This document shows, piece by piece, positions 1 to 64,000 of a stretch of 64,000 nt of DNA. Below the pieces are notes generated by a model, which did no database searches, was not told where the DNA came from, and saw only the letters and a list, made by a program, of their open reading frames with translations. The number at the start of each line of letters is the position of its first letter. Position 1 is the stretch's first letter. Source of the stretch: a virus (Duplodnaviria; Caudoviricetes); IMG/VR virus record IMGVR_UViG_3300044633_001982; one strand, 5' to 3'. The position numbers and the translations under genes are program-made.

Positions 1-1
1 A

Positions 2-541
2 ATAACTGTTTCAAGTTATCAAAAAATTGATAATGGTAATACTTTTACATTTTATTATAATGATGATTTAAATGTTGGTGATTTTTTAGATGGTGCATTT
101 TGTGAGTGGAATGATTTTGAACAAAAAGAAAGAGAAATTTCTGAAATTTATCACAAATTTGTTTTAAATAGAAGTATATTAATAGATGATAATGCGACAA
201 TCGCGTCACAAATTAATCCAAAAGGTTATTATTATAAACCACATTATAAATTCACTCTTAGAGTTTTTTCTGACTATATTGAGACTGCTCCAATAACTGA
301 AAATGTTGTTGATATTCCTGATTACGCGTTTTATTCGCAATCAGAACAAGAGTATCGTTGGAGAGATTTGTATCCTTATGGGTATATTGACGCTAATAAT
401 GTTGGAGTTGATAATCCGTTTACAAATAATAGTCATTATATACATAATAATTTTCTATTTAAAATTTTACCTGAGGGGTCAAACATTGCAAACAATAACA
501 TAAACTTTATTAACCAACCAATATCGGATGATTGTGAATAA
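2..541 (+). CDS. 5'-truncated virion structural protein (C-terminal part); missed by the ORF track
   Basis: Frame 2 is open from the window edge to TAA at 539-541 (ITVSSYQKIDNGNTF...QPISDDCE*). It overlaps the next ATG at 528, like the other coupled structural genes. Confidence 0.8.
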   Translation: MTVSSYQKIDNGNTFTFYYNDDLNVGDFLDGAFCEWNDFEQKEREISEIYHKFVLNRSILIDDNATIASQINPKGYYYKPHYKFTLRVFSDYIETAPITENVVDIPDYAFYSQSEQEYRWRDLYPYGYIDANNVGVDNPFTNNSHYIHNNFLFKILPEGSNIANNNINFINQPISDDCE

Positions 542-1319
542 TTTTAAAATATTACAAAATACAAATAATGAATATAAATTAGTATTTCCTGTCGAAACAG
601 ACAATACTTATTTAGGTTTAGATATGGGGGTTGAAGTTATTCAAGATGAGGTAGTTAATGAAATAATTGGAACTCCTAAAAATTATGAAATTGCAAGGTT
701 TGAATTTAAACCACCATCTATTGTATATACCGCATCTAGTGTTAATTTTAAATTTAATTTTTATGGAGGACCATCAGATGGATGGGTTCTAAGTTACTCA
801 CCAATATTTGAATACCAACAGATTTATTATAATACAAATTCATTTTCAAATTCTTTCTATAAATTAGATTTTTATGATTCTCGTGAAAAAAAGAAACAAA
901 AAATAATTTTTACATTAATAATACCCACACAACAAGGTGAAATAGTTTCAGAACAGATATTCCCAAGTTGGTACGCTAATGATGGGTTTGTTAATTTAAA
1001 GACACCATATTTAAAATTAGATTATTTAAAAGATAAAGAAGGTTATTTTATTTATTTTTTGTCAGACCCGACACTATTAAACATAAATGAATTTTATGTA
1101 AGTTTTAAATTTTTTGATGGGACTAAAGGACAATTTAAAAGTTTTTTAACAATTAATCCAACGACATTTACTAATAATAATTTTAATCCTGATGAGTATT
1201 CTTTTTTAAAAGTTGTTTTAGATTACTCGGATTATACGTATCAATATTTTGATAATAATAATAATGCAATAGGTACAGTAACTTCGCCAATAAATCTTTA
1301 TGAATATGTTAACCCATAA
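528..1319 (+). CDS. Hypothetical virion structural (tail/baseplate region) protein
   Basis: 263-aa ORF, translationally coupled in the structural operon; aromatic- and Asn-rich. Confidence 0.6.
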   Translation: MIVNNFKILQNTNNEYKLVFPVETDNTYLGLDMGVEVIQDEVVNEIIGTPKNYEIARFEFKPPSIVYTASSVNFKFNFYGGPSDGWVLSYSPIFEYQQIYYNTNSFSNSFYKLDFYDSREKKKQKIIFTLIIPTQQGEIVSEQIFPSWYANDGFVNLKTPYLKLDYLKDKEGYFIYFLSDPTLLNINEFYVSFKFFDGTKGQFKSFLTINPTTFTNNNFNPDEYSFLKVVLDYSDYTYQYFDNNNNAIGTVTSPINLYEYVNP

Positions 1320-2419
1320 TGGAAACTCAATATTATAGATATAAAATTTCACCTGAAGTTATTACCGGAGATGTTAGAACAGTTATTGTTGATAACGTAT
1401 CTTATGGTGTAATATCGGGCATGACTGAAATTTTAAGTGGTGGTACAAACGGAAACTCGTTGTTAACAGATTTAAGTTTACCGATTTCATTATTTCAAAC
1501 AGGTATTGATTACGGATATTATGATGGGTTTGATGGTGATTTATTACAAAAGGATGTCGTTACTAATTTTTTATTTACACAAACAGATGGGTCATATGCG
1601 GTGGAATTCTTTAACACATCTGAAATGAGTCAGAAAAAATTATTATCAGAATCGACATATAAAGTAGATTGGGGTGATGGTTCACCATTACAAACTATTT
1701 CTGTTGTTGCTCCAACACCTGTTTCGCATACCTATCTTTCAGTACCTTATACATATACTATTAAATTAATACAAAAAAATCCGTGGGGTATAATTGAAGT
1801 TGAAAAAAAAGTAAATGTCCCGTATGAATTAATACCTAATGATAACCCTTACGGTGAGGTGACATTTACCCCCCAAGGAGGCTCATGGTCCAACATTCCC
1901 GTCAGTTATAATTTTATTTTTAATGGTGATGCTGAAAATACAATTTCACAACAAGTAAGTTCAAATTATATTTCAGTACCATTTTATGTTACTGCAAGTA
2001 CAAAATCACAACTTTCAGAATTATCTCTTTATGGACCTCAAAAATACGTAGTTAATCAACCAATATATTCAGGTGTTGGAATTAATTCAATTTACAAAGG
2101 AGTTATTTTTGGAATTGACCCTAATGGTACATACACTGGGTATACAATTAATAATATTGATTACTATGATTTTAATGATGGTACAACAATATTGTATGTA
2201 CAAAGTAGGGGATTAACATCTGAAATGTTAATTCAATCGGCAATTACTAAAAATGAGTATCTTTTAGGAGTAATTAATCAGCCGGAAATCTACTCAAATG
2301 TATTTATTGAAAGAGGGAAAGATTCGGGTATTGAAAAAACACAAAGATTAGGTGAGGTACAGAATATGGGTGATTTGATTAAATACGGATATAAATTCTT
2401 CAAAATTAAAAAATATTAA
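1319..2419 (+). CDS. Structural protein with PKD-like domain
   Basis: YKVDWGDGSP...SHTY...YTIKL is a PKD-type signature; operon context. Confidence 0.6.
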   Translation: METQYYRYKISPEVITGDVRTVIVDNVSYGVISGMTEILSGGTNGNSLLTDLSLPISLFQTGIDYGYYDGFDGDLLQKDVVTNFLFTQTDGSYAVEFFNTSEMSQKKLLSESTYKVDWGDGSPLQTISVVAPTPVSHTYLSVPYTYTIKLIQKNPWGIIEVEKKVNVPYELIPNDNPYGEVTFTPQGGSWSNIPVSYNFIFNGDAENTISQQVSSNYISVPFYVTASTKSQLSELSLYGPQKYVVNQPIYSGVGINSIYKGVIFGIDPNGTYTGYTINNIDYYDFNDGTTILYVQSRGLTSEMLIQSAITKNEYLLGVINQPEIYSNVFIERGKDSGIEKTQRLGEVQNMGDLIKYGYKFFKIKKY

Positions 2420-2421
2420 TT

Positions 2422-3330
2422 ATGGCAATAGGTTCATACGGTACAATTAGACCATCAGATGTTTCACCCGCGGATGTTGAAATAATACTTCATTATACCC
2501 CATCAAGAGACTATACTGAAAATTTTGTATTAAAAAAACTTGATGCGTCTACTTTATTAACTCCGTATTTTAATAACAATAACACAGGTGGAAATCCTAA
2601 TGTTGAAATTTTAGGCGGGTTATATAATTTAAAGTTACCATCAAATGAATTTAATAAATTAGGTATTTATACATTATATTTAAGACCTGTTCAAATTAGA
2701 ACTGAAATAAGTGATTGTGGTGTTTTATCTTCATTACCAAATGTTAAAGGTATAGTAATTGACATTTCAAATGTACCAAGTCAATATCGTAACAAATTTG
2801 TCACACAAGGTTTAGTTGGATTTAGGGTTGAGTACTTAAATACCGATGGGTCAAAAGTACCTAATTTCTTCAGGTACATAACTTCAAGTTTTTATTGTGA
2901 ACCTGTTACACAAAATTTAACAACAACACAACAAAAAGTTGTTAGATATCGATACGTTGATAACGCATCTAATTTGATTTTCTGTACGTTAACTCCATCA
3001 TCGGCTCCGACAAATAAACCAAATGCGACTCCATATATTGGGGTACCTGGTCAAGATATTATAATTACAAATACATTTTTTAATCCTATTACTTTAGATG
3101 TTGAAATAGTTGAACACGATGCCTCAACACTGGCCTTAGCGTTATACGGTAATCAGACTAAATCAATGGATGACGGTATTTACACTATTTACGACTCAAG
3201 TAATAACATATATAAACAATATAACTTATACGAAATTAGAGACCAATTTAACGAACTTCTTTATGAGGTTAGACAAGACAGAGATGGTAACATTGATTTC
3301 AGTAAAAGTTACGATAATATAATCGCTTAA
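2422..3330 (+). CDS. Hypothetical virion structural protein
   Basis: 302-aa ORF coupled to both neighbours in the structural operon. Confidence 0.55.
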   Translation: MAIGSYGTIRPSDVSPADVEIILHYTPSRDYTENFVLKKLDASTLLTPYFNNNNTGGNPNVEILGGLYNLKLPSNEFNKLGIYTLYLRPVQIRTEISDCGVLSSLPNVKGIVIDISNVPSQYRNKFVTQGLVGFRVEYLNTDGSKVPNFFRYITSSFYCEPVTQNLTTTQQKVVRYRYVDNASNLIFCTLTPSSAPTNKPNATPYIGVPGQDIIITNTFFNPITLDVEIVEHDASTLALALYGNQTKSMDDGIYTIYDSSNNIYKQYNLYEIRDQFNELLYEVRQDRDGNIDFSKSYDNIIA

Positions 3331-6300
3331 TGGCTGTTACTAAGTATACATGTCCACCCCAAACCGCCGCTGGTTCTGGAACTTTCTCCAACAATTTGGT
3401 GGGGTTCCAATTAGTGCAAGGTGGAGGGTTTACTCAAGGTAATTTTGAGTTTACGACTTCAGTAACTGAAAAGTCTAATAGAACTTTTGAGACTGGAGTA
3501 TTTTCAAATCCAATTTCGTTAGAGAGTTTAAATACAACAATTGAACAAAGTAGGTCAATCCTATCAAATAATTTTCAAGTTTTTCCAAATATAGATTTAA
3601 GTGAAGTTACTAGTTTTACGTTATATGGACCTCTTAATAAAAGACTTTCTTCTTCTGTTGAGCACATTGTAAATTATTTTCCTGCGGCTTTAGAGATAAG
3701 TAAAAATAGACCTGATTTTACAAGTGGGGTTACTGCAAATAATATAATATTTGACCCTAATGATAATGTGACAGAATTTGAGATTGATATTGAATCAATA
3801 TCAAATCCATTTAATATTGACTTTACTACTAATGCGACTGTTAATTTATCATCTCGAGAGATTAAAGTATCGGATTTAAGAAATTTAACAGTTGAGTATC
3901 CTAATTACATTTTAGTTATAAACGGGGAAAATTATCCAATTAATAATATAACTCCATCAAGTAATTTAACTGCGGGAACTTTAACCGTGTTTGTTGAAGG
4001 TAATCCATTTGATAACAATCCAATCAGTTATGATTATTTAATTATAAGACCAAATGATGATGTTGTTAATAGAGTATTTAATTTAGAATTAGACTATGTT
4101 GATAAATTTATTTTAGATAGGTCAACAACCCCAATATACACTTCTCAATTTACAGTACCTTTAGAAAGTGATAATGGTACTGTGTATAATTCTACAGATA
4201 AAGTTACATGGCCATTATTTGGGGAATGGAATTTAGATATTTTAACTGATTCTTTCACGGTTTATTTAGAAAAGTTAAATGAAATTGCTGAAAATTTTGA
4301 TAGCTACAAAACTAATTTAATTGCTAGATTCTTAGTTACCGATTCACTTGTAGAGTTTGATACCCAAGACCAAAAAGTTGATAAAGTTTTAAAAATTTAT
4401 GGTAGAAGTTTTGATGAAACAAGAGTTTTCATTGATGCTTTGGCCAACATGACATCTGTTAATTATAATATTGGTAATGATATACCATCACAGTTGTTAA
4501 AAAATTTGGCTCAAACTTTAGGGTGGAATACGGATATTTCACCTATAACTAATGACAATTTTTTAGATTCTTTATTTACAACAAATCCAACACCATTGTT
4601 TGATGGTATAAGTTCTAATCCTACTCCCGATGAATTAAATTATCAATATTTTAGAAATTTGATAATGAACTCAGCTTATCTATTTAAGTCAAAGGGTACA
4701 AGAAAATCTATTGAAAGTTTATTAAGATTAATCGGGGCTCCTGACGCAGTTGTTGAATTTAACGAGACTGTTTACGTAGCTGACCAAAAAATTAATATAA
4801 ATGAGTTTAATCAAAGGTACGAATTAATCGCAGGAGGTTCATACATACAACAATCAGTTGTTTTAGACTCTTCAACAACTTATTCAATACAAGGTAATAT
4901 ATACACCGCCTTTACAATAACAAATACTGTTATTGAAACTGATACTACAAGAAATGATTACCCTGTGGACAGTCAAGGTTATCCATCAATGGTAGAACCT
5001 AGTGAAAGTTATTATTTTCAAATAGGTGCGGGGTGGTTTGAATCTACACCTGTTCATAGAAGTTCGGAAATTATAAACTATACTACAAGTGTTTTTACAG
5101 GACAAAATTTTAATGTACAAACTCAATTATCTCCATTCACTTATGGGTTACCATATTTGCAAAGATATGAAAATTTACCTTATTTAAATCTTGGATTTGG
5201 TTTACAGAAAACTAAAGACAATAGAAAAAGTTGGGTATCTACAGATACTAGTCGACAAAATTCTGACGCTGGATTTAATTCAGATTATTATGTTGGAGAT
5301 GATAGATTGGTTATTAATGTTAAAAATGTTGATTTATATTTAAACCCCGCACAAGGATTGTTATACGACGTTTGGTATATTTCCCAAACTTCAAATTATC
5401 CAATACCAAGTACCGGATTACCTAATTTTTCTTCCGCAAACTTATTAAATGGATTTAATCTTGGTGACTGTAATTATAGTGCGGGTACTGGAGTTAACGG
5501 TTTAGTTTATTGTGGGTTTGAATTTGACAGAACAGTAATCAATCCTAAACCTCAAAAAAAGACATTTTTTGAATTTGCTCAAGATTTTATAAAGAATATG
5601 ATAAATGTTAGAGATAGATTATTTATCTCTGATGGTAAAACAGGAGGATATCCTAAATTACAATCTATATTTTGGCAATACTTACTATCTAATGAAACCG
5701 TTAATATACCAACAAATCAATTCACGTATGAAAAATTAATTGAATATGTTGAAGGGTTAGGGGACTATTGGATTAGATTAGTGGAACAAATGGTTCCCGC
5801 AACAACGATTTGGAATACTGGTGTTAAATTAGAAAATTCAGTATTTCATAGACAAAAATACGTATACCGAAGACAACAAGGATGTGAGATTATACCAATA
5901 CCGTGTGAAACTTGTAATGCTACGGGACCATTGTTTTCTTATGATTGTAATTACGAAACAATTAGTTGTTCAATATATCCATGGAGTAATGGATTAACTT
6001 CAGTACCTTCATTTGCGGATGTATTGTATCAGACATTAAATAATTATTTAAGTCAAATTGGATTGACATTTAATGATTGTGATTTAAATAGTTTATATAG
6101 TACGTGGTATGTTGATATAAATGTAGGAGGAAATCAATTAATCCAACAATCATTTTTTGATGGGTATGGATTAAATAATAGTGATTCATTCCCAACACAA
6201 AGTCAATGGGTAAGTGCTTTACAGACTTATTTACCACAACTTAATAATTATAATTTAAATTATTATATAAGTAATTCTATTTTGTATGTACAGAATTTGG

Positions 6301-6374
6301 ATTGTGGGCAAGATTTTTTAAACCAAACGTTTAATTTAAACGTGGGTATAAACTTTTCATTAGCATGTAATTAA
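3330..6374 (+). CDS. Baseplate wedge-like protein
   Basis: 1014 aa; LFKSKGTRKSIESLLRLIG resembles the KGT motif of P2 gpI-like baseplate wedge proteins. Confidence 0.55.
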   Translation: MAVTKYTCPPQTAAGSGTFSNNLVGFQLVQGGGFTQGNFEFTTSVTEKSNRTFETGVFSNPISLESLNTTIEQSRSILSNNFQVFPNIDLSEVTSFTLYGPLNKRLSSSVEHIVNYFPAALEISKNRPDFTSGVTANNIIFDPNDNVTEFEIDIESISNPFNIDFTTNATVNLSSREIKVSDLRNLTVEYPNYILVINGENYPINNITPSSNLTAGTLTVFVEGNPFDNNPISYDYLIIRPNDDVVNRVFNLELDYVDKFILDRSTTPIYTSQFTVPLESDNGTVYNSTDKVTWPLFGEWNLDILTDSFTVYLEKLNEIAENFDSYKTNLIARFLVTDSLVEFDTQDQKVDKVLKIYGRSFDETRVFIDALANMTSVNYNIGNDIPSQLLKNLAQTLGWNTDISPITNDNFLDSLFTTNPTPLFDGISSNPTPDELNYQYFRNLIMNSAYLFKSKGTRKSIESLLRLIGAPDAVVEFNETVYVADQKININEFNQRYELIAGGSYIQQSVVLDSSTTYSIQGNIYTAFTITNTVIETDTTRNDYPVDSQGYPSMVEPSESYYFQIGAGWFESTPVHRSSEIINYTTSVFTGQNFNVQTQLSPFTYGLPYLQRYENLPYLNLGFGLQKTKDNRKSWVSTDTSRQNSDAGFNSDYYVGDDRLVINVKNVDLYLNPAQGLLYDVWYISQTSNYPIPSTGLPNFSSANLLNGFNLGDCNYSAGTGVNGLVYCGFEFDRTVINPKPQKKTFFEFAQDFIKNMINVRDRLFISDGKTGGYPKLQSIFWQYLLSNETVNIPTNQFTYEKLIEYVEGLGDYWIRLVEQMVPATTIWNTGVKLENSVFHRQKYVYRRQQGCEIIPIPCETCNATGPLFSYDCNYETISCSIYPWSNGLTSVPSFADVLYQTLNNYLSQIGLTFNDCDLNSLYSTWYVDINVGGNQLIQQSFFDGYGLNNSDSFPTQSQWVSALQTYLPQLNNYNLNYYISNSILYVQNLDCGQDFLNQTFNLNVGINFSLACN

Positions 6375-8581
6375 TGGCGATAACGTTAAATTATGAATTA
6401 CAAATCACAGGTGACTGTCAAAGCAATTCATCAGGTGCGGTTGGACTTACAATTTTTGGAGGTACCCCTAATTATACTATAACATGGTTATCACCTGCAT
6501 TATCACCAATTGTATTGGTTGGTAGTGCAACTACGATAACTTCATTATCAGGAGGGTCTTATAGTTTTTATGTAAGTGACCAATCAATTCCGGTAAATAA
6601 CACAACTAACATTAATTTTTATATTAACACAGGATGTTGTGTTTCAATAGATGTTCAAGATACTACATGTAATTTACCTAATGGTTCATTAACGGCCACT
6701 ACCGCTTACGCTCCTTCGTATGGTACAGTTTATTTATATCGAGAAGGTGTGTATGTTACAAGTGCTCTAACTACTGTTGTGACTCAAGAGGCACCTCCAC
6801 CCTTATATTCAAATCCTCAAGTTTCAACTTCGGCATTTTTTGATGGGTTATCTGCCGGAACATATCAGGTAACACTTTTTGATTATGGTGGATGTCAGTG
6901 TTCAAGTCAAACTTGTATTATAAGAAATTCTTCAGAGTTTGATTTTGGGTTACTTGTTGCGAATGCTTCATCATGTAATAATGGATACGGAAAACTTACT
7001 ATTACTGGTAATACAGGACAACCTCCATTTTTGTACGAATGGTCGTCAAATGTACCGAACGCAAGTATTACTGCAACTACTGTTAGTGGATTGTCCGCGG
7101 GTAGTTATAGTGTGATAGTTACGGACTCAACTGGATGTCAAGTAACTAAATCCGCAATAATTAATACAGTACCGCCTTTAGGGTTAAATTTTTATACATC
7201 CACACAAGCATCTTGTCTCTCAAATGATGGTACTGTGACATTAAATATTTCAGGAGGTACTCCTCCGTATTATTACATACTATCAAATGGTGACTCGGCA
7301 ATAAGTTATTCTACGACGTATACTTTTTCAGGCTTAGCTGCTAACACATATACAGTACAAATAGTTGATTTGGCTCTTTGTAATTTTTCACAAGATATAC
7401 AAGTCCCAATGGAGGGTAATTTTAATGTGATATCTGTTGTTACAAACAATGTGACATGTACATCATATGGTTCATTATCAGTTAATTTAATAGGTAACTC
7501 ACCATTTACATATACATTAGAGGATAGTAATGGTATTTCAAATACTGTTATTACACAAGTAAACAATTATCAGTTTACAAATTTAACTGCCGATACATAC
7601 ACGTTAACTATTTCTGATTATTTAGGAAGTTGTGAATACACCGATACCTACACTATTGAACAATCAAATGACTTTATAATTAATGTTAGTTCAATTGATA
7701 CTACTTGTAATTCTGATAACGGATTTATAACGGTTGATATCACACCAATAAATTCTACAACTTTTACATATGAGTTAGTGGGTATTGAAAGTTATGGACC
7801 GACAAATGACACTTCATATACTTTTAGTTCACTTACAACTGGAGTCTATTCAATTGTTGTTACGGATGAAAGTGGATGTACACAAACGGCAACAAGCGTT
7901 TTAACAAATCAATCTGAAGTTAATTTTGATTTGTATTCGACAGGATGTGGTACAGGTGCTCAAGGTACTGCAAGTGCAATTATAAATTCAGGAATCCCAC
8001 CATTTGATTTTTATTGGAGCGCAAGTACTATCGATGGGTTTATCTCTATTGGTACTCAGGAAGGCATTTATTTAACAGGATTAACTAGTGATTTATATAG
8101 TTTAACTTTAACAGATAATAATGGTTGTGTTTTAACTAAAACAGTCTCAGTAAGTTGTGGTAGTTTAGTTAGTTCTTCTTATCAAGTTTTTAACATTTGT
8201 CAACAGACTTTTACCGAAACCTCAAATCAAAAAAGAGGAATAATACAAATGTATAATGAAGGATACTTAGATTTGACTAATGGGTCAAATTGTATTTTAA
8301 ATTATGCCAATTTTATTGTTGAGGTGACATTGGGTTCTCAAGTGTATGCCACCCAATTTTATACATCTAATTCTTTAACTAATGCTCCGACTGACGATTT
8401 ATTTATAAGTGCAATACAATCATCATTAAACGGTGCTTATGGTGTAGGGAATGTTATTATTGATTCTTCTATGAACATTGTCGTAATATCTTCAGATTGT
8501 AATTTAAGTTATGATATATTACAAGACTTAAACATAACTATTGATTTAAAAATAGAATACGACATTGATTGTCAATCATAA
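6374..8581 (+). CDS. SprB-repeat, Cys-rich virion appendage protein
   Basis: Repeated Ig-like units GGTP(P/N)Y...W/Y...L..G.Y.V.VTD..GC, typical of SprB repeats. Confidence 0.7.
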   Translation: MAITLNYELQITGDCQSNSSGAVGLTIFGGTPNYTITWLSPALSPIVLVGSATTITSLSGGSYSFYVSDQSIPVNNTTNINFYINTGCCVSIDVQDTTCNLPNGSLTATTAYAPSYGTVYLYREGVYVTSALTTVVTQEAPPPLYSNPQVSTSAFFDGLSAGTYQVTLFDYGGCQCSSQTCIIRNSSEFDFGLLVANASSCNNGYGKLTITGNTGQPPFLYEWSSNVPNASITATTVSGLSAGSYSVIVTDSTGCQVTKSAIINTVPPLGLNFYTSTQASCLSNDGTVTLNISGGTPPYYYILSNGDSAISYSTTYTFSGLAANTYTVQIVDLALCNFSQDIQVPMEGNFNVISVVTNNVTCTSYGSLSVNLIGNSPFTYTLEDSNGISNTVITQVNNYQFTNLTADTYTLTISDYLGSCEYTDTYTIEQSNDFIINVSSIDTTCNSDNGFITVDITPINSTTFTYELVGIESYGPTNDTSYTFSSLTTGVYSIVVTDESGCTQTATSVLTNQSEVNFDLYSTGCGTGAQGTASAIINSGIPPFDFYWSASTIDGFISIGTQEGIYLTGLTSDLYSLTLTDNNGCVLTKTVSVSCGSLVSSSYQVFNICQQTFTETSNQKRGIIQMYNEGYLDLTNGSNCILNYANFIVEVTLGSQVYATQFYTSNSLTNAPTDDLFISAIQSSLNGAYGVGNVIIDSSMNIVVISSDCNLSYDILQDLNITIDLKIEYDIDCQS

Positions 8582-8584
8582 TAG

Positions 8585-9682
8585 ATGTGTCTTATAACTT
8601 TAAATAACATAACAGGAGTACCTCCATACACAGTGGAGGTCTGTGATTATTTTAAAGTTAATTGTCAAACCATTGCGTACTACGATTCTTACATACCTCC
8701 ACAGTTAGTATTATCAGTACCTGCACCATATAATACTGCTCCGGTAGTTGTGGTAAGGGTTTATGATGCGAATGGATGTATTAGTGAAAGTAGTCTAAGT
8801 ATGTTTACCCCAACACCTACCAATACAAATACTCCAACTGTTACCCCAACACCTACAATTACACCAACTAACCAAACCCCTACCCCAACACCAACTAATA
8901 CCCCAACACCAAGTATTACATCAACTAAAACTCCTACACCAACTATTACTCCTACTGCTTTAACACCAACTCCTACGTCAACCCCGACACCAACTCCTCA
9001 AACTCCAACACCGACTCCGACTAACACCCCTACTGTGACCATTACTCCGACTGTGACTAAAACAAAAACTCCAACAACAACAAATACTCCTAGTGTTACT
9101 CCGTCACTATCTCCGTTACCACCAACTAAAGCGTTCTTATTCATTGAACCTCAAAGTGGTAGTACGGATATTGGACAATGGATGTACGATAACTCACAGA
9201 CATTCTATGGATTTACAAATAGTACTGCTCCTGCACTTAATCAAAATAAATTTAATCAACAATTAAACATTTATGTCGATTTCTCAGGATGGACATCAGG
9301 ATTGTTCCCATCAATCATAAATCAGGATGTTCCACAAACAACTGGTGGAAATGATTCATTTGGTAATGCTATTGTTGCATATAATTTCAAAACAACTAAA
9401 GTCGATAAAAACACTGTTTCAGGTAAAGCGTGGTACACATGGATGATTCCAACAGGAATGACTAATGGATTATACCAAACTAAAATTGATTATAGTACAT
9501 CAAGTCCATCTATGCCACCAACAACTGTAAATACTGAACCAACAATATATTCTTATTATTTTACTTACAGTGGAACTACAATACCTCAAACGACATATAG
9601 GGTTTATACAACTTACCCATCAACAAACTTTAATTTATTGAATACTTCCGATATATATTTTAAAGGAAATACAGTAAGTTAA
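8585..9682 (+). CDS. Decoration/fibre protein: N-terminal docking domain + Pro/Thr stalk + C-terminal domain
   Basis: About 100 aa of (PT)n repeats; N-terminus similar to ORFs 17760 and 29403..29627. Confidence 0.65.
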
Positions 9683-9690
9683 TAATTATA
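9683..9690 (+). promoter_or_regulatory. Putative late promoter motif variant TAATTATA
   Basis: Ends 4 nt before the ATG at 9695; one mismatch to the recurrent TATTTATA. Confidence 0.4.
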
Positions 9691-9694
9691 GTAT

Positions 9695-12600
9695 ATGTCT
9701 ACATTCCCATATAAAAACCCAATAAGTTCAGAACAATTAAATGGAGTACAATCTGTTGAAAGGTCCGAAACATTTGGAACAAATTTTTCAGTACTTGGAG
9801 TTGGTGGGTACATGGAGGTATTTAATCTTACTGATTTAGTATATACAATACCATCTGCAACATTTGGACCAATTGAGTATAGTGGTAATACCATACCAAT
9901 ACAATTTACAAAGGGGACTGGTGCGGTATTTTCACCTGATGTACTAACACTTAATTCTGATAATATATCTTCGGGAAGAAAAAGGTTGGGTATGTTGGCT
10001 TACGTCTATGAAGACGACCAAGTGTACCAATTCAGAATTGATAATTACGAATCATTATGGTCTGCGGTAACTGCAACTACTGCAATTACATTTTATGATT
10101 TTGGAACCACAATTAATAATACGACTGTTGCAAGTCAAAACTTCATTAACGCTTGGACGGCATCGACTATTGAAGGTGTTGGAGGCGCAACACACGCTAC
10201 CGCTATTTGGAAAAAATACGGTTCAACTGGAAGTACCTCATCCGCAAGTACTTTATATATTACAGGTACAGGAATTAATTCCACAATAAGATGTGGGGTT
10301 AATAATACGGCTGCGGGTGATTTTGGAGGTGCTCTTGCGGGTTCAGGTAATACCGCTTCAGGTAATTATTCATTTGTTGGTGGAGGACAAGGTAACACCT
10401 CAAGTAATTATTTTTCAACAATCGGAGGAGGAGGTTTTCATACATCAAGTGGATTTTATTCAACCGTAGGTGGTGGACGTTGTAATACATCAAGTTCCTA
10501 TAACTCAACCGTAAGTGGGGGATATTGTAACACCTCAAGTAGTAAATACTCAACTGTTGGTGGTGGATATAAAAACAACTCAAGTAGTAAATACTCAACC
10601 GTAGGTGGTGGAGTTGGTAATACTGCAAGTGGTTACAACTCAACCGTAGGTGGTGGAGTTGGTAATACCGCAAGTAGTTATAACTCAACCGTAAGTGGGG
10701 GATATCAAAACACCTCAAGTAGTAAATACTCAACCGTAAGTGGGGGATATCAAAACACCGCAAGTGGTAATAACTCAACTGTAGGTGGAGGACAAGGTAA
10801 CACCGCAAGTTCTTATTACTCAACCGTAGGTGGAGGACAAGGTAACACCTCAAGTAGTGAATACTCAACTGTTGGTGGTGGTAAATGTAATATAGTTACT
10901 GGTAAAGGTGTGTGCTCCTCAATTTTAGGGGGTAACTATAATAGTGTTGAATCACAGGCTTCCTCAATTTTAGGAGGATTAGGTAATATTGTTAAATCTT
11001 ATGCTGGTAACATTAATGGTGGAGTCTCTAATATTATTGGTAAGGGTATAACGTATTCAAATCTATATTGTACGAATTCTGGTTATAATAGAGTATATCT
11101 TAGTGGGGATGTTACAGCGTTATACCCTAATGGTGACACTGTCCAATTTTTTAATAATTATGATGGTAATTTAATTAAAGGTGATATTACTAATTCATCA
11201 TATAGTGGGGGGTATACTTGTTTGGATTTATCAGTGAATACTGGGTCAAATGTATATAGTACTCCAATTATTAATCTTAATAACGTAGGTATCTATGGAT
11301 GTTTCAATACCATCAATGGAGGGTATGTAAATAGTATTAGTTCTCAATATTACGCAACAATTGGAGGGGGGCATACAAATTGCGCAACAGGAAATGGGTC
11401 GACAATAGGTGGAGGTGAAGATAATGAGTCAATTGGGCCGGTATCAACCATAGGTGGAGGAAATGGTAACACTACAAATGGAAATGGGTCGACAATAGGT
11501 GGAGGGAGTGTTAACACTGCAAATTGTTTTTGGTCGACAATAGGTGGAGGAAATAGTAACACTGCAACTTGCGATTATTCAATAGTAGGTGGTGGGTATA
11601 AAAATACCTCAAGTGGTTGTTACTCTTCTGTATTAGGAGGTTTAATAAATTGTGCTTCAGGTAACTCATCCATAATTGGGGGTGGTAAGTGTAATTGGGC
11701 TAATGGAGGGTGTGCGACCGTAAGTGGGGGGTATAAAAACTATTCAAACGGACCTTCTTCATTTATTGGAGGGGGACAATTAAATACCGGAACATCTGTT
11801 AATAGTGTTATCGCAGGTGGACAAGTAAACTGTGTCACAGGTAGCTCAGGAACTATTGGTGGTGGTTATAAAAATATTTCGTATGGTGACTTTAGTACTA
11901 TTAGTGGTGGTTATTTTAACTGTGCGGTAGGAGGATGTTCATCAATTTTAGGTGGTTATAAAAACAATTCTTGTGGAACTCATAGTGCGGTTGTTGGAGG
12001 TACTGGTAATAATGCTGTTGGAACTTGTTCATTTATTGGAGGAGGAAGTTCAAACTCAGCAACAGGACTAACCTCAACAATTGGTGGGGGTATTAATAAC
12101 TGTGCTTATGGAGCTTGTTCATCTGTTCTTGGCGGAAAATGTAATACTTCATCAGGAATATATTCAACCATATCAGGAGGGTATAGAAACTTTTCTTGTG
12201 GTTCTTATAGCTCAGTAGTTGGTGGTAGATTTAATACCTCGTCAGGAATTTACTCAACCATATCAGGGGGATACCGAAATATTGTATCAGGTTGTACTTC
12301 GTTTATTGGTGGTGGTACTTTAAACTGTTCTTGTGGAAATCAGTCATCAATACTTAACGGACAGTCAAATATTATCACTCCTTCATTTGCGAATGTTACA
12401 ATATTAAATGGTTCCTCAAATACGGGTAATACAAGTAATAGTGTAATTTTAGCGGGATGTTCAAACATTCTATCAGGAGCAAGTTCAAAATTTGCGTATA
12501 CAATTATTGGTAATGGATGTTTAAATAGGGTTTTAGGTGATACATCAAATATTTTAAACGGATTTAATAATTTAGTAAGTTCCCTTGGAACGTTTACAAC

Positions 12601-15600
12601 AATCCTAAATGGATGTTGTAATTCCGCATGTTCTATTTCATCAACTATTAGTGGAGGGTATAAAAACACAACAAGTGGGTCATATAGTTTTATAGGGGGT
12701 GGTAGGAACAATACCACTAGTAATATCTATGGTTCAATTATTAATGGTACCGGAAATACCTCATCGTCTGTTTCATCATTAATTGGTAACGGTATTGGTA
12801 ATACTGTCTCATCAAGATATGGTAGTGTAATTAATGGTATATGTAATTTATCACAAGGAGCTTCTTTTAACACCATCACTAATGGATGTTTGAATAACAT
12901 ATGTGGTAAAACCTCTTGTTTTTCAAGTATTATTAATGGTAGTGGTAATACAATTAATACGTCAACATACTCATTTATAGGTAATGGTAGTGGTAATACA
13001 TTATCAGCAAACACAACAGGGTCATTCATTTCTAATGGTTATAACAATATTGTTTCGGGGTGTAGCTCTTATATAGGTAATGGTAACTCTAATACTATAA
13101 GTGGTAATTATTCCGCAATTATTAATGCCGGTAAAGGATTTACCTATGGGGGAAGTATTATATGTGGTTCACACTCAACAATAATAAGTAATAATGGAAA
13201 CGTTGGTAAATGTGGGGGATGGATTTGTGGGGACTCAAATTTAATCGGTAATTCAACATCATCTTGTATTTGGCGTAATACTTTTTCATTACAAATGAAC
13301 ACCAATTGCTCTCAAATTATTGATGGTAATGATAAAGGATGTTCTTATAATCAAATTATTGGAGGTACTAATAGTTTTGTTTGTGGTAGTTACGCGACCA
13401 CTGTTATTAATGGATTTGGACATCAGATTAATAATGTGACTTACGGTTTTGTTGGTAATGGTAGTCATGTTATGGGAGGTCATAATAATGTTACAACGTC
13501 GGGTTATACATCAATAATAAATGGAAATAGTAATATTATTTGTTTTTCATCTCATTCGTTTATTGGTGGAGGGACATCAAACAGAATATGTGGGGCAGCT
13601 AAAAATTTGACAGGTGTTTGGTCATTTATTGGTAGTGGTTTTGGTAACGGAACTTGTGGAGGTACACCTGATTGGAACAATTTAGTATTTTCACCATCAG
13701 GTGCTGTAACTCAATCATCAGGAACTTTTTCATTTATTGGAAATGGATTTCAAAATAATACGACAGGAAGCGGGTCAACGGTTGTTAACGGTTATTGTAA
13801 TTATAACAATGCTGATTGGTCATTTGTGGGTAATGGTAGTGGTAATACATTAAATGCGTGTTACTCAACTGTTGTTAATGGAATTGGTAACTGTATTTGT
13901 AATTTAGCATATTACGGCTCAATACTTGTTGGAAGTGGTAATACTAATAGTGGTTGTTATTCTACTATTGTAAGTGGTAATAGAAATAATATAGTTTCAA
14001 GACCATCTTCATTTATTGGTGGTGGGTGTTGTAATATTATAAGTGCTAACGTTTCTACATTTTTAATTACTGTTGTTGGAGGATGTTGTAATATTGGTTC
14101 AGGAGGTAATTCATTTATAGGTGCTGGAAGTTGTAACTCTAATAGTGGTGGGACATCATTTATTGGTGCGGGAGCTTGTAACACAGTATCATCAAGCTAT
14201 TCTTCAATTGTTGGTGGAAGAGGGAATACTATTAATACTGGTTCTTATTCATCTATTTTAGGTGGGATTTCAAATACTGTTTCTGGAGGTTATAGTGCGG
14301 TTTTAGGAGGATGTGGTAACACCTCAAGTAGTAAATATTCAACTATTGGCGGGGGATGTTTGAATACTAATTCAAGTGTTGCAGGATTTATAGGTGGTGG
14401 TCTTAGAAACTCAGGACTTACAGGTAATTATGTTACTGTAGTTGGAGGTGAATTAAATTGTACAATAGGTGCTTGGTCATTTATTGGTGGAGGACAATGT
14501 AATAGAAGTTGTTGTTCTTATTCTTTTATTGGTGGAGGACAATGTAATGTTATTTCAGGACAAAGTACGACAATTGGTGGAGGGTTTAAAAATTCTGCGT
14601 GTTGTGACTTTGCGTTTTTAGGAGGGGGGTATCAAGGGATATCAAATGGGTGTTATTCAGTATTAGGAGGAGGTTTAAATAATATTTCTTGTTTATTCTC
14701 AACATCTGTTTTAGGAGGTGCTAATAATTCTGGTCATACTTCATACTCATTTATTGGTGGTGGTATTTGTAATGCGGTTACTTCAGGTAGTGATTGTTCA
14801 GTAATTAATGGTGGATTCTGTAATAGGATATCTAATTTAAATTCATTTGTTGGTGGAGGAGGGTGTAATTCGGTTACAGGTCAATTTAGTGGTATTGTTG
14901 GAGGTAGTGGAAATACTGTGTCGTCTAATTTTTCATTCGCTGCTGGATGTGGATTAACCGCTTCTGTGGCATGTACATTCTATTCTAATAATTTTTGTGG
15001 AACCACTTCAGTTAACTCTCCAAGTTTTAGCGGTTCTGTTGGTACTATTTCAGGAACAAAAGGAAGTATAACTATAAGCGGTAGTTCCGTAGGAGCGTTA
15101 ACCACATTTTGTGGAAGTGGAACAGTCGGAGGCGCTAGTTACATAGATTTTATTAGAGTTACCAATAACTCAGGAGGTGCAACAAACCCAAATAAAACTT
15201 TTAGAGTGAATGGTACAGGAGGACTTGAAGTCGTTAACAGCACTTATGGTACAATTATACTCTCACTTACGGATGCCGGAGTATTAAGTACACCAGGAGG
15301 TGGAACATCCGATTTAAGAAGAAAAATAAATGTTCAGTATATTAATGATGAAATCACACCACATATTTTAAATCTAAAACCTGTTAAATTTGAATATAAA
15401 GATTATAGTGGTACAACAAGACACGGTTTTGTAGCACAAGATGTACTTATTGCATACCCTGAATTAGTGCTTGGCGATGGTGAAAAAGAAGACGGAACAT
15501 ACGGACTAGATTATGATGGTATTTTATCTCTAACAGTTAAATCATTACAAGAAACAATATTAAGAGTTGAAAAACTTGAAAAAGAAATTGAATTACTTAA

Positions 15601-15619
15601 AAATTCATCTTCACAATAA
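9695..15619 (+). CDS. Giant tail fibre/spike with Gly/Ser/Asn/Cys beta-solenoid repeats and C-terminal Peptidase S74 intramolecular chaperone
   Basis: 1974 aa; ~15-aa repeats GGGxxNxxSxxYSTV. C-terminal SDLRRKINV...LKPVKFEYK...GFVAQD...DY plus coiled coil is the S74 signature (Ser codon at 15308). Confidence 0.85.
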   Translation: MSTFPYKNPISSEQLNGVQSVERSETFGTNFSVLGVGGYMEVFNLTDLVYTIPSATFGPIEYSGNTIPIQFTKGTGAVFSPDVLTLNSDNISSGRKRLGMLAYVYEDDQVYQFRIDNYESLWSAVTATTAITFYDFGTTINNTTVASQNFINAWTASTIEGVGGATHATAIWKKYGSTGSTSSASTLYITGTGINSTIRCGVNNTAAGDFGGALAGSGNTASGNYSFVGGGQGNTSSNYFSTIGGGGFHTSSGFYSTVGGGRCNTSSSYNSTVSGGYCNTSSSKYSTVGGGYKNNSSSKYSTVGGGVGNTASGYNSTVGGGVGNTASSYNSTVSGGYQNTSSSKYSTVSGGYQNTASGNNSTVGGGQGNTASSYYSTVGGGQGNTSSSEYSTVGGGKCNIVTGKGVCSSILGGNYNSVESQASSILGGLGNIVKSYAGNINGGVSNIIGKGITYSNLYCTNSGYNRVYLSGDVTALYPNGDTVQFFNNYDGNLIKGDITNSSYSGGYTCLDLSVNTGSNVYSTPIINLNNVGIYGCFNTINGGYVNSISSQYYATIGGGHTNCATGNGSTIGGGEDNESIGPVSTIGGGNGNTTNGNGSTIGGGSVNTANCFWSTIGGGNSNTATCDYSIVGGGYKNTSSGCYSSVLGGLINCASGNSSIIGGGKCNWANGGCATVSGGYKNYSNGPSSFIGGGQLNTGTSVNSVIAGGQVNCVTGSSGTIGGGYKNISYGDFSTISGGYFNCAVGGCSSILGGYKNNSCGTHSAVVGGTGNNAVGTCSFIGGGSSNSATGLTSTIGGGINNCAYGACSSVLGGKCNTSSGIYSTISGGYRNFSCGSYSSVVGGRFNTSSGIYSTISGGYRNIVSGCTSFIGGGTLNCSCGNQSSILNGQSNIITPSFANVTILNGSSNTGNTSNSVILAGCSNILSGASSKFAYTIIGNGCLNRVLGDTSNILNGFNNLVSSLGTFTTILNGCCNSACSISSTISGGYKNTTSGSYSFIGGGRNNTTSNIYGSIINGTGNTSSSVSSLIGNGIGNTVSSRYGSVINGICNLSQGASFNTITNGCLNNICGKTSCFSSIINGSGNTINTSTYSFIGNGSGNTLSANTTGSFISNGYNNIVSGCSSYIGNGNSNTISGNYSAIINAGKGFTYGGSIICGSHSTIISNNGNVGKCGGWICGDSNLIGNSTSSCIWRNTFSLQMNTNCSQIIDGNDKGCSYNQIIGGTNSFVCGSYATTVINGFGHQINNVTYGFVGNGSHVMGGHNNVTTSGYTSIINGNSNIICFSSHSFIGGGTSNRICGAAKNLTGVWSFIGSGFGNGTCGGTPDWNNLVFSPSGAVTQSSGTFSFIGNGFQNNTTGSGSTVVNGYCNYNNADWSFVGNGSGNTLNACYSTVVNGIGNCICNLAYYGSILVGSGNTNSGCYSTIVSGNRNNIVSRPSSFIGGGCCNIISANVSTFLITVVGGCCNIGSGGNSFIGAGSCNSNSGGTSFIGAGACNTVSSSYSSIVGGRGNTINTGSYSSILGGISNTVSGGYSAVLGGCGNTSSSKYSTIGGGCLNTNSSVAGFIGGGLRNSGLTGNYVTVVGGELNCTIGAWSFIGGGQCNRSCCSYSFIGGGQCNVISGQSTTIGGGFKNSACCDFAFLGGGYQGISNGCYSVLGGGLNNISCLFSTSVLGGANNSGHTSYSFIGGGICNAVTSGSDCSVINGGFCNRISNLNSFVGGGGCNSVTGQFSGIVGGSGNTVSSNFSFAAGCGLTASVACTFYSNNFCGTTSVNSPSFSGSVGTISGTKGSITISGSSVGALTTFCGSGTVGGASYIDFIRVTNNSGGATNPNKTFRVNGTGGLEVVNSTYGTIILSLTDAGVLSTPGGGTSDLRRKINVQYINDEITPHILNLKPVKFEYKDYSGTTRHGFVAQDVLIAYPELVLGDGEKEDGTYGLDYDGILSLTVKSLQETILRVEKLEKEIELLKNSSSQ
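10376..10880 (+). repeat. 45-bp (15-codon) near-identical tandem repeat array within the fibre gene
   Basis: For example caaggtaac recurs at 10793 and 10838; units share tcaaccgta(g/a)gtgg...aa(c/t)acc(t/g)caagt. Confidence 0.85.
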
Positions 15620-15638
15620 CTAATACATATTTTATATT
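15610..15638 (+). promoter_or_regulatory. Sigma70-like promoter TTCACA-N17-TATATT for the GT/SET/sulfotransferase cassette
   Basis: Exact 17-nt spacing; overlaps the fibre stop codon and lies 18 nt before the ATG at 15657. Confidence 0.5.
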
Positions 15639-15656
15639 TTAATCAAAGCTTTGATT

Positions 15657-16547
15657 ATGAATATAATTTTCCAAATTAATGGTGGTATAGGTAAATGTAT
15701 TTTGGCAACCGCAGTTACCGAAGTAATTAAAAAAAAATACCCAAATTCTAAACTTATTGTTGTCTCAGGATATCCTGATGTTTTCTTAAACAATCCACAT
15801 GTTGACCGAGCGTTTAATTTTGGTGAACATTCTTATTTTTATTCTGACTATATTGAAGATAAAGAATTCAAACTTTTGGCTCATGACCCATACCTTGAAA
15901 CTAACCATATTAATAAAACAGAACATTTAATTGAAACTTGGTGTAAACTATTTGATTTAGAATATAATGGTGAACAACCAAACATATATCTAACTGAGAG
16001 AGAGATTAATTTCTTTTCAAGAAAATACACAACTGATAAACCAATCATGGTTATTCAAACTAATGGAGGGGTTGAACAAAATTTGAAATACTCTTGGGCT
16101 CGTGACATTCCATTCCATATTGTTGAAAGTGTGATTGAAAAATTTAAATATGGTTACACTATTTTTCACCTGAAAAGAGAAGACCAACCATCTTTCGCTA
16201 ATACAATCCCTGTCACTGATACTTTTAGGTCAGTTGCAACTTTAATTGCGATAAGTAATAAAAGATTTTTTATGGATAGTTTTGGTCAACATGTTGCGGG
16301 AGCTCTAAAATTAGAATCCACAGTTTTGTGGATTGTTAACTCACCAAAAGTATTTGGATATGAAACAAATAAAAATATTGTTTCAAACCAATTCACAAAA
16401 AAACCAGAATTAAAAATGTCATATTTAAACAAGTTTAACATAATGGGAGAACCTTTGGAATTCCCATATAATGATGAGTTTGAAATGTTTGACATTGAGA
16501 ACATATTAAATTCTTTAAGTAACAATGAACATCCCGATACCAAATAA
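15657..16547 (+). CDS. GT9 (heptosyltransferase)-fold glycosyltransferase-like protein, copy A
   Basis: N-terminal GGIGK.....KYPNSKL.V...P.VF.NNP.VD and C-terminal DSFGQHVAGAL (GT9-like DS...H.A.A). ATG at 15657 preferred over TTG at 15651. Confidence 0.7.
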   Translation: MNIIFQINGGIGKCILATAVTEVIKKKYPNSKLIVVSGYPDVFLNNPHVDRAFNFGEHSYFYSDYIEDKEFKLLAHDPYLETNHINKTEHLIETWCKLFDLEYNGEQPNIYLTEREINFFSRKYTTDKPIMVIQTNGGVEQNLKYSWARDIPFHIVESVIEKFKYGYTIFHLKREDQPSFANTIPVTDTFRSVATLIAISNKRFFMDSFGQHVAGALKLESTVLWIVNSPKVFGYETNKNIVSNQFTKKPELKMSYLNKFNIMGEPLEFPYNDEFEMFDIENILNSLSNNEHPDTK

Positions 16548-16911
16548 AATTGAAGTGAAATCGTCCCCAATTCACGGATTTGGGGTTTTCGCGATTGAAA
16601 AAATATTAAAAGATGAAATAATTGAAACCTGTTATTCAATTTTTTTCAAAACAGATTTAGGGTCAAACGATGATATATTACTAAAATATCGTTTCTCATA
16701 TCCTTGTGGGGCATCTCCAATAAAGTACGCAATACCTCTTGGGTATGGGTGTATTTACAATCATAGTGATGATAATAATGCAACATGGACATGTGATTCA
16801 GATAATGGAATGTATTATTTTATTGCGGTTAAAGATATTGAGCCAGGTGAAGAAATTTGTACATCATATGGAAAAAAAGAATATTGGGAATCAGTAAAAA
16901 AAATATATTAA
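16525..16911 (+). CDS. SET-domain protein-lysine methyltransferase
   Basis: SPIHGFGVFA, YNHSDDNNA and DIEPGEEICTSYG are the SET motifs. Confidence 0.9.
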   Translation: MNIPIPNKIEVKSSPIHGFGVFAIEKILKDEIIETCYSIFFKTDLGSNDDILLKYRFSYPCGASPIKYAIPLGYGCIYNHSDDNNATWTCDSDNGMYYFIAVKDIEPGEEICTSYGKKEYWESVKKIY

Positions 16912-16913
16912 AA

Positions 16914-17738
16914 ATGGAAAGATTATTTTTTCAGAGTTCACTACCACGAGCAGGTAGTACTCTACTACAAAACATTTTAGCTCAAAACCCTGACATATAC
17001 GCAACACCAACAAGTGGTGTTTTAGAGTTAGTGTACGCGGCTAGAGCAAACTATAGTAATTCACCTGAATTCAAAGCTCAGGACCCTGAACTTATGAAAA
17101 ACGCATTTTTATCTTTTTGTAAAGAGGGGTTAACTGGTTTTTATGAAAGTATTACTGATAAAAAATATGTGGTTGATAAAAGTAGAGGATGGGGTGTCCA
17201 TTATGGATTTTTACAACAAATTGTTGATAAACCAAAAGTTGTTTGTATGGTGAGAGACCTTAGAGATATCTATACCTCTATGGAAAAAAACTTTAGAAAA
17301 AATCAGCACAAAGATTTTGGGATTGTAAATCATTCGGATTTGAAAGGAACATCAACACCTAAAAGAATAGACATATGGGCAAACTCACAACCTGTTGGTA
17401 TGGCGATTGAAAGACTACAAGAAATTTTCAGACAAGGTATTAATGAAAATATGATGTTTGTTAAGTATGAGGATTTATGTTTGTATCCCGATTTAATCAT
17501 GAGAAAAATTTATGAATATTTTGAAATACCTTATTTTGAACATGATTTTGAAAACATTGAACAAATAACAAAAGAAGATGATGAAGTGTATGGTATTTTT
17601 GGGGACCATAAGATAAAAAAGACTTTAGAGTTATTACCATCGGATGCTCAAAAAATTTTAGGTTCAGATATTTGTGATTGGATTTATAATAATTATGGGT
17701 GGTATAACGAGATTTTTAAGTACCCTAAAAATATGTAG
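16914..17738 (+). CDS. PAPS-dependent sulfotransferase (Sulfotransfer_3-like), copy A
   Basis: 5'-PSB loop SLPRAGSTLL and 3'-PB motif VRDLRDIYTS; ATG at 16914 is the likely start. Confidence 0.88.
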   Translation: MERLFFQSSLPRAGSTLLQNILAQNPDIYATPTSGVLELVYAARANYSNSPEFKAQDPELMKNAFLSFCKEGLTGFYESITDKKYVVDKSRGWGVHYGFLQQIVDKPKVVCMVRDLRDIYTSMEKNFRKNQHKDFGIVNHSDLKGTSTPKRIDIWANSQPVGMAIERLQEIFRQGINENMMFVKYEDLCLYPDLIMRKIYEYFEIPYFEHDFENIEQITKEDDEVYGIFGDHKIKKTLELLPSDAQKILGSDICDWIYNNYGWYNEIFKYPKNM

Positions 17739-17746
17739 TTTATTGG

Positions 17747-17754
17747 TATTTATA
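17747..17754 (+). promoter_or_regulatory. Putative late promoter motif TATTTATA
   Basis: 5 nt before the ATG at 17760. Confidence 0.5.
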
Positions 17755-17759
17755 TTTGA

Positions 17760-20129
17760 ATGAGTTGCTACATAACAATCCCAAATATAAGCGGTACCCC
17801 ACCCTATCAGATAACTGTTTGCGATAATAACAATAATAATTGTTTTCTTGCGGCATATGAGTTATCATATGTACCTCCAACAATATATGTTGATGTCCCA
17901 TCCGATTGGTCAGGTTTACCATTTGTGATTGTTTCAGTACAAAGTTCAGAAGGTTGTGAAGAAATTCAATTTGTACCTACCACACCTACACCAACACCTA
18001 CCCCAACTGCCACTTCTGTAGGGCCGACACCGACACCAACAATTACACCAAGTATTACTCCATCTATAACACCTACTAAATCAGTACCTGTACCTCCATA
18101 TTTCCAAGTTCAAAATATTAATGGAGCGAACCCTCAGTCAATAACTTTAAACGCTAAATTAAATAGTAAATTTACGGTAGATTTTGGAGATGGGACAGCT
18201 CCGTTAAATTATTCAATTACTAACCCTTCTTACACTGGCGCTACAAATTTAGTCGCATTAAGTAAAAGTTATGTACCTTCAGATTATATTACAACAATAT
18301 ATGATTTAAGATATGGTTCACCTACTTTTCCAAATTCCGCTGACGGTTTAAGGGATATATATGTTGATAAAATATCTAAAATTTTTGTGAATGATTATAC
18401 CTTTACTGCATTTACTAGTTTAGACGGAATATATATCACTAATTCTACTGTCGATACTTTTAAATTTGCATTGACAAACGCCTTTGATGTTTTTACTTAT
18501 CAATACAACTCGGCAACTACTTTTGATTTTGAAATATTAAATCCAACATCTATTACTCAGTTACAGAATGTTTATTATCGTTATAATAATTTTACTTCGG
18601 CGACTATTAATTATTCGGGATATACTACAACTTCACGACCCGCATCACTTGTTATCACAAATAACTCGAGTTTGACAAATCTTAACTTTGCCCCACCTCA
18701 AAGCGGAGGTGTTATTTACATATATGATAATGGACAATTAAGTGATATTAATTTTATAAAACCATTAAGTTCAAGCACTACGGTTTCAAGGATTGACTTA
18801 CATGCAAATCGTTTTACAGGGTGGACAACAAATTTCCCAACACAAGTTTCCAGAATTGATATGGAACAACAACAGGGAGGGTTTAGTTTAGGTGTAAACT
18901 CATTTAGATATTTCTCACCTGATTTGTCAAATAATACAGGTTTGACACAATTAAATTTATATACCAATAGTTTAACAAGTATTACTGAAACTATATCAGG
19001 TTGCACATCATTGACCAATTTAAGAGTTGATAGAAACCAATTAAATACACTACCACCTATACTTCCGAATTCTATCACTGACCTAACCGCTCATAGTAAT
19101 TATTTTACAGGGTATACTTCTAATTTCCCAACGTCCATGAATTACTTTAATATTAATAAAGGGACTGGGAACCCTTCATTACCTACTTGGAATGTTGAAA
19201 TTACGGGAGCGACAAATTTACAAACATTTTTGGCTAACTCTGTTGGACTAACTGCGTGGACTAAAAATTTCCCAACGTCAATAGTTACTATAGATTTTAG
19301 TGAAAATAGTCTCACCTCATTCCTTAATTCAATTTCAGGAAACACAAGTTTAGTTACACTATCTCTTAATAATAATAATTTAACTTCAATCCCCCCAATT
19401 TTTCCTAACTCCATTCAAACATTAGAATTACAAAATAATGATTTAACGGGTTATACTAGTAATATTCCAACATCTTTAGTGACCTTCTCAATCGAAAATC
19501 AATTTGTGATTGGTAACTATATACCTGAATGGTCTCAAGAATTGACAGGTTCTACAAATTTGAATTCTTTTGATATAAGTAGAGTTGGATTAACTGGATG
19601 GACTAAGACCTTCCCGTCTTCAATACGAACAATCGATTTTAATAATAATAATCTTACTAATATTAATTTTGGATTAATGACAGGGGCGACTAATATTAAT
19701 TTAGGTGTTAATTTGACTTTAAGTGCTGCGACTAATTTAAGTGCGGTTACAAATTTAGTAACTCTGTCTTTGAACTCAACTGGTTTTAAAGATTCGTCAG
19801 ATTTTATACAAGGAAATTTTCCTAAAACTCTGAAAAATTTTAATATCACTCTTTCTACTAATTTATCAGGATGGACTAATTCTTTTTCGGCTCTGACAGG
19901 GTTTACTTACGGATATTTCTATAGGACAGATTTAAAAACGGCTGCGGTAGATTTCTTACTTGAGGATTTTTATAAATTGGCGACCGCTAATACATTAACA
20001 AATAAAACTTTATTATTTACTGGAACGTCAATCCCACAACCTGAATCCCCGACAGGTGGTTTATCTAACCCATATTATTTGGCCCTAAAAAATTCCCCAT
20101 ACAATTGGACTGTAACTGTAAAACCATAA
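17760..20129 (+). CDS. Decoration/fibre protein: docking domain + PT stalk + PKD-like + leucine-rich repeats
   Basis: LxxLxLxxNxL repeats (LTQLNLYTNSL, LVTLSLNNNNL); VDFGDG; internal 113-aa duplication. Confidence 0.75.
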   Translation: MSCYITIPNISGTPPYQITVCDNNNNNCFLAAYELSYVPPTIYVDVPSDWSGLPFVIVSVQSSEGCEEIQFVPTTPTPTPTPTATSVGPTPTPTITPSITPSITPTKSVPVPPYFQVQNINGANPQSITLNAKLNSKFTVDFGDGTAPLNYSITNPSYTGATNLVALSKSYVPSDYITTIYDLRYGSPTFPNSADGLRDIYVDKISKIFVNDYTFTAFTSLDGIYITNSTVDTFKFALTNAFDVFTYQYNSATTFDFEILNPTSITQLQNVYYRYNNFTSATINYSGYTTTSRPASLVITNNSSLTNLNFAPPQSGGVIYIYDNGQLSDINFIKPLSSSTTVSRIDLHANRFTGWTTNFPTQVSRIDMEQQQGGFSLGVNSFRYFSPDLSNNTGLTQLNLYTNSLTSITETISGCTSLTNLRVDRNQLNTLPPILPNSITDLTAHSNYFTGYTSNFPTSMNYFNINKGTGNPSLPTWNVEITGATNLQTFLANSVGLTAWTKNFPTSIVTIDFSENSLTSFLNSISGNTSLVTLSLNNNNLTSIPPIFPNSIQTLELQNNDLTGYTSNIPTSLVTFSIENQFVIGNYIPEWSQELTGSTNLNSFDISRVGLTGWTKTFPSSIRTIDFNNNNLTNINFGLMTGATNINLGVNLTLSAATNLSAVTNLVTLSLNSTGFKDSSDFIQGNFPKTLKNFNITLSTNLSGWTNSFSALTGFTYGYFYRTDLKTAAVDFLLEDFYKLATANTLTNKTLLFTGTSIPQPESPTGGLSNPYYLALKNSPYNWTVTVKP

Positions 20130-20161
20130 TGGATTTATTTTTCATAAAACTTATTTAGTAT

Positions 20162-20168
20162 TATTTAT
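20162..20168 (+). promoter_or_regulatory. Putative late promoter motif TATTTAT
   Basis: 13 nt before the ATG at 20182. Confidence 0.4.
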
Positions 20169-20181
20169 TATATAGAAAATT

Positions 20182-22155
20182 ATGTTTGTACCACCATATA
20201 ATTATTTAGTTGTTAGTTGTTGTGACGGAGCTCAATATATCATCAACATGCCAAGTGGAGGACAGGTTGGTGAGATGTGGTATATTAATACTGTTGAAGG
20301 ACCAAGTTTTTGTTTTGTAATTGAAAATTTAATAGGTCCATCATCTTCAGGTTATGATTATGGTGCGGATACTGCGGAAATAGTTTTAAATGGACTTAAT
20401 AATTGTTCCGAAGCTCCTGGATTTTGTTGTGCAACATCCCCAACCCCAACACCTACGGTTACAAGAACTCCTACTTTAACCCCTACCAAAACAAAAACTC
20501 CAACACCAACAAAAACAAAAACTCCAACACCAACAAGAACGGCTACCCCAACTAAAAGTATGGGATTTACACCGACCCCAACTGTTACAAGAACTCCAAC
20601 TGTCACACCTACAATGTCGGTCACTCCGACAATAACACCAACTGTTTCAGTATCTAGAACTCCATATCCTGAAATAACCGCAAGTTTACGTATTACAGGT
20701 AGAAATGAATGTGATATTATTACCATTTATCCAATGGAGGTACAATGTCAGACAGTTCAAGAACCAAGTACCTCAACATCAAGTGACGGTATATTATCTT
20801 TATTTATAACAGGAGGTACACCACCATATACAATACAGTGGTCTAATGGTCAAACTTCACAAACTTTAAATAATGTTAGTTATGGATTTTATACTGCGGT
20901 GGTTACAGATTATTACGGAGATTTCTCATCCACAACTACTTGTGGATTTTATGCTCCGACACCTACACCGACCACTACTCCTACCACTACGCCAACTATG
21001 ACTCCATCAAGAAGTGTGGGAAGTAATCCTGTAATTCCAAATCTATGTATGTCATTTACATACTGTGAACAGTCATATTTGATTACATTTATTAATAATG
21101 GAACATACAATTCTCATTACTCTTGGATTTCTGAAGATGGACAATATTTCATATTACATAATGGTAGTTATTGGGAATTCATTGGATTAGTAATGTGTGG
21201 TAGCCAAACTCCTCAATTAAGGACAACAACAACGTCATCGATACCTAATAATGGTTGGACATTCTTAGGTGCTGGAAATACAGTAAATGGACCAGTTATA
21301 GTAACTGAGGGTACTTGTTCGTCTCAACCATTGGCATTGACATATACGGCTAACGGTGCGTGTACTAACAATGGAAGTATTTTATCAACTGCGAACGGAG
21401 GTTCTTCACCGTATACATATTCAATTGATAACATTACTTATCAAAATTCTCCATTATTTAATAATTTGGTATCAGGAAATTACACGTTGTATGTTATGGA
21501 TAATAACAGTAATACATCTAATGTTGGTGTAACAGTACCACAAATTGCAAATCAAAATTATGTTATAAGTGTTAATTTTGTTGGTAACCCAACAGGGAAC
21601 TACACAACTACAAATTGGACATCTAATCCATCTTCGATATATACTACAACTATTACAAATGGTAGATTAGCACAAATTACAATCACTCCATCATTACCTA
21701 GCGGTGTTATTGTTGAATTTGATTTAAGTTTTACAAGTCAAATAACCCAATCACCTCAATATAATTCTTCAGACTATTATAATTGGGGAACAAGTAATTC
21801 AGTTGAAAAAAATTCAATATTACAGACACCTGTGGTACAACCTCAGAGTATTACTAATTTCCCATTAGCGGGATGTAAAGGAGCCCTATCAGGTAAAACA
21901 ATTGTATTAGATGTTGATATGTATAATGGTCTACAAATGATTAGTACCGATACATACGATTTATCATTCAATCATTCAATACTAATAGGTAATAAACCAA
22001 ATGGTGTATTTCCTTGTAATAAAAAGTATGAATACTTATTGAAATACCAATTAAGAAACATAAAACTTTATAACGCACCTTGTTCAACAGTATCGATAGG
22101 TAATGACATAGTTCAAGTTTCAGTTAATTTAGGTCAACAATTTTTTGGAGGGTAA
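20182..22155 (+). CDS. Decoration/fibre protein with Cys-rich module, PT stalks and SprB repeats
   Basis: TGGTPPYTIQWSNGQTSQTLNNVSYGFYTAVVTD is a classic SprB repeat; long TPTP tracts. Confidence 0.7.
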   Translation: MFVPPYNYLVVSCCDGAQYIINMPSGGQVGEMWYINTVEGPSFCFVIENLIGPSSSGYDYGADTAEIVLNGLNNCSEAPGFCCATSPTPTPTVTRTPTLTPTKTKTPTPTKTKTPTPTRTATPTKSMGFTPTPTVTRTPTVTPTMSVTPTITPTVSVSRTPYPEITASLRITGRNECDIITIYPMEVQCQTVQEPSTSTSSDGILSLFITGGTPPYTIQWSNGQTSQTLNNVSYGFYTAVVTDYYGDFSSTTTCGFYAPTPTPTTTPTTTPTMTPSRSVGSNPVIPNLCMSFTYCEQSYLITFINNGTYNSHYSWISEDGQYFILHNGSYWEFIGLVMCGSQTPQLRTTTTSSIPNNGWTFLGAGNTVNGPVIVTEGTCSSQPLALTYTANGACTNNGSILSTANGGSSPYTYSIDNITYQNSPLFNNLVSGNYTLYVMDNNSNTSNVGVTVPQIANQNYVISVNFVGNPTGNYTTTNWTSNPSSIYTTTITNGRLAQITITPSLPSGVIVEFDLSFTSQITQSPQYNSSDYYNWGTSNSVEKNSILQTPVVQPQSITNFPLAGCKGALSGKTIVLDVDMYNGLQMISTDTYDLSFNHSILIGNKPNGVFPCNKKYEYLLKYQLRNIKLYNAPCSTVSIGNDIVQVSVNLGQQFFGG

Positions 22156-22184
22156 TAAAATTTAGATTTTGATAATTATTATAT

Positions 22185-24368
22185 ATGGGTTATATTTTAC
22201 AAAATACATCAGGTTTAATTTCAACTAGAATTACAGATGTTGGGAGAAGAAAGATATCGCAAGGTAGTTTAAATATACAGTATTTCCAAGTAGGGGATAG
22301 TGAGGTATCTTATACCGGTGTTACAAATTCAGTGTCAACCACTTCAAAAATTTTGATGCCACCATATAATGCTCAAAATAATACAGGGTTCCCTCAATCT
22401 ACTAAAAATTATATTAAATACCCATATTACATGCAAGGTACCTCAGGTAACACATATGGTATACCTTACATGGAATCTGAATATGTATCAATATATAATA
22501 CTGCGGAACCTAGAGGGTTTTTTTCTGGAGACTCAACATGTTGGTATGTACAACCTTGTTCAGCGTATACTATTAATAGCGAGTTTGATACTGATACAAC
22601 ACTACTTGACGGTGGTATATTAGTAGAAGCTTCCTCAAATCCATTGGCGTGTGATACTACTGCAAATGGAACTATTGAGATTGGTGATTTAATAACAATT
22701 TTTTATAATCAAACGGACCTTTGTTCATGTTATCAATCTTGTTACCCTACTCTAACATATCGAGTTACTTATTATGATTCAGGTAGCAATTTAATTGGTT
22801 TAGATAGACCTTGTGTTAATTTTACAAATATTACAACTACTGCAAATTCTAGATTAATGGTATACCCTTCAGGTATGACTGAGTTATATGATACAATAAC
22901 TCCGGCTGGACATTGGAATGATGATGTTGTTAATTATGAATCACTATGTTATACTGACCAAATTTCTTCACTTATATGGAATATGAATATAATATGGTCT
23001 GAAAGTATTGCGGGATTAAATAATGCAATATACCAAGATTATAATTATTATAATTCAAAAGACTATATTGGGACTAAAGAATATTTAGGTTACATGTCTT
23101 CTTTAGGACAATCAGCAACTACTGATGTTTATTATTATAATTCGTATAATGAAAAAATAATAGTGACACCTGAAGAACAAAAATCTATCGCGGTAATACA
23201 TTTCACTAATCAATCTATTAATAATTTTTACGGTGAAAAATTTGCGGTTGAGGAATACGACGTGAATAATCCAGGTGAAACGGGACAAGCTAGAAATTTT
23301 AAATTACATATACCTACAGTAATGTGGCATAAGGGTACTAATTGTTGTTCAGGTGAAACGTTTTATATTGACCCACCTGTAAATGGTGGAGGATTTATGG
23401 AACAAGGATTACTATTATCGTCAAAAAATTCAGATATGAATAACCCTGGTATTAGATATTATACTTTATGGGATAATCATTCAACATCTACAGGTTTACC
23501 TAGCAGAATTGGTAAAGTATTCCCTGATGACCAATTGGTTGTAATTGATGACCCTGAAATAATTGCGATACTATCATATAAATCGAATAGGAATTGGACG
23601 TTACCTGCTCCAAAATTAACATTAACTGCTCCTAATATATGTAATGGGGATATAAATAGTGACGGAGTATTAAGTGCGGAGACAGAAACATTATGGGTGT
23701 CATATGGATTCTATAATAATTCAACTTTCACTAGTTCATTACATTGTCAATATTACCAACAAATTATAGGACCAACAAGTGGATGTACTAATTATTCTAT
23801 GGATGTTTCATTAATTTTTGGTAATGAATTTGGATGTATGAACACTGACGGGATTGTTGGTTTCGTTGCCGAGGAATTTTATGTGATTGCTCAGAAAGTT
23901 ACTACTGGAGATAGACCGAATCCAAATTTATGGAAAGAAATTGATTTTACTGACCAATTAAGTGGATATACAGTTAACGGGTATATCACACCTCAAGGAC
24001 TAACGGCTAGTACATTTACAATTACATCTACTTTATATGATAACGCACCAACACATGACATGGGTAGTGTTCTTTACTTACCGACTGTTGGAAGTACAGG
24101 GGAATTAAATTTTGGAGATGAATATTATTTTTATGGAAATATTGAAACAGATATCCAAGCTACAATATACGAAATGAAATATAGGATTAATTTACCTTCG
24201 GGTATGTTTATGAATAGTAGTAATCCATCTTGGAATAATTCATTAACTCCATATTTTAATGAAATCGGTCTTTACGATTCTGAGAATGACCTTATTTTTA
24301 TATCAAAAATGCAAAGACCCACTCAAAGAAGTGGTATACAGCAGATAATGATTAAATACGATTTTTAA
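22185..24368 (+). CDS. Baseplate/tail-fibre attachment (collar-like) protein
   Basis: N-terminal ITDVGRRKISQG...FQVGDSE and C-terminal EIGLYDSENDLIFISK resemble tail-collar/fibre-attachment motifs. Confidence 0.5.
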   Translation: MGYILQNTSGLISTRITDVGRRKISQGSLNIQYFQVGDSEVSYTGVTNSVSTTSKILMPPYNAQNNTGFPQSTKNYIKYPYYMQGTSGNTYGIPYMESEYVSIYNTAEPRGFFSGDSTCWYVQPCSAYTINSEFDTDTTLLDGGILVEASSNPLACDTTANGTIEIGDLITIFYNQTDLCSCYQSCYPTLTYRVTYYDSGSNLIGLDRPCVNFTNITTTANSRLMVYPSGMTELYDTITPAGHWNDDVVNYESLCYTDQISSLIWNMNIIWSESIAGLNNAIYQDYNYYNSKDYIGTKEYLGYMSSLGQSATTDVYYYNSYNEKIIVTPEEQKSIAVIHFTNQSINNFYGEKFAVEEYDVNNPGETGQARNFKLHIPTVMWHKGTNCCSGETFYIDPPVNGGGFMEQGLLLSSKNSDMNNPGIRYYTLWDNHSTSTGLPSRIGKVFPDDQLVVIDDPEIIAILSYKSNRNWTLPAPKLTLTAPNICNGDINSDGVLSAETETLWVSYGFYNNSTFTSSLHCQYYQQIIGPTSGCTNYSMDVSLIFGNEFGCMNTDGIVGFVAEEFYVIAQKVTTGDRPNPNLWKEIDFTDQLSGYTVNGYITPQGLTASTFTITSTLYDNAPTHDMGSVLYLPTVGSTGELNFGDEYYFYGNIETDIQATIYEMKYRINLPSGMFMNSSNPSWNNSLTPYFNEIGLYDSENDLIFISKMQRPTQRSGIQQIMIKYDF

Positions 24369-24961
24369 TGTCAAAAAAAGAACTTAAAAACAATCCTAAA
24401 ATATTAGGATTAGATGTGTCTACCAAAACAATAGGTTGGGCACTTTTTGATTTACAAACTAAAGAGTTATTGGAATTAACTCATATTTCCCCACAACCAA
24501 AACCAAAATCTGAGGATAAAATAGAAGAGCTTTTAAAAAAATCTGATTTATTTAAAATAAAATTAGAACAATATAAAAACTTAGGTATTGTTAAAGTTGT
24601 TATTGAGGAACCATTACTTAATTCTAATAATGTTTACACAATTGGTACTTTATTACGATATAATACTTTAATTACTAAAGAGGTTTATGATGTGTTAGGT
24701 ATAGTACCTGAATACATATCTACATATAACTCTAGAAAAAACGCATTTCCTGAATTGGTTAAAGAAAATGATAAAGGTAAATTTGTTTTATTTGGTGGGT
24801 ATCCGAAAGACATCGATAAGAAACAAGTTATTTGGGAATTAGTTGCGAAACGTGAACCACAAATAACTTGGTTATATACTCGAAACAATACTTTAAAGAA
24901 AGAGAACTTTGATATGACAGATGCATATACTGTTGTTTTAAGTTATTTTAATTCAAAATAA
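24368..24961 (+). CDS. ruvC: RuvC-like Holliday junction resolvase
   Basis: ILGLDVST.TIGWA, VIEEP and DMTDAY give the RNase H-fold acidic catalytic set. Confidence 0.75.
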   Translation: MSKKELKNNPKILGLDVSTKTIGWALFDLQTKELLELTHISPQPKPKSEDKIEELLKKSDLFKIKLEQYKNLGIVKVVIEEPLLNSNNVYTIGTLLRYNTLITKEVYDVLGIVPEYISTYNSRKNAFPELVKENDKGKFVLFGGYPKDIDKKQVIWELVAKREPQITWLYTRNNTLKKENFDMTDAYTVVLSYFNSK

Positions 24962-24980
24962 AAAAACATTAATAAATTTT

Positions 24981-25006
24981 AAAGGGTCCAATAGGACCCT
25001 TTTTTT
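24981..25006. terminator. Rho-independent terminator between convergent genes
   Basis: AAAGGGTCC-AATA-GGACCCTTT hairpin followed by a T-run; lies between the stops at 24961 (+) and 25036 (-). Confidence 0.85.
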
Positions 25007-25035
25007 ATTTAATGTGTTGTGTAAACTACGATTTA

Positions 25036-28000
25036 TTATGTCGATGGAGGACAGTTTGGTGTGTCAGATATATTCGATGCTACCCCAAAATAGTTACCTG
25101 TGTGTACAATATCTGCAGGATAGTTAGGGCTCCAACCTGGAATTACATTTATAAATGTTACTTTCTTACCTTGTGAAGGCGAAGTTGGTTGAGATGTGAA
25201 TCCTTGACCTAATGATACATTTGGAACTGGTTGTGTTTGTATTACTATAATTGGACTTAGTGGATAACTTCTACAAACTCTATAAATATACGTGTAAGCT
25301 TGTAATGATGGAGTTGGTGTTAATGTTGAGGATGGAGTTGGTGTTGGAGTATACGTTGGAGTCGGTGAAGGACTAATACCTGGTGTACAGAATACACAAT
25401 TTAATAAATCAACAGATGCCACTGAAGTTAGTGAATGTGTTGGTGCGGTACTAACAACATCAACATAGGTTACACAGTAACTAATATTATTAATATAAAC
25501 TGATACTACTGCTCCAATTGGGACTTCACCTAAACTACCTGTAACATAAAATATTTGGTCAGAATTACAATCTACTAATTTTTTAGAGATTGGACATAAC
25601 AAAAATTGTTCAAACGAGTTATAAGTAACAGTACCGGCAATTGGTACGTCAAACGGTAGTGGTGTCGGTGTTGGTGTTTTTGTTGGAGTTGGTGAGGTAG
25701 ATATAGTTATTGTTGTTGCGGAAACGTCAACTGATTTACCTGAACAATATTGTGTGGGTGTTGGAGTAGACGTAGGTGTTGAAGTTACCGTAGGTGTTAA
25801 TGTGGGTGTTGGAGTCAATCCTGGGTAAGACCCACTACCATCAACGGAACACTCAAACTGTGCTTCAAACCAAAAATCAGAACATGTAATATCGGATGGT
25901 GTTGGTGTTGGTGTTACAAGACCTATATATAATATGTCATCACATAAGTCAGGACATTTATTAAAACAAGGACTCTTACCTTCTAATACACATGGACCAT
26001 CTAAAGTTTGTGATAAACACCATCTTGTAGTCCCTGTATTATAATAAATTACATTTAGACTTGATGAGTTCCAATAATAAGATTGTCCATTCCATTCACT
26101 TATTAAATTATAAACTCCATCATATTGTGAATACGATGGGTCGTTAGTGTATACAGTATAAACTTGTAATGGACATGTGGTATATGTTGTTGGAGTAATT
26201 GTAGGTGTGATTGAAGGGGTTACAGTTTTTGTTGGTGTTGGTGTTGGTGTATTAAAAGATACACTTGTTCTTGTAACTGTTGGTGTTGGGTTATTTGTTG
26301 GTGTAATTGAAGGTGTGACAGTGTTTGTTGGTGTTAAAGTTAAAGTTGCGGTTGGTGTCTTTGTTGGGGTAGATGTTTTAGCCGGTGTCTTTGTTGGGGT
26401 GTTTGATGGGGTAATTGTTGGAGTTACTGCAACTGCGGTTGTTGTAAATACTTTTGAAGGAGATGCGGTACCTCCTCCTGTACAAGTAATTAATGTGTAT
26501 AAATATAATGGACCTGTCAAATATCCTGACGCGGCTATTGTCACTGACGGACCACACCCAAAGGTACTTGATGAATATGTTATATCATCAAAAGAATAAT
26601 ATAAAGTAACAATGTTACAATTACCTGTAGTAGTCTCCCAAGTTACATAAAATTGGTCACCACCTAAATAAACTGCTGATAATATGTTTGGTGAAGTACA
26701 AACTTGTGATTTAGTTGGGGTAATGGTTCTTGTTGGTGTTGATGTTGGTTTTATTGATTTCGAGGTTGTACTTGGTGTTGGTGTTGGAGTCTTTGTTTTT
26801 GTTGGTGTTGGAGTCTTTGTTTTTGTTGGTGTATTTGTTGGGGTTGGTGTAGATGTTGCTTGAGCTAAATTTGATGTATGTGTTGGTGTTGGAGTTTTTG
26901 TTTTAGTTGGTGTAATCGTTGGTGTTGGGGATGCGGGTATTGGTGCGGGGGCAGGTGATGGATTACCTTGAACATTACTTAATGATACTGTATTACAAAT
27001 AATTAATGATGCAGCTCCTTGATTGTATACGCTAGTGCCTCCTGCAGGGGTTAATACCCAAGACCCTGAATTATATGTTAATTGTAATACTTGGCCTAAA
27101 CTATTGCCTCGATAAAGATAAATATTACCCGCCTTAATACCGATTCCATAAATGTCGTTATACCCTAAACTACCAACATTTATTTCAACTTCAATAGTCC
27201 CTGAGTTGTCTGAACTATATTGACGAACTAAATACGCTACAGGTCCTCCCCCTGTTTGATATTCTGTTGTAATATATTTACCATTTGTCAATTTTAAAAT
27301 ATCTCCATTTAAGTAGGATATTCCTGTACCGTCACCTAATGGAAATAATTCAGTTATTGTTGCGGGATTTGGTAATAAATTAACTTGATATAAAATACCA
27401 TTTGATTCTGTTATTATTAAATTATCATTTAATGAATCTAACCCTGCGCCTAAATAAAAAGGGTTACCATTATATGTTAATGTTCTCGAATCGACAAATT
27501 GTAATGTTTGTTTATTATATCTTGAGATGACATGGTTAAGGTAACTGAAAAAATAATTATCAGATACTGCCAAATCAGGACCTTGATTTGTACCACCAAC
27601 CAATTGACCAACTAATGTTGTTGTATTTGTGATTGGATTGTTAATGTAAATGTTTTTTCCTGCATTAACATAAATTGGACAAGAGTCAGTTCCTGATGTA
27701 GGAGTAGGAGTTGGAGTTTTAGTCGGAGTCTTAGTCGGAGTCTTAGTCGGAGTCTTAGTCGGAGTCTTAGTCGGAGTCTTAGTTACTGTAGGTGTAGGTG
27801 TTGGTGTAACACATGTAATACCTTCAGATGACAAACAGGTTGCACAATCATTCGCTCCGTATTTTGTTATTGTAGTTGAAGCGACTGTTGGAGGACCATA
27901 AAGAGGTAACGTTCCATTGAATACTGTTGAGAATGAAATAAGAACAAAACAACTTGTAATTTCAGTTCCTAATGACAAATTTTTAATTGACATATGAACT

Positions 28001-29403
28001 GTCATCCCAACTGATGGAACCACACTTTGACCTACCCAATTTACGCCTGTCACTTGGTAATTAATACCTGAACAACATTCTTGTAATATATAATAAGCGT
28101 TTTTATTAACCGACGTTGAAGATGGTGTAGGTGTTGGAGTTTGAGTAGGACCTGGAGTTGGTGTAACAGGGTTACTAATTAAGTAATTTAATGTTATTGT
28201 GTTACAACCAGGACTTGAAGAACCTGCTCCTGATATTGATTGACCATTTATTAGGTCGTATAAGAAAATAACTTGGAAACTTGAACCATTATAAATTAAT
28301 CTATATACTGAATAATTGTTTACTAAAAATAAACTATTACCTTGAGTTGCGATACCCTCAACTTGAGTCAATCCCAAAGTTGTTAAATTTACCGAATTTT
28401 GTAAATTACCCGAAACATCATATTCATTTAAGTACTTAACACCTGTGTTACTTGTTACAGACATTATATACGTGTTTGATGAAGTTTTAATTAAATCACC
28501 TGTGATTGAATAACCTGTTGGTAATTGAAATAATAATGTGTTGGATGCTGTTGAAGTGCTTACATTTAATTCATAAATTGAATTACTTGAATTACAAATC
28601 AACACATTATTACTAATACTTGCTAAACCTCTACCTAACGTAATTGTTGTTGTAATAGTGTTAACAAGTGTTAATGTTGTCTTATTATATCGGTATATTG
28701 TATTACCTAAGTTTGAAGTATATAGATAACTTGATGAAACTGCGACATCGTTTGAAGATAACGCAGGTGTTAGAGTTCCTAAAAGATTATATGTATTTGC
28801 GCTAGGATTAAGTGTCATAATCCTATCCGCGTTAGCGTCTATTAAATAAATTGTACAATCAACAAATCCGTTAGTTGGAGTGATTGTTGGTGTGGGTGTT
28901 TTGGTAGGTGTTTTGGTAGGTGTTTTGGTAGGTGTTTTGGTAGGGGTCTTAGTAGGTGTAACTGATGGAGTTTTTGTTTTTGTTGGGGTATGAGTTTTTG
29001 TTGGTGTCGGAGTTTTTGTTTTTGTTGGTGTAGGTGTCGGAGTGGTGGCAGCTCCACCGGAATCTTCGCAAATTAGAAACTCCGATTTACAAACAGTACA
29101 GCTAGCACAACTATTAGTTAAACTTGCACACGGTCCATAACCACCACTACCTACAAACCCAGACCAAGTGTATGTTGAAAGAGATGGATTAGGTCCTGGA
29201 AGTGAGGATACAATTATTCCACAATCACCTGATGTGAAACCTGAACTTACAATTATATATACTTCACCTGTTTGAACAGTTATAGTATCACCTAAGTAAT
29301 TAGTATAGTCAGGAATACCGCTAGGGGCGTAAAGAACATACTGAGTTTGAGATACACCGTTACAACATCTATTTACTTTATAATAACCTGGTAATAAAGC
29401 CAT
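25036..29403 (-). CDS. Large modular decoration/fibre protein: Cys-rich modules, two beta-propeller-like domains, many Pro/Thr stalks
   Basis: 1455 aa; two similar blade-repeat regions (D.AVS..Y; GDL/ILK; GI..G.N.YL) separated by (TKTP)n tracts. Confidence 0.7.
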   Translation of the reverse strand: MALLPGYYKVNRCCNGVSQTQYVLYAPSGIPDYTNYLGDTITVQTGEVYIIVSSGFTSGDCGIIVSSLPGPNPSLSTYTWSGFVGSGGYGPCASLTNSCASCTVCKSEFLICEDSGGAATTPTPTPTKTKTPTPTKTHTPTKTKTPSVTPTKTPTKTPTKTPTKTPTKTPTPTITPTNGFVDCTIYLIDANADRIMTLNPSANTYNLLGTLTPALSSNDVAVSSSYLYTSNLGNTIYRYNKTTLTLVNTITTTITLGRGLASISNNVLICNSSNSIYELNVSTSTASNTLLFQLPTGYSITGDLIKTSSNTYIMSVTSNTGVKYLNEYDVSGNLQNSVNLTTLGLTQVEGIATQGNSLFLVNNYSVYRLIYNGSSFQVIFLYDLINGQSISGAGSSSPGCNTITLNYLISNPVTPTPGPTQTPTPTPSSTSVNKNAYYILQECCSGINYQVTGVNWVGQSVVPSVGMTVHMSIKNLSLGTEITSCFVLISFSTVFNGTLPLYGPPTVASTTITKYGANDCATCLSSEGITCVTPTPTPTVTKTPTKTPTKTPTKTPTKTPTKTPTPTPTSGTDSCPIYVNAGKNIYINNPITNTTTLVGQLVGGTNQGPDLAVSDNYFFSYLNHVISRYNKQTLQFVDSRTLTYNGNPFYLGAGLDSLNDNLIITESNGILYQVNLLPNPATITELFPLGDGTGISYLNGDILKLTNGKYITTEYQTGGGPVAYLVRQYSSDNSGTIEVEINVGSLGYNDIYGIGIKAGNIYLYRGNSLGQVLQLTYNSGSWVLTPAGGTSVYNQGAASLIICNTVSLSNVQGNPSPAPAPIPASPTPTITPTKTKTPTPTHTSNLAQATSTPTPTNTPTKTKTPTPTKTKTPTPTPSTTSKSIKPTSTPTRTITPTKSQVCTSPNILSAVYLGGDQFYVTWETTTGNCNIVTLYYSFDDITYSSSTFGCGPSVTIAASGYLTGPLYLYTLITCTGGGTASPSKVFTTTAVAVTPTITPSNTPTKTPAKTSTPTKTPTATLTLTPTNTVTPSITPTNNPTPTVTRTSVSFNTPTPTPTKTVTPSITPTITPTTYTTCPLQVYTVYTNDPSYSQYDGVYNLISEWNGQSYYWNSSSLNVIYYNTGTTRWCLSQTLDGPCVLEGKSPCFNKCPDLCDDILYIGLVTPTPTPSDITCSDFWFEAQFECSVDGSGSYPGLTPTPTLTPTVTSTPTSTPTPTQYCSGKSVDVSATTITISTSPTPTKTPTPTPLPFDVPIAGTVTYNSFEQFLLCPISKKLVDCNSDQIFYVTGSLGEVPIGAVVSVYINNISYCVTYVDVVSTAPTHSLTSVASVDLLNCVFCTPGISPSPTPTYTPTPTPSSTLTPTPSLQAYTYIYRVCRSYPLSPIIVIQTQPVPNVSLGQGFTSQPTSPSQGKKVTFINVIPGWSPNYPADIVHTGNYFGVASNISDTPNCPPST
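26777..26831. repeat. 24-bp direct repeat x2 (8-residue Pro/Thr/Lys unit)
   Basis: gttggtgttggagtctttgttttt at 26777 and 26801. Confidence 0.8.
27721..27780. repeat. Perfect 12-bp tandem repeat x5 encoding (TKTP)n
   Basis: agtcggagtctt five times. Confidence 0.95.
28895..28942. repeat. Perfect 12-bp tandem repeat x4 encoding (TKTP)n
   Basis: ggtgttttggta four times. Confidence 0.95.
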
Positions 29404-29627
29404 TAACTTACATTAAAATTATTAATTATCACACACCCATAAACATCAATTAATTTAATAATATAATTACTTTGAGTATCAAATGGTTGTGGTATTATAA
29501 AATTATATGGTAATTGAGAATCGGTAATTTGATTAATATAAATGCAAGTTGTTTGTGAAGTGTCACAAAGATATACATCATACGGAGTTGACCCCGTTAT
29601 ATTATTAACCGTAACTTGAACTGCCAT
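29403..29627 (-). CDS. Stand-alone docking domain protein (74 aa)
   Basis: NITGSTPYDVYLCD....CIY...D.YGC aligns with the N-termini of ORFs 8585 and 17760. Confidence 0.75.
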   Translation of the reverse strand: MAVQVTVNNITGSTPYDVYLCDTSQTTCIYINQITDSQLPYNFIIPQPFDTQSNYIIKLIDVYGCVIINNFNVS

Positions 29628-29636
29628 AACTTTTAA

Positions 29637-29643
29637 ATAAATA
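29637..29643 (-). promoter_or_regulatory. Putative late promoter motif TATTTAT
   Basis: 9 nt upstream of the minus-strand ATG at 29627. Confidence 0.45.
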
Positions 29644-29668
29644 TAGAAGTAACAAAAAGTTTGTGTAG

Positions 29669-29699
29669 TTTGATTTAAATAACTTTTTTATTATATTTT
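29669..29699 (+). promoter_or_regulatory. Bacteroidota-type promoter TTTG-N19-TATATTTT (1 mismatch) for the primase operon
   Basis: Matches -33 TTTG / -7 TAnnTTTG except the last base. Confidence 0.45.
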
Positions 29700-29704
29700 A
29701 TGGT

Positions 29705-30601
29705 ATGGACGAAAATGAAGTATTGGTGGATATGATGAGAGACCTTTTTGGGAAAGAAAAACATTTCTATTCTTCAAAAGGACAAATTTCATTTAATTGT
29801 CCTTATTGTGATGATGGGAAAAATAAAGGTAATTTAGAAATTAATATTAATGAACACGTCTACAAATGTTGGGCATGTTCTGAAACAAATGGAACTCATG
29901 GAGTGCTAGGAAAATTAATTGACATATTTGGTACCAAAAGACAAAGAAAGATTTACGACCTATTTAAACCTGAAGACCAAAAAGTAAAAGAAAAGTTTAT
30001 TCCAAAATTACAACTACCCAAAGAATTTACATCATTTAAAGATATTAATCCACTACATATTCCTCACAAAGAAGCTCTAAAGTATATAAAATCAAGAGGT
30101 ATAACGGACCAAATGATTGAAAAATATAATATTGGATTTGCTTCAGAAGGAGAGTATATGGGGAGGGTTATTGTACCATCATATGATAAAGAAGGTGAGT
30201 TAAACTACTTTGTTTCAAGAGCTTGGTTTAAGACAAAAAATAAATATAAAAATCCTGAAGCTCCAAAAGAAGTGATAATTTTTAATGAAAGATTAATTGA
30301 TTGGGATAAAACAATTTATTTATGTGAAGGTGTTTTCGACGGATTCTTTGTTCCAAATCCTGTAATACTTTTAGGTAAAGTTTTAAGTGAAAAGTTATTT
30401 GAGACAATCTATGACAATGCAAAATCAGATGTGATTATTTGTTTGGACGCTGACGCATGGAAAGACGCCCAAAAATTATACAACCAATTAAATGGTGGAA
30501 AGTTAAGAGGTAGAGTTAAAGTTTTAAAACTACCAAAAGATTCAGATGTTGCCGAATTAAGAGGTAAGATTGATGATTATTATTATGAAATGAAATATTA
30601 A
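29705..30601 (+). CDS. dnaG: DNA primase (zinc-binding domain + TOPRIM)
   Basis: CPYC...CWAC zinc finger; LCEGVFDG and LDADA TOPRIM motifs. Confidence 0.88.
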   Translation: MDENEVLVDMMRDLFGKEKHFYSSKGQISFNCPYCDDGKNKGNLEININEHVYKCWACSETNGTHGVLGKLIDIFGTKRQRKIYDLFKPEDQKVKEKFIPKLQLPKEFTSFKDINPLHIPHKEALKYIKSRGITDQMIEKYNIGFASEGEYMGRVIVPSYDKEGELNYFVSRAWFKTKNKYKNPEAPKEVIIFNERLIDWDKTIYLCEGVFDGFFVPNPVILLGKVLSEKLFETIYDNAKSDVIICLDADAWKDAQKLYNQLNGGKLRGRVKVLKLPKDSDVAELRGKIDDYYYEMKY

Positions 30602-30602
30602 A

Positions 30603-31457
30603 ATGGATTTAAAAAATGTTGCTCTTGAGATTAGAGAGATTTTAGAAGAAAAAAGAAATGAATTAGAGTTAACTTTTATTGAAGATACTCACACTTATTT
30701 TATGAAAGATGTTGATGGGGAAGTTAAAAGTTCTTTCCCGTCAGTATCAAAAGTACTAAAAAAGTTTTACCCTGAGTTCCCGACTGATGAAGCCGCGGAA
30801 AAAAAATCAAAAGGGGACCCTGTAGTTAAACAACAACTTATTGAGGAATGGGCGGCTGCGGGAGATTACTCAACAAATATGGGTAGTCGAGTACACTATA
30901 TCTTGGAAAAGAAATTAATTGAAAAACATGGCGATTATAAAGAAGTAAGACAACCTGTTTTTGATTGTGATTTTACTCAAATATTAAAAGGGGATAGTAT
31001 GATATCCGCTGGGTCAAAATATCTTAAACTTATGGAAGGTAGAGATGTTGTCTTATTAGATACTGAGATGGTATTGGGGCATCCTGAACTTGGTTACACA
31101 GGACAACCTGATAAAATTTGGTTAGTGGTTAATAAGAAAGGTGATGAATTTGGATTACTAATAACCGACTGGAAAACAAATAAACCTAAAAACTTTGTTG
31201 CTAATAATTTCACAAAGTCAATGTATAGTCCGTTTCAGAAGTATCCAAATACTGCATTAGGACATTATTATGTTCAGCTACCACTTTATGGTAAATTATT
31301 GTTAAAAATGTTAGAGGGGACAAAATATGAAAACATTAGGTTATATGGATGTATTGTCGTATTATTGCGTGAGGATTCAGAATATGAAGAATATCGTGTT
31401 CCACAAGATGTAATTGATACCGTTCTTAATATGAACGTAAAAGATTATTTAAATTGA
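30603..31457 (+). CDS. PD-(D/E)XK exonuclease (Cas4/RecB-like)
   Basis: GSRVHYILE, GQPD.I, DWKT, Y.VQL.LY motifs. Confidence 0.85.
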   Translation: MDLKNVALEIREILEEKRNELELTFIEDTHTYFMKDVDGEVKSSFPSVSKVLKKFYPEFPTDEAAEKKSKGDPVVKQQLIEEWAAAGDYSTNMGSRVHYILEKKLIEKHGDYKEVRQPVFDCDFTQILKGDSMISAGSKYLKLMEGRDVVLLDTEMVLGHPELGYTGQPDKIWLVVNKKGDEFGLLITDWKTNKPKNFVANNFTKSMYSPFQKYPNTALGHYYVQLPLYGKLLLKMLEGTKYENIRLYGCIVVLLREDSEYEEYRVPQDVIDTVLNMNVKDYLN

Positions 31458-31482
31458 CAATAAACTTAAAAAGTTATATATT
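31454..31482 (+). promoter_or_regulatory. Sigma70-like promoter TTGACA-N17-TATATT
   Basis: Consensus -35 with exact 17-nt spacing; 8 nt before the ATG at 31491. Confidence 0.65.
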
Positions 31483-31490
31483 TAAACACT

Positions 31491-31709
31491 ATGATTAAAC
31501 TAACATTTTACACAAAAAACAAACAAGTTACCGTTGATTTTGGTGACCTACATCACGAAAGTTACGAGAACGTACCAACAGTTCAGGTAAGAGAAGGATA
31601 CTATGAAGTTATGAAACGAATTGATAATATTATGGTTCCTTCAGGTTACTCATCAATTCCGGTACTCAGAGTACCAATTTCACAAACAATAATGTTTATC
31701 GAAGAATAA
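31491..31709 (+). CDS. Hypothetical protein
   Basis: 72-aa ORF with an upstream promoter. Confidence 0.65.
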   Translation: MIKLTFYTKNKQVTVDFGDLHHESYENVPTVQVREGYYEVMKRIDNIMVPSGYSSIPVLRVPISQTIMFIEE

Positions 31710-31710
31710 T

Positions 31711-31794
31711 ATGATTACATTTGGAATTATCTCAATTGCAATATCAGTGTATGTTGCTTACGATATTATAAAAACTGTTAAAAATAATAAATAA
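31711..31794 (+). CDS. 27-aa single-TM micropeptide (not in ORF track)
   Basis: MITFGIISIAISVYVAYDIIKTVKNNK* exactly fills the gap between 31709 and 31795. Confidence 0.6.
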   Translation: MITFGIISIAISVYVAYDIIKTVKNNK

Positions 31795-32028
31795 ATGGAT
31801 TTAGAAAAACCAAGAATTAATTTAAGAGAAATGAACTTTGTTAAATGTGACGAGTGTGACTTTGACCAGTTCAAAGAAGTTACTTATTTAAAATTAGTCC
31901 CAAAACTAATGACAGGGTCGCCTAATGACACAATCGTACCTTTTCCAACTTACGCTTGTCTGAAGTGTGGACATATTAATGAGGAATTAAATCCTTTCAC
32001 ACAAGACTCACCTAAACTTGACTTATGA
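31795..32028 (+). CDS. Zinc-ribbon protein
   Basis: CDEC...CLKCGH. Confidence 0.75.
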   Translation: MDLEKPRINLREMNFVKCDECDFDQFKEVTYLKLVPKLMTGSPNDTIVPFPTYACLKCGHINEELNPFTQDSPKLDL

Positions 32029-32804
32029 TAAAAAAAATAATTCATTTCAGTGATTTACACATTCGTTTATTTAAAGACCACGACTTGTATAAGAGAATTT
32101 TACAAGATGCCTTCAAACAGTGGAGAGATATTGCTCCTGACCGTATTGTCTTTACTGGAGATTTAGTACATTCTAAAAATCAAATGACGCCTGAGCTTGT
32201 TGAATTTATTGCTTGGGTATTGACAGAATGTTCAAAAATTACTAAGACAATTTTAATACCTGGTAACCATGACTTCCTTGAAAATAATATGGAAAGATTG
32301 GACGCCTTAACTCCAGTGGTGGATTCACTACAAAATGAAATGGTGGTCTATTATAAAAATAGAGGTGTTTACCCTGACCAAAATATTGATTGGTGTGTGT
32401 ACTCACTTATGGACCATAATATTCCACCTGAGATTGAAAAATCAGACCGAGTTAAGATTGGATTGTTCCATGGTCCTGTACAAGGATTAACAACCAATTT
32501 AGGATTTAAATTTGAAGATGGATTTGAATCTTCAAAATTTGATGGATGTGATTTGGTATTTTGTGGTGACATCCATAAGAGACAAATCTTTGATATACCT
32601 GGTGGAAAGAAAGCTTATATGATTGGTTCAACCATTGTACAAAACTATGGTGAAACTATTACAAAACATGGGTATGGAATTTATGATGTTGAAAAGGATG
32701 AATATGTTACTGTTGACTTACATAACCCAAAACCATTTATTGCTTTTAGAATAAACTCATACGAAGATATTGAAAATGGAAAAGAAAAACTCGTTAACTA
32801 TTGA
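32025..32804 (+). CDS. sbcD: Mre11/SbcD-like metallophosphoesterase nuclease (short; nuclease domain only)
   Basis: HFSDLH, FTGDLVH, PGNHD, FHG, GDIH motifs. Confidence 0.88.
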   Translation: MIKKIIHFSDLHIRLFKDHDLYKRILQDAFKQWRDIAPDRIVFTGDLVHSKNQMTPELVEFIAWVLTECSKITKTILIPGNHDFLENNMERLDALTPVVDSLQNEMVVYYKNRGVYPDQNIDWCVYSLMDHNIPPEIEKSDRVKIGLFHGPVQGLTTNLGFKFEDGFESSKFDGCDLVFCGDIHKRQIFDIPGGKKAYMIGSTIVQNYGETITKHGYGIYDVEKDEYVTVDLHNPKPFIAFRINSYEDIENGKEKLVNY

Positions 32805-33228
32805 GTTAAGTAGATTAGACTCTGAGGATATTAATTTATTTTGTAAATTAAATGAAATAAATGATGTAAATGGATTTATTACATTATGTTTGAGAAAAGG
32901 GTATTATATTGAAAAATATGGATTATTAAATCAAGGTAACCTACCTGATGTAATTGAAAGAGAATTTGAAAGAGAAATAAAAGTCGAGGATACTTCAAAG
33001 ATTGAAGAACTTGAAAATCAAATTTATATACTTAAAGGTAAACTTGAAAACCAAAAAGAAATTGAGTGTTTAAAACTTCAAGAAACACTCATGGAACTTA
33101 ATAGACAACTTGGAGATAAAAATGAAACAATAAAAGAATTAAGAAGTAAGGTTAATGACCTTGAAAATTTGACAAAAACTTCTTATGCTTTTTATATGAA
33201 AAATTCAAACTTAACAAATAAATTATAA
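32776..33228 (+). CDS. Coiled-coil hypothetical protein
   Basis: Heptad-rich C-terminal half; ATG at 32776. Confidence 0.6.
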   Translation: MEKKNSLTIELSRLDSEDINLFCKLNEINDVNGFITLCLRKGYYIEKYGLLNQGNLPDVIEREFEREIKVEDTSKIEELENQIYILKGKLENQKEIECLKLQETLMELNRQLGDKNETIKELRSKVNDLENLTKTSYAFYMKNSNLTNKL

Positions 33229-33232
33229 TATT

Positions 33233-33583
33233 ATGACAGCATTTATTGTATGGGCAATATTAGCCTACGGATTTAGCACAATAATGGTATATGGTACCAT
33301 TTTTAAAGGAATGAGAAATTTCATAAAAGAATATGGGGAATCTGATTTGATTATGTCTGATACATCTAAATTCATATCTGGTATTTTATCATGTATGATG
33401 TGTTGTTCTACATGGATTGGGTTTTTCTTAGGTTTATTTATTTATTCCCCTACCCACGAATTATTCCAATTAAACTCATATTTCTCTTGGTTTTTTGACG
33501 GATTATTGGCTTCAGGGTCAGTATGGGGAATAAATGGATTTATTGAATGGTTCGAAGAAAATAGACCAAGTAAAATTAAATAA
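33233..33583 (+). CDS. Membrane protein, DUF1360-like
   Basis: Three hydrophobic segments; LSCMMCCSTW resembles the DUF1360 CxxCxSxW motif. Confidence 0.6.
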   Translation: MTAFIVWAILAYGFSTIMVYGTIFKGMRNFIKEYGESDLIMSDTSKFISGILSCMMCCSTWIGFFLGLFIYSPTHELFQLNSYFSWFFDGLLASGSVWGINGFIEWFEENRPSKIK

Positions 33584-33599
33584 CTAAAAACAAATATAT

Positions 33600-33785
33600 A
33601 TGCCAAAATCAAGATTAAGACCAAACCACAAACAGAAAGTTGCGGCTTGGAAAATGAAAGTAGAACACGCTAAAAGACGTTATCAAAGAATGATGAACGA
33701 AGCGATGATGGAACAAATTGAAAAAATTAGAGAGGCTCAATCAGGAACCACTGAGAACAATGAACCTGTTCAGCAAACCGTTTAA
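33600..33785 (+). CDS. Small basic hypothetical protein
   Basis: 61 aa, Arg/Lys-rich N-terminus, A-rich leader. Confidence 0.6.
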   Translation: MPKSRLRPNHKQKVAAWKMKVEHAKRRYQRMMNEAMMEQIEKIREAQSGTTENNEPVQQTV

Positions 33786-33801
33786 TTTAGAGAGAGTAAG
33801 G

Positions 33802-36129
33802 ATGATTAAAGATTTGGATTTTAATAAGTTTGAAAACCCATATGTACAAGTCGTATGGGAGGATGCTCCCGAAAATTTCACACAAGAAAAGTTAAAGAAT
33901 GTGAAACATTACTTCCAAAAGAAGTATAACACAACTAGTGTAAATGTTATTACAAAACTTAAAAAGAGTGAAGAAGTTCAGGACAATGTTGACGTGTCAT
34001 TCAATATTATGGATGAAAACTTCCAACATGAACTTATGAAATCCATTCTTGAATCTAAAGGACAAGTAAATCTTTATGAAGATATTCTAAAAATTGACTC
34101 AGCAGTTAACAACAAAATGATTGCTGAACAAGAAGAGGTTGGGACATTCAAGAAGTGGTTTATTAAGAAAATTGAGTTTTCAAATTTTTTATCTTACGGT
34201 GAAAATCAAACCCTTAACTTTGAAAAGTTAGGGGGTATCACTGTAATTGAATCAGACCCACCTAACTTTGGAGGTAAGACTGTTCTATCTGTTGATTTAT
34301 TGTTATTTTTATTCTTTAATACTACGACCAAGACAAACAAGGCTGAGGAAGTATTCAATAGGTACTCAGATAAAGATAAAGTATCTGTTCGTGGTGAGAT
34401 TGTAATTGATGGTGAGGATTACATTATTGTTCGAGAACTTGAACGTAAAAAATCAAAGGCAGGTGAATGGAATGTTAAAACTGAATTAGATTTCTTTAAG
34501 AAATATCCTGATGGTTCATTAGTTAAGTTTACTGGAGAACAAAGACGAGAAACTGAAAATTTCATCAAAACATCTATTGGAAGTTATGATGACTTCTTAA
34601 TGACTATTTTAACTACAGGTACTAACCTTGAAGATTTACTTGAGGCTAAACCAACGGCAAGAGGACAAGTTTTATCAAGATTTTTAGGATTAGATTTCTT
34701 AAAAAGAAAAGAAGAAACTGGTAAAGAAATTTATTCAGTATTTTCTAAGTCTATGATTTCAAATATCTACAACACTGAATCATTAAAAACTCAGAATGAG
34801 GAGTTAGTCATTACCAATGAAACTATTAAAAATACAATTAAGGAAAATCAAACTAAGATTGTTGATGTTAATGGACGTATTGATAAAGGTCAGGAGTATC
34901 GTGACAATTTATTAAAATCAAAAGTTGTTGTTGAAAAAGAACTTACTCTAATGAACCCTGACCAAACTCAAAAAGAGATTGATGGGTTTGAAAATCAGAT
35001 TAAACAAAACATTTTATTGAGAGATTCAATTAAGATTGTTGAACCTTCAGAGTTTTATACTGAAAGTGAACACGACAAGATTAAAGAAGAATATCAAAAG
35101 GCTTATAAGCAAAAAGTTGAGGTTGATACGAACATTTCAGGAATTGAAAAGTTAAAAAGTTCTGTGAGTGGTGGAATCAAATGTGAACACTGTGGAATTG
35201 AATTAATGAACGCGGCAATCACACAATCTAGAATCGCAGAACTTGACGGACTTATCATGCAAAAAACCGAAATACAAGGGCTAATGCAGGAATTGTCCGA
35301 CAAAGAACAGGGGTTTGTTAAACTTAAAAAAGACTTTGATGAGTATGAAAAAAATAAACTTGTTTATGAAAAATACCAAGCTACAATAGAAACATTCCAA
35401 ACTAAAAAAGAAACTTTGGAGTCAAAACTATCAAGGTACTCTGAGATGCAAGACGTTATTAAGTCAAATGAGCAAATCGAGAGCCAAATCATAAAGGCAA
35501 ATTTAAGGTTGGAAGAATTAAAAAGAGAATTGGAACAGATACAAAAAAGTATCTCCAATTCAGAGTTCCAAATTAAACAAAACGAGGAGAAAATTGACGG
35601 TAATTTAAAGACAATTGTTAAAATTGCTGAGGAACAAGAAAAAGAAATGAAGTATAAATTGTACTTGGAATTGTTCGGTAAGAATGGTATTGCTAAGAGA
35701 ATTATGAAGAGCATGATGCCACTTATCAATTCAGAGTTACAACGATTATTACAGGACTCTTGTTATTTCAGATTAGAAATTCGTATTAGTGAAAAGAATG
35801 AGGTTGAGTTTTGGATGATTGATAACAATACCCAAGTTGAAAAACTTATGACAACAGGTTCAGGGTATGAGAAAACCATTGCATCACTCGCTCTAAGAGC
35901 GGTACTTGCCAAAGTATGTTCATTACCAAAACCAAACATTACAGTATTTGACGAGGTGTTCGGAAAGATTTCCAACGACAACTTGGAAATGGTATATGAG
36001 TTCTTTATTAAGATTAAAGAGTACTTTGAAAACATTTTAGTAATTACACACAACCCAATGATTTCAAATTGGGCGGATAATGTAATCAAAATTTCAAAAA
36101 CAGACAATATCTCCAAAGTTTCACAATAA
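33802..36129 (+). CDS. sbcC: Rad50/SbcC-like SMC ATPase with ~118-aa N-terminal extension
   Basis: IEFSNFLSYG, Walker A NFGGKT, CEHCG zinc hook, signature variant GSGYE, Walker B FDEVFG, H-loop ITHN. Start uncertain (33760/33802). Confidence 0.9.
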   Translation: MIKDLDFNKFENPYVQVVWEDAPENFTQEKLKNVKHYFQKKYNTTSVNVITKLKKSEEVQDNVDVSFNIMDENFQHELMKSILESKGQVNLYEDILKIDSAVNNKMIAEQEEVGTFKKWFIKKIEFSNFLSYGENQTLNFEKLGGITVIESDPPNFGGKTVLSVDLLLFLFFNTTTKTNKAEEVFNRYSDKDKVSVRGEIVIDGEDYIIVRELERKKSKAGEWNVKTELDFFKKYPDGSLVKFTGEQRRETENFIKTSIGSYDDFLMTILTTGTNLEDLLEAKPTARGQVLSRFLGLDFLKRKEETGKEIYSVFSKSMISNIYNTESLKTQNEELVITNETIKNTIKENQTKIVDVNGRIDKGQEYRDNLLKSKVVVEKELTLMNPDQTQKEIDGFENQIKQNILLRDSIKIVEPSEFYTESEHDKIKEEYQKAYKQKVEVDTNISGIEKLKSSVSGGIKCEHCGIELMNAAITQSRIAELDGLIMQKTEIQGLMQELSDKEQGFVKLKKDFDEYEKNKLVYEKYQATIETFQTKKETLESKLSRYSEMQDVIKSNEQIESQIIKANLRLEELKRELEQIQKSISNSEFQIKQNEEKIDGNLKTIVKIAEEQEKEMKYKLYLELFGKNGIAKRIMKSMMPLINSELQRLLQDSCYFRLEIRISEKNEVEFWMIDNNTQVEKLMTTGSGYEKTIASLALRAVLAKVCSLPKPNITVFDEVFGKISNDNLEMVYEFFIKIKEYFENILVITHNPMISNWADNVIKISKTDNISKVSQ

Positions 36130-36132
36130 TTC

Positions 36133-36164
36133 TTTGGGGATATTGTTTTTTCATCGTATATTTG
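36133..36164 (+). promoter_or_regulatory. Bacteroidota primary-sigma promoter TTTG-N20-TATATTTG
   Basis: Perfect match to -33 TTTG / -7 TAnnTTTG, upstream of 36178 and the sigma gene. Confidence 0.75.
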
Positions 36165-36177
36165 TAGAAATAAAATT

Positions 36178-36699
36178 ATGGAATATATACTTTTTGCTTT
36201 TGGGGATTACAAGGAAACTGAGCCTCACATTAAATTAATAATTGATTGTGTCTCACAAATATCTAAAAAAGACGTAAGGTACCAATATGGAGACGCTGGG
36301 ATAATAGTTAACTTTGAAACTTCATTGGATACTGATGGAATTAGTAAATTTTTTGAAGAATCAATAACTAAATTGACCGCAATGTTTTTTGTTTTTCCTG
36401 TAAATGATAATATGATTCTTTCTATGGATGAGGACATTCATAGTCATTTATTTGGTGAAACTGACAAAAAGTCAGACAATAAAGTCACAAATTTTACAAT
36501 TGATATGACTGACATACCTAAGTTTGGGGATAGTGATATCAGTGATTCTATGGAAAAACTGTTTAGTGTATTATTTAAACCACAGACAATACCTGTTGAA
36601 GTACCTACTTTGGACCAATTATTGGACAAGATAAATGAATCAGGTATTGACTCATTAACTGAAAACGAAATCAAATTATTAAATGAATACTCAAAATAA
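36178..36699 (+). CDS. Hypothetical protein with C-terminal DUF6576-like helix pair
   Basis: LDQLLDKINESGIDSLTENEIKLL matches the Bacteroidota LDKI...G..SLT..E...L motif. Confidence 0.6.
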   Translation: MEYILFAFGDYKETEPHIKLIIDCVSQISKKDVRYQYGDAGIIVNFETSLDTDGISKFFEESITKLTAMFFVFPVNDNMILSMDEDIHSHLFGETDKKSDNKVTNFTIDMTDIPKFGDSDISDSMEKLFSVLFKPQTIPVEVPTLDQLLDKINESGIDSLTENEIKLLNEYSK

Positions 36700-36706
36700 A
36701 TTAAAC

Positions 36707-37507
36707 ATGATAAATAAACAATCTGTAATTCCAATTAATCAAGACGAAGTTAGTTTTTACTTAAAAGACATTAGGAAAATTAAAGTGATGACACCTGAAA
36801 GAGAAAGGGAGTTATCAAAAATAATGCAATCTGAAAACATTTCAGAAAAACAAAAAGAGTCAATTAAGAAGGAAATTTTAGAAGGTAATTTACGTTTTGT
36901 CATTACAGTTGCAAAACAGTACCAAAATCAAGGAGTTGATTTTCCTGATTTGGTTGCGGAAGGTAATATTGGATTGATGAAAGCTCTGAATAATTTTGAT
37001 TGGTCTAAAAATTTAAGATTTATTTCTTACGCAGTTTGGTGGGTTAGACAATCAATTCTACAGTCTCTTAACGAACATTCACGAACTATTCGTATACCCG
37101 TTAACGTTGTTCAAGACCTACATAAAGAAAAAAAGAGAGTTGAAAAAACTGACGGTAGAATGGAGGATAAATTCGCCAACTTACCATACACTATTAACTT
37201 AGAGACTCAAATCAATGAAGAGGGGGATACTTTAATTGATTTGATTGAGAATAAGGATTCTATGAGACCTGACGAAGTATTCAATACTTCACAACAATTA
37301 CGAGATGGTTTAGTTAATATACTAAACATATTAGATGAAAGAGAAAAACAAATTGTTGAGGACTATTATGGAATTTCAGGTACACCTAGAACATTAGAGG
37401 ATATCGGTTCAGATTTCAATCTAACTAAAGAAAGAGTTAGACAGATTAAAGAAAAGGCTCTACGTAAGTTACGTAATGAGAGTTCATCGTTGTTCGATTA
37501 TATCTGA
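36707..37507 (+). CDS. rpoD: RNA polymerase sigma-70 factor resembling the Bacteroidota primary sigma (no region 1.1)
   Basis: NLRFVITVAKQYQNQG...EGNIGL...FISYAVWWVRQSI; region 4 TLEDIG..FNLTKERVRQIKEKALRKL. Confidence 0.92.
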   Translation: MINKQSVIPINQDEVSFYLKDIRKIKVMTPERERELSKIMQSENISEKQKESIKKEILEGNLRFVITVAKQYQNQGVDFPDLVAEGNIGLMKALNNFDWSKNLRFISYAVWWVRQSILQSLNEHSRTIRIPVNVVQDLHKEKKRVEKTDGRMEDKFANLPYTINLETQINEEGDTLIDLIENKDSMRPDEVFNTSQQLRDGLVNILNILDEREKQIVEDYYGISGTPRTLEDIGSDFNLTKERVRQIKEKALRKLRNESSSLFDYI

Positions 37508-37526
37508 TGAAGTATTTATTGTTTAT

Positions 37527-37534
37527 TATTTATA
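37527..37534 (+). promoter_or_regulatory. Putative late promoter motif TATTTATA (second copy TATTTAT at 37513)
   Basis: Upstream of the lipoprotein/membrane/amidase cluster. Confidence 0.5.
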
Positions 37535-37556
37535 TTTAAATTTTAAAAAAAAAGTT

Positions 37557-37835
37557 ATGGACAAAATTAAAAATTATCTTCCGATTACGACTTTTGTTTT
37601 AGTATTCTTAATTTTCATTAAAGGATGTGGAACAGGAAGTCAGGTTAAATCAACACAAAAAGATGTTGAAATTTTAAAAACTAAAGTAGATTCACTATCC
37701 AATATTTTGGTAACACAAGATGAGATGGTTAAGTTAATTAAAGAAACTCCAAATTGGAAAACTTTAGAGATTGAAGAATTATCTGACAAAAACAATGTGC
37801 CAATAAATCATTATAAGAATGAATTAGAAAAATGA
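37557..37835 (+). CDS. Lipoprotein with coiled coil (spanin-like candidate)
   Basis: Hydrophobic signal and lipobox-like FIKGC; ATG at 37557. Confidence 0.55.
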   Translation: MDKIKNYLPITTFVLVFLIFIKGCGTGSQVKSTQKDVEILKTKVDSLSNILVTQDEMVKLIKETPNWKTLEIEELSDKNNVPINHYKNELEK

Positions 37836-38698
37836 AAAATTGGTTAACTAAAAATCTAAAAAACATTATCGTAACTGCTTTTGTTATACCGATTTTACTT
37901 GTTGCCTTTGTTTCTATTTCCCATGTAACTTCTTTTTACGGGTTATCGAATCCATTTACTTGGGCAATTTATTTGTCTGTTGGTATTGAAATTGCTGCAT
38001 TGTCAGCACTTGCGGCTGTCTCTGTTAATATGGGTAGGTTTGTTTACTTACCCTTTTTTATTGTGACTCTAATACAAATGTTAGGTAACATATTTTTTTC
38101 ATTCACTTATATTGACGAAACAGGGCAATCGTTTAAAGATTGGATTGATATGACTGGAGGATTATTTGAGACTATGGGTGTTGAAAGAAACGATTTAAAT
38201 TCACATAAAACAATTTTATCTTTTTTGACCGGTGGATTATTACCAATAATATCTTTAACTTTCGCACATATGTTGGTTAAATTTAGTGAAAAAAATCAGT
38301 CAGTAGTTGAAGAAGTTAATGATAAAGTGGAGTTAACTACCGAGGATGCCCGTAAGATAATGGAGGAGAAAATTAAACAAGAAGAAGAAATAAGATATAA
38401 ACCAACAGAAGAGGACTTACAAAAATTAGAAAAGGTTATTAATGTTATTCATCACGAACCTGAAGAAGTATCCACAGAACCTATTAGACCATCTGATGAG
38501 GAGTTAGATAAGTTGCAAGATTTATTGAACCAAAAATATATGGGGCATATTGAAAATTCTACAACTACTGAAGATACTGAAACAATCTTGAATAATGATG
38601 AGAATAAAGAAATTACTTTGGAGGAAAACACAATAAACGATTCCTTAAATCCGCCAAGGTCTTTGAGATATGTCAACGATAGAATTTACGGTAGATAA
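37832..38698 (+). CDS. Multi-pass membrane protein (holin/spanin partner candidate)
   Basis: About four TM helices followed by an acidic soluble tail; sits between the lipoprotein and the amidase. Confidence 0.55.
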   Translation: MKNWLTKNLKNIIVTAFVIPILLVAFVSISHVTSFYGLSNPFTWAIYLSVGIEIAALSALAAVSVNMGRFVYLPFFIVTLIQMLGNIFFSFTYIDETGQSFKDWIDMTGGLFETMGVERNDLNSHKTILSFLTGGLLPIISLTFAHMLVKFSEKNQSVVEEVNDKVELTTEDARKIMEEKIKQEEEIRYKPTEEDLQKLEKVINVIHHEPEEVSTEPIRPSDEELDKLQDLLNQKYMGHIENSTTTEDTETILNNDENKEITLEENTINDSLNPPRSLRYVNDRIYGR

Positions 38699-39287
38699 GT
38701 ATGGTGTTTTCAAATCTCTTGGTACACACGATAAAAAGAACATAATATTATGTTCAACTAATAGGGATATTACAAATTATTTAATTAGTTTAAAATATCG
38801 GTATTTAAAAGAATACTCTAAAATCCCTCACTATATTATTACAAAAACCGGCACAGTGTTACAATTATTGAATAACACTGATGTCGGTTATTTTTTTCAA
38901 AACCCTGAAATAGATAATGAGAGTATTGTTGTTTGTTTAGAAAATTTAGGATGGTTTGAAAAAGAAGTACAAAATAATGGTTTCAAAGACTGCTTTGGTA
39001 ATATTTATAAAGAAGTAGAAGTTTTTGAAAAAAAATGGAGAGATAAACTTTATTGGGACGTTTTTACTGAACAACAAAAAAATGTTATTTATCCACTATT
39101 AGATAAAATTTGTACTGAAAATAACATAAAAAAAAGGTTTATTGGACATAATACTAAAGTAAAAGGGTTCAGTAAGTTTGAAGGTGTACTGATAAGAAGT
39201 AATATTAATCAGAGATATTTGGACTTAAACCCATCTTTTGATTGTGAATATTTAACAAAAAAATTTGATAATGATGAATTCATATAA
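38670..39287 (+). CDS. N-acetylmuramoyl-L-alanine amidase-like (Amidase_2) protein
   Basis: IPHYIITKTG.V.QL, SIVVCLEN, FTEQQ, IGHN, DLNPSF; the first Zn-ligand His appears replaced (IILCST). Confidence 0.7.
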   Translation: MSTIEFTVDKYGVFKSLGTHDKKNIILCSTNRDITNYLISLKYRYLKEYSKIPHYIITKTGTVLQLLNNTDVGYFFQNPEIDNESIVVCLENLGWFEKEVQNNGFKDCFGNIYKEVEVFEKKWRDKLYWDVFTEQQKNVIYPLLDKICTENNIKKRFIGHNTKVKGFSKFEGVLIRSNINQRYLDLNPSFDCEYLTKKFDNDEFI

Positions 39288-39876
39288 TGACATTAAAGAC
39301 CATTTAGCCAAAGTAAGACAGGCTCTTAGCTCTAATCAACAAAACATTAAAGAAAATAAAGATATTAAAAATCTCTATGTTATTAAAGAGGATTTTGAGG
39401 CGACAGGGGATATCACTAAGAAATACGATTTGGGTAAAACTATTGAAGATGAAATTGATGTGGACATTGATAGAGAAATCCCAAAAGATGAATACGACCA
39501 AGCTTATAGAATATCTGGAGGGGTATTAATCATTTACGGAAATAAAAAGTCTGATACCGAACTTACTAGTGAAGAGAAAACAGTATTTCAAGAAACTATG
39601 GATGAATTTGTAAGTGAAGTTTCTGATTTAACAAATTTTGGTCCATTACAAATATATTCAAATAATGTTGAGTGGTCAGGTAAAATTGTTGATTTTGATA
39701 TGACATTTAAATTTAGAATAGGTGAAAGTAACGGATTGTACATTACAGGGGACACATTACAGGTTGATGATAACTTTTTAAACACTATCACAAAATTACA
39801 AACCTATTACGAGAAATTTAAATCTAAGTGGGCTAAAGTGATAGCATCAAGAAAAAAGACAAGTGTAAAAAAGTAA
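39265..39876 (+). CDS. Hypothetical protein (head-associated candidate)
   Basis: 203-aa ORF; start uncertain among three Met codons. Confidence 0.6.
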   Translation: MIMMNSYNDIKDHLAKVRQALSSNQQNIKENKDIKNLYVIKEDFEATGDITKKYDLGKTIEDEIDVDIDREIPKDEYDQAYRISGGVLIIYGNKKSDTELTSEEKTVFQETMDEFVSEVSDLTNFGPLQIYSNNVEWSGKIVDFDMTFKFRIGESNGLYITGDTLQVDDNFLNTITKLQTYYEKFKSKWAKVIASRKKTSVKK

Positions 39877-39882
39877 TTAATT

Positions 39883-40128
39883 ATGGCTCTATCCCAAAGT
39901 GAAAAAAAAGAAATTGAAACTCTTGTAAAAAAAGAGATTAAAGACTTTTTAAATTCAAACACTCTTAGGCAGTTTGAAGATAAAATGTTAGATATGGTTG
40001 CTAAAGATTTAAAAAGAGGAAAACTAGAATCTGAGACCAAAGAAATTGTAATAAAAATATTCAAAGAGTTTTACCAATTGATGTGGACACAAAGGTCAAT
40101 GTGGGAACCAAGACTAAGAAGTGCTTAA
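39883..40128 (+). CDS. Hypothetical helical protein
   Basis: 81-aa ORF in operon. Confidence 0.6.
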   Translation: MALSQSEKKEIETLVKKEIKDFLNSNTLRQFEDKMLDMVAKDLKRGKLESETKEIVIKIFKEFYQLMWTQRSMWEPRLRSA

Positions 40129-40133
40129 AAAAA

Positions 40134-40997
40134 ATGGAAAACAAAATCGCAAGTAATTTTAAAAGTGAGTTAAACAAACAATTTGCAGCGGCTTCTGCCC
40201 AAAACTCCGATTTGAACTCAATTGAAGGTGTTAAAACTAAATCTGATTTCATCAGTTCAATAAAAGAGAAGAAAGGTGAAACTAATGAAAAATGGTCTGA
40301 GAAGTACAAAAAAAGTATAGACTGTAACAACCCTAAAGGTTTTAGTCAAAAAGCTCATTGCCAAGGTAAGAAAAAGAAAAGTGAGAATAAAGAGGCGGCA
40401 TCTTCAGGAGGTGCAGGTGCTTTTGTTACCGCACTGTCAGGTAAAGTACAAGAAAATATTACTGAAGCTGAAAGAACTATTATGGCTAAATTAAGAGACT
40501 TATCTAAAAAGTACGCTAAAGAAAAAAATGACTCACCATCGAAAGAACAAATAGAAAAAATTTATCAAGATTTAAAAAAACAATTTAACAAAGGTGTTAA
40601 TGTTGAAAAAGAACATAAATCTGCGGACCCTAAACTCATAACCTTAGACCACTTATCAGAGGACCCAAAGTATTATGATAAGTTAGAAAAGGTTGAAGCT
40701 AAAGAGGCGACTAGTTCATTTTCTTCAGGTTCATATGAAACACCATCATTTTTAGCAAAATCCATGAGTCCAAAAAAGTGGAGAGGTAGAAGTAAAACAC
40801 AGATTCCTGGAGGTAAATTTGTTGAGGTTAAAAAAAAATGTAAGAAATTTCCTTACTGTAATCAAGGAGATATTAATGCGCTTACTTTAACTGAAAATAG
40901 TACAATAAAAAATATTATTAAAAAATTGGCAAAAGAATTTGGAGTTAACGAGTCAATTATAAAAAAAATTATAATTAGAGAATACTCTAAAAACTAA
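40134..40997 (+). CDS. Basic, probably head-associated protein with DUF5661-like motif
   Basis: EKEH...ITLDHLSEDPKYYDKL (DUF5661-like) and KWSEKYKKSIDCNNPKGFSQKAHC motif; ATG at 40134. Confidence 0.55.
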   Translation: MENKIASNFKSELNKQFAAASAQNSDLNSIEGVKTKSDFISSIKEKKGETNEKWSEKYKKSIDCNNPKGFSQKAHCQGKKKKSENKEAASSGGAGAFVTALSGKVQENITEAERTIMAKLRDLSKKYAKEKNDSPSKEQIEKIYQDLKKQFNKGVNVEKEHKSADPKLITLDHLSEDPKYYDKLEKVEAKEATSSFSSGSYETPSFLAKSMSPKKWRGRSKTQIPGGKFVEVKKKCKKFPYCNQGDINALTLTENSTIKNIIKKLAKEFGVNESIIKKIIIREYSKN

Positions 40998-41014
40998 AAA
41001 GCTAATTATTGTGG

Positions 41015-41022
41015 TATTTATA
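41015..41022 (+). promoter_or_regulatory. Putative late promoter motif TATTTATA
   Basis: 4 nt before the ATG at 41027. Confidence 0.55.
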
Positions 41023-41026
41023 TAGT

Positions 41027-42505
41027 ATGAATAAGAAAACTATCATAGATAAAATTTTGAATGAGTCAATCGATGACAAAATTAATGAATTGACATCAAG
41101 ACTTGAAGAAAAAATTAATATTTTAGAAGTTGATGCTTATGATTTAGAATATGAACAGACATATGTTTTTGATAGTGTTAATGGAAAACCTAAAAGAGTA
41201 ATTTTTAAAGGTAGAGGTAGAAAAGGTAGGAGTGATTCTGAAACCCAAACTTATCATTTTGAAGATGATAGAGGTAACGATATAATGTTATCAAAAAAAG
41301 GAGTGTTGAATAAAATAAAAAATGTAGATAAAGAAATGAAAAAAGAAAATGACGAGTTTACCGAGGGTAATGCTTTCACAAAAAAATTGAAAGATACCAA
41401 AAAAGGTGGTGAATTTAAAATTGGAAATAAAACTTATGTTGACAAATCAGAATTAGAAGAAAAACTATATGGTGGTCAAAAAAAGTTAGACAAAAATAAC
41501 AATAATAAAATTGACTCTGAGGATTTTAAAATGTTAAGAAAGCATAATAAATCTGAAATTGAAGAGTTAGGTGGTATGGATGATGTACACCCAAGATTTG
41601 GAAAGAAAAATTTTGGAAAAATGAGTTATGATGAGATAATTGGTCTTTTAACTCAAAAATTGGAAGATGATGAGGATGAAAGTGGGACGAAAACCAATAA
41701 TAGTGACCGTTTGGAAGAAGCTAAAAAATTTATTCAGAAAGCGGTAAATAAAATGGGAAAGAAAGGTACCTCAGGTGCTAAAAATGAGTCAATTATGTAT
41801 AAATTAGCATTAACTGAAAACACAACAATGGATTTAACTGAAGATGAGTTGATTGATATGATTGAGGAATTAGTTATTGAAGCGAAAGAAAATGAAAAGT
41901 TTTCAGGTAAGGCTAAAGGTACAGTTGAATATGAAAGAATTTCAAAATTGAATAAGAAAGAAAATAGTGACGCGTTAAAAGACGTAGATAAAAAAATGAG
42001 AGAATATCTCAAAGATGGTTCAAAGGGACAGTACAATACAAACCCTAAATTTTTTCCAAAAAATAACGGACAATTGGCTAAAATGGATAAAAAGGCTTAT
42101 ATCCCTTCCGATGCGGTTAATGATTATGTGGACAATTTAACGGCTGCGGCACTTGAAAACATTGATTATGATGGAATAAATCCTGACGAGAAATGGGTAA
42201 CTGATAATATTGAAGGTTCTTCAAGAACTGGTAACAATCCAGGATGGGCGAACACAGGAGAATCCGATGTTAACAAAAAAAGAAATAAGATTAGAAAAGA
42301 TAATTTGTTATCTAAAATTAAAAGAAAGGCTTATAATAAATCCGCTCAACCAATTGTTAAAGATTCTTCAGGTGAACAAACGGATAAGGCAAGTAAATTA
42401 ATGATGAAGTTAGAGTCAACTTTTGAAAAAGAACAAAATAATTTAATTAGTGAAGAGTTCAGTAAAATTATGAACCTTATGAGTTACAATAAAAAAACTC
42501 AATAA
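41027..42505 (+). CDS. Probable prohead core/internal head protein
   Basis: Charged, many (I/L)xE sites, EF-hand-like LDKNNNNKIDSEDF; ATG at 41027. Confidence 0.5.
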   Translation: MNKKTIIDKILNESIDDKINELTSRLEEKINILEVDAYDLEYEQTYVFDSVNGKPKRVIFKGRGRKGRSDSETQTYHFEDDRGNDIMLSKKGVLNKIKNVDKEMKKENDEFTEGNAFTKKLKDTKKGGEFKIGNKTYVDKSELEEKLYGGQKKLDKNNNNKIDSEDFKMLRKHNKSEIEELGGMDDVHPRFGKKNFGKMSYDEIIGLLTQKLEDDEDESGTKTNNSDRLEEAKKFIQKAVNKMGKKGTSGAKNESIMYKLALTENTTMDLTEDELIDMIEELVIEAKENEKFSGKAKGTVEYERISKLNKKENSDALKDVDKKMREYLKDGSKGQYNTNPKFFPKNNGQLAKMDKKAYIPSDAVNDYVDNLTAAALENIDYDGINPDEKWVTDNIEGSSRTGNNPGWANTGESDVNKKRNKIRKDNLLSKIKRKAYNKSAQPIVKDSSGEQTDKASKLMMKLESTFEKEQNNLISEEFSKIMNLMSYNKKTQ

Positions 42506-42550
42506 CATACACGATTTATTAAATCTTATTATATTCTCCATAGTATCCCT

Positions 42551-43030
42551 ATGGAGAATTTTTTTAACTACATATCAAAACCAGTTACTGAAGACGAGTT
42601 TAGTCTTTGGTATGAATCTAATAATATAATTTTTGAAAGGCTCGAAGTCTATCAGGATTTTGTTGTTTCATTAGTCCTTATGATTATGGATACGTACTTA
42701 GGGGATGATGGAGATGAGAACGCAGAAACTAAAATTAGGTTAACCAAAGATGAAAAAGACGACCATTTTGAATGGTGTTGGAATAAAGTGGTTAATAACT
42801 TCTCAAAGGAAAACATCATGATAGAACAAGATGGAGAACACAAGGTATTCCTTAAAGACTTCATATTTGAAATCTATTACGAACAAAAAAATAAATACAT
42901 CAAAGATTCAATGATTAAGTTTTTTCAAGATGTATTTAAACTTGGAACGGTAATAACTAAATCCGACTTAGATTTAATAACAACAATTTATAAAACATTT
43001 AATCGAAGTACTAAATTTAGATTTACATAA
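42551..43030 (+). CDS. Hypothetical protein
   Basis: 159-aa ORF. Confidence 0.65.
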   Translation: MENFFNYISKPVTEDEFSLWYESNNIIFERLEVYQDFVVSLVLMIMDTYLGDDGDENAETKIRLTKDEKDDHFEWCWNKVVNNFSKENIMIEQDGEHKVFLKDFIFEIYYEQKNKYIKDSMIKFFQDVFKLGTVITKSDLDLITTIYKTFNRSTKFRFT

Positions 43031-43066
43031 ACAAAAAAAATAGTATTTTTTTAAAAAAATAAACTT

Positions 43067-43246
43067 ATGGAAACAACTATTGAAAAAATCAAAGCTTTAA
43101 CAGAGTCTCTTTCAGGTGATGTCACTAAATTCAATAACGGGAATAATAGTGCTGGGACTAGAGCTAGAAAAACATCACAAGAATTAAAATCATTATTACA
43201 AACTTTAAGAGGTGAAATTCTTGAAAAAAGAAAAGAAGAAAAATAA
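43067..43246 (+). CDS. Histone H1-like Hc1-family nucleoid protein (59 aa; not in ORF track)
   Basis: METTIEKIKALTESLSGDVTKFNNGNNSAGTRARKTSQELKSLLQTLRGEILEKRKEEK; GN.SAGTRARK...EL..LL...R is the Hc1 core motif. Confidence 0.82.
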   Translation: METTIEKIKALTESLSGDVTKFNNGNNSAGTRARKTSQELKSLLQTLRGEILEKRKEEK

Positions 43247-43248
43247 TA

Positions 43249-43431
43249 ATGGATTTTAATATTTTGTATAAGTTCTTTTGGGTATTTTCACTCTTGTATA
43301 GTGGAACGTTTTTAATACGATTTATATTTTCGATTTTTAAAACAGTTCCTGAAAAAATACAAGTGGGTTATTGGGAAAGAATTTTTCTTTACATTAATAT
43401 TTCTTACTTTATAACTTATTTAATAAAATGA
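43249..43431 (+). CDS. Small two-TM membrane protein
   Basis: 60 aa, two hydrophobic segments. Confidence 0.6.
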   Translation: MDFNILYKFFWVFSLLYSGTFLIRFIFSIFKTVPEKIQVGYWERIFLYINISYFITYLIK

Positions 43432-43871
43432 AAATGTTTGATTACTTAAAAAAAATTGGACCTTATTTCTTTCAGTTAAGAAAATTGGAAGACTATTTGG
43501 TTTTTGATGTTTTATTTCCTAGTTCTTGGAAATTACCCAAAAGATTTATACAAGAAGATAAATTTATTAATAATGGTGAAACTGATAAAGAAGAATTATC
43601 ATTATCATTTATTACTGATTTTACCGAAAGTGGGGTTGATTTAATGTACCAAAATATTATTGGTATTATTAATTTTAATATTGAAAGAGAGGAAAAAGAA
43701 AGATTACTTGATGAAAAAATTGGTGAATTAAAAAAATTGTTTGATTCACAAAAATTAGAAAACTTAAAAGAATTAAAGTTTGACATTAACCAATTTAAAG
43801 AACCTGTAAATGAAACACTCAAACGTGGAAACAGAACTAAATCTACTTCAGAAATCACAACTGAAGAATGA
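43428..43871 (+). CDS. Hypothetical protein
   Basis: 147 aa, ATGA overlap with the upstream gene. Confidence 0.65.
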   Translation: MKMFDYLKKIGPYFFQLRKLEDYLVFDVLFPSSWKLPKRFIQEDKFINNGETDKEELSLSFITDFTESGVDLMYQNIIGIINFNIEREEKERLLDEKIGELKKLFDSQKLENLKELKFDINQFKEPVNETLKRGNRTKSTSEITTEE

Positions 43872-43995
43872 GTTAGATATTGAAAATTATAAAAGTAGTT
43901 TAATACAAGAGATTAAAACTCTAAAAAAAGAAGATATAGTTAAAACAGAGAAACTTACATTATGGAGGAGAATCAAGATAATATTGGGTTTGTAG
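43810..43995 (+). CDS. Small hypothetical protein
   Basis: 61 aa; overlaps both neighbours. Confidence 0.5.
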   Translation: MKHSNVETELNLLQKSQLKNELDIENYKSSLIQEIKTLKKEDIVKTEKLTLWRRIKIILGL

Positions 43996-44183
43996 AGAAA
44001 TTAGCACTTATTGCGGATGCTTGTGAAAGTCTAATACCGGTACAATCCAATATATTATTTGAGTTAAATGATGAGAATTATAAAAAAGTTTGTAAAGAAG
44101 TCGGATTTAACAAAGAAGATTCTGAATTAAAAGTAGATGTTGGAATGACTTCTTTTATTTTTATTCGCGAGGGTGAGTTGTAG
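43962..44183 (+). CDS. Small hypothetical protein
   Basis: 73 aa; start uncertain. Confidence 0.5.
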   Translation: MEENQDNIGFVEKLALIADACESLIPVQSNILFELNDENYKKVCKEVGFNKEDSELKVDVGMTSFIFIREGEL

Positions 44184-44790
44184 TTTTCCTATACAACATC
44201 TTTTTATTAAACCCATAATCTTCTAATAATTTATAAAGATATTTTCTCTGCTCAATTGAAAAATCTATAGAAATCAGGTACGGTTTCTTTTTTTCATTTG
44301 AAAGTATATTAATTATTCTTTCACTGTCATCTTCATTTTTTAATGAAAATAGTTCAATCAATTCATTATTTTGAATAATAATTTTGTTATTAAGTTTTGA
44401 AATTAAACTTATCTCTTTTTTATTTATTATTGAGTTGTAAAACTCATCATATGATATCTTTTTATTTCTTTTGATATCAAATAAAAAATCTTCATTTAAA
44501 TAATCATTTAGTTTAATGATTTCGAAATCTGATGATGTGATTGATACATTTCGACCAAACTTGTCCGTGAAGAAAAATTTACTATTTAAATTTAAATCTT
44601 CAAAAATCAAACCAATCATATAAGAACACCGTTTACCATTTTCAAATTCTTTATTAAATTTAATAAGTGAATTTTTATTTAACAAATCACTAAAATAAGA
44701 TAATGCTCGTTGTTTAGTTACAAAACTTTTGACAACCTTCTTTTTCTTATTATTTTTAAAAATAACTACTTTGAATTTTTTTTGATTCAT
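44161..44790 (-). CDS. Basic hypothetical protein
   Basis: 209 aa; TATTTAT motif on the minus strand at 44800-44806. Confidence 0.65.
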   Translation of the reverse strand: MNQKKFKVVIFKNNKKKKVVKSFVTKQRALSYFSDLLNKNSLIKFNKEFENGKRCSYMIGLIFEDLNLNSKFFFTDKFGRNVSITSSDFEIIKLNDYLNEDFLFDIKRNKKISYDEFYNSIINKKEISLISKLNNKIIIQNNELIELFSLKNEDDSERIINILSNEKKKPYLISIDFSIEQRKYLYKLLEDYGFNKKMLYRKTTTHPRE

Positions 44791-44830
44791 ATGTAAAGAA
44801 TAAATATTAATTTCAAATTTTGAACATAAT

Positions 44831-45760
44831 ATGGAGAATTATTATAATGTTTTAGGAGTTTCAGAAAATTCCACACAAGAAGATATTAAAAAGGCTTATA
44901 AAAAATTAGCAGTACAACACCATCCTGATAAAGGTGGGAATGAGGAAACATTTAAAAAAATTTCCGAAGCGTATGAGACCTTAGGTGACTCTGAAAAAAA
45001 ACAACAGTATGATTCACAGAGAAACAATCCATTTGGTGGTGGAGGGGATGGTTTTGACCCATTCAGTATGTTTTCAAATATGTTTAATAACATGGGGGGA
45101 GCTCAAAGAAAAAATCCCGATAAAATTGTTAATTTAAAAGTTGGTATTTTTGAGGCGTATAAAGGTGGAAGAAAAAAAGTTAACTATATGAGACATGACA
45201 AATGTGATGTTTGTTATGGTACTGGTGGGGACAAAGAAAACTGTAAATCGTGTCAGGGACAAGGGTTTTTCATACAGAGAGTTGGGAATGGATTTTTCCA
45301 AACTGTACATAAAACTACTTGTCAGGCTTGTAACGGTAAAGGTTTTAAATACACTAAGGCTTGTTATTCTTGTAATGGTAATACAACTATGGTAAAAATG
45401 CAAAACATCGATATTGAGTTACCAAGTGGAGTTGATGACGGTACTTTCTTTAAATCACATGGAGGTGGTGACTATGCTAATGGTTCATACGGTGATTTAT
45501 TATTTAAAGTTGAGGTTGTCCCTGAAAATAACTTCGAGAAAATAGGACCTGATTTAGTTTATAACTATGATTTTACTATCGAAAATCTTAACGATGATAA
45601 AATTACCATTCCACATCCTAACGGAAATTTACAAATTGATTTTCCGATTGATTTAGAAACAAAAAAACCTTTACGGGTTAAAGGTAAAGGTTTTTACAGA
45701 GAAGTTAGTGACTTGTATATAAAATTTAATTTTAAATACAAAAAATTAAAAGAAGGATAA
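44831..45760 (+). CDS. dnaJ: DnaJ (Hsp40) co-chaperone, full type I architecture
   Basis: J-domain with HPD, G/F-rich linker, four CxxCxG motifs, C-terminal substrate-binding domain. Confidence 0.93.
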
Positions 45761-45889
45761 AATCCATTTTGTACATTCAACACAACCCCATATAAACATG
45801 GATAAACTGAATAATTGAAACATTATTAACCATGGTTTATAATCGTTGATTTTTGCACATGCTTTACATTTTGGAGTATTTTGTATCAT
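45746..45889 (-). CDS. 47-aa membrane micropeptide with two CxxC motifs (not in ORF track)
   Basis: [47 protein letters not shown]; TATTTAT motif on the minus strand at 45933-45939. Confidence 0.5.
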
Positions 45890-45940
45890 AACTTATTATT
45901 TTTAATTTAATAATAAAAAGTTTAATTAAATAATAAATAT

Positions 45941-46336
45941 TTAATTCTTAGCTTCGGGGACCACTAAGTACATCCAAGCGTAATCGTTATATTCTATTAT
46001 CATAAATAACACTCCTGTAATTTCAGAAGGTCCCATATAGAAGTTACAACTATTCCCACTAGAATCTTGCATTCGGTATTGGGCAACATTATCTTGTTCT
46101 GCAAGTTTACCAACAACATAATAATCTTGTTGAGATTTACTAAAAATAGTAACTTTGGAATCCGTAAGTTTAATTAGAATGTCACAATCATTTATTGTTC
46201 CGTTCCATACAATTTCATTTGTACTAAAGTCACGGTAACCAATATTAAATGTTCGGGCTCTCGCGTACTCAATGTCTTGAGAGAAATAGGGTAAAGAAAA
46301 AAGAAAGAAAAGAATTGATAAGATAAAGTTTTTCAT
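45941..46336 (-). CDS. Exported (signal-peptide) protein
   Basis: MKNFILSILFFLFSLPYFS|Q: Sec signal with Gln at +1 (Bacteroidota Q-rule). Confidence 0.7.
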   Translation of the reverse strand: MKNFILSILFFLFSLPYFSQDIEYARARTFNIGYRDFSTNEIVWNGTINDCDILIKLTDSKVTIFSKSQQDYYVVGKLAEQDNVAQYRMQDSSGNSCNFYMGPSEITGVLFMIIEYNDYAWMYLVVPEAKN

Positions 46337-46352
46337 TTGATTATATTTTTTA

Positions 46353-46383
46353 CAAATATAATAAAAAAAATTAATTTACCAAA
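46353..46383 (-). promoter_or_regulatory. Bacteroidota primary-sigma promoter TTTG-N19-TATATTTG
   Basis: Perfect match upstream of the exported-protein gene. Confidence 0.7.
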
Positions 46384-47249
46384 CTAATCAATTTATTAAT
46401 ATCAAACATTTCGTCAATAGACATATAAGGACATTCATGATTTGGACCTTCAAATGAATAGTCAAAAAGATATGAGTCAATTAACTTAACTGTATCAGTT
46501 GGTAACTTTGGTGATATATTATTATGTATACTATATCCAAAATTATTTGGTGATGTTCCTACCCATATAACATTAGATTTAAGATTTAGAGCTGCCGCAG
46601 CATGTTGTAAACATGAGTCAATTAACACCCTTTTGTCTGATGATAAAATGATTAAACATAAATCAACTGCGGACAATTCATAATCAATAACTTCGGCATT
46701 TGGAAGTTGTCTTGATGATTTTTTACAAATTTGAATTATATGGTGTGTTTCACTAAATTTATTAGCAATTGATGATGACACATCAAATGGGATATCTCTG
46801 GTCCATGAATAAGATTGATTTGAATTAAACGCGCCCCCATTTGTTTGAATGAGTAATATTGGTTTTTCTCTTTGCCATTTAGACAATGAACGTTTTTGAG
46901 AAATATTTAAACTAATACTTGGTGTTTGATTGGTATACTCAATCCCGAGTAAGTCACACCAATTTTCAATTAGATGTGATTTTTTAAGTATATGATTTGT
47001 TTGATAATATGGTTCTTGTCGAAAGATTATTGTGTCTTTATCTTTAATATAATCATCATAAAAATATTGAGTGGTACCTAATTTGTATACTCTATAAACT
47101 GAAGAATGGTTTAAGAATACTTCAGGGTATGAGGCGACTACTACAATTTTTCTGTCTTCGTATTTCTCTTTTAATGATGTTAATAGAGACGTGGCGGCAA
47201 TGTTTTTACCCAATCCTCCCTGTATGTGCCAAACAATATATTTTTCCAT
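46371..47249 (-). CDS. GT9-fold glycosyltransferase-like protein, copy B
   Basis: GGLGK, DSCLQHAAAAL; shares long motifs with 15657..16547 (YPxVFLN, TNHIxKxxHLIExWC, IQTNGG, YSWxRDIP). ATG at 47249. Confidence 0.7.
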   Translation of the reverse strand: MEKYIVWHIQGGLGKNIAATSLLTSLKEKYEDRKIVVVASYPEVFLNHSSVYRVYKLGTTQYFYDDYIKDKDTIIFRQEPYYQTNHILKKSHLIENWCDLLGIEYTNQTPSISLNISQKRSLSKWQREKPILLIQTNGGAFNSNQSYSWTRDIPFDVSSSIANKFSETHHIIQICKKSSRQLPNAEVIDYELSAVDLCLIILSSDKRVLIDSCLQHAAAALNLKSNVIWVGTSPNNFGYSIHNNISPKLPTDTVKLIDSYLFDYSFEGPNHECPYMSIDEMFDINKLISLVN

Positions 47250-47250
47250 A

Positions 47251-47694
47251 TTAATTTTTAGAACCAATTCTTATAAATTTATACCATACTCTTTCGTGGA
47301 AGAAATAAACAATTGGTTTAAGTAACAATTCTCCCACACCTAATAACGATGATAACTCAATTGATGCCCCCAATGAGTACGCAACTCCTACGGTAATTAA
47401 AGTACCTAAAATTCTGTAAGATATTGTTTTTAAAATATGTCTGGTTAATACCGATTCTTGTTTAACTGTTGTTATATATGCTACAGTGTTTTTAATCTCA
47501 CAGTGACCCTCACAACTGATATGCCATTTATATTCGTTTAATTCAGGTATCCAGTCTTTAGTAGTATAAGTGTGACCATCAACAACAATATCAGAAACTA
47601 AAATTTCAGAACCATTCTCAATCAATCTCCATCTATCACATTCATTAGTTGAGTGAGTGTTAAATCTTATTTGAAATGTTTTAATTTTTTTCAT
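47251..47694 (-). CDS. Small beta-domain fused to DUF2061-like membrane domain
   Basis: C-terminal KTISYRILGT...ELLLKPIVYFFHERVW matches the DUF2061 pattern. Confidence 0.7.
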   Translation of the reverse strand: MKKIKTFQIRFNTHSTNECDRWRLIENGSEILVSDIVVDGHTYTTKDWIPELNEYKWHISCEGHCEIKNTVAYITTVKQESVLTRHILKTISYRILGTLITVGVAYSLGASIELSSLLGVGELLLKPIVYFFHERVWYKFIRIGSKN

Positions 47695-48089
47695 AGTTTA
47701 CCTTCCAATTTCATTTGTTCTCTTATTTTAGTTGCAGAAATATCGTGTATTTCTTGAGGGGGAATTCTTTCAATAATATCATACCCAACACCTCTACCAA
47801 ATTCTATTGAACATATATCAGGTATTACCATCACTTTAACTCTATCACTCAATTCAGAATAGTGTGACTCAATATTACTCTTAACTTCTTGAGCGGTGAA
47901 TGGATTTTTTTCATCAGGTTCAATGTCTCTGATACAAATCAATACATTCTTACCTTCATCCATCGCTTGTTTAAATAACTCTTGGTGTCCTTTATGTAGT
48001 GGTTGCCATCTACCGACAAACATTGCAAATTGTCCATCTTTTGGTTTCAAAGATGACTGAACGTGAACTTTTTTATCCCAGTTACTCAT
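47691..48089 (-). CDS. HIGH-motif nucleotidyltransferase (cytidylyltransferase-like); candidate minimal ATP sulfurylase
   Basis: GRWQPLHKGH and ISATKIRE motifs; overlaps cysC. Confidence 0.75.
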   Translation of the reverse strand: MSNWDKKVHVQSSLKPKDGQFAMFVGRWQPLHKGHQELFKQAMDEGKNVLICIRDIEPDEKNPFTAQEVKSNIESHYSELSDRVKVMVIPDICSIEFGRGVGYDIIERIPPQEIHDISATKIREQMKLEGKL

Positions 48090-48514
48090 TTTTTATTAAA
48101 AGGTATTAAATCAAGACATTCGTCTATAGTTTTATTTGTTGTGTCAATATCAATAAAGTTTTCAGTTGGTTGTTCATACTCCTTAACAAAGTTTTGTTCT
48201 CTACCTCTGATTTCACTTGTGTGAACATAGATTTCACAAACTTCATTAGTTTCTTTTAATGAGTCCCTCATTCTTTTATAAGGAGCAACAACAGAAATTA
48301 CAACTGTAAATCCCTTGTGGTCTAAAAAACGAGCCAAATCAACAACAGATTGGATATTTTTAATTCTACCTTCAGGTGAATAATCAAAGTTTTGAAATAA
48401 CTCCCTCAAACCATCTCCATCAACATTAATACAATTATCTGAACACTTCTCAATTAAAGCATTCGCCAATGTTGTTTTTCCTGAGCCAGGTTGACCTGTG
48501 AACCAATAAATCAT
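48086..48514 (-). CDS. cysC: Adenylyl-sulfate (APS) kinase
   Basis: WFTGQPGSGKTT, VDGD.LR, DYSPEGRIKN, VISVVAPY. Confidence 0.88.
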   Translation of the reverse strand: MIYWFTGQPGSGKTTLANALIEKCSDNCINVDGDGLRELFQNFDYSPEGRIKNIQSVVDLARFLDHKGFTVVISVVAPYKRMRDSLKETNEVCEIYVHTSEIRGREQNFVKEYEQPTENFIDIDTTNKTIDECLDLIPFNKK

Positions 48515-48768
48515 AGTTGTGTATAAGTTTTACCTGATTGAATCGTATCGTTTATTTCCGTTAATTGAGTTTCAGTTAATGCTGACATAAACCAATCTTT
48601 ACTTTTCATAACTTCTAAATGTTTGTAATTTCTCTCGACTGTAGTTTTTTTAACTTCAATTTTTTCTGTTGGTAATTTAGAACCATCAATAATTCCATTT
48701 ATTAGTGTCACCGAATTAAAGGCTGAATTAATTGATTTAGTTGGGTTTGGTATTTCATCGTTTTCCAT
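48511..48768 (-). CDS. Small fibre-associated (assembly chaperone-like) protein
   Basis: SVTLIN.II...VERNYKHLEVM..KDW...I..GK.Y resembles, from memory, a small family found next to phage tail fibre genes; unverified. Confidence 0.45.
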   Translation of the reverse strand: MENDEIPNPTKSINSAFNSVTLINGIIDGSKLPTEKIEVKKTTVERNYKHLEVMKSKDWFMSALTETQLTEINDTIQSGKTYTQL

Positions 48769-48773
48769 AAAGC

Positions 48774-49589
48774 TTATTTATAATTAAATTTATTGAAGAA
48801 CCAATTATAGTGTTCGTATAATCTATTACTATTATCAGCACCTAATATTTCGTTATAATCTTCTTTTGGTTGAGATAATGTATTTTTTATTGAGTGGTCA
48901 CCAAAAATTCCGTGTATGACATCATTTTCAATAGTTAACTGCTCAATATTATTAAAGTCGTGTTGATAAAAAGGTATCTCCAAATAATCGTAAATCCGTT
49001 TTAACTCTTTATCAGGATTTGATGTTAGGTCTTCAAATCTAACAAAAAGAATATCTTTGTCATATCCTTGGTGAATTGACTCAAATAACCATTCTAATGA
49101 TGGACCAATTGGGGGAGATATTGAAAAATGGTCAACTCTTGATGTTGTTGTCATATTTTTTAATTCATTGACATTTACTAATAGAGGGTCTTTATGTGAA
49201 TTTTTTCTATAGTTTTTTTCCATTGAAGAGAAAATTGCCCTTAGGTCCCTAACCATACAAATAATTTTAGGTGTCCCGTAAAACCACTTTAAGAAATGAT
49301 AGTTACCTATCCACGCTCTACTCTTATCAATAACATAGGGTCTATCAGTTATGTTATCGAAAAAACCCGTTAAACCTTTTTCACAAAAACTTTTTAATCC
49401 CTCTCTCATTTCATCAGGATTTTGTGCTTTAAATGCGTCACCTGTTGTATATATGGTTCTAGCTTGTAAAAGTAGCTCAATCACTCCTGAAGTTGGTGTT
49501 GAATAAATTTCAGGATTTTGCATTAATATGTTTTGAATTAATGTTGACCCTGCTCTTGGTAATGATGCGTTAAAAAATATTTTCTTCAT
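48774..49589 (-). CDS. PAPS-dependent sulfotransferase, copy B
   Basis: SLPRAGSTL and VRDLRAIFSS; clearly paralogous to 16914..17738 (TPTSGV, FKAQ.P, EGLTGF, DKSR.W, GIFGDH). Confidence 0.88.
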   Translation of the reverse strand: MKKIFFNASLPRAGSTLIQNILMQNPEIYSTPTSGVIELLLQARTIYTTGDAFKAQNPDEMREGLKSFCEKGLTGFFDNITDRPYVIDKSRAWIGNYHFLKWFYGTPKIICMVRDLRAIFSSMEKNYRKNSHKDPLLVNVNELKNMTTTSRVDHFSISPPIGPSLEWLFESIHQGYDKDILFVRFEDLTSNPDKELKRIYDYLEIPFYQHDFNNIEQLTIENDVIHGIFGDHSIKNTLSQPKEDYNEILGADNSNRLYEHYNWFFNKFNYK

Positions 49590-49595
49590 AGGTTA

Positions 49596-49624
49596 ATATT
49601 AACCCACAAAACTAAAAATGTCAA
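49596..49624 (-). promoter_or_regulatory. Sigma70-like promoter TTGACA-N17-TAATAT for the sulfation cassette
   Basis: Exact consensus -35 and 17-nt spacer, between the fibre stop (49627) and the sulfotransferase ATG (49589). Confidence 0.65.
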
Positions 49625-49626
49625 AG

Positions 49627-52600
49627 TTAAGCTAATAAAACTTTGTAAGAATTTCCGTTAATTCTTATTTCCCAAGTCCTTGAGGAACTGCACGACTCAG
49701 TTGTTATAGTACCAATAGGAATTGAGGAACTACCTACAACAAATTGATTATTTCCAGTTGCCGTAGCATAACCACCAAGAATAATTGAATAATTATAATT
49801 TCCTGAATTTGTATTATTACCAATTGCAATATTTCGGTACCCTGAGGTGTTTTGATATAATGATTTATATCCAAGTGCAATATTTGATTGTCCATAGTTA
49901 GAAAATAAAACACAATAGCCCAATCCAATATTATGAGAACCACCATTACTTCCATACATTGATTTAAGACCTAAAAGAATATTATAACTACCACCGCAAG
50001 ACGTTCTTCCAAAACTATAATATCCAATAGCAATGTTGTGATTTCCAACAGGTACTGGACCAGTATAACCAATTGATTTAGTCCCTATTGCAATGTTATT
50101 ATTACCTCCATTAGCCCTATATAGAGCACCACTACCTATTGCAACATTTTCACTGCCATATACATTAAAAGTGAGAGTATTATGTCCTAAACTCACATTT
50201 AAATTTCCATAATAGTTGCAAGATTGAGATTCTTGCCCTATCGCAATATTACCTGAAAATTTTGAGTAATTTGTTGTGTAGTACGGCGCTCCTGAGTTTG
50301 TTGTACCACCATATAGGGAATTCAATCCGATTGCAATATTTGATAGTCTACTTTCACCACCAACCCAATCATGTAATGTATTGGGCCCAATTGCTATATT
50401 ATCAGATTTTTTGTCCGATTTACGAAGTGATTGATAACCTATCGCAATATTTCTAACCCCATCAGTATTATAACATAACGCCTGATTACCAATTGCAATG
50501 TTGTCTCTACCTGTACTTGTATAGTATAATGAGTTATATCCTAATGAAATATTGTTACTACCTGTTGTAATTTCTCCACCTGAATTTCTACCTAACGCAA
50601 TGTTGTGTACACCTGTAGTATTACTATATAAAGAACTTCTACCTATTGCAATATTATAATTACCCGTAAAATTGTTGGCCATTGTACCTCTACCTAACGC
50701 AACATTACCACAACCTTGGTTGGAATAACATCCTGAATTACTCATCAAAGCTCTTCTACCAATTGCAATATTTTCACAACCATTATTATTATTTAACATT
50801 GAACACCTACCAATTGCAACGTTAAAATCAGGTTTTGGTCCTTGTGCTCCTGTATTGTAATACAATGCCGCCTGACCAATTGCAATGTTATGGTCTGAAG
50901 CCGAAGTATTGTTTCTTAAAGAATCATATCCGATTCCAATATTACCAATACCACTTGTTAAACAATTCGAGTTTTGTCTTATAGCATTAGTCCCAATTGC
51001 AATATTCTTGGAACCGTTGGGATTACAATACAATGATGTAACACCTAAGGAAATATTATCATCACCTGCACATTTATTTTTTTGACTTTTGAAACCCAAT
51101 GCAATGTTACGAGAAAAACTAATTGAACATCCGTAACCATATAACGCATAATCACCTATACCGATATTACAATAACCTGTAGACAACTTTTTTAAAGAAT
51201 TAGTACCTATCCCAATATTACGAGAAATACTAGTCCCCTCACGTAATGATTTATCACCAATTGCAATATTTCCAAACATACATTGAGAGATATTATAAAG
51301 AGAAGAACTCCCCATAGATATGTTATTATTCCCACATGCTTGGTACATATTTTTATATCCAATGGATATATTGTAATTCAGGCCATAACATACTGATTGA
51401 GAACTGGACATAGATTTATGACCTAAGGATATGTTAAAATCACCTATGGTTTTACTTCTTAAAGACTTATACCCAATTGATGTATTACCTTGTCCAAGAT
51501 TACTTGTTTGTGACTGTTGTCCTATCGCAATGTTATTCCCTCCAGGAGCCACTCCACTAAATGCAACACCACCAATTGATATATTAGTACATACGTTAAA
51601 ATTACCTCTACCAACACGAACACCATTCACATTCAACGTTGGTGAGGTTGCGGCACCATCAAATGTTAACAATGATTCTGCAACTGCGCCTCCACTACCA
51701 TCAGATGTTAAAACCTGATTGTTTGAACCTGGCACCGTGAACTGAGGTGACCCACTAAAAACTAATGTATTTGTTGACGCTGAAGTAATTGATATATTAA
51801 CACCACTAAAATTTATAAAAGTTCCAGTATTTGCGGAGAATTGTGTGGTACCACTAATTCTTACAGATTGAAATGATGATGGTAAGTTTTGATATGTGGT
51901 TGCAGATATTGTAGTTGCAGTTAATCCTTGTAGTGAAGTATTTCCTGTTACGGTTAAGTTGCCATTAATAGTTCCACCACTTTTATCAAATTTATTACTT
52001 ATATCGGTTTGAATTGTTTGAATTATTGAACATCCGCTTAATGTACCACAAGTCAAAGCCGAATTGTCTGAAAATGGTGTTATTCCATAAGAATAATGTT
52101 GGGTACCTTCAGTGACTAAAGTTATTGAATGTGATTGATTACTAGTATTCGTTGCTCTTACTTTTACAACAATTCTGTCAGTTGTATTTATTGATGAACC
52201 CGAATAATATCCGTCCGTTAATTGCATTGATGGATTTGGGGAATTTGTAGTTACTGGAGCCGGGTCAGTTGTAACAAGTAGAGTTTCGGTTCCCCCTGTG
52301 GTTCTTAAATAAACCTCACAGAATATATCAAAAGATGCGTTACTATTTTGTTTGAAAGAATGAAGATAAAAGCTCCAATATCCTGCAGGTATTAGAGATG
52401 CGTTTGGATATCCAGTTGGTGTTTGAAATGAGGTAATCGTACTAGTTACTCCATTGTTAATTGTAACAGCCGTTATTTGTTGTGAATTTGTTGTTCCACT
52501 TGGACTAAATTCTCTATATGGTGGTTGTGAGTTTGATAAATTTAAATAATATACTTGACCTCCAGGTCCTCCTATTGGAAGTCCAGTAACCGTAAAAGTT

Positions 52601-53010
52601 CCTCCTGTATTATTTAAAAAGGTAATTTCTCCATTTGTATAAGTTCCTCCTGTAACATAAACATCGGTTGGTAAATTCTGATAAGTTGTTGCTGAAATTG
52701 TGTTAGCAGTTAGTCCACTTTGGAATATAGTCCCCCCCGATACAGTTCCACCACTTAACGGAAGATATACACCTGTTGTTCCTCCAGCAGGACCCCAATT
52801 GGCGTTACCTGAAGCATCACAAGTTAATACATAACCATTTTGTTCAGTTCCATTAGAATACGTAAATCCACTATTTATAGTAAGTCCCGATAAAAAGATT
52901 GGATTAACAGGAATGGCTCCACCGATACGATAAACAATACCTGTTGATAAGTCAGATTGTAAGACGTAATTATAAGAATCTTTAATTAATTGGTTTTTAA
53001 TATCGGCCAT
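49627..53010 (-). CDS. Tail fibre with NxAIG (YadA-head-like) beta-solenoid repeats, Cys-rich
   Basis: 1127 aa; YLPLSGGT and FDKSGGTINGNL fibre motifs; about 30 N(I/V)(A/S/G)(I/L)G repeats; C-terminal WEIRINGNSYKVLLA; no S74 chaperone. Confidence 0.82.
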   Translation of the reverse strand: MADIKNQLIKDSYNYVLQSDLSTGIVYRIGGAIPVNPIFLSGLTINSGFTYSNGTEQNGYVLTCDASGNANWGPAGGTTGVYLPLSGGTVSGGTIFQSGLTANTISATTYQNLPTDVYVTGGTYTNGEITFLNNTGGTFTVTGLPIGGPGGQVYYLNLSNSQPPYREFSPSGTTNSQQITAVTINNGVTSTITSFQTPTGYPNASLIPAGYWSFYLHSFKQNSNASFDIFCEVYLRTTGGTETLLVTTDPAPVTTNSPNPSMQLTDGYYSGSSINTTDRIVVKVRATNTSNQSHSITLVTEGTQHYSYGITPFSDNSALTCGTLSGCSIIQTIQTDISNKFDKSGGTINGNLTVTGNTSLQGLTATTISATTYQNLPSSFQSVRISGTTQFSANTGTFINFSGVNISITSASTNTLVFSGSPQFTVPGSNNQVLTSDGSGGAVAESLLTFDGAATSPTLNVNGVRVGRGNFNVCTNISIGGVAFSGVAPGGNNIAIGQQSQTSNLGQGNTSIGYKSLRSKTIGDFNISLGHKSMSSSQSVCYGLNYNISIGYKNMYQACGNNNISMGSSSLYNISQCMFGNIAIGDKSLREGTSISRNIGIGTNSLKKLSTGYCNIGIGDYALYGYGCSISFSRNIALGFKSQKNKCAGDDNISLGVTSLYCNPNGSKNIAIGTNAIRQNSNCLTSGIGNIGIGYDSLRNNTSASDHNIAIGQAALYYNTGAQGPKPDFNVAIGRCSMLNNNNGCENIAIGRRALMSNSGCYSNQGCGNVALGRGTMANNFTGNYNIAIGRSSLYSNTTGVHNIALGRNSGGEITTGSNNISLGYNSLYYTSTGRDNIAIGNQALCYNTDGVRNIAIGYQSLRKSDKKSDNIAIGPNTLHDWVGGESRLSNIAIGLNSLYGGTTNSGAPYYTTNYSKFSGNIAIGQESQSCNYYGNLNVSLGHNTLTFNVYGSENVAIGSGALYRANGGNNNIAIGTKSIGYTGPVPVGNHNIAIGYYSFGRTSCGGSYNILLGLKSMYGSNGGSHNIGLGYCVLFSNYGQSNIALGYKSLYQNTSGYRNIAIGNNTNSGNYNYSIILGGYATATGNNQFVVGSSSIPIGTITTESCSSSRTWEIRINGNSYKVLLA

Positions 53011-53034
53011 GCTTTAATTTTACAAATTTTAAGT

Positions 53035-53046
53035 TATTTATAAATA
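53035..53046. promoter_or_regulatory. Palindromic bidirectional late-promoter motif TATTTATAAATA
   Basis: Overlapping TATTTATA on both strands between divergent genes 53010 (-) and 53049 (+). Confidence 0.55.
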
Positions 53047-53048
53047 GT

Positions 53049-53387
53049 ATGGCAACTGTTTGTTATAAATGGAGTGACGCACCTTTTGCGTGGATTGATA
53101 CCCCTTTTACATGGGTGGAAGGGTGTATTATTGAAAAAATATTAGATGTAGTTAGTGCCGGTAGGGACAATTACAAAAAAACTAAAGAAAGAATAAAAGA
53201 ATTAACAGACGATGAAAAGGAAATTTTAATAAAACTTTTTGTCAGATTAGAAGTTGATGAGATAGAGTTTGAAAAAAGAGTTAATAAAAATAAAAATACA
53301 AAAGTTAAAATAAAACTTAAAGATATTGAAGTTGCAATGGCTCAAGAAAAATTTATAAAAGTCAATGTTAAAATTAATGAAGATTGA
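53049..53387 (+). CDS. Hypothetical protein
   Basis: 112 aa; late motif upstream. Confidence 0.6.
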   Translation: MATVCYKWSDAPFAWIDTPFTWVEGCIIEKILDVVSAGRDNYKKTKERIKELTDDEKEILIKLFVRLEVDEIEFEKRVNKNKNTKVKIKLKDIEVAMAQEKFIKVNVKINED

Positions 53388-53389
53388 TA

Positions 53390-53397
53390 TATTTATA
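53390..53397 (+). promoter_or_regulatory. Putative late promoter motif TATTTATA
   Basis: 4 nt before the ATG at 53402. Confidence 0.55.
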
Positions 53398-53401
53398 AGA
53401 T

Positions 53402-53863
53402 ATGGGATACAATTTATATACAGACAAACCAAATAAATTCAATTGTAATATTGAAATTGAAGGTACTTCCTTATCTAAGTCTAAAGTTAGATTAGTTGTT
53501 GAAACAAATGACATGTCATACATGTTTAATGGTAGTATCGAAAATAATGGAGTTTGTGAAGTTAACATCCCAAAAACAAAACACTTTTTACCTGAAGGTA
53601 CAAAAGGTAATATGAGACTTGAAGTTATTGCTGATGATGTTTATTTTGAGCCATGGTCCTCAGACTTCAACGTTAAAACAAACAAAAAAGTGAATGTTAC
53701 GGTTTCAGAACAAGTTGAAGAAAAACCAAAATTAAAAGTTCAAGTATTTGAACAAGAAGAAGAAAAAAATGTTAAACCCGTTGTCGAGACAAAACAACCT
53801 GTTAAGAAATTCAAAAAACAGTTAACAAAAGAGGACCTTCTTAAAAAATTGATGTCACTTTAA
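53402..53863 (+). CDS. Hypothetical beta-rich (Ig-like) structural protein
   Basis: Alternating beta-strand pattern; charged tail. Confidence 0.55.
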   Translation: MGYNLYTDKPNKFNCNIEIEGTSLSKSKVRLVVETNDMSYMFNGSIENNGVCEVNIPKTKHFLPEGTKGNMRLEVIADDVYFEPWSSDFNVKTNKKVNVTVSEQVEEKPKLKVQVFEQEEEKNVKPVVETKQPVKKFKKQLTKEDLLKKLMSL

Positions 53864-53871
53864 TTCTAAAG

Positions 53872-53900
53872 TTGATATTTCTAATATTTAATGTTATATT
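53872..53900 (+). promoter_or_regulatory. Sigma70-like promoter TTGATA-N17-TATATT
   Basis: Upstream of the MTase ATG at 53916. Confidence 0.55.
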
Positions 53901-53915
53901 TTTACCAAAAAAATT

Positions 53916-54755
53916 ATGCTATCATATATTGGAGGTAAGAGTAAAATTGGTAAATGGATTGTTCCGTTTTACCCAAAAGATATGGAAACATATGTGGAGA
54001 CTTTTGGAGGGATGTTTTGGTGTTTCTTTAATATGGACTTAAAACAATTTCCAAATCTTAAACGAGTTGTTTATAACGACTTTAATCCACTTAATTACAA
54101 TTTGTTTATGTGTCTTCAAAATCCCGAAGTTCTTTTATCTGCGGTGAATAGAATTCCCTGTCAGGAAAAAGGAGAGGAAGTGACCCCACCAATTTACAAA
54201 GAACAGTTTCAGGATTTTCAAAAAGAAATATTTGGGGAGGGATTTGCAATTAATTACCCTGACTATGATATCGCTGCTAAGTACGCTTATGTTTTAACTC
54301 AGGTATTCAGTGGTTCAAAACCAGAAACAAGTTCATTTATTGATTTAAAAGGTAAATACAAATCAAAATATCTTACATTCAGAGATAAATTATCTAAACC
54401 TGAATGGGTTGAGCATTTTAATAAAATAAGTCATTTCAGATTAGGTGACTTTGAAAATGTTATTAAAGAATTTGATAGTCCTACTACATATTTTTATCTT
54501 GACCCTCCATATTGGAAAACTGAAAATTATTACTCAAACCATGATTTTGATAGAGATGACCATGAGCGTCTTGCGAATTCTTTAAAAAATATACAAGGAA
54601 AATTTTCACTATCGTATTATGATTTTGAACTATTACACACTTGGTTTCCTGAAAGTCAATATAAATGGGAGAAAAAAGAATTTGCTAAGGCAGCCGCTGC
54701 TAAAAAAGGAAAATCACAAAATATGGGTGAGGAATTGTTAATTATGAATTATTGA
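53916..54755 (+). CDS. D12-class (Dam-like) N6-adenine DNA methyltransferase
   Basis: YIGGKS, YVETFGG, YNDFN, YLDPPY; target site unknown. Confidence 0.9.
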   Translation: MLSYIGGKSKIGKWIVPFYPKDMETYVETFGGMFWCFFNMDLKQFPNLKRVVYNDFNPLNYNLFMCLQNPEVLLSAVNRIPCQEKGEEVTPPIYKEQFQDFQKEIFGEGFAINYPDYDIAAKYAYVLTQVFSGSKPETSSFIDLKGKYKSKYLTFRDKLSKPEWVEHFNKISHFRLGDFENVIKEFDSPTTYFYLDPPYWKTENYYSNHDFDRDDHERLANSLKNIQGKFSLSYYDFELLHTWFPESQYKWEKKEFAKAAAAKKGKSQNMGEELLIMNY

Positions 54756-54757
54756 TA

Positions 54758-54764
54758 TATTTAT
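54758..54764 (+). promoter_or_regulatory. Putative late promoter motif TATTTAT
   Basis: 16 nt before the ATG at 54781. Confidence 0.45.
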
Positions 54765-54780
54765 TGTAAAAACTCAAAAG

Positions 54781-56142
54781 ATGAAATTTACAAATTTATT
54801 AAAGTCGCTTATTGTCGAAAATTCAAGATTTAAGCTACTATATGACAAACTTGTTCAAAAAACTGAAAAAGATAAGAAGGAAGGTAAGAAAATTCCGTTT
54901 GAAATATTAAAAGCATTGATATTTGCTGACCCAGATACTAAAATACCAAGAGGTATGGAAGGTGATATTGACACATTAACTCCTGAACAAATGGATAATG
55001 TGAAGGTTGGTAAATACACACAGTGGTTATTGAAAAGTTTTATCGCTCCAACATCTGCAACTATTACTGCTGAAGTTGGTACTCCTGAGTATAAAAAACA
55101 ATTGAAAAATTTCAGAGATTTGTTTTTGGAGGATTTATATAAGACAACAACTGACCTCAAAAAATTTGAAAAATATAAAGGTAGATTACCTGAAGATTCA
55201 AGAGATATTAATAAGTTAACTCCTGAAACTTTATTTAACTTAGTTAAAGATTTTTCTTTAGAAAAAGTTAAAGCTAGTAAAGAAGAGAAAAAACAAGCTG
55301 CTACGACATATTCACATCCTGGTGGTGACATTGTATTTAAAGGTCCTAATTGGACTGTCATTAAAATTGAAAGACAGGATAAATTAGGTAAAGATGCTGC
55401 ATGTTTCTATGGTGGACAACATGAGTATGATAAAGGTGAATCAAGATGGTGTACATCATCACCTGGGTTGACTTATTTTGAAAGATATATTAAGGATGGT
55501 CCTTTATATGTAATTTTACCTAATGATGCTGAACAACGTGGACAAGTTTCACAATTACCTGTCGATAGATATCAATTCCATTTCCCATCTAATCAGTTTA
55601 TGGATAGACATGACCACAACCAAGATTTAGTAAAATTATTGAGTCCTGGTGGTAAACTTGCAGAGATTGCTGATTATTTAAAACCTGAATTTGCAAAAGG
55701 ATTTAAAACTCAGGGAGGTAAAAAGGTTGAAATTAATATTCCTGATAGTTCAGCAGGTAAGTTTATTGCGATTTACGGACCTAAAGAACTTTTTGATAAC
55801 TTACCTGACGATGTTGAACATTTATTGATTCAAAATAGAAGTGATAGAAATTTAGGATGGAAATCTGACGTTTTAATGGGTATTGGAAGATTTAACAATT
55901 TGGAGGCGTTAATGTTGAAAAATTGTGTAGACGAAGTTCCTGAAACTTTATGTAATTGTAACCAACTTACTTTATTAGCGTTACCTAATAACCCTAATTT
56001 AAAGAGTATTCCGGCATGTGTTGGAGATTTTGAAAACTTGGCTTTCATTAACTTAAAAGACAGTAACAAAAACGTACATATTCCTGAAGAGTTGAAATCA
56101 AAACTTGACGACCAAGGTGATGGTTTTTATTACATTATGTAA
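54781..56142 (+). CDS. Protein with WCT-motif domain and C-terminal leucine-rich repeats; possible internal head protein
   Basis: SRWCTSS...YF..Y...GPLY; LEALMLKN, LTLLALPNN, LAFINLKD LRR units; N-terminal LLKSLIVE. Confidence 0.65.
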   Translation: MKFTNLLKSLIVENSRFKLLYDKLVQKTEKDKKEGKKIPFEILKALIFADPDTKIPRGMEGDIDTLTPEQMDNVKVGKYTQWLLKSFIAPTSATITAEVGTPEYKKQLKNFRDLFLEDLYKTTTDLKKFEKYKGRLPEDSRDINKLTPETLFNLVKDFSLEKVKASKEEKKQAATTYSHPGGDIVFKGPNWTVIKIERQDKLGKDAACFYGGQHEYDKGESRWCTSSPGLTYFERYIKDGPLYVILPNDAEQRGQVSQLPVDRYQFHFPSNQFMDRHDHNQDLVKLLSPGGKLAEIADYLKPEFAKGFKTQGGKKVEINIPDSSAGKFIAIYGPKELFDNLPDDVEHLLIQNRSDRNLGWKSDVLMGIGRFNNLEALMLKNCVDEVPETLCNCNQLTLLALPNNPNLKSIPACVGDFENLAFINLKDSNKNVHIPEELKSKLDDQGDGFYYIM

Positions 56143-56164
56143 TTAGAATTTGAAAAAAAATTCT

Positions 56165-56172
56165 TATATTTG
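56165..56172 (+). promoter_or_regulatory. Bacteroidota -7 element TATATTTG
   Basis: Upstream of 56191; the -33 element is not at ideal spacing. Confidence 0.45.
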
Positions 56173-56190
56173 TTGTTTAAATTTTAGATT

Positions 56191-56481
56191 ATGAATAATG
56201 TAGAAGCTGAAATATATTTAAACAACCTTTTAGGATTCTTTGAAAAAAATCCTAATGACCTTATTGACCTTATCGGTGAAATGAATAAGGATGCTTTCTA
56301 CAAAAAATTAAGAGAAAAAGTTTACGAAAACGCTGAAAAGGGTGAGGAAATACAACTCACCCAAAAACAGCTTATTGATATTGTAGTTGGTATGTACGAC
56401 GAAATGACTAAAAAGGGTGAAAAGATAGAAGTATTAGTCCCTGTTATTAAAACAAATTACGGAATTATTTGGTTGAATTAG
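56191..56481 (+). CDS. Hypothetical protein
   Basis: 96 aa. Confidence 0.65.
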   Translation: MNNVEAEIYLNNLLGFFEKNPNDLIDLIGEMNKDAFYKKLREKVYENAEKGEEIQLTQKQLIDIVVGMYDEMTKKGEKIEVLVPVIKTNYGIIWLN

Positions 56482-56499
56482 AATTTTGATGTATCTTTG
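56468..56499 (+). promoter_or_regulatory. Bacteroidota primary-sigma promoter TTTG-N20-TATCTTTG
   Basis: Perfect match upstream of the DUF932 gene. Confidence 0.7.
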
Positions 56500-56524
56500 T
56501 ACTCATAATTAAACACCAAATAAT

Positions 56525-57274
56525 ATGATAAACATAGAGTCACTTCAAGAAAACGTACCTTCACTTTTCCAAACAGAAAAACTTTCAAAATTATCTGACC
56601 GTTATGTAATGGTTCCCACTATTGATGTGGTAGATAAATTTATCCAAAATGGTTGGCAAGTTAGTTCGGCAAAACAAGTTGGTAAGACCGCCTATGGTAA
56701 ACACCAAATTCGTCTTCGTAACTCAGATTTACCACAAGTAGGTGACTCATTATTAGAGGCGGTAATCACTAACTCACACAATGGTACATCAGCTCTTCAA
56801 ATTGGAGCCGGACTACACAGATTGGTATGTTCTAATGGTCTTACAGTTCCTGTATCGACATTCGGAGATATGAAACAAACTCACTTAAATTTGAGTATGA
56901 GTGATGTTGAGATGATTACTGAGCAGTTCGTGTTAAACACTCCAAAAATTCAAAAGTCAGTAAATCGTATGATGGAAGTGACTATGGATACTGACAGAAA
57001 GATTGACTTTGTATCGAAGGCTGTTGGAATTCGTTGGAAGAACACTGAAGACATTTCATCTTTGACTTTGGAGACAATCATTGACCCACTTCGTGACGGA
57101 GACCGAGAAGACAACTTATGGAACACCTTCAACGTTGTTCAAGAGAAGTTAATTCGTGGTGGATTCATCAAACAACAAGGTCGTAACGTTAGAACAGTAA
57201 AGGGAATCCAATCCTTAAATATGGACAACTTAATTAACACCAAACTTTGGGAACTTGCTGAAACATATTGCTAA
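56525..57274 (+). CDS. DUF932/DUF945-family protein
   Basis: NSHNGTSAL...GL.RLVCSNGL...H and NLWNTFNVVQEKL motifs. Confidence 0.85.
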   Translation: MINIESLQENVPSLFQTEKLSKLSDRYVMVPTIDVVDKFIQNGWQVSSAKQVGKTAYGKHQIRLRNSDLPQVGDSLLEAVITNSHNGTSALQIGAGLHRLVCSNGLTVPVSTFGDMKQTHLNLSMSDVEMITEQFVLNTPKIQKSVNRMMEVTMDTDRKIDFVSKAVGIRWKNTEDISSLTLETIIDPLRDGDREDNLWNTFNVVQEKLIRGGFIKQQGRNVRTVKGIQSLNMDNLINTKLWELAETYC

Positions 57275-58959
57275 TGGAGAACTTATTCAAACTCATCAAT
57301 GAAAAACATTATGTCGGTTATTATCTCCCCTACAATTCGGTAGGGGAGGTTGCCGATAGTATTCTTTTAGAACCATTTGGTTTGAAAGATAGGTATCACG
57401 CCAAAGAATCCTTTGATGGTAAGCATTATGTTTATACATTTGATAAATCTGTAAATGGTGATAAAGAAGAGTTTGAAAAAAACTATGGTAACCCTCTTTG
57501 TGAGGTAACTGTATATAGAAGTACTTTTGTTGTTGAGGAGAATGAGGATAAGATTTGCTTAAAAGTATTTTACTGTGGTAAACACAGAAAGGTTGGGGAA
57601 GTATTTTTTAGAAAAAGTACTAAACTAAATTACATCACATTTAATAAAAAAACCAATATTTTTACTGTAGGTAAAAACACTGAATACCATAAAAAAAGAG
57701 GTAAGGGTAAGGGTAGTGTCGTTAGAAGAAACTCATTTCCGGTGTCATTAACTACGGATGGTTATCATTCTTTTATGAATGGGATTAAGGACTCTGAAAC
57801 ATATGGTTTGGATGTTATTGAAGGTATTAATGTATTTTTGTCTAAACTTGGGGCTGAAAGAATTTTAAACTATAGTAAGTTACCTATGTCTTTATTTGGA
57901 TGTTTATTAGACAAACAAGGGGTTAAGAAACCTGACAATTGGAGAGGGTATTACGAGGTGTTTCCAAAACCAACTAAAAAAGACTATCAGAAAAATGGGT
58001 TTAAGATGATTGATACTTATATGAAATTACATAATGTAAGTTCAGAGAAAATTAAAAAAGTATTACATAAAGTCCAAAACCCTTGTTTCAAAAGTATTAA
58101 GAGTTTGATACACATATTCGGTAAAGATTTTATTTTACAAAGACCTGAAGAAGAGTTATGTATTATCTTTAATGTCAAAGGTGATGAGTCTCCATTTCAA
58201 CCTGCGGTGTATCATTTTGAAAATTTTGGTAAAAGGGATATGATTAATTGTTATCTTACTTACTTATTATGTAAGAAAGACCCTAATTCGTCCATTCATA
58301 CTTTTTACGACCACATAAGATTTTTTGACACCATATCAAGATATGAACCGATTAAATGGATGTCTAAAACATTAAAAGAATTAATCACTGAACATAGTGT
58401 TTGGTCGGACAAAGTTGACTTCTATACCAAAGGAAAATATTCAAGAGAGTATTCCAATGAATTTGTTGAACAAGTTTCAAAACCAATTATAACAAAAGAT
58501 GGTATGGTATTTAACCCTGTTGTTTTACAAAGTAGTGAAGAGTATGTTAATGAATCAGTACATCAGTCTAATTGTGTAAGAACTTATCAAGATAGACCTT
58601 CATCATTAATTATATCACTTCGTAAGGAAGATGGTGAGAGAGCATCAATCGAATACAGACCTTCAATCAGTAAGTTTGGTATGAATGAAAATCAACCAGT
58701 CCATTTTAAACGAGTTCAGACACTTGGAAGGTTTAATAATGTGTTAGATGATACTTGGCATGGTGCAATTTTTGATTTAGATGTTAGGTTAAAAACCGTG
58801 ACTTTGAAAAAGTGGGGGAATCCTATTGCTAAGTTTATAAGTGGTGGTGGGACGAAAGAATATGACTTTATCTTTGATAAAGATGGAATATTGTCATGGA
58901 ATAATCTTCACAAAGACGAAACAATGGATTATCTTCCATTTTATGAAATTGACTTTTGA
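57274..58959 (+). CDS. PcfJ-like domain protein
   Basis: C-terminal ESVHQSNCVRTY...SLR...ASIEY...QTLGRFN; start at 57274. Confidence 0.7.
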   Translation: MENLFKLINEKHYVGYYLPYNSVGEVADSILLEPFGLKDRYHAKESFDGKHYVYTFDKSVNGDKEEFEKNYGNPLCEVTVYRSTFVVEENEDKICLKVFYCGKHRKVGEVFFRKSTKLNYITFNKKTNIFTVGKNTEYHKKRGKGKGSVVRRNSFPVSLTTDGYHSFMNGIKDSETYGLDVIEGINVFLSKLGAERILNYSKLPMSLFGCLLDKQGVKKPDNWRGYYEVFPKPTKKDYQKNGFKMIDTYMKLHNVSSEKIKKVLHKVQNPCFKSIKSLIHIFGKDFILQRPEEELCIIFNVKGDESPFQPAVYHFENFGKRDMINCYLTYLLCKKDPNSSIHTFYDHIRFFDTISRYEPIKWMSKTLKELITEHSVWSDKVDFYTKGKYSREYSNEFVEQVSKPIITKDGMVFNPVVLQSSEEYVNESVHQSNCVRTYQDRPSSLIISLRKEDGERASIEYRPSISKFGMNENQPVHFKRVQTLGRFNNVLDDTWHGAIFDLDVRLKTVTLKKWGNPIAKFISGGGTKEYDFIFDKDGILSWNNLHKDETMDYLPFYEIDF

Positions 58960-59269
58960 TTTTAAATTTGAGGATATTGTAGATAAGATAGATAGCACTC
59001 TATCAAGAATTCAAATTTTGGATAATAAGATAAGTCCTGACTACATTTTAAAAAATGCTAAGGATTATGAAATTTTATTTATAAATTCTAAATTTTCTGA
59101 TAGTAAAGAAATTATTTATGATGAAATCTTCAAACTTAAAAATGGATTGATTTTGTATTTATCAAGAGAACAAGAGACCCCAATTTTTAAATTAAAGGTC
59201 TATTATGATATCGAAAAAATAAACGAACTAAAAATGTTTTTAAGTACATTAAAATTATGGAAAGAATAA
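58943..59269 (+). CDS. Hypothetical protein
   Basis: ATG at 58943 preferred over the track start at 58841. Confidence 0.55.
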   Translation: MKLTFDFKFEDIVDKIDSTLSRIQILDNKISPDYILKNAKDYEILFINSKFSDSKEIIYDEIFKLKNGLILYLSREQETPIFKLKVYYDIEKINELKMFLSTLKLWKE

Positions 59270-59559
59270 GCTCACAAGAAGTAAAAAGTAAGATTGATAA
59301 TAAAGAATCTTTTATTTTAAAAATGTCCGCAAGTTGGTGTGGACCATGTAGACAACTAACTGAAGAAATTAACAAGTCTGGAGTATCAGTACCTGTTTAC
59401 GAATTTGACGTAGAATCCGATGTTAACTTCTCAAGGGAAATGAATGTTAGAAGTGTACCTGTAATGAAATTCTTCAAAAATGGAATTGATTCAGCTACTA
59501 CGGTAGGTTTAAAACCAGCAAGTGAAATAAAACTTATGTCAGAACAATATATACTATGA
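59257..59559 (+). CDS. trxA: Thioredoxin
   Basis: WCGPC, VRSVP, FKNG. Confidence 0.92.
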   Translation: MERISSQEVKSKIDNKESFILKMSASWCGPCRQLTEEINKSGVSVPVYEFDVESDVNFSREMNVRSVPVMKFFKNGIDSATTVGLKPASEIKLMSEQYIL

Positions 59560-59846
59560 TTAAAAAAAGAAAACCACTTAAAGTTTTGATTGTTTATTCT
59601 ATGGAAGGATGCCCATGGTGTATAAAATTTAAAGAGTTATTAACAAAACATAGAATCAAATTTAAAGAAAGAGATATTCATAAATTTAAAGATGAGTACG
59701 ATTTATTTGTAGAAGCGACTCAAAATGATTTTGTTCCAGCATTTATGATTTTAGATGTTGCATCTGAAAAAGGTGATTTTTTCGCACCTGAGAGAGATTT
59801 CCAAGATTTAGATGAAGCTTTAAAGATTGTTAAAGAAAATTTGTAG
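59556..59846 (+). CDS. Glutaredoxin-like protein
   Basis: YSMEGCPWC, FVPAF. Confidence 0.8.
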   Translation: MIKKRKPLKVLIVYSMEGCPWCIKFKELLTKHRIKFKERDIHKFKDEYDLFVEATQNDFVPAFMILDVASEKGDFFAPERDFQDLDEALKIVKENL

Positions 59847-59854
59847 TATATTTG
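59847..59854 (+). promoter_or_regulatory. Bacteroidota -7 element TATATTTG
   Basis: 4 nt before the ATG at 59859. Confidence 0.45.
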
Positions 59855-59858
59855 TTAC

Positions 59859-60386
59859 ATGAAAGAATTAGTTTTTAAAAAGAAAGGGGTGGTTCACACC
59901 CCTTTGACTTACTGGCAAATTGATAAACGATACACAATTGCGATTTATCAGGGAGGTAGAGGAGCTAGACCTGACCTTGACTTTATTGTAAAATATAAAG
60001 AAGAGGGTAAACGGTTACGTACTCCATCACATACTCATTGGATTGTAGATTTGATTGCAAAGGCTCAATACGATAAGGGAAGAGTTAAATCATATGTTGA
60101 AGATATGATTAAAATGTATGATGAGTGTGAACCTTTTAATAGTGAGGAAGAACGAAACAATTATAAGTTACAATGTCCTACAAAATTTTGGATGAATCAC
60201 ATTATGATTGAGGATAAAGGATATTATCCACTACAGGTATTAACTACCTTTATTGAGTTATTTTCTAAATGTGAAAAACAAACACCAGGGGCTTTCATGT
60301 TTAGAAACTTATTGGTTTTGGTTAAAGAGTATTGTGAAGGTAAAAAAGACTTTTACCAGATAGTAGGTTACTCTAAACGAGTTTAA
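59859..60386 (+). CDS. Hypothetical protein (moron-like)
   Basis: 175 aa, own promoter element, RLRTPSHTHW motif; no family recognised. Confidence 0.7.
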   Translation: MKELVFKKKGVVHTPLTYWQIDKRYTIAIYQGGRGARPDLDFIVKYKEEGKRLRTPSHTHWIVDLIAKAQYDKGRVKSYVEDMIKMYDECEPFNSEEERNNYKLQCPTKFWMNHIMIEDKGYYPLQVLTTFIELFSKCEKQTPGAFMFRNLLVLVKEYCEGKKDFYQIVGYSKRV

Positions 60387-61000
60387 AATAAATTTAACAA
60401 TAACCTACTTTCATCTAACAATACATCAATTGGACCATCGTAGTTATCTTTTAGGATTGACAATAGTTTTTCTGATGTATAATAACTATCAGATTTTATT
60501 GATGTAATTTCAAAATCTGTTTTAGTTAGTTTACAAGTTAACTCGACCCAACTAAATTTAAAATACGGTTGAGATTTACAAGATATTTCTTTCAGATGAT
60601 TATAAGTTTGTTTAAGGTAATTTTCAGAGTAACCGTGAGGGAATTTTGAAGATACTGAAATACTTAATTCTGAATTGATTTGAGGGACTTCTTTAGTGGA
60701 ATATGAGATTACCTCATCTTCAAAATCTTTTTCATCACAACTATATGATATTACATCAATCGTACTAATATATTTTAAATATGGGTATTTGTTTTTAACC
60801 GACTCAACAAACTCAGAAGATATTTTGTTGGGAGATATTACTTCAGAACTTTCAGTAAACCCTTTAATTACCATAAAGTTCTCAACATCAACTACTGATA
60901 ATCTTGTTTTATGTGTGTTATTCTCACTGATTAAATTACATAGATAATCGGCAAAATCGTTAACTAAATTTTGGCGAACTGATACTTCCATTTTTTCCAT
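60383..61000 (-). CDS. Degenerate, truncated S-adenosylmethionine synthetase (MetK)-like protein
   Basis: VNDFADYLCNLI...TRLSVVDVENFMVIKGFT loosely parallels the MetK N-domain (DQISD...RVA.E....V.GEIT); no intact GHPDK or GGGAFSGKD. TATTTATA on the minus strand at 61029-61036. Confidence 0.4.
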   Translation of the reverse strand: MEKMEVSVRQNLVNDFADYLCNLISENNTHKTRLSVVDVENFMVIKGFTESSEVISPNKISSEFVESVKNKYPYLKYISTIDVISYSCDEKDFEDEVISYSTKEVPQINSELSISVSSKFPHGYSENYLKQTYNHLKEISCKSQPYFKFSWVELTCKLTKTDFEITSIKSDSYYTSEKLLSILKDNYDGPIDVLLDESRLLLNLF

Positions 61001-61057
61001 GTTAAAATTTAGTAGGAAAAAAAATGACTATAAATAGTAAATTGATTTTTACAATTA

Positions 61058-62383
61058 TTAAAAGTAATCTCCGATATTTCCGTTAACACAACTATCAACT
61101 TTCCTATGGTCGGGATATTCGTCTAATCTTGGAACTCTCAATAAATCACGACCACCATCATCAATTAAATCTGAATATAATCTTTCGTAACTACCAAAAT
61201 ATATGATTGTATCGCAATAAGTACCATTACAATCTTTGTTATCGTTTAACCATTCTGAAACAACATTATATATACAGTTTGTTGCTTTGTATCTTGTTCC
61301 GTAAAATGTTCTTGATACTTTATTACCATCTTTATCGAAAGATTGTTTTTTGTATGAATAGTCATCTATTTCACCATTATCAATTACAGAACCAATTAGT
61401 TCCCCCATTAAACTTTTATACCATTCTTCAGTTAATACTCCTTCATAACAACCCTGGTATAAACTATATAAATCACTTCTAACATCATATAATTCTTTAT
61501 TGATTAGATATTCAATGGTATCATCGTCACCAAGTACTCGAGAAATAACATCATCGGTTAACTCAACGTCATTACGACCTTGTTCCCGAGCAATTTCTTT
61601 AAGTAATTCGGTGTCGGTACCTATTGTTTTCATATCTCTAAGTTCTAATACAATTCTTTCATTAACCAATTGTTTATTTTCATTTTTTAATTCAGTATAT
61701 ACGTCCCTATAAACATCATCAGTCACATCCCAAAAATTCATATCATGTTCACCTTGTAAAATACTTTCAATCGTATCTCTACTCATTTCACTGCGATAAC
61801 CTGTTTCAAAGAAACCTGAAAGTTCCGCAGGGGATGTGTCAAAATAATAATCGTTACCAATTTTTGTAACATCTGAAATAAATTTATCAACTATTGTCCA
61901 AACAAATGAACTATCGTTTTCATAGAATAAATAAAATAATTGATTTTGGTAATCATCCCAATCACTTGAAAAAGGGTCAATGTAACCAAGAAGATTGTTT
62001 TTTGTTAATAAATTAAAAAATTTATCTATACCACCTATTGCATTTTCAATAAAATCAACATCGATGTCCCCATTTTGAAATTTATTAAGGATTCTAAGTA
62101 ATTTTTCTTGAACTTTATTTAATTTAAGTTCTTCTTGTTCTTCTTCATTTAATTTTTTATTGTGTATTAAATTACCGCTATCAATAATTTCATAATTAAC
62201 ACAATCTTCATTAAAATTGACTACATCTAAAATTGGGTGGGTAACATATATTTTACTATTTCTAATTAGACAAACTTTTGTTGGAAACCCTATTAAGTCT
62301 TTCATGTGTTTCCAGCAATGAAATTCAGGGTCTTCATTTATGAACCCTTTGATGTAAATTGTATCACCCATTTTTAATTCCAT
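61058..62383 (-). CDS. Acidic hypothetical protein
   Basis: 441 aa, Asp/Glu-rich; late motif at 62387-62394. Confidence 0.7.
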   Translation of the reverse strand: MELKMGDTIYIKGFINEDPEFHCWKHMKDLIGFPTKVCLIRNSKIYVTHPILDVVNFNEDCVNYEIIDSGNLIHNKKLNEEEQEELKLNKVQEKLLRILNKFQNGDIDVDFIENAIGGIDKFFNLLTKNNLLGYIDPFSSDWDDYQNQLFYLFYENDSSFVWTIVDKFISDVTKIGNDYYFDTSPAELSGFFETGYRSEMSRDTIESILQGEHDMNFWDVTDDVYRDVYTELKNENKQLVNERIVLELRDMKTIGTDTELLKEIAREQGRNDVELTDDVISRVLGDDDTIEYLINKELYDVRSDLYSLYQGCYEGVLTEEWYKSLMGELIGSVIDNGEIDDYSYKKQSFDKDGNKVSRTFYGTRYKATNCIYNVVSEWLNDNKDCNGTYCDTIIYFGSYERLYSDLIDDGGRDLLRVPRLDEYPDHRKVDSCVNGNIGDYF

Positions 62384-62386
62384 AGT

Positions 62387-62394
62387 TATAAATA
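62387..62394 (-). promoter_or_regulatory. Putative late promoter motif TATTTATA
   Basis: 3 nt upstream of the minus-strand ATG at 62383. Confidence 0.55.
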
Positions 62395-62396
62395 TT

Positions 62397-62422
62397 AAAA
62401 AAGGGAGAATATTCTCCCTTTT
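62397..62422. terminator. Perfect palindromic hairpin/terminator
   Basis: AAAAGGGAGAAT|ATTCTCCCTTTT (62399-62422) with a U-tract on the minus strand, downstream of the micro-ORFs. Confidence 0.8.
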
Positions 62423-62451
62423 AAATTCTTTAATTAATAGATTTGGATTGA

Positions 62452-62502
62452 TTATTTACCACAACCACATCCACCACCGTTATTACCACCACCGTTTTTC
62501 AT
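62452..62502 (-). CDS. 16-aa Gly/Cys micropeptide MKNGGGNNGGGCGCGK (not in ORF track)
   Basis: Clean ORF with codon-like GGT usage in an AT-rich gap; TATTTATA at 62531-62538 upstream; terminator downstream. Confidence 0.6.
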   Translation of the reverse strand: MKNGGGNNGGGCGCGK

Positions 62503-62540
62503 AGTATTATTTTTTTAAAAGTTTATTATCTATAAATATT

Positions 62541-62675
62541 TTATTGCTGTTTGTTTTTATAAAATTTTTCAATAGTTTTTTTTACTGCATTTTGTACACT
62601 TTCATTTTGTTGTTGAACTTGTTGAATTTTAACCTGTTGTTCAGGATTTTGTTTGTTTTTACAGCCACAGCCCAT
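62541..62675 (-). CDS. 44-aa micropeptide MGCGCKNKQNPEQQ...KTIEKFYKNKQQ (not in ORF track)
   Basis: Clean ORF; A-rich leader; TATTTATA at 62706-62713 upstream. Confidence 0.7.
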   Translation of the reverse strand: MGCGCKNKQNPEQQVKIQQVQQQNESVQNAVKKTIEKFYKNKQQ

Positions 62676-62757
62676 ATTTTTATTTTTTTTAGATTTATTC
62701 TTTTTTATAAATATTATTAATTGAAATATTAAAAGGAAATAGTTATTAATTTAACAG

Positions 62758-62764
62758 TATTTAT
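62758..62764 (+). promoter_or_regulatory. Putative late promoter motif TATTTAT
   Basis: 5 nt before the ATG at 62770. Confidence 0.5.
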
Positions 62765-62769
62765 TTAAT

Positions 62770-64000: not shown

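What the first reader, a model, noticed from the sequence alone, without database searches (positions are those of the whole stretch)
62397..62713. Two Cys-Gly-Cys micropeptides, each with its own late promoter and a shared terminator
Seen: a 44-aa ORF starting MGCGCK and a 16-aa ORF MKNGGGNNGGGCGCGK ending in GCGCGK. Each is preceded by TATTTATA, both are followed by a perfect 24-bp palindrome, and both are absent from the ORF track. The dedicated signals argue they are real genes. Inference: the shared GCGC motif (N-terminal in one, C-terminal in the other) could chelate metal, cross-link Cys-rich virion proteins, or be a modified-peptide (RiPP-like) precursor or substrate for the phage's transferases. 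I know of no described function.
Basis: partly seen in the sequence, partly recalled or inferred. Interest (0 to 1): 0.7.

Follow-up and report, generated by a model that had tools for sequence, protein, structure and literature searches.

The report
Conserved Cys-Gly-Cys micropeptide gene pair
Two tiny genes (44 and 16 codons) of an uncultured freshwater jumbo phage are real and conserved in over a hundred related phages; both carry a terminal Cys-Gly-Cys-Lys hook, a motif that in some cell proteins holds iron-sulfur clusters or metals, but their function is untested.

Summary
On the minus strand lie pep1 (62541-62675, 44 aa, starts MGCGCK) and pep2 (62452-62502, 16 aa, ends GCGCGK). Each has TATTTATA 28-30 nt before its ATG, and both are followed by a perfect hairpin plus T-run (62399-62422).

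Both are genuine protein-coding genes. Degenerate DNA scans of IMG/VR found 82 and 91 loci, against 0 and 1 for the reversed control patterns. Both Cys codons are used, all length changes are in frame, and the MK...CGCGK frame is kept in 11-23-aa variants. The pep1 family has 180 clusters at 50% identity, all small and unfused.

The pair sits in a conserved block: Y (divergent) | pep1 - pep2 - X - ... - glutaredoxin/thioredoxin. The block persists where X is only about 23% identical. Contigs from RNA libraries cover pep1 and run into pep2.

Function is unknown. The best guess (about 0.4) is that these are "anchor-tether-hook" peptides whose CxC-Lys dithiol binds a metal or Fe-S cluster. The same GGGCGCGK tail ends cellular IscA-type, FeoB-associated, SlyD-like and Zn-ribbon proteins, and a giant-virus protein family.

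A thiol-disulfide shuttle is the main rival. A phage-encoded RiPP route is disfavoured (no YcaO or radical SAM). No described family fits.

The parts
62706..62713 (-). TATTTATA promoter-like element of pep1. It is followed by a GAATAAATC box (62700-62692) and lies 30 nt before the ATG.
   Evidence: In relatives, 60 of 71 distinct pep1 contexts have TATTTAT[AT] upstream, peaking 27-30 nt before the ATG, and 55 have the AATAAAC-like box. RNA-library contigs end at 62697, 9 nt downstream of the motif (weak hint of a transcription start).
62541..62675 (-). pep1: 44-aa micropeptide. It has an N-terminal M-G-C-G-C-K hook, a Gln-rich variable tether and a C-terminal amphipathic helix ending K-[YF]-Y.
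   Evidence: C3, C5, K6, K37 and Y39 are invariant in 28 diverse members. TGT and TGC are both used (97/61). Lengths run 39-59 aa, always in frame. The family has 180 clusters at 50% identity.
62531..62538 (-). TATTTATA promoter-like element of pep2. It is followed by GATAATAAAC (62530-62521) and lies 28 nt before the ATG.
   Evidence: 17 of 24 distinct pep2 contexts carry it 27-31 nt before the ATG. The GTAATAAAC box is kept even where TATTTATA is missing.
62452..62502 (-). pep2: 16-aa micropeptide MKN-(G/N)n-GGGCGCGK, a Gly/Asn tether with a C-terminal C-G-C-G-K hook.
   Evidence: There are 13 peptide variants of 11-23 aa, all keeping the MK start and the CGCGK-stop frame, with synonymous use of Gly, Cys, Asn and Lys codons. 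It is kept as a stand-alone promoter-ORF-terminator unit about 45 kb from pep1 in a 322-kb relative.
62397..62422 (-). Intrinsic terminator shared by pep1 and pep2: a perfect 24-nt palindrome (62399-62422) whose AAAA/TTTT ends flank the GGGAGAA/TTCTCCC core, then a T-run on the minus strand.
   Evidence: In relatives, 23 of 24 distinct pep2 contexts have a perfect hairpin plus T-run 24-36 nt after the stop, with 11 different stem sequences, so the structure is conserved rather than the sequence.
62387..62394 (-). Third TATTTATA, 3 nt before the ATG of gene X.
   Evidence: The same 'motif + 3-6 nt + ATG' class occurs at five genes of the window and at X in relatives.
61058..62383 (-). Gene X (441 aa), the invariably linked downstream gene. 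It has an SH3-like, FeoA-like N-domain (residues 1-70, absent in many relatives) and a core with no recognisable fold.
   Evidence: 69 of 71 distinct downstream proteins are homologs, down to 23% identity. The models have pLDDT 86.5 and 89.3. FeoA 6e55_A scores Z 8.0. The core has no match.
62770..64000 (+). Gene Y (runs off the window; 429 aa in relatives), acidic and divergently transcribed. Its own TATTTATT lies at 62758-62765, 4 nt before the ATG.
   Evidence: A homolog lies on the opposite strand upstream of pep1 in 65 of 72 distinct contexts. It has no Pfam or PHROG family.
59257..59846 (+). Thioredoxin (59257-59559) and glutaredoxin (59556-59846) pair, part of the conserved neighbourhood.
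   Evidence: Pfam E-values are 1.3e-13 and 8.3e-9. Homologs lie 1.4-9 kb from pep1 in about 70 loci, including the divergent clades.

Best explanation
SHOWN (comparative evidence): pep1 and pep2 are bona fide protein-coding micro-genes of a large clade of uncultured freshwater jumbo phages (200-320 kb, about 31% GC). Each is a promoter-like motif / short ORF / intrinsic terminator unit. They form a conserved block: Y (divergent) | pep1 - pep2 - X.

INFERRED architecture: 'anchor-tether-hook'.
- pep1 has an N-terminal C-x-C-Lys hook, a variable Gln/Thr/Pro tether and a conserved basic amphipathic anchor helix.
- pep2 is a bare Gly/Asn tether with a C-terminal C-G-C-G-Lys hook.

INFERRED mechanism: the two thiolates of the hook ligate a metal ion or an Fe-S cluster. 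One hook offers only two ligands, so a full site needs two hooks (pep1+pep2, or two copies of pep1) or one hook plus a partner protein. The peptides would therefore bridge, cap or deliver a metal or cluster during late infection, for example for X, Y or the Cys-rich virion appendages.

Which metal, which partner, and the timing are all unknown.
For: Coding and real:
- 82 and 91 IMG/VR loci match the two patterns, against 0 and 1 for the reversed controls.
- The Cys residues and the adjacent Lys are invariant, while TGT/TGC and the Gly, Asn and Lys codons vary.
- All length variants are in frame: pep1 39-59 aa, pep2 11-23 aa.
- The N-terminus varies (MG-, MS-, MA-, MAG-, MSG-; CGC, CSC or CAC) but C-x-C-K is kept.
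- An HMM search finds 180 clusters, all 100 aa or shorter, with no fusions.
- pep1 is single-copy in 5 of 5 large genomes and pep2 is present in 4 of 5. In one 322-kb genome pep2 survives as an autonomous unit far from pep1.

Signals: promoter-like motif and terminator statistics are.

RNA libraries: contigs from two studies cover 62463/62475-62683/62697, bridging pep1 into pep2.

Metal reading:
- In solved A-type carriers the aligned C-terminus reads ...SCGCGSSF. That motif supplies cluster ligands (own knowledge).
- PF12669 oligopeptides are prevalent in Bacteroidetes, and their Cys motif is linked to iron binding (PMC8749426).
- The X N-domain is FeoA-like (Z 8.0, rmsd 2.7, 72 aligned).
- Mia40's CPC motif can bind Fe or Fe-S (PMC4019985).
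- A giant-virus family (ceV_483 of CeV-01B) has the same anchor + Gly-run + CGCG[KR] design.
Against: - There is no experimental datum on metal binding, translation or timing.
- Neither peptide matches any Pfam family, including PF12669 and PF01521.
- The cellular proteins with the same tail were found by searching for that tail. About 9 hits were expected by chance in 596 Gb, and the set also contains families with no obvious metal role, such as cyclophilin.
- SH3-like folds are generic, and many X homologs lack that domain.
- A CxC dithiol is equally suited to disulfide exchange.
- One 99%-complete relative has pep1 but no detectable pep2, so a strict pep1-pep2 pair is not obligatory.
Confidence: 0.4

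Rival explanations
1. Thiol-disulfide shuttle, a 'mini-PDI'. The CxC-Lys hook cycles between dithiol and a strained disulfide. With the linked phage thioredoxin and glutaredoxin it helps form or reshuffle disulfides in the unusually Cys-rich virion appendages.
For: - CXC is a known redox-active shuttle motif on flexible termini. Examples are the C-terminus of Erv2 and the CPC of Mia40, both next to recognition helices (PMC4019985).
- Appendage proteins in the window carry 77, 39, 22, 22 and 17 Cys (2-3.9%), against 0-1% in many other ORFs.
- The Trx+Grx pair is linked within 1.4-9 kb in about 70 loci, including divergent clades.
- The promoter-like motif is shared with appendage genes.
- The same tail occurs in giant viruses, which as a group run cytoplasmic disulfide pathways (the pathway is own knowledge).
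Against: - No Erv/ALR oxidase was found in five large relatives, but the control genomes did not ring either, so this is uninformative.
- The Trx/Grx linkage may only reflect general genome collinearity or service to ribonucleotide reductase.
- The bacterial cytoplasm is reducing.
- No assay exists.
Confidence: 0.2
2. Structural or packaged late peptides. These would be small basic peptides that join the virion, or condense DNA, and are fixed by Cys cross-links to Cys-rich structural proteins or to each other.
For: - The motif is shared with virion genes.
- pep1 is net basic (8 Lys against 3 Glu, read).
- The module neighbours X and Y are acidic and conserved.
- The giant-virus counterparts are small basic proteins.
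Against: - There are no virion proteomes.
- X and Y match no known structural family. The only hit is a 17-bit match of Y to a major-head-protein PHROG, E 0.004 over 55 residues.
- An 11-aa peptide is an odd structural unit.
Confidence: 0.15
3. Precursors or substrates of post-translational modification: RiPP-like (for example thiazole formation at G-C-G-C), or Tyr sulfation at the conserved KYY by the phage PAPS/sulfotransferase operon. X would be the novel modifying enzyme.
For: - Gly/Cys-rich cores resemble linear azole peptide cores, and tiny ORFs with their own terminator before an enzyme gene recall mccA-mccB (both own knowledge).
- X is always adjacent and has an unrecognised fold.
Against: - No YcaO and no radical SAM were found in 5 large relatives, 3 of them 99-100% complete, with positive controls ringing.
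- APS kinase is present in only 2 of 5.
- There is no leader-like region. pep2 can be 11 aa.
- pep2 sits far from X in one genome.
- X has no invariant Cys, His or other obvious catalytic signature.
Confidence: 0.1
4. Not peptides at all. pep2 would be a leader ORF of an attenuator for X, or a small G-rich regulatory RNA. pep1 would be an expressed but functionless ORF.
For: - A short ORF followed by a terminator and then a gene is the classical attenuator layout.
- Gly codons keep GG runs whatever the third base, so a G-rich RNA element cannot be excluded from codon data alone.
- The region folds better than shuffles, z -3.1.
Against: - A promoter-like motif follows the terminator directly before X.
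- pep2 keeps its promoter-ORF-terminator unit when detached from X.
- No alternative antiterminator is conserved. The second hairpin is not kept in relatives.
- The MK...CGCGK frame is kept through 8 different ORF lengths, and Cys, Asn and Lys codons vary synonymously.
- There is no Rfam family. The best hit is 34 bits against a gathering score of 56, and it covers the terminator.
Confidence: 0.05

Closest known systems
C-terminal C-G-C-G motif of A-type Fe-S carriers (IscA/SufA/ErpA/HesB, Pfam PF01521)
   Same: Both have a C-G-C-G at the extreme terminus. A Chloroflexia MAG member of PF01521 ends in exactly ...GGGCGCGK. Solved relatives read ...SCGCGSSF at the aligned place.
   Different: The carriers are roughly 105-145-aa folded domains with a third Cys ligand. 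pep1 and pep2 have no such domain and no HMM match. Cluster binding by the phage peptides is untested.
FeoB-associated Cys-rich membrane oligopeptides (Pfam PF12669)
   Same: Both are very small ORFs with Gly/Cys-rich ends, prevalent in Bacteroidetes (the presumed host phylum) and functionally linked to an SH3-like FeoA. Their translation is also still an open question (PMC8749426). One member ends in ...GGGCGCGK.
   Different: PF12669 proteins have a transmembrane helix and a four-Cys motif, and they sit next to feoB. The phage peptides are soluble, carry one CxC, lie next to X and Y, and do not match the HMM.
CXC redox shuttles on flexible arms (Erv2 C-terminal CXC; Mia40 CPC)
   Same: In both, a single CXC at a flexible terminus, close to an amphipathic recognition helix, does the chemistry (PMC4019985).
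   Different: Those motifs are parts of FAD oxidases or folded oxidoreductases of eukaryotic compartments. Here they are free micropeptides in a bacterial cytoplasm, with no oxidase identified.
Giant-virus small protein family of ceV_483 (Chrysochromulina ericina virus CeV-01B, YP_009173738.1)
   Same: Both have a conserved anchor region, then a Gly run, then C-G-C-G-[KR] at the C-terminus. Both are virus-encoded and annotated 'hypothetical'.
   Different: The giant-virus proteins are about 62 aa, have an unrelated N-terminal region, infect a eukaryotic host and show no sequence homology outside the tail. Convergence or module transfer is undecided.
mccA, the 7-codon microcin C gene (own knowledge)
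   Same: It is a precedent for an extremely short ORF that is a real gene, followed by a hairpin terminator before a larger gene.
   Different: MccA is a precursor adenylated by MccB, and its defining C-terminal Asn is absent here. X is unrelated to MccB-type enzymes by every search run.
SH4 dual-acylation motif of Lck (MGCGCSS; own knowledge)
   Same: The first five residues are identical.
   Different: Myristoylation needs an invariant Gly2 and a eukaryotic N-myristoyltransferase. Here residue 2 is G, S or A, or one extra residue is inserted, and the virus is a tailed phage.

Membership tests
Protein-coding gene (versus chance ORF), pep1 | Amino-acid conservation with synonymous codon variation and in-frame indels only | tested here: met
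   C3, C5, K6, K37 and Y39 are invariant. TGT/TGC counts are 97/61. There are 14 different lengths, all in frame. The family has 180 clusters at 50% identity.
Protein-coding gene (versus chance ORF or sRNA), pep2 | Start codon, frame and stop kept through length variation; synonymous variation | tested here: met
   There are 8 ORF lengths (36-72 nt), all keeping MK...CGCGK-stop. Codon counts: Gly GGT/GGA/GGC 125/34/17, Cys TGT/TGC 36/16, Asn 54/9, Lys 49/8. The last 9 codons were fixed by the search pattern. The start, frame and tether were not.
Intrinsic (Rho-independent) terminator | G+C-rich stem-loop followed by a T-run, with structure kept while sequence varies | tested here: met
   for the window. 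23 of 24 distinct pep2 contexts have it, with 11 different stems.
T4-type late promoter (TATAAATA) | TATAAATA on the sense strand about 6 nt before the transcription start | tested here: not met
   The sense strand reads TATTTATA, the reverse complement of the T4 element. Nine intergenic copies are sense-oriented, 3-6 or 28-30 nt before an ATG. It is a phage-specific promoter-like motif, and the 'late' class is inferred only.
Linear azole / TOMM-type RiPP precursor | A YcaO cyclodehydratase (or another RiPP maturase such as radical SAM) encoded with the precursor | tested here: not met
   0 of 5 large related genomes have one, 3 of them 99-100% complete, with control genomes ringing. Host-encoded enzymes cannot be excluded.
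Linear azole / TOMM-type RiPP precursor | An N-terminal leader peptide recognised by the maturase | tested here: not met
   pep2 can be 11 aa in all, and in pep1 the Cys motif is at residues 3-5.
[quoted passage not shown] | HMM match, transmembrane helix, position next to feoB | tested here: not met
   There is no Pfam match for pep1 at E up to 10. Neither peptide has a hydrophobic segment (read). The neighbours are X and Y.
A-type Fe-S carrier (PF01521) | HesB-like domain with three conserved Cys, including the C-terminal C-G-C-G | tested here: not met
   Only the C-G-C-G motif is shared. There is no domain and no HMM match.
Leader-peptide transcription attenuator | The leader ORF and terminator control the downstream gene from one promoter, through alternative RNA structures | tested here: not met
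   A promoter-like motif lies between the terminator and X. pep2 also occurs detached from X. No conserved alternative hairpin was found.
N-myristoylated/palmitoylated SH4 motif | Invariant Gly at position 2 | tested here: not met
   MS-, MA-, MAG-, MSG- and MGG- variants exist.
Bacterial lipoprotein | Signal peptide with a lipobox before the Cys | tested here: not met
   The Cys is at residue 3 and there is no signal peptide.
Metal- or cluster-binding peptide (functional class) | Stoichiometric, Cys-dependent binding of a metal ion or Fe-S cluster | not testable with these tools
   This needs biochemistry. There is only motif analogy.

The most novel reading that the evidence does not exclude
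Tailed jumbo phages of Bacteroidota, and independently giant viruses of algae, encode free, ribosomally made 'hook' peptides: a tether plus Cys-Gly-Cys-Gly-Lys. These would serve as diffusible, genetically encoded dithiol cofactors. In effect they would be a viral stand-in for glutathione or A-type carriers. With the linked phage glutaredoxin and thioredoxin they would carry Fe-S clusters, or drive disulfide formation, for Cys-rich virion fibres. pep2, at 11 codons, would then be among the smallest autonomous protein-coding genes with a defined biochemical role.
Probability: 0.15. Interest if true: 0.85.

Novelty: new variant of a known kind. Interest (0 to 1): 0.68.

Why it matters
Micro-genes below 50 codons are routinely missed by annotation. 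pep2 is absent from gene calls, and pep1 is 'hypothetical' wherever it is called.

Here a pair of them is conserved more deeply than most of the phage's ordinary genes. Each has its own promoter-like and terminator signals, and both are recovered in RNA-library contigs. That makes them a clean test case for functional viral micropeptides.

The shared Cys-x-Cys-Lys hook links them to iron, Fe-S and thiol chemistry. The same hook recurs on giant-virus proteins and on metal-handling cell proteins. This gives a directly testable hypothesis using cheap synthetic peptides.

It also flags a four-gene module (Y, pep1, pep2, X) with two confidently modelled proteins of unrecognised fold in a widespread, uncultured group of freshwater jumbo phages.

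Tried and rejected
- Similarity to deposited phages. blastn of 60000-64000, tblastn of X and tblastn of pep1 against 50,697 GenBank phage records all found no match. No cultured relative exists. A Rad50-like protein only reaches Microcystis phage Mel-JY01 and 'huge phage' records at about 25% identity.
- Own genome. None is held.
- Fold of X. Foldseek against PDB and BFVD, VIA-align wide, the ESM-atlas shape search, a profile against PDB sequences, and Pfam on 36 members were all run. Only the N-terminal SH3-like domain finds relatives. The best Z for the core is 5.0 over 65 residues.
- Complex prediction of X with pep1. It returned no verdict (score 0.00) and is not used either way.
- Erv/ALR oxidase search in five relatives. 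There were no hits, but the control genomes did not ring, so this is uninformative.
- Protein-atlas look-alikes of pep1. Only unnamed clusters came back.
- Rfam. Nothing reached threshold.
- RNA libraries. In the four runs laid, the flanking genes X and Y had essentially no cover. The tool warns that holes prove nothing, so I do not use this as evidence of differential expression. Contigs give no strand and no ends. They stop inside pep2 exactly at the Asn-repeat indel site (62475-62479), which I read as an assembly break at a polymorphism, not a 3' end.
- Literature searches for CXC phage small proteins and for micropeptides in jumbo phages gave nothing specific.
- Earlier-scan look-ups by sequence and by words gave nothing on these peptides.
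- Similarity of X to Y. Only a weak shared ...LIDDxG...DYF stretch was found, E 0.039.
- Readings considered and rejected: eukaryote-type acylation, lipoprotein, attenuator (see the membership tests).
Full report
1. WHAT IS THERE

Reading the minus strand of 62380-62780 gives, in order:
- TATTTATA (62713-62706), followed by a GAATAAATC box.
- After 30 nt, pep1 (62675-62541, 44 aa, starts MGCGCK).
- TATTTATA again (62538-62531), followed by GATAATAAAC.
- After 28 nt, pep2 (62502-62452, 16 aa, ends GCGCGK).
- After 29 nt, the 24-nt perfect palindrome (62422-62399), which runs into a T-run.
- A third TATTTATA (62394-62387), and only 3 nt later the ATG of a 441-aa gene, here called X (61058-62383).

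The scan finds this hairpin as one of only two terminator-like sites in 60000-64000. Upstream, a gene Y (62770 onward, plus strand) runs divergently. Y has its own TATTTATT 4 nt before its ATG.

2. IS THE MOTIF MEANINGFUL?

TATTTATA is not enriched in the window as a whole: 21 copies against 15.6 expected. But 10 of the 21 lie in the 5.8% of the window that is non-coding. Nine of those ten are on the sense strand of the next gene, either 3-6 nt or 28-30 nt before its ATG.

The genes served include the large virion-appendage genes, such as the 1127-aa tail-spike-like protein and a 789-aa protein. It is therefore a recurrent, oriented, promoter-like element of this phage.

On the sense strand it is the reverse complement of the T4 late element. 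'Late' is an inference from the company it keeps.

3. THE PHAGE

The window encodes tail-fibre and virion proteins and a Rad50-like protein. It has no near relative among deposited phages. No whole genome is held for it.

Relatives are IMG/VR contigs of up to 322 kb, about 31% G+C. This is an uncultured freshwater jumbo-phage clade. Earlier notes of this scan suggest a Bacteroidota host (not tested here).

4. THE TWO ORFS ARE REAL GENES

Near-identical relatives (95-98%) are uninformative. More distant data are decisive.

- Protein search. A search with pep1 found 43-52-aa relatives. In their contigs, the gap before the X homolog contains a 17-aa pep2 with one extra in-frame Asn codon and synonymous changes. 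The flanks there have diverged, and the terminator stem is different but still complementary.
- DNA scans. Degenerate back-translated patterns for MGCGCKNKQ and for GGGCGCGK-stop hit 82 and 91 IMG/VR loci. The same patterns read backwards hit 0 and 1.
- pep1 variation. It has 39+ sequence variants of 39-59 aa. C3, C5, K6, K37 and Y39 are invariant. The Gln/Thr/Pro-rich middle varies freely in length. The C-terminal helix is conserved, roughly V-Q-x-A-V-K-K-T-I-E-K-Y-Y. Both Cys codons are used, TGT 97 and TGC 61. Residue 2 varies (G/S/A, or one inserted residue) and the middle residue of the motif can be G, S or A, but C-x-C-K never changes.
- pep1 family size. A profile search of 1.84 billion representatives finds 180 clusters. 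All are 100 aa or shorter, and the longer ones are upstream mis-starts. None is fused to anything.
- pep2 variation. It has 13 variants of 11-23 aa that differ by whole Gly/Asn codons. All begin with MK and end with CGCGK-stop. Gly, Cys, Asn and Lys codons vary synonymously.
- Copy number. pep1 is single-copy in five of five large genomes. pep2 is present in four of five.
- Autonomy of pep2. In a complete 322-kb genome pep2 sits about 45 kb from pep1. It still has TATTTATA-AGTAATAAACC in front and a hairpin behind. That argues for an autonomous gene, not a leader or spacer.

5. SIGNALS IN RELATIVES

- 60 of 71 distinct pep1 contexts and 17 of 24 distinct pep2 contexts have TATTTAT[AT], peaking 27-30 nt before the ATG.
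- 55 of 71 and 20 of 24 have the AATAAAC-like box.
- 23 of 24 pep2 contexts have a perfect hairpin plus T-run 24-36 nt after the stop, with 11 different stems.
- In some clades pep1 has its own terminator before pep2. In the window the two share one.

6. RNA LIBRARIES

Three poly(A)-selected metatranscriptome runs of one study hold contigs identical to 62475/62477/62479-62682/62697. A run of a second study holds a 94%-similar contig over 62463-62683.

These contigs cover pep1 and bridge the spacer into pep2. Their upstream ends at 62697 lie 9 nt past TATTTATA, which is a weak hint of a transcription start. They break inside pep2 exactly where relatives differ by one Asn codon, and a 3-nt insertion is seen there in the second study's contig.

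Contigs give neither strand nor ends, so this is compatible with transcription but is not proof of it.

7. CONTEXT

- X follows pep1/pep2 in 69 of 71 distinct cases, down to 23% identity.
- Y precedes them divergently in 65 of 72.
- A thioredoxin-glutaredoxin pair (Pfam) lies 1.4-9 kb away in about 70 loci, including the divergent clades.
- X models confidently (pLDDT 86.5 and 89.3). Its optional N-domain is an SH3-like barrel closest to FeoA (Z 8.0).
- The 350-residue core of X finds nothing. Y has no family either.

8. WHAT THE HOOK RESEMBLES

Scanning 596 Gb of prokaryotic genomes for GGGCGCGK-stop gave 20 hits, with roughly 9 expected by chance. Several are C-termini of recognisable proteins:
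- an IscA/HesB-type Fe-S carrier;
- a SlyD-like FKBP with a long Cys/Gly tail;
- an FmdB-type zinc ribbon;
- YgaP-like membrane proteins;
- a dCMP deaminase;
- cyclophilins.

In solved A-type carriers the aligned end reads ...SCGCGSSF. FeoB-associated oligopeptides are common in Bacteroidetes, are thought to bind iron, and their own translation is still unproven (PMC8749426). CXC motifs on flexible arms are also classic disulfide shuttles (Erv2, Mia40), and Mia40's CPC can hold Fe or Fe-S (PMC4019985).

The IMG/VR scan also picked up 54-75-aa basic proteins of giant-virus contigs ending in Gly-run-CGCGK. One of them (63 aa) belongs to a family of about 62 aa that includes ceV_483 of Chrysochromulina ericina virus. 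That family has the same design: a conserved anchor, a Gly tether and a CGCG[KR] end.

9. READING

What is shown: there are two conserved micro-genes with their own signals, inside a conserved four-gene block.

What is inferred: an anchor-tether-hook design in which a terminal dithiol next to a Lys does the work.

- I favour metal or Fe-S ligation (about 0.4), because the identical tail recurs on metal-handling proteins and X can carry a FeoA-like domain.
- A thiol-disulfide shuttle is the main rival (about 0.2). It is supported by the linked Trx/Grx and by appendage proteins with up to 77 Cys.
- Packaged or structural peptides remain possible (about 0.15).
- RiPP-like modification is disfavoured (about 0.1). 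There is no YcaO or radical SAM in five relatives, and APS kinase is present in only two of five.
- A non-coding or attenuator role is unlikely (about 0.05).
- Eukaryote-type acylation and lipoprotein readings fail their defining features.

10. NOVELTY

No Pfam, PHROG, Rfam or literature record covers pep1, pep2, X or Y. The chemistry of a CxC hook is familiar. What is new is its use as free, separately transcribed phage micropeptides, one of them only 11-23 codons long, conserved across a whole jumbo-phage clade and mirrored in giant viruses.

Noticed in passing
L018:1623-1811 (-), also L023, L047, L052, L064, L035; proteins P0155-P0164, P0176: Giant-virus (NCLDV) contigs, and Chrysochromulina ericina virus CeV-01B (ceV_483, YP_009173738.1), encode small basic proteins ending in a Gly run plus CGCG[KR]. 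This is the same tail as pep2 on an unrelated body.
   Followed up: partly
L199, L200, L203, L204, L195/L196, L201, L193/L209 (genome contigs): The exact tail GGGCGCGK-stop ends cellular proteins of several Pfam families: Zn_ribbon_8, FeoB_associated, Fe-S_biosyn, FKBP_C, YgaP-like_TM, dCMP deaminase and cyclophilin. A Gly-tethered CGCG(K) seems to be a recurrent C-terminal add-on.
   Followed up: partly
window 17747-17762, 41015-41029, 53035-53051, 53390-53404, 62381-62394, 62758-62772: A class of genes has TATTTAT[AT] only 3-6 nt before the ATG. If the motif is a promoter, these mRNAs would be leaderless or nearly so. The other class has a 28-30-nt spacer. 53035-53046 holds two overlapping copies, one on each strand, serving a divergent gene pair.
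   Followed up: partly
window 61058-62383 (-) and 62770-64000 (+): X and Y are conserved, acidic proteins that match no described family; X models confidently and its core finds no known fold, while Y was not modelled. They share a weak ...LIDDxG...DYF stretch (E 0.039). X gains or loses a FeoA-like SH3 N-domain among relatives.
   Followed up: partly
window 9695-15619, 6374-8581, 25036-29403, 20182-22155, 49627-53010: The virion appendage proteins are unusually Cys-rich: 77, 22, 39, 17 and 22 Cys (2-3.9%). Several non-structural ORFs have none.
   Followed up: no
L189:4728-4860 (+), a 5.3-kb contig binned to an Alphaproteobacteria MAG (UBA3650): A 43-aa ORF starts with the same MGCGCKNKQ but continues into a very basic Lys/Arg-rich tail instead of the KYY helix, and is followed by a hairpin. 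It may be a second family using the same N-terminal hook, on what looks like a mis-binned phage contig.
   Followed up: no
window 62478-62485 (pep2 Asn codons): The number of Asn and Gly codons in pep2 varies between close relatives and within RNA-library contigs (a 3-nt insertion at 62478). This points to fast in-frame repeat slippage in the tether.
   Followed up: partly
G005 (record of L109, 297 kb, 99% complete): This relative has pep1 and X but no detectable pep2, even with a relaxed pattern. pep2 is therefore dispensable, or replaced, in at least one lineage.
   Followed up: partly
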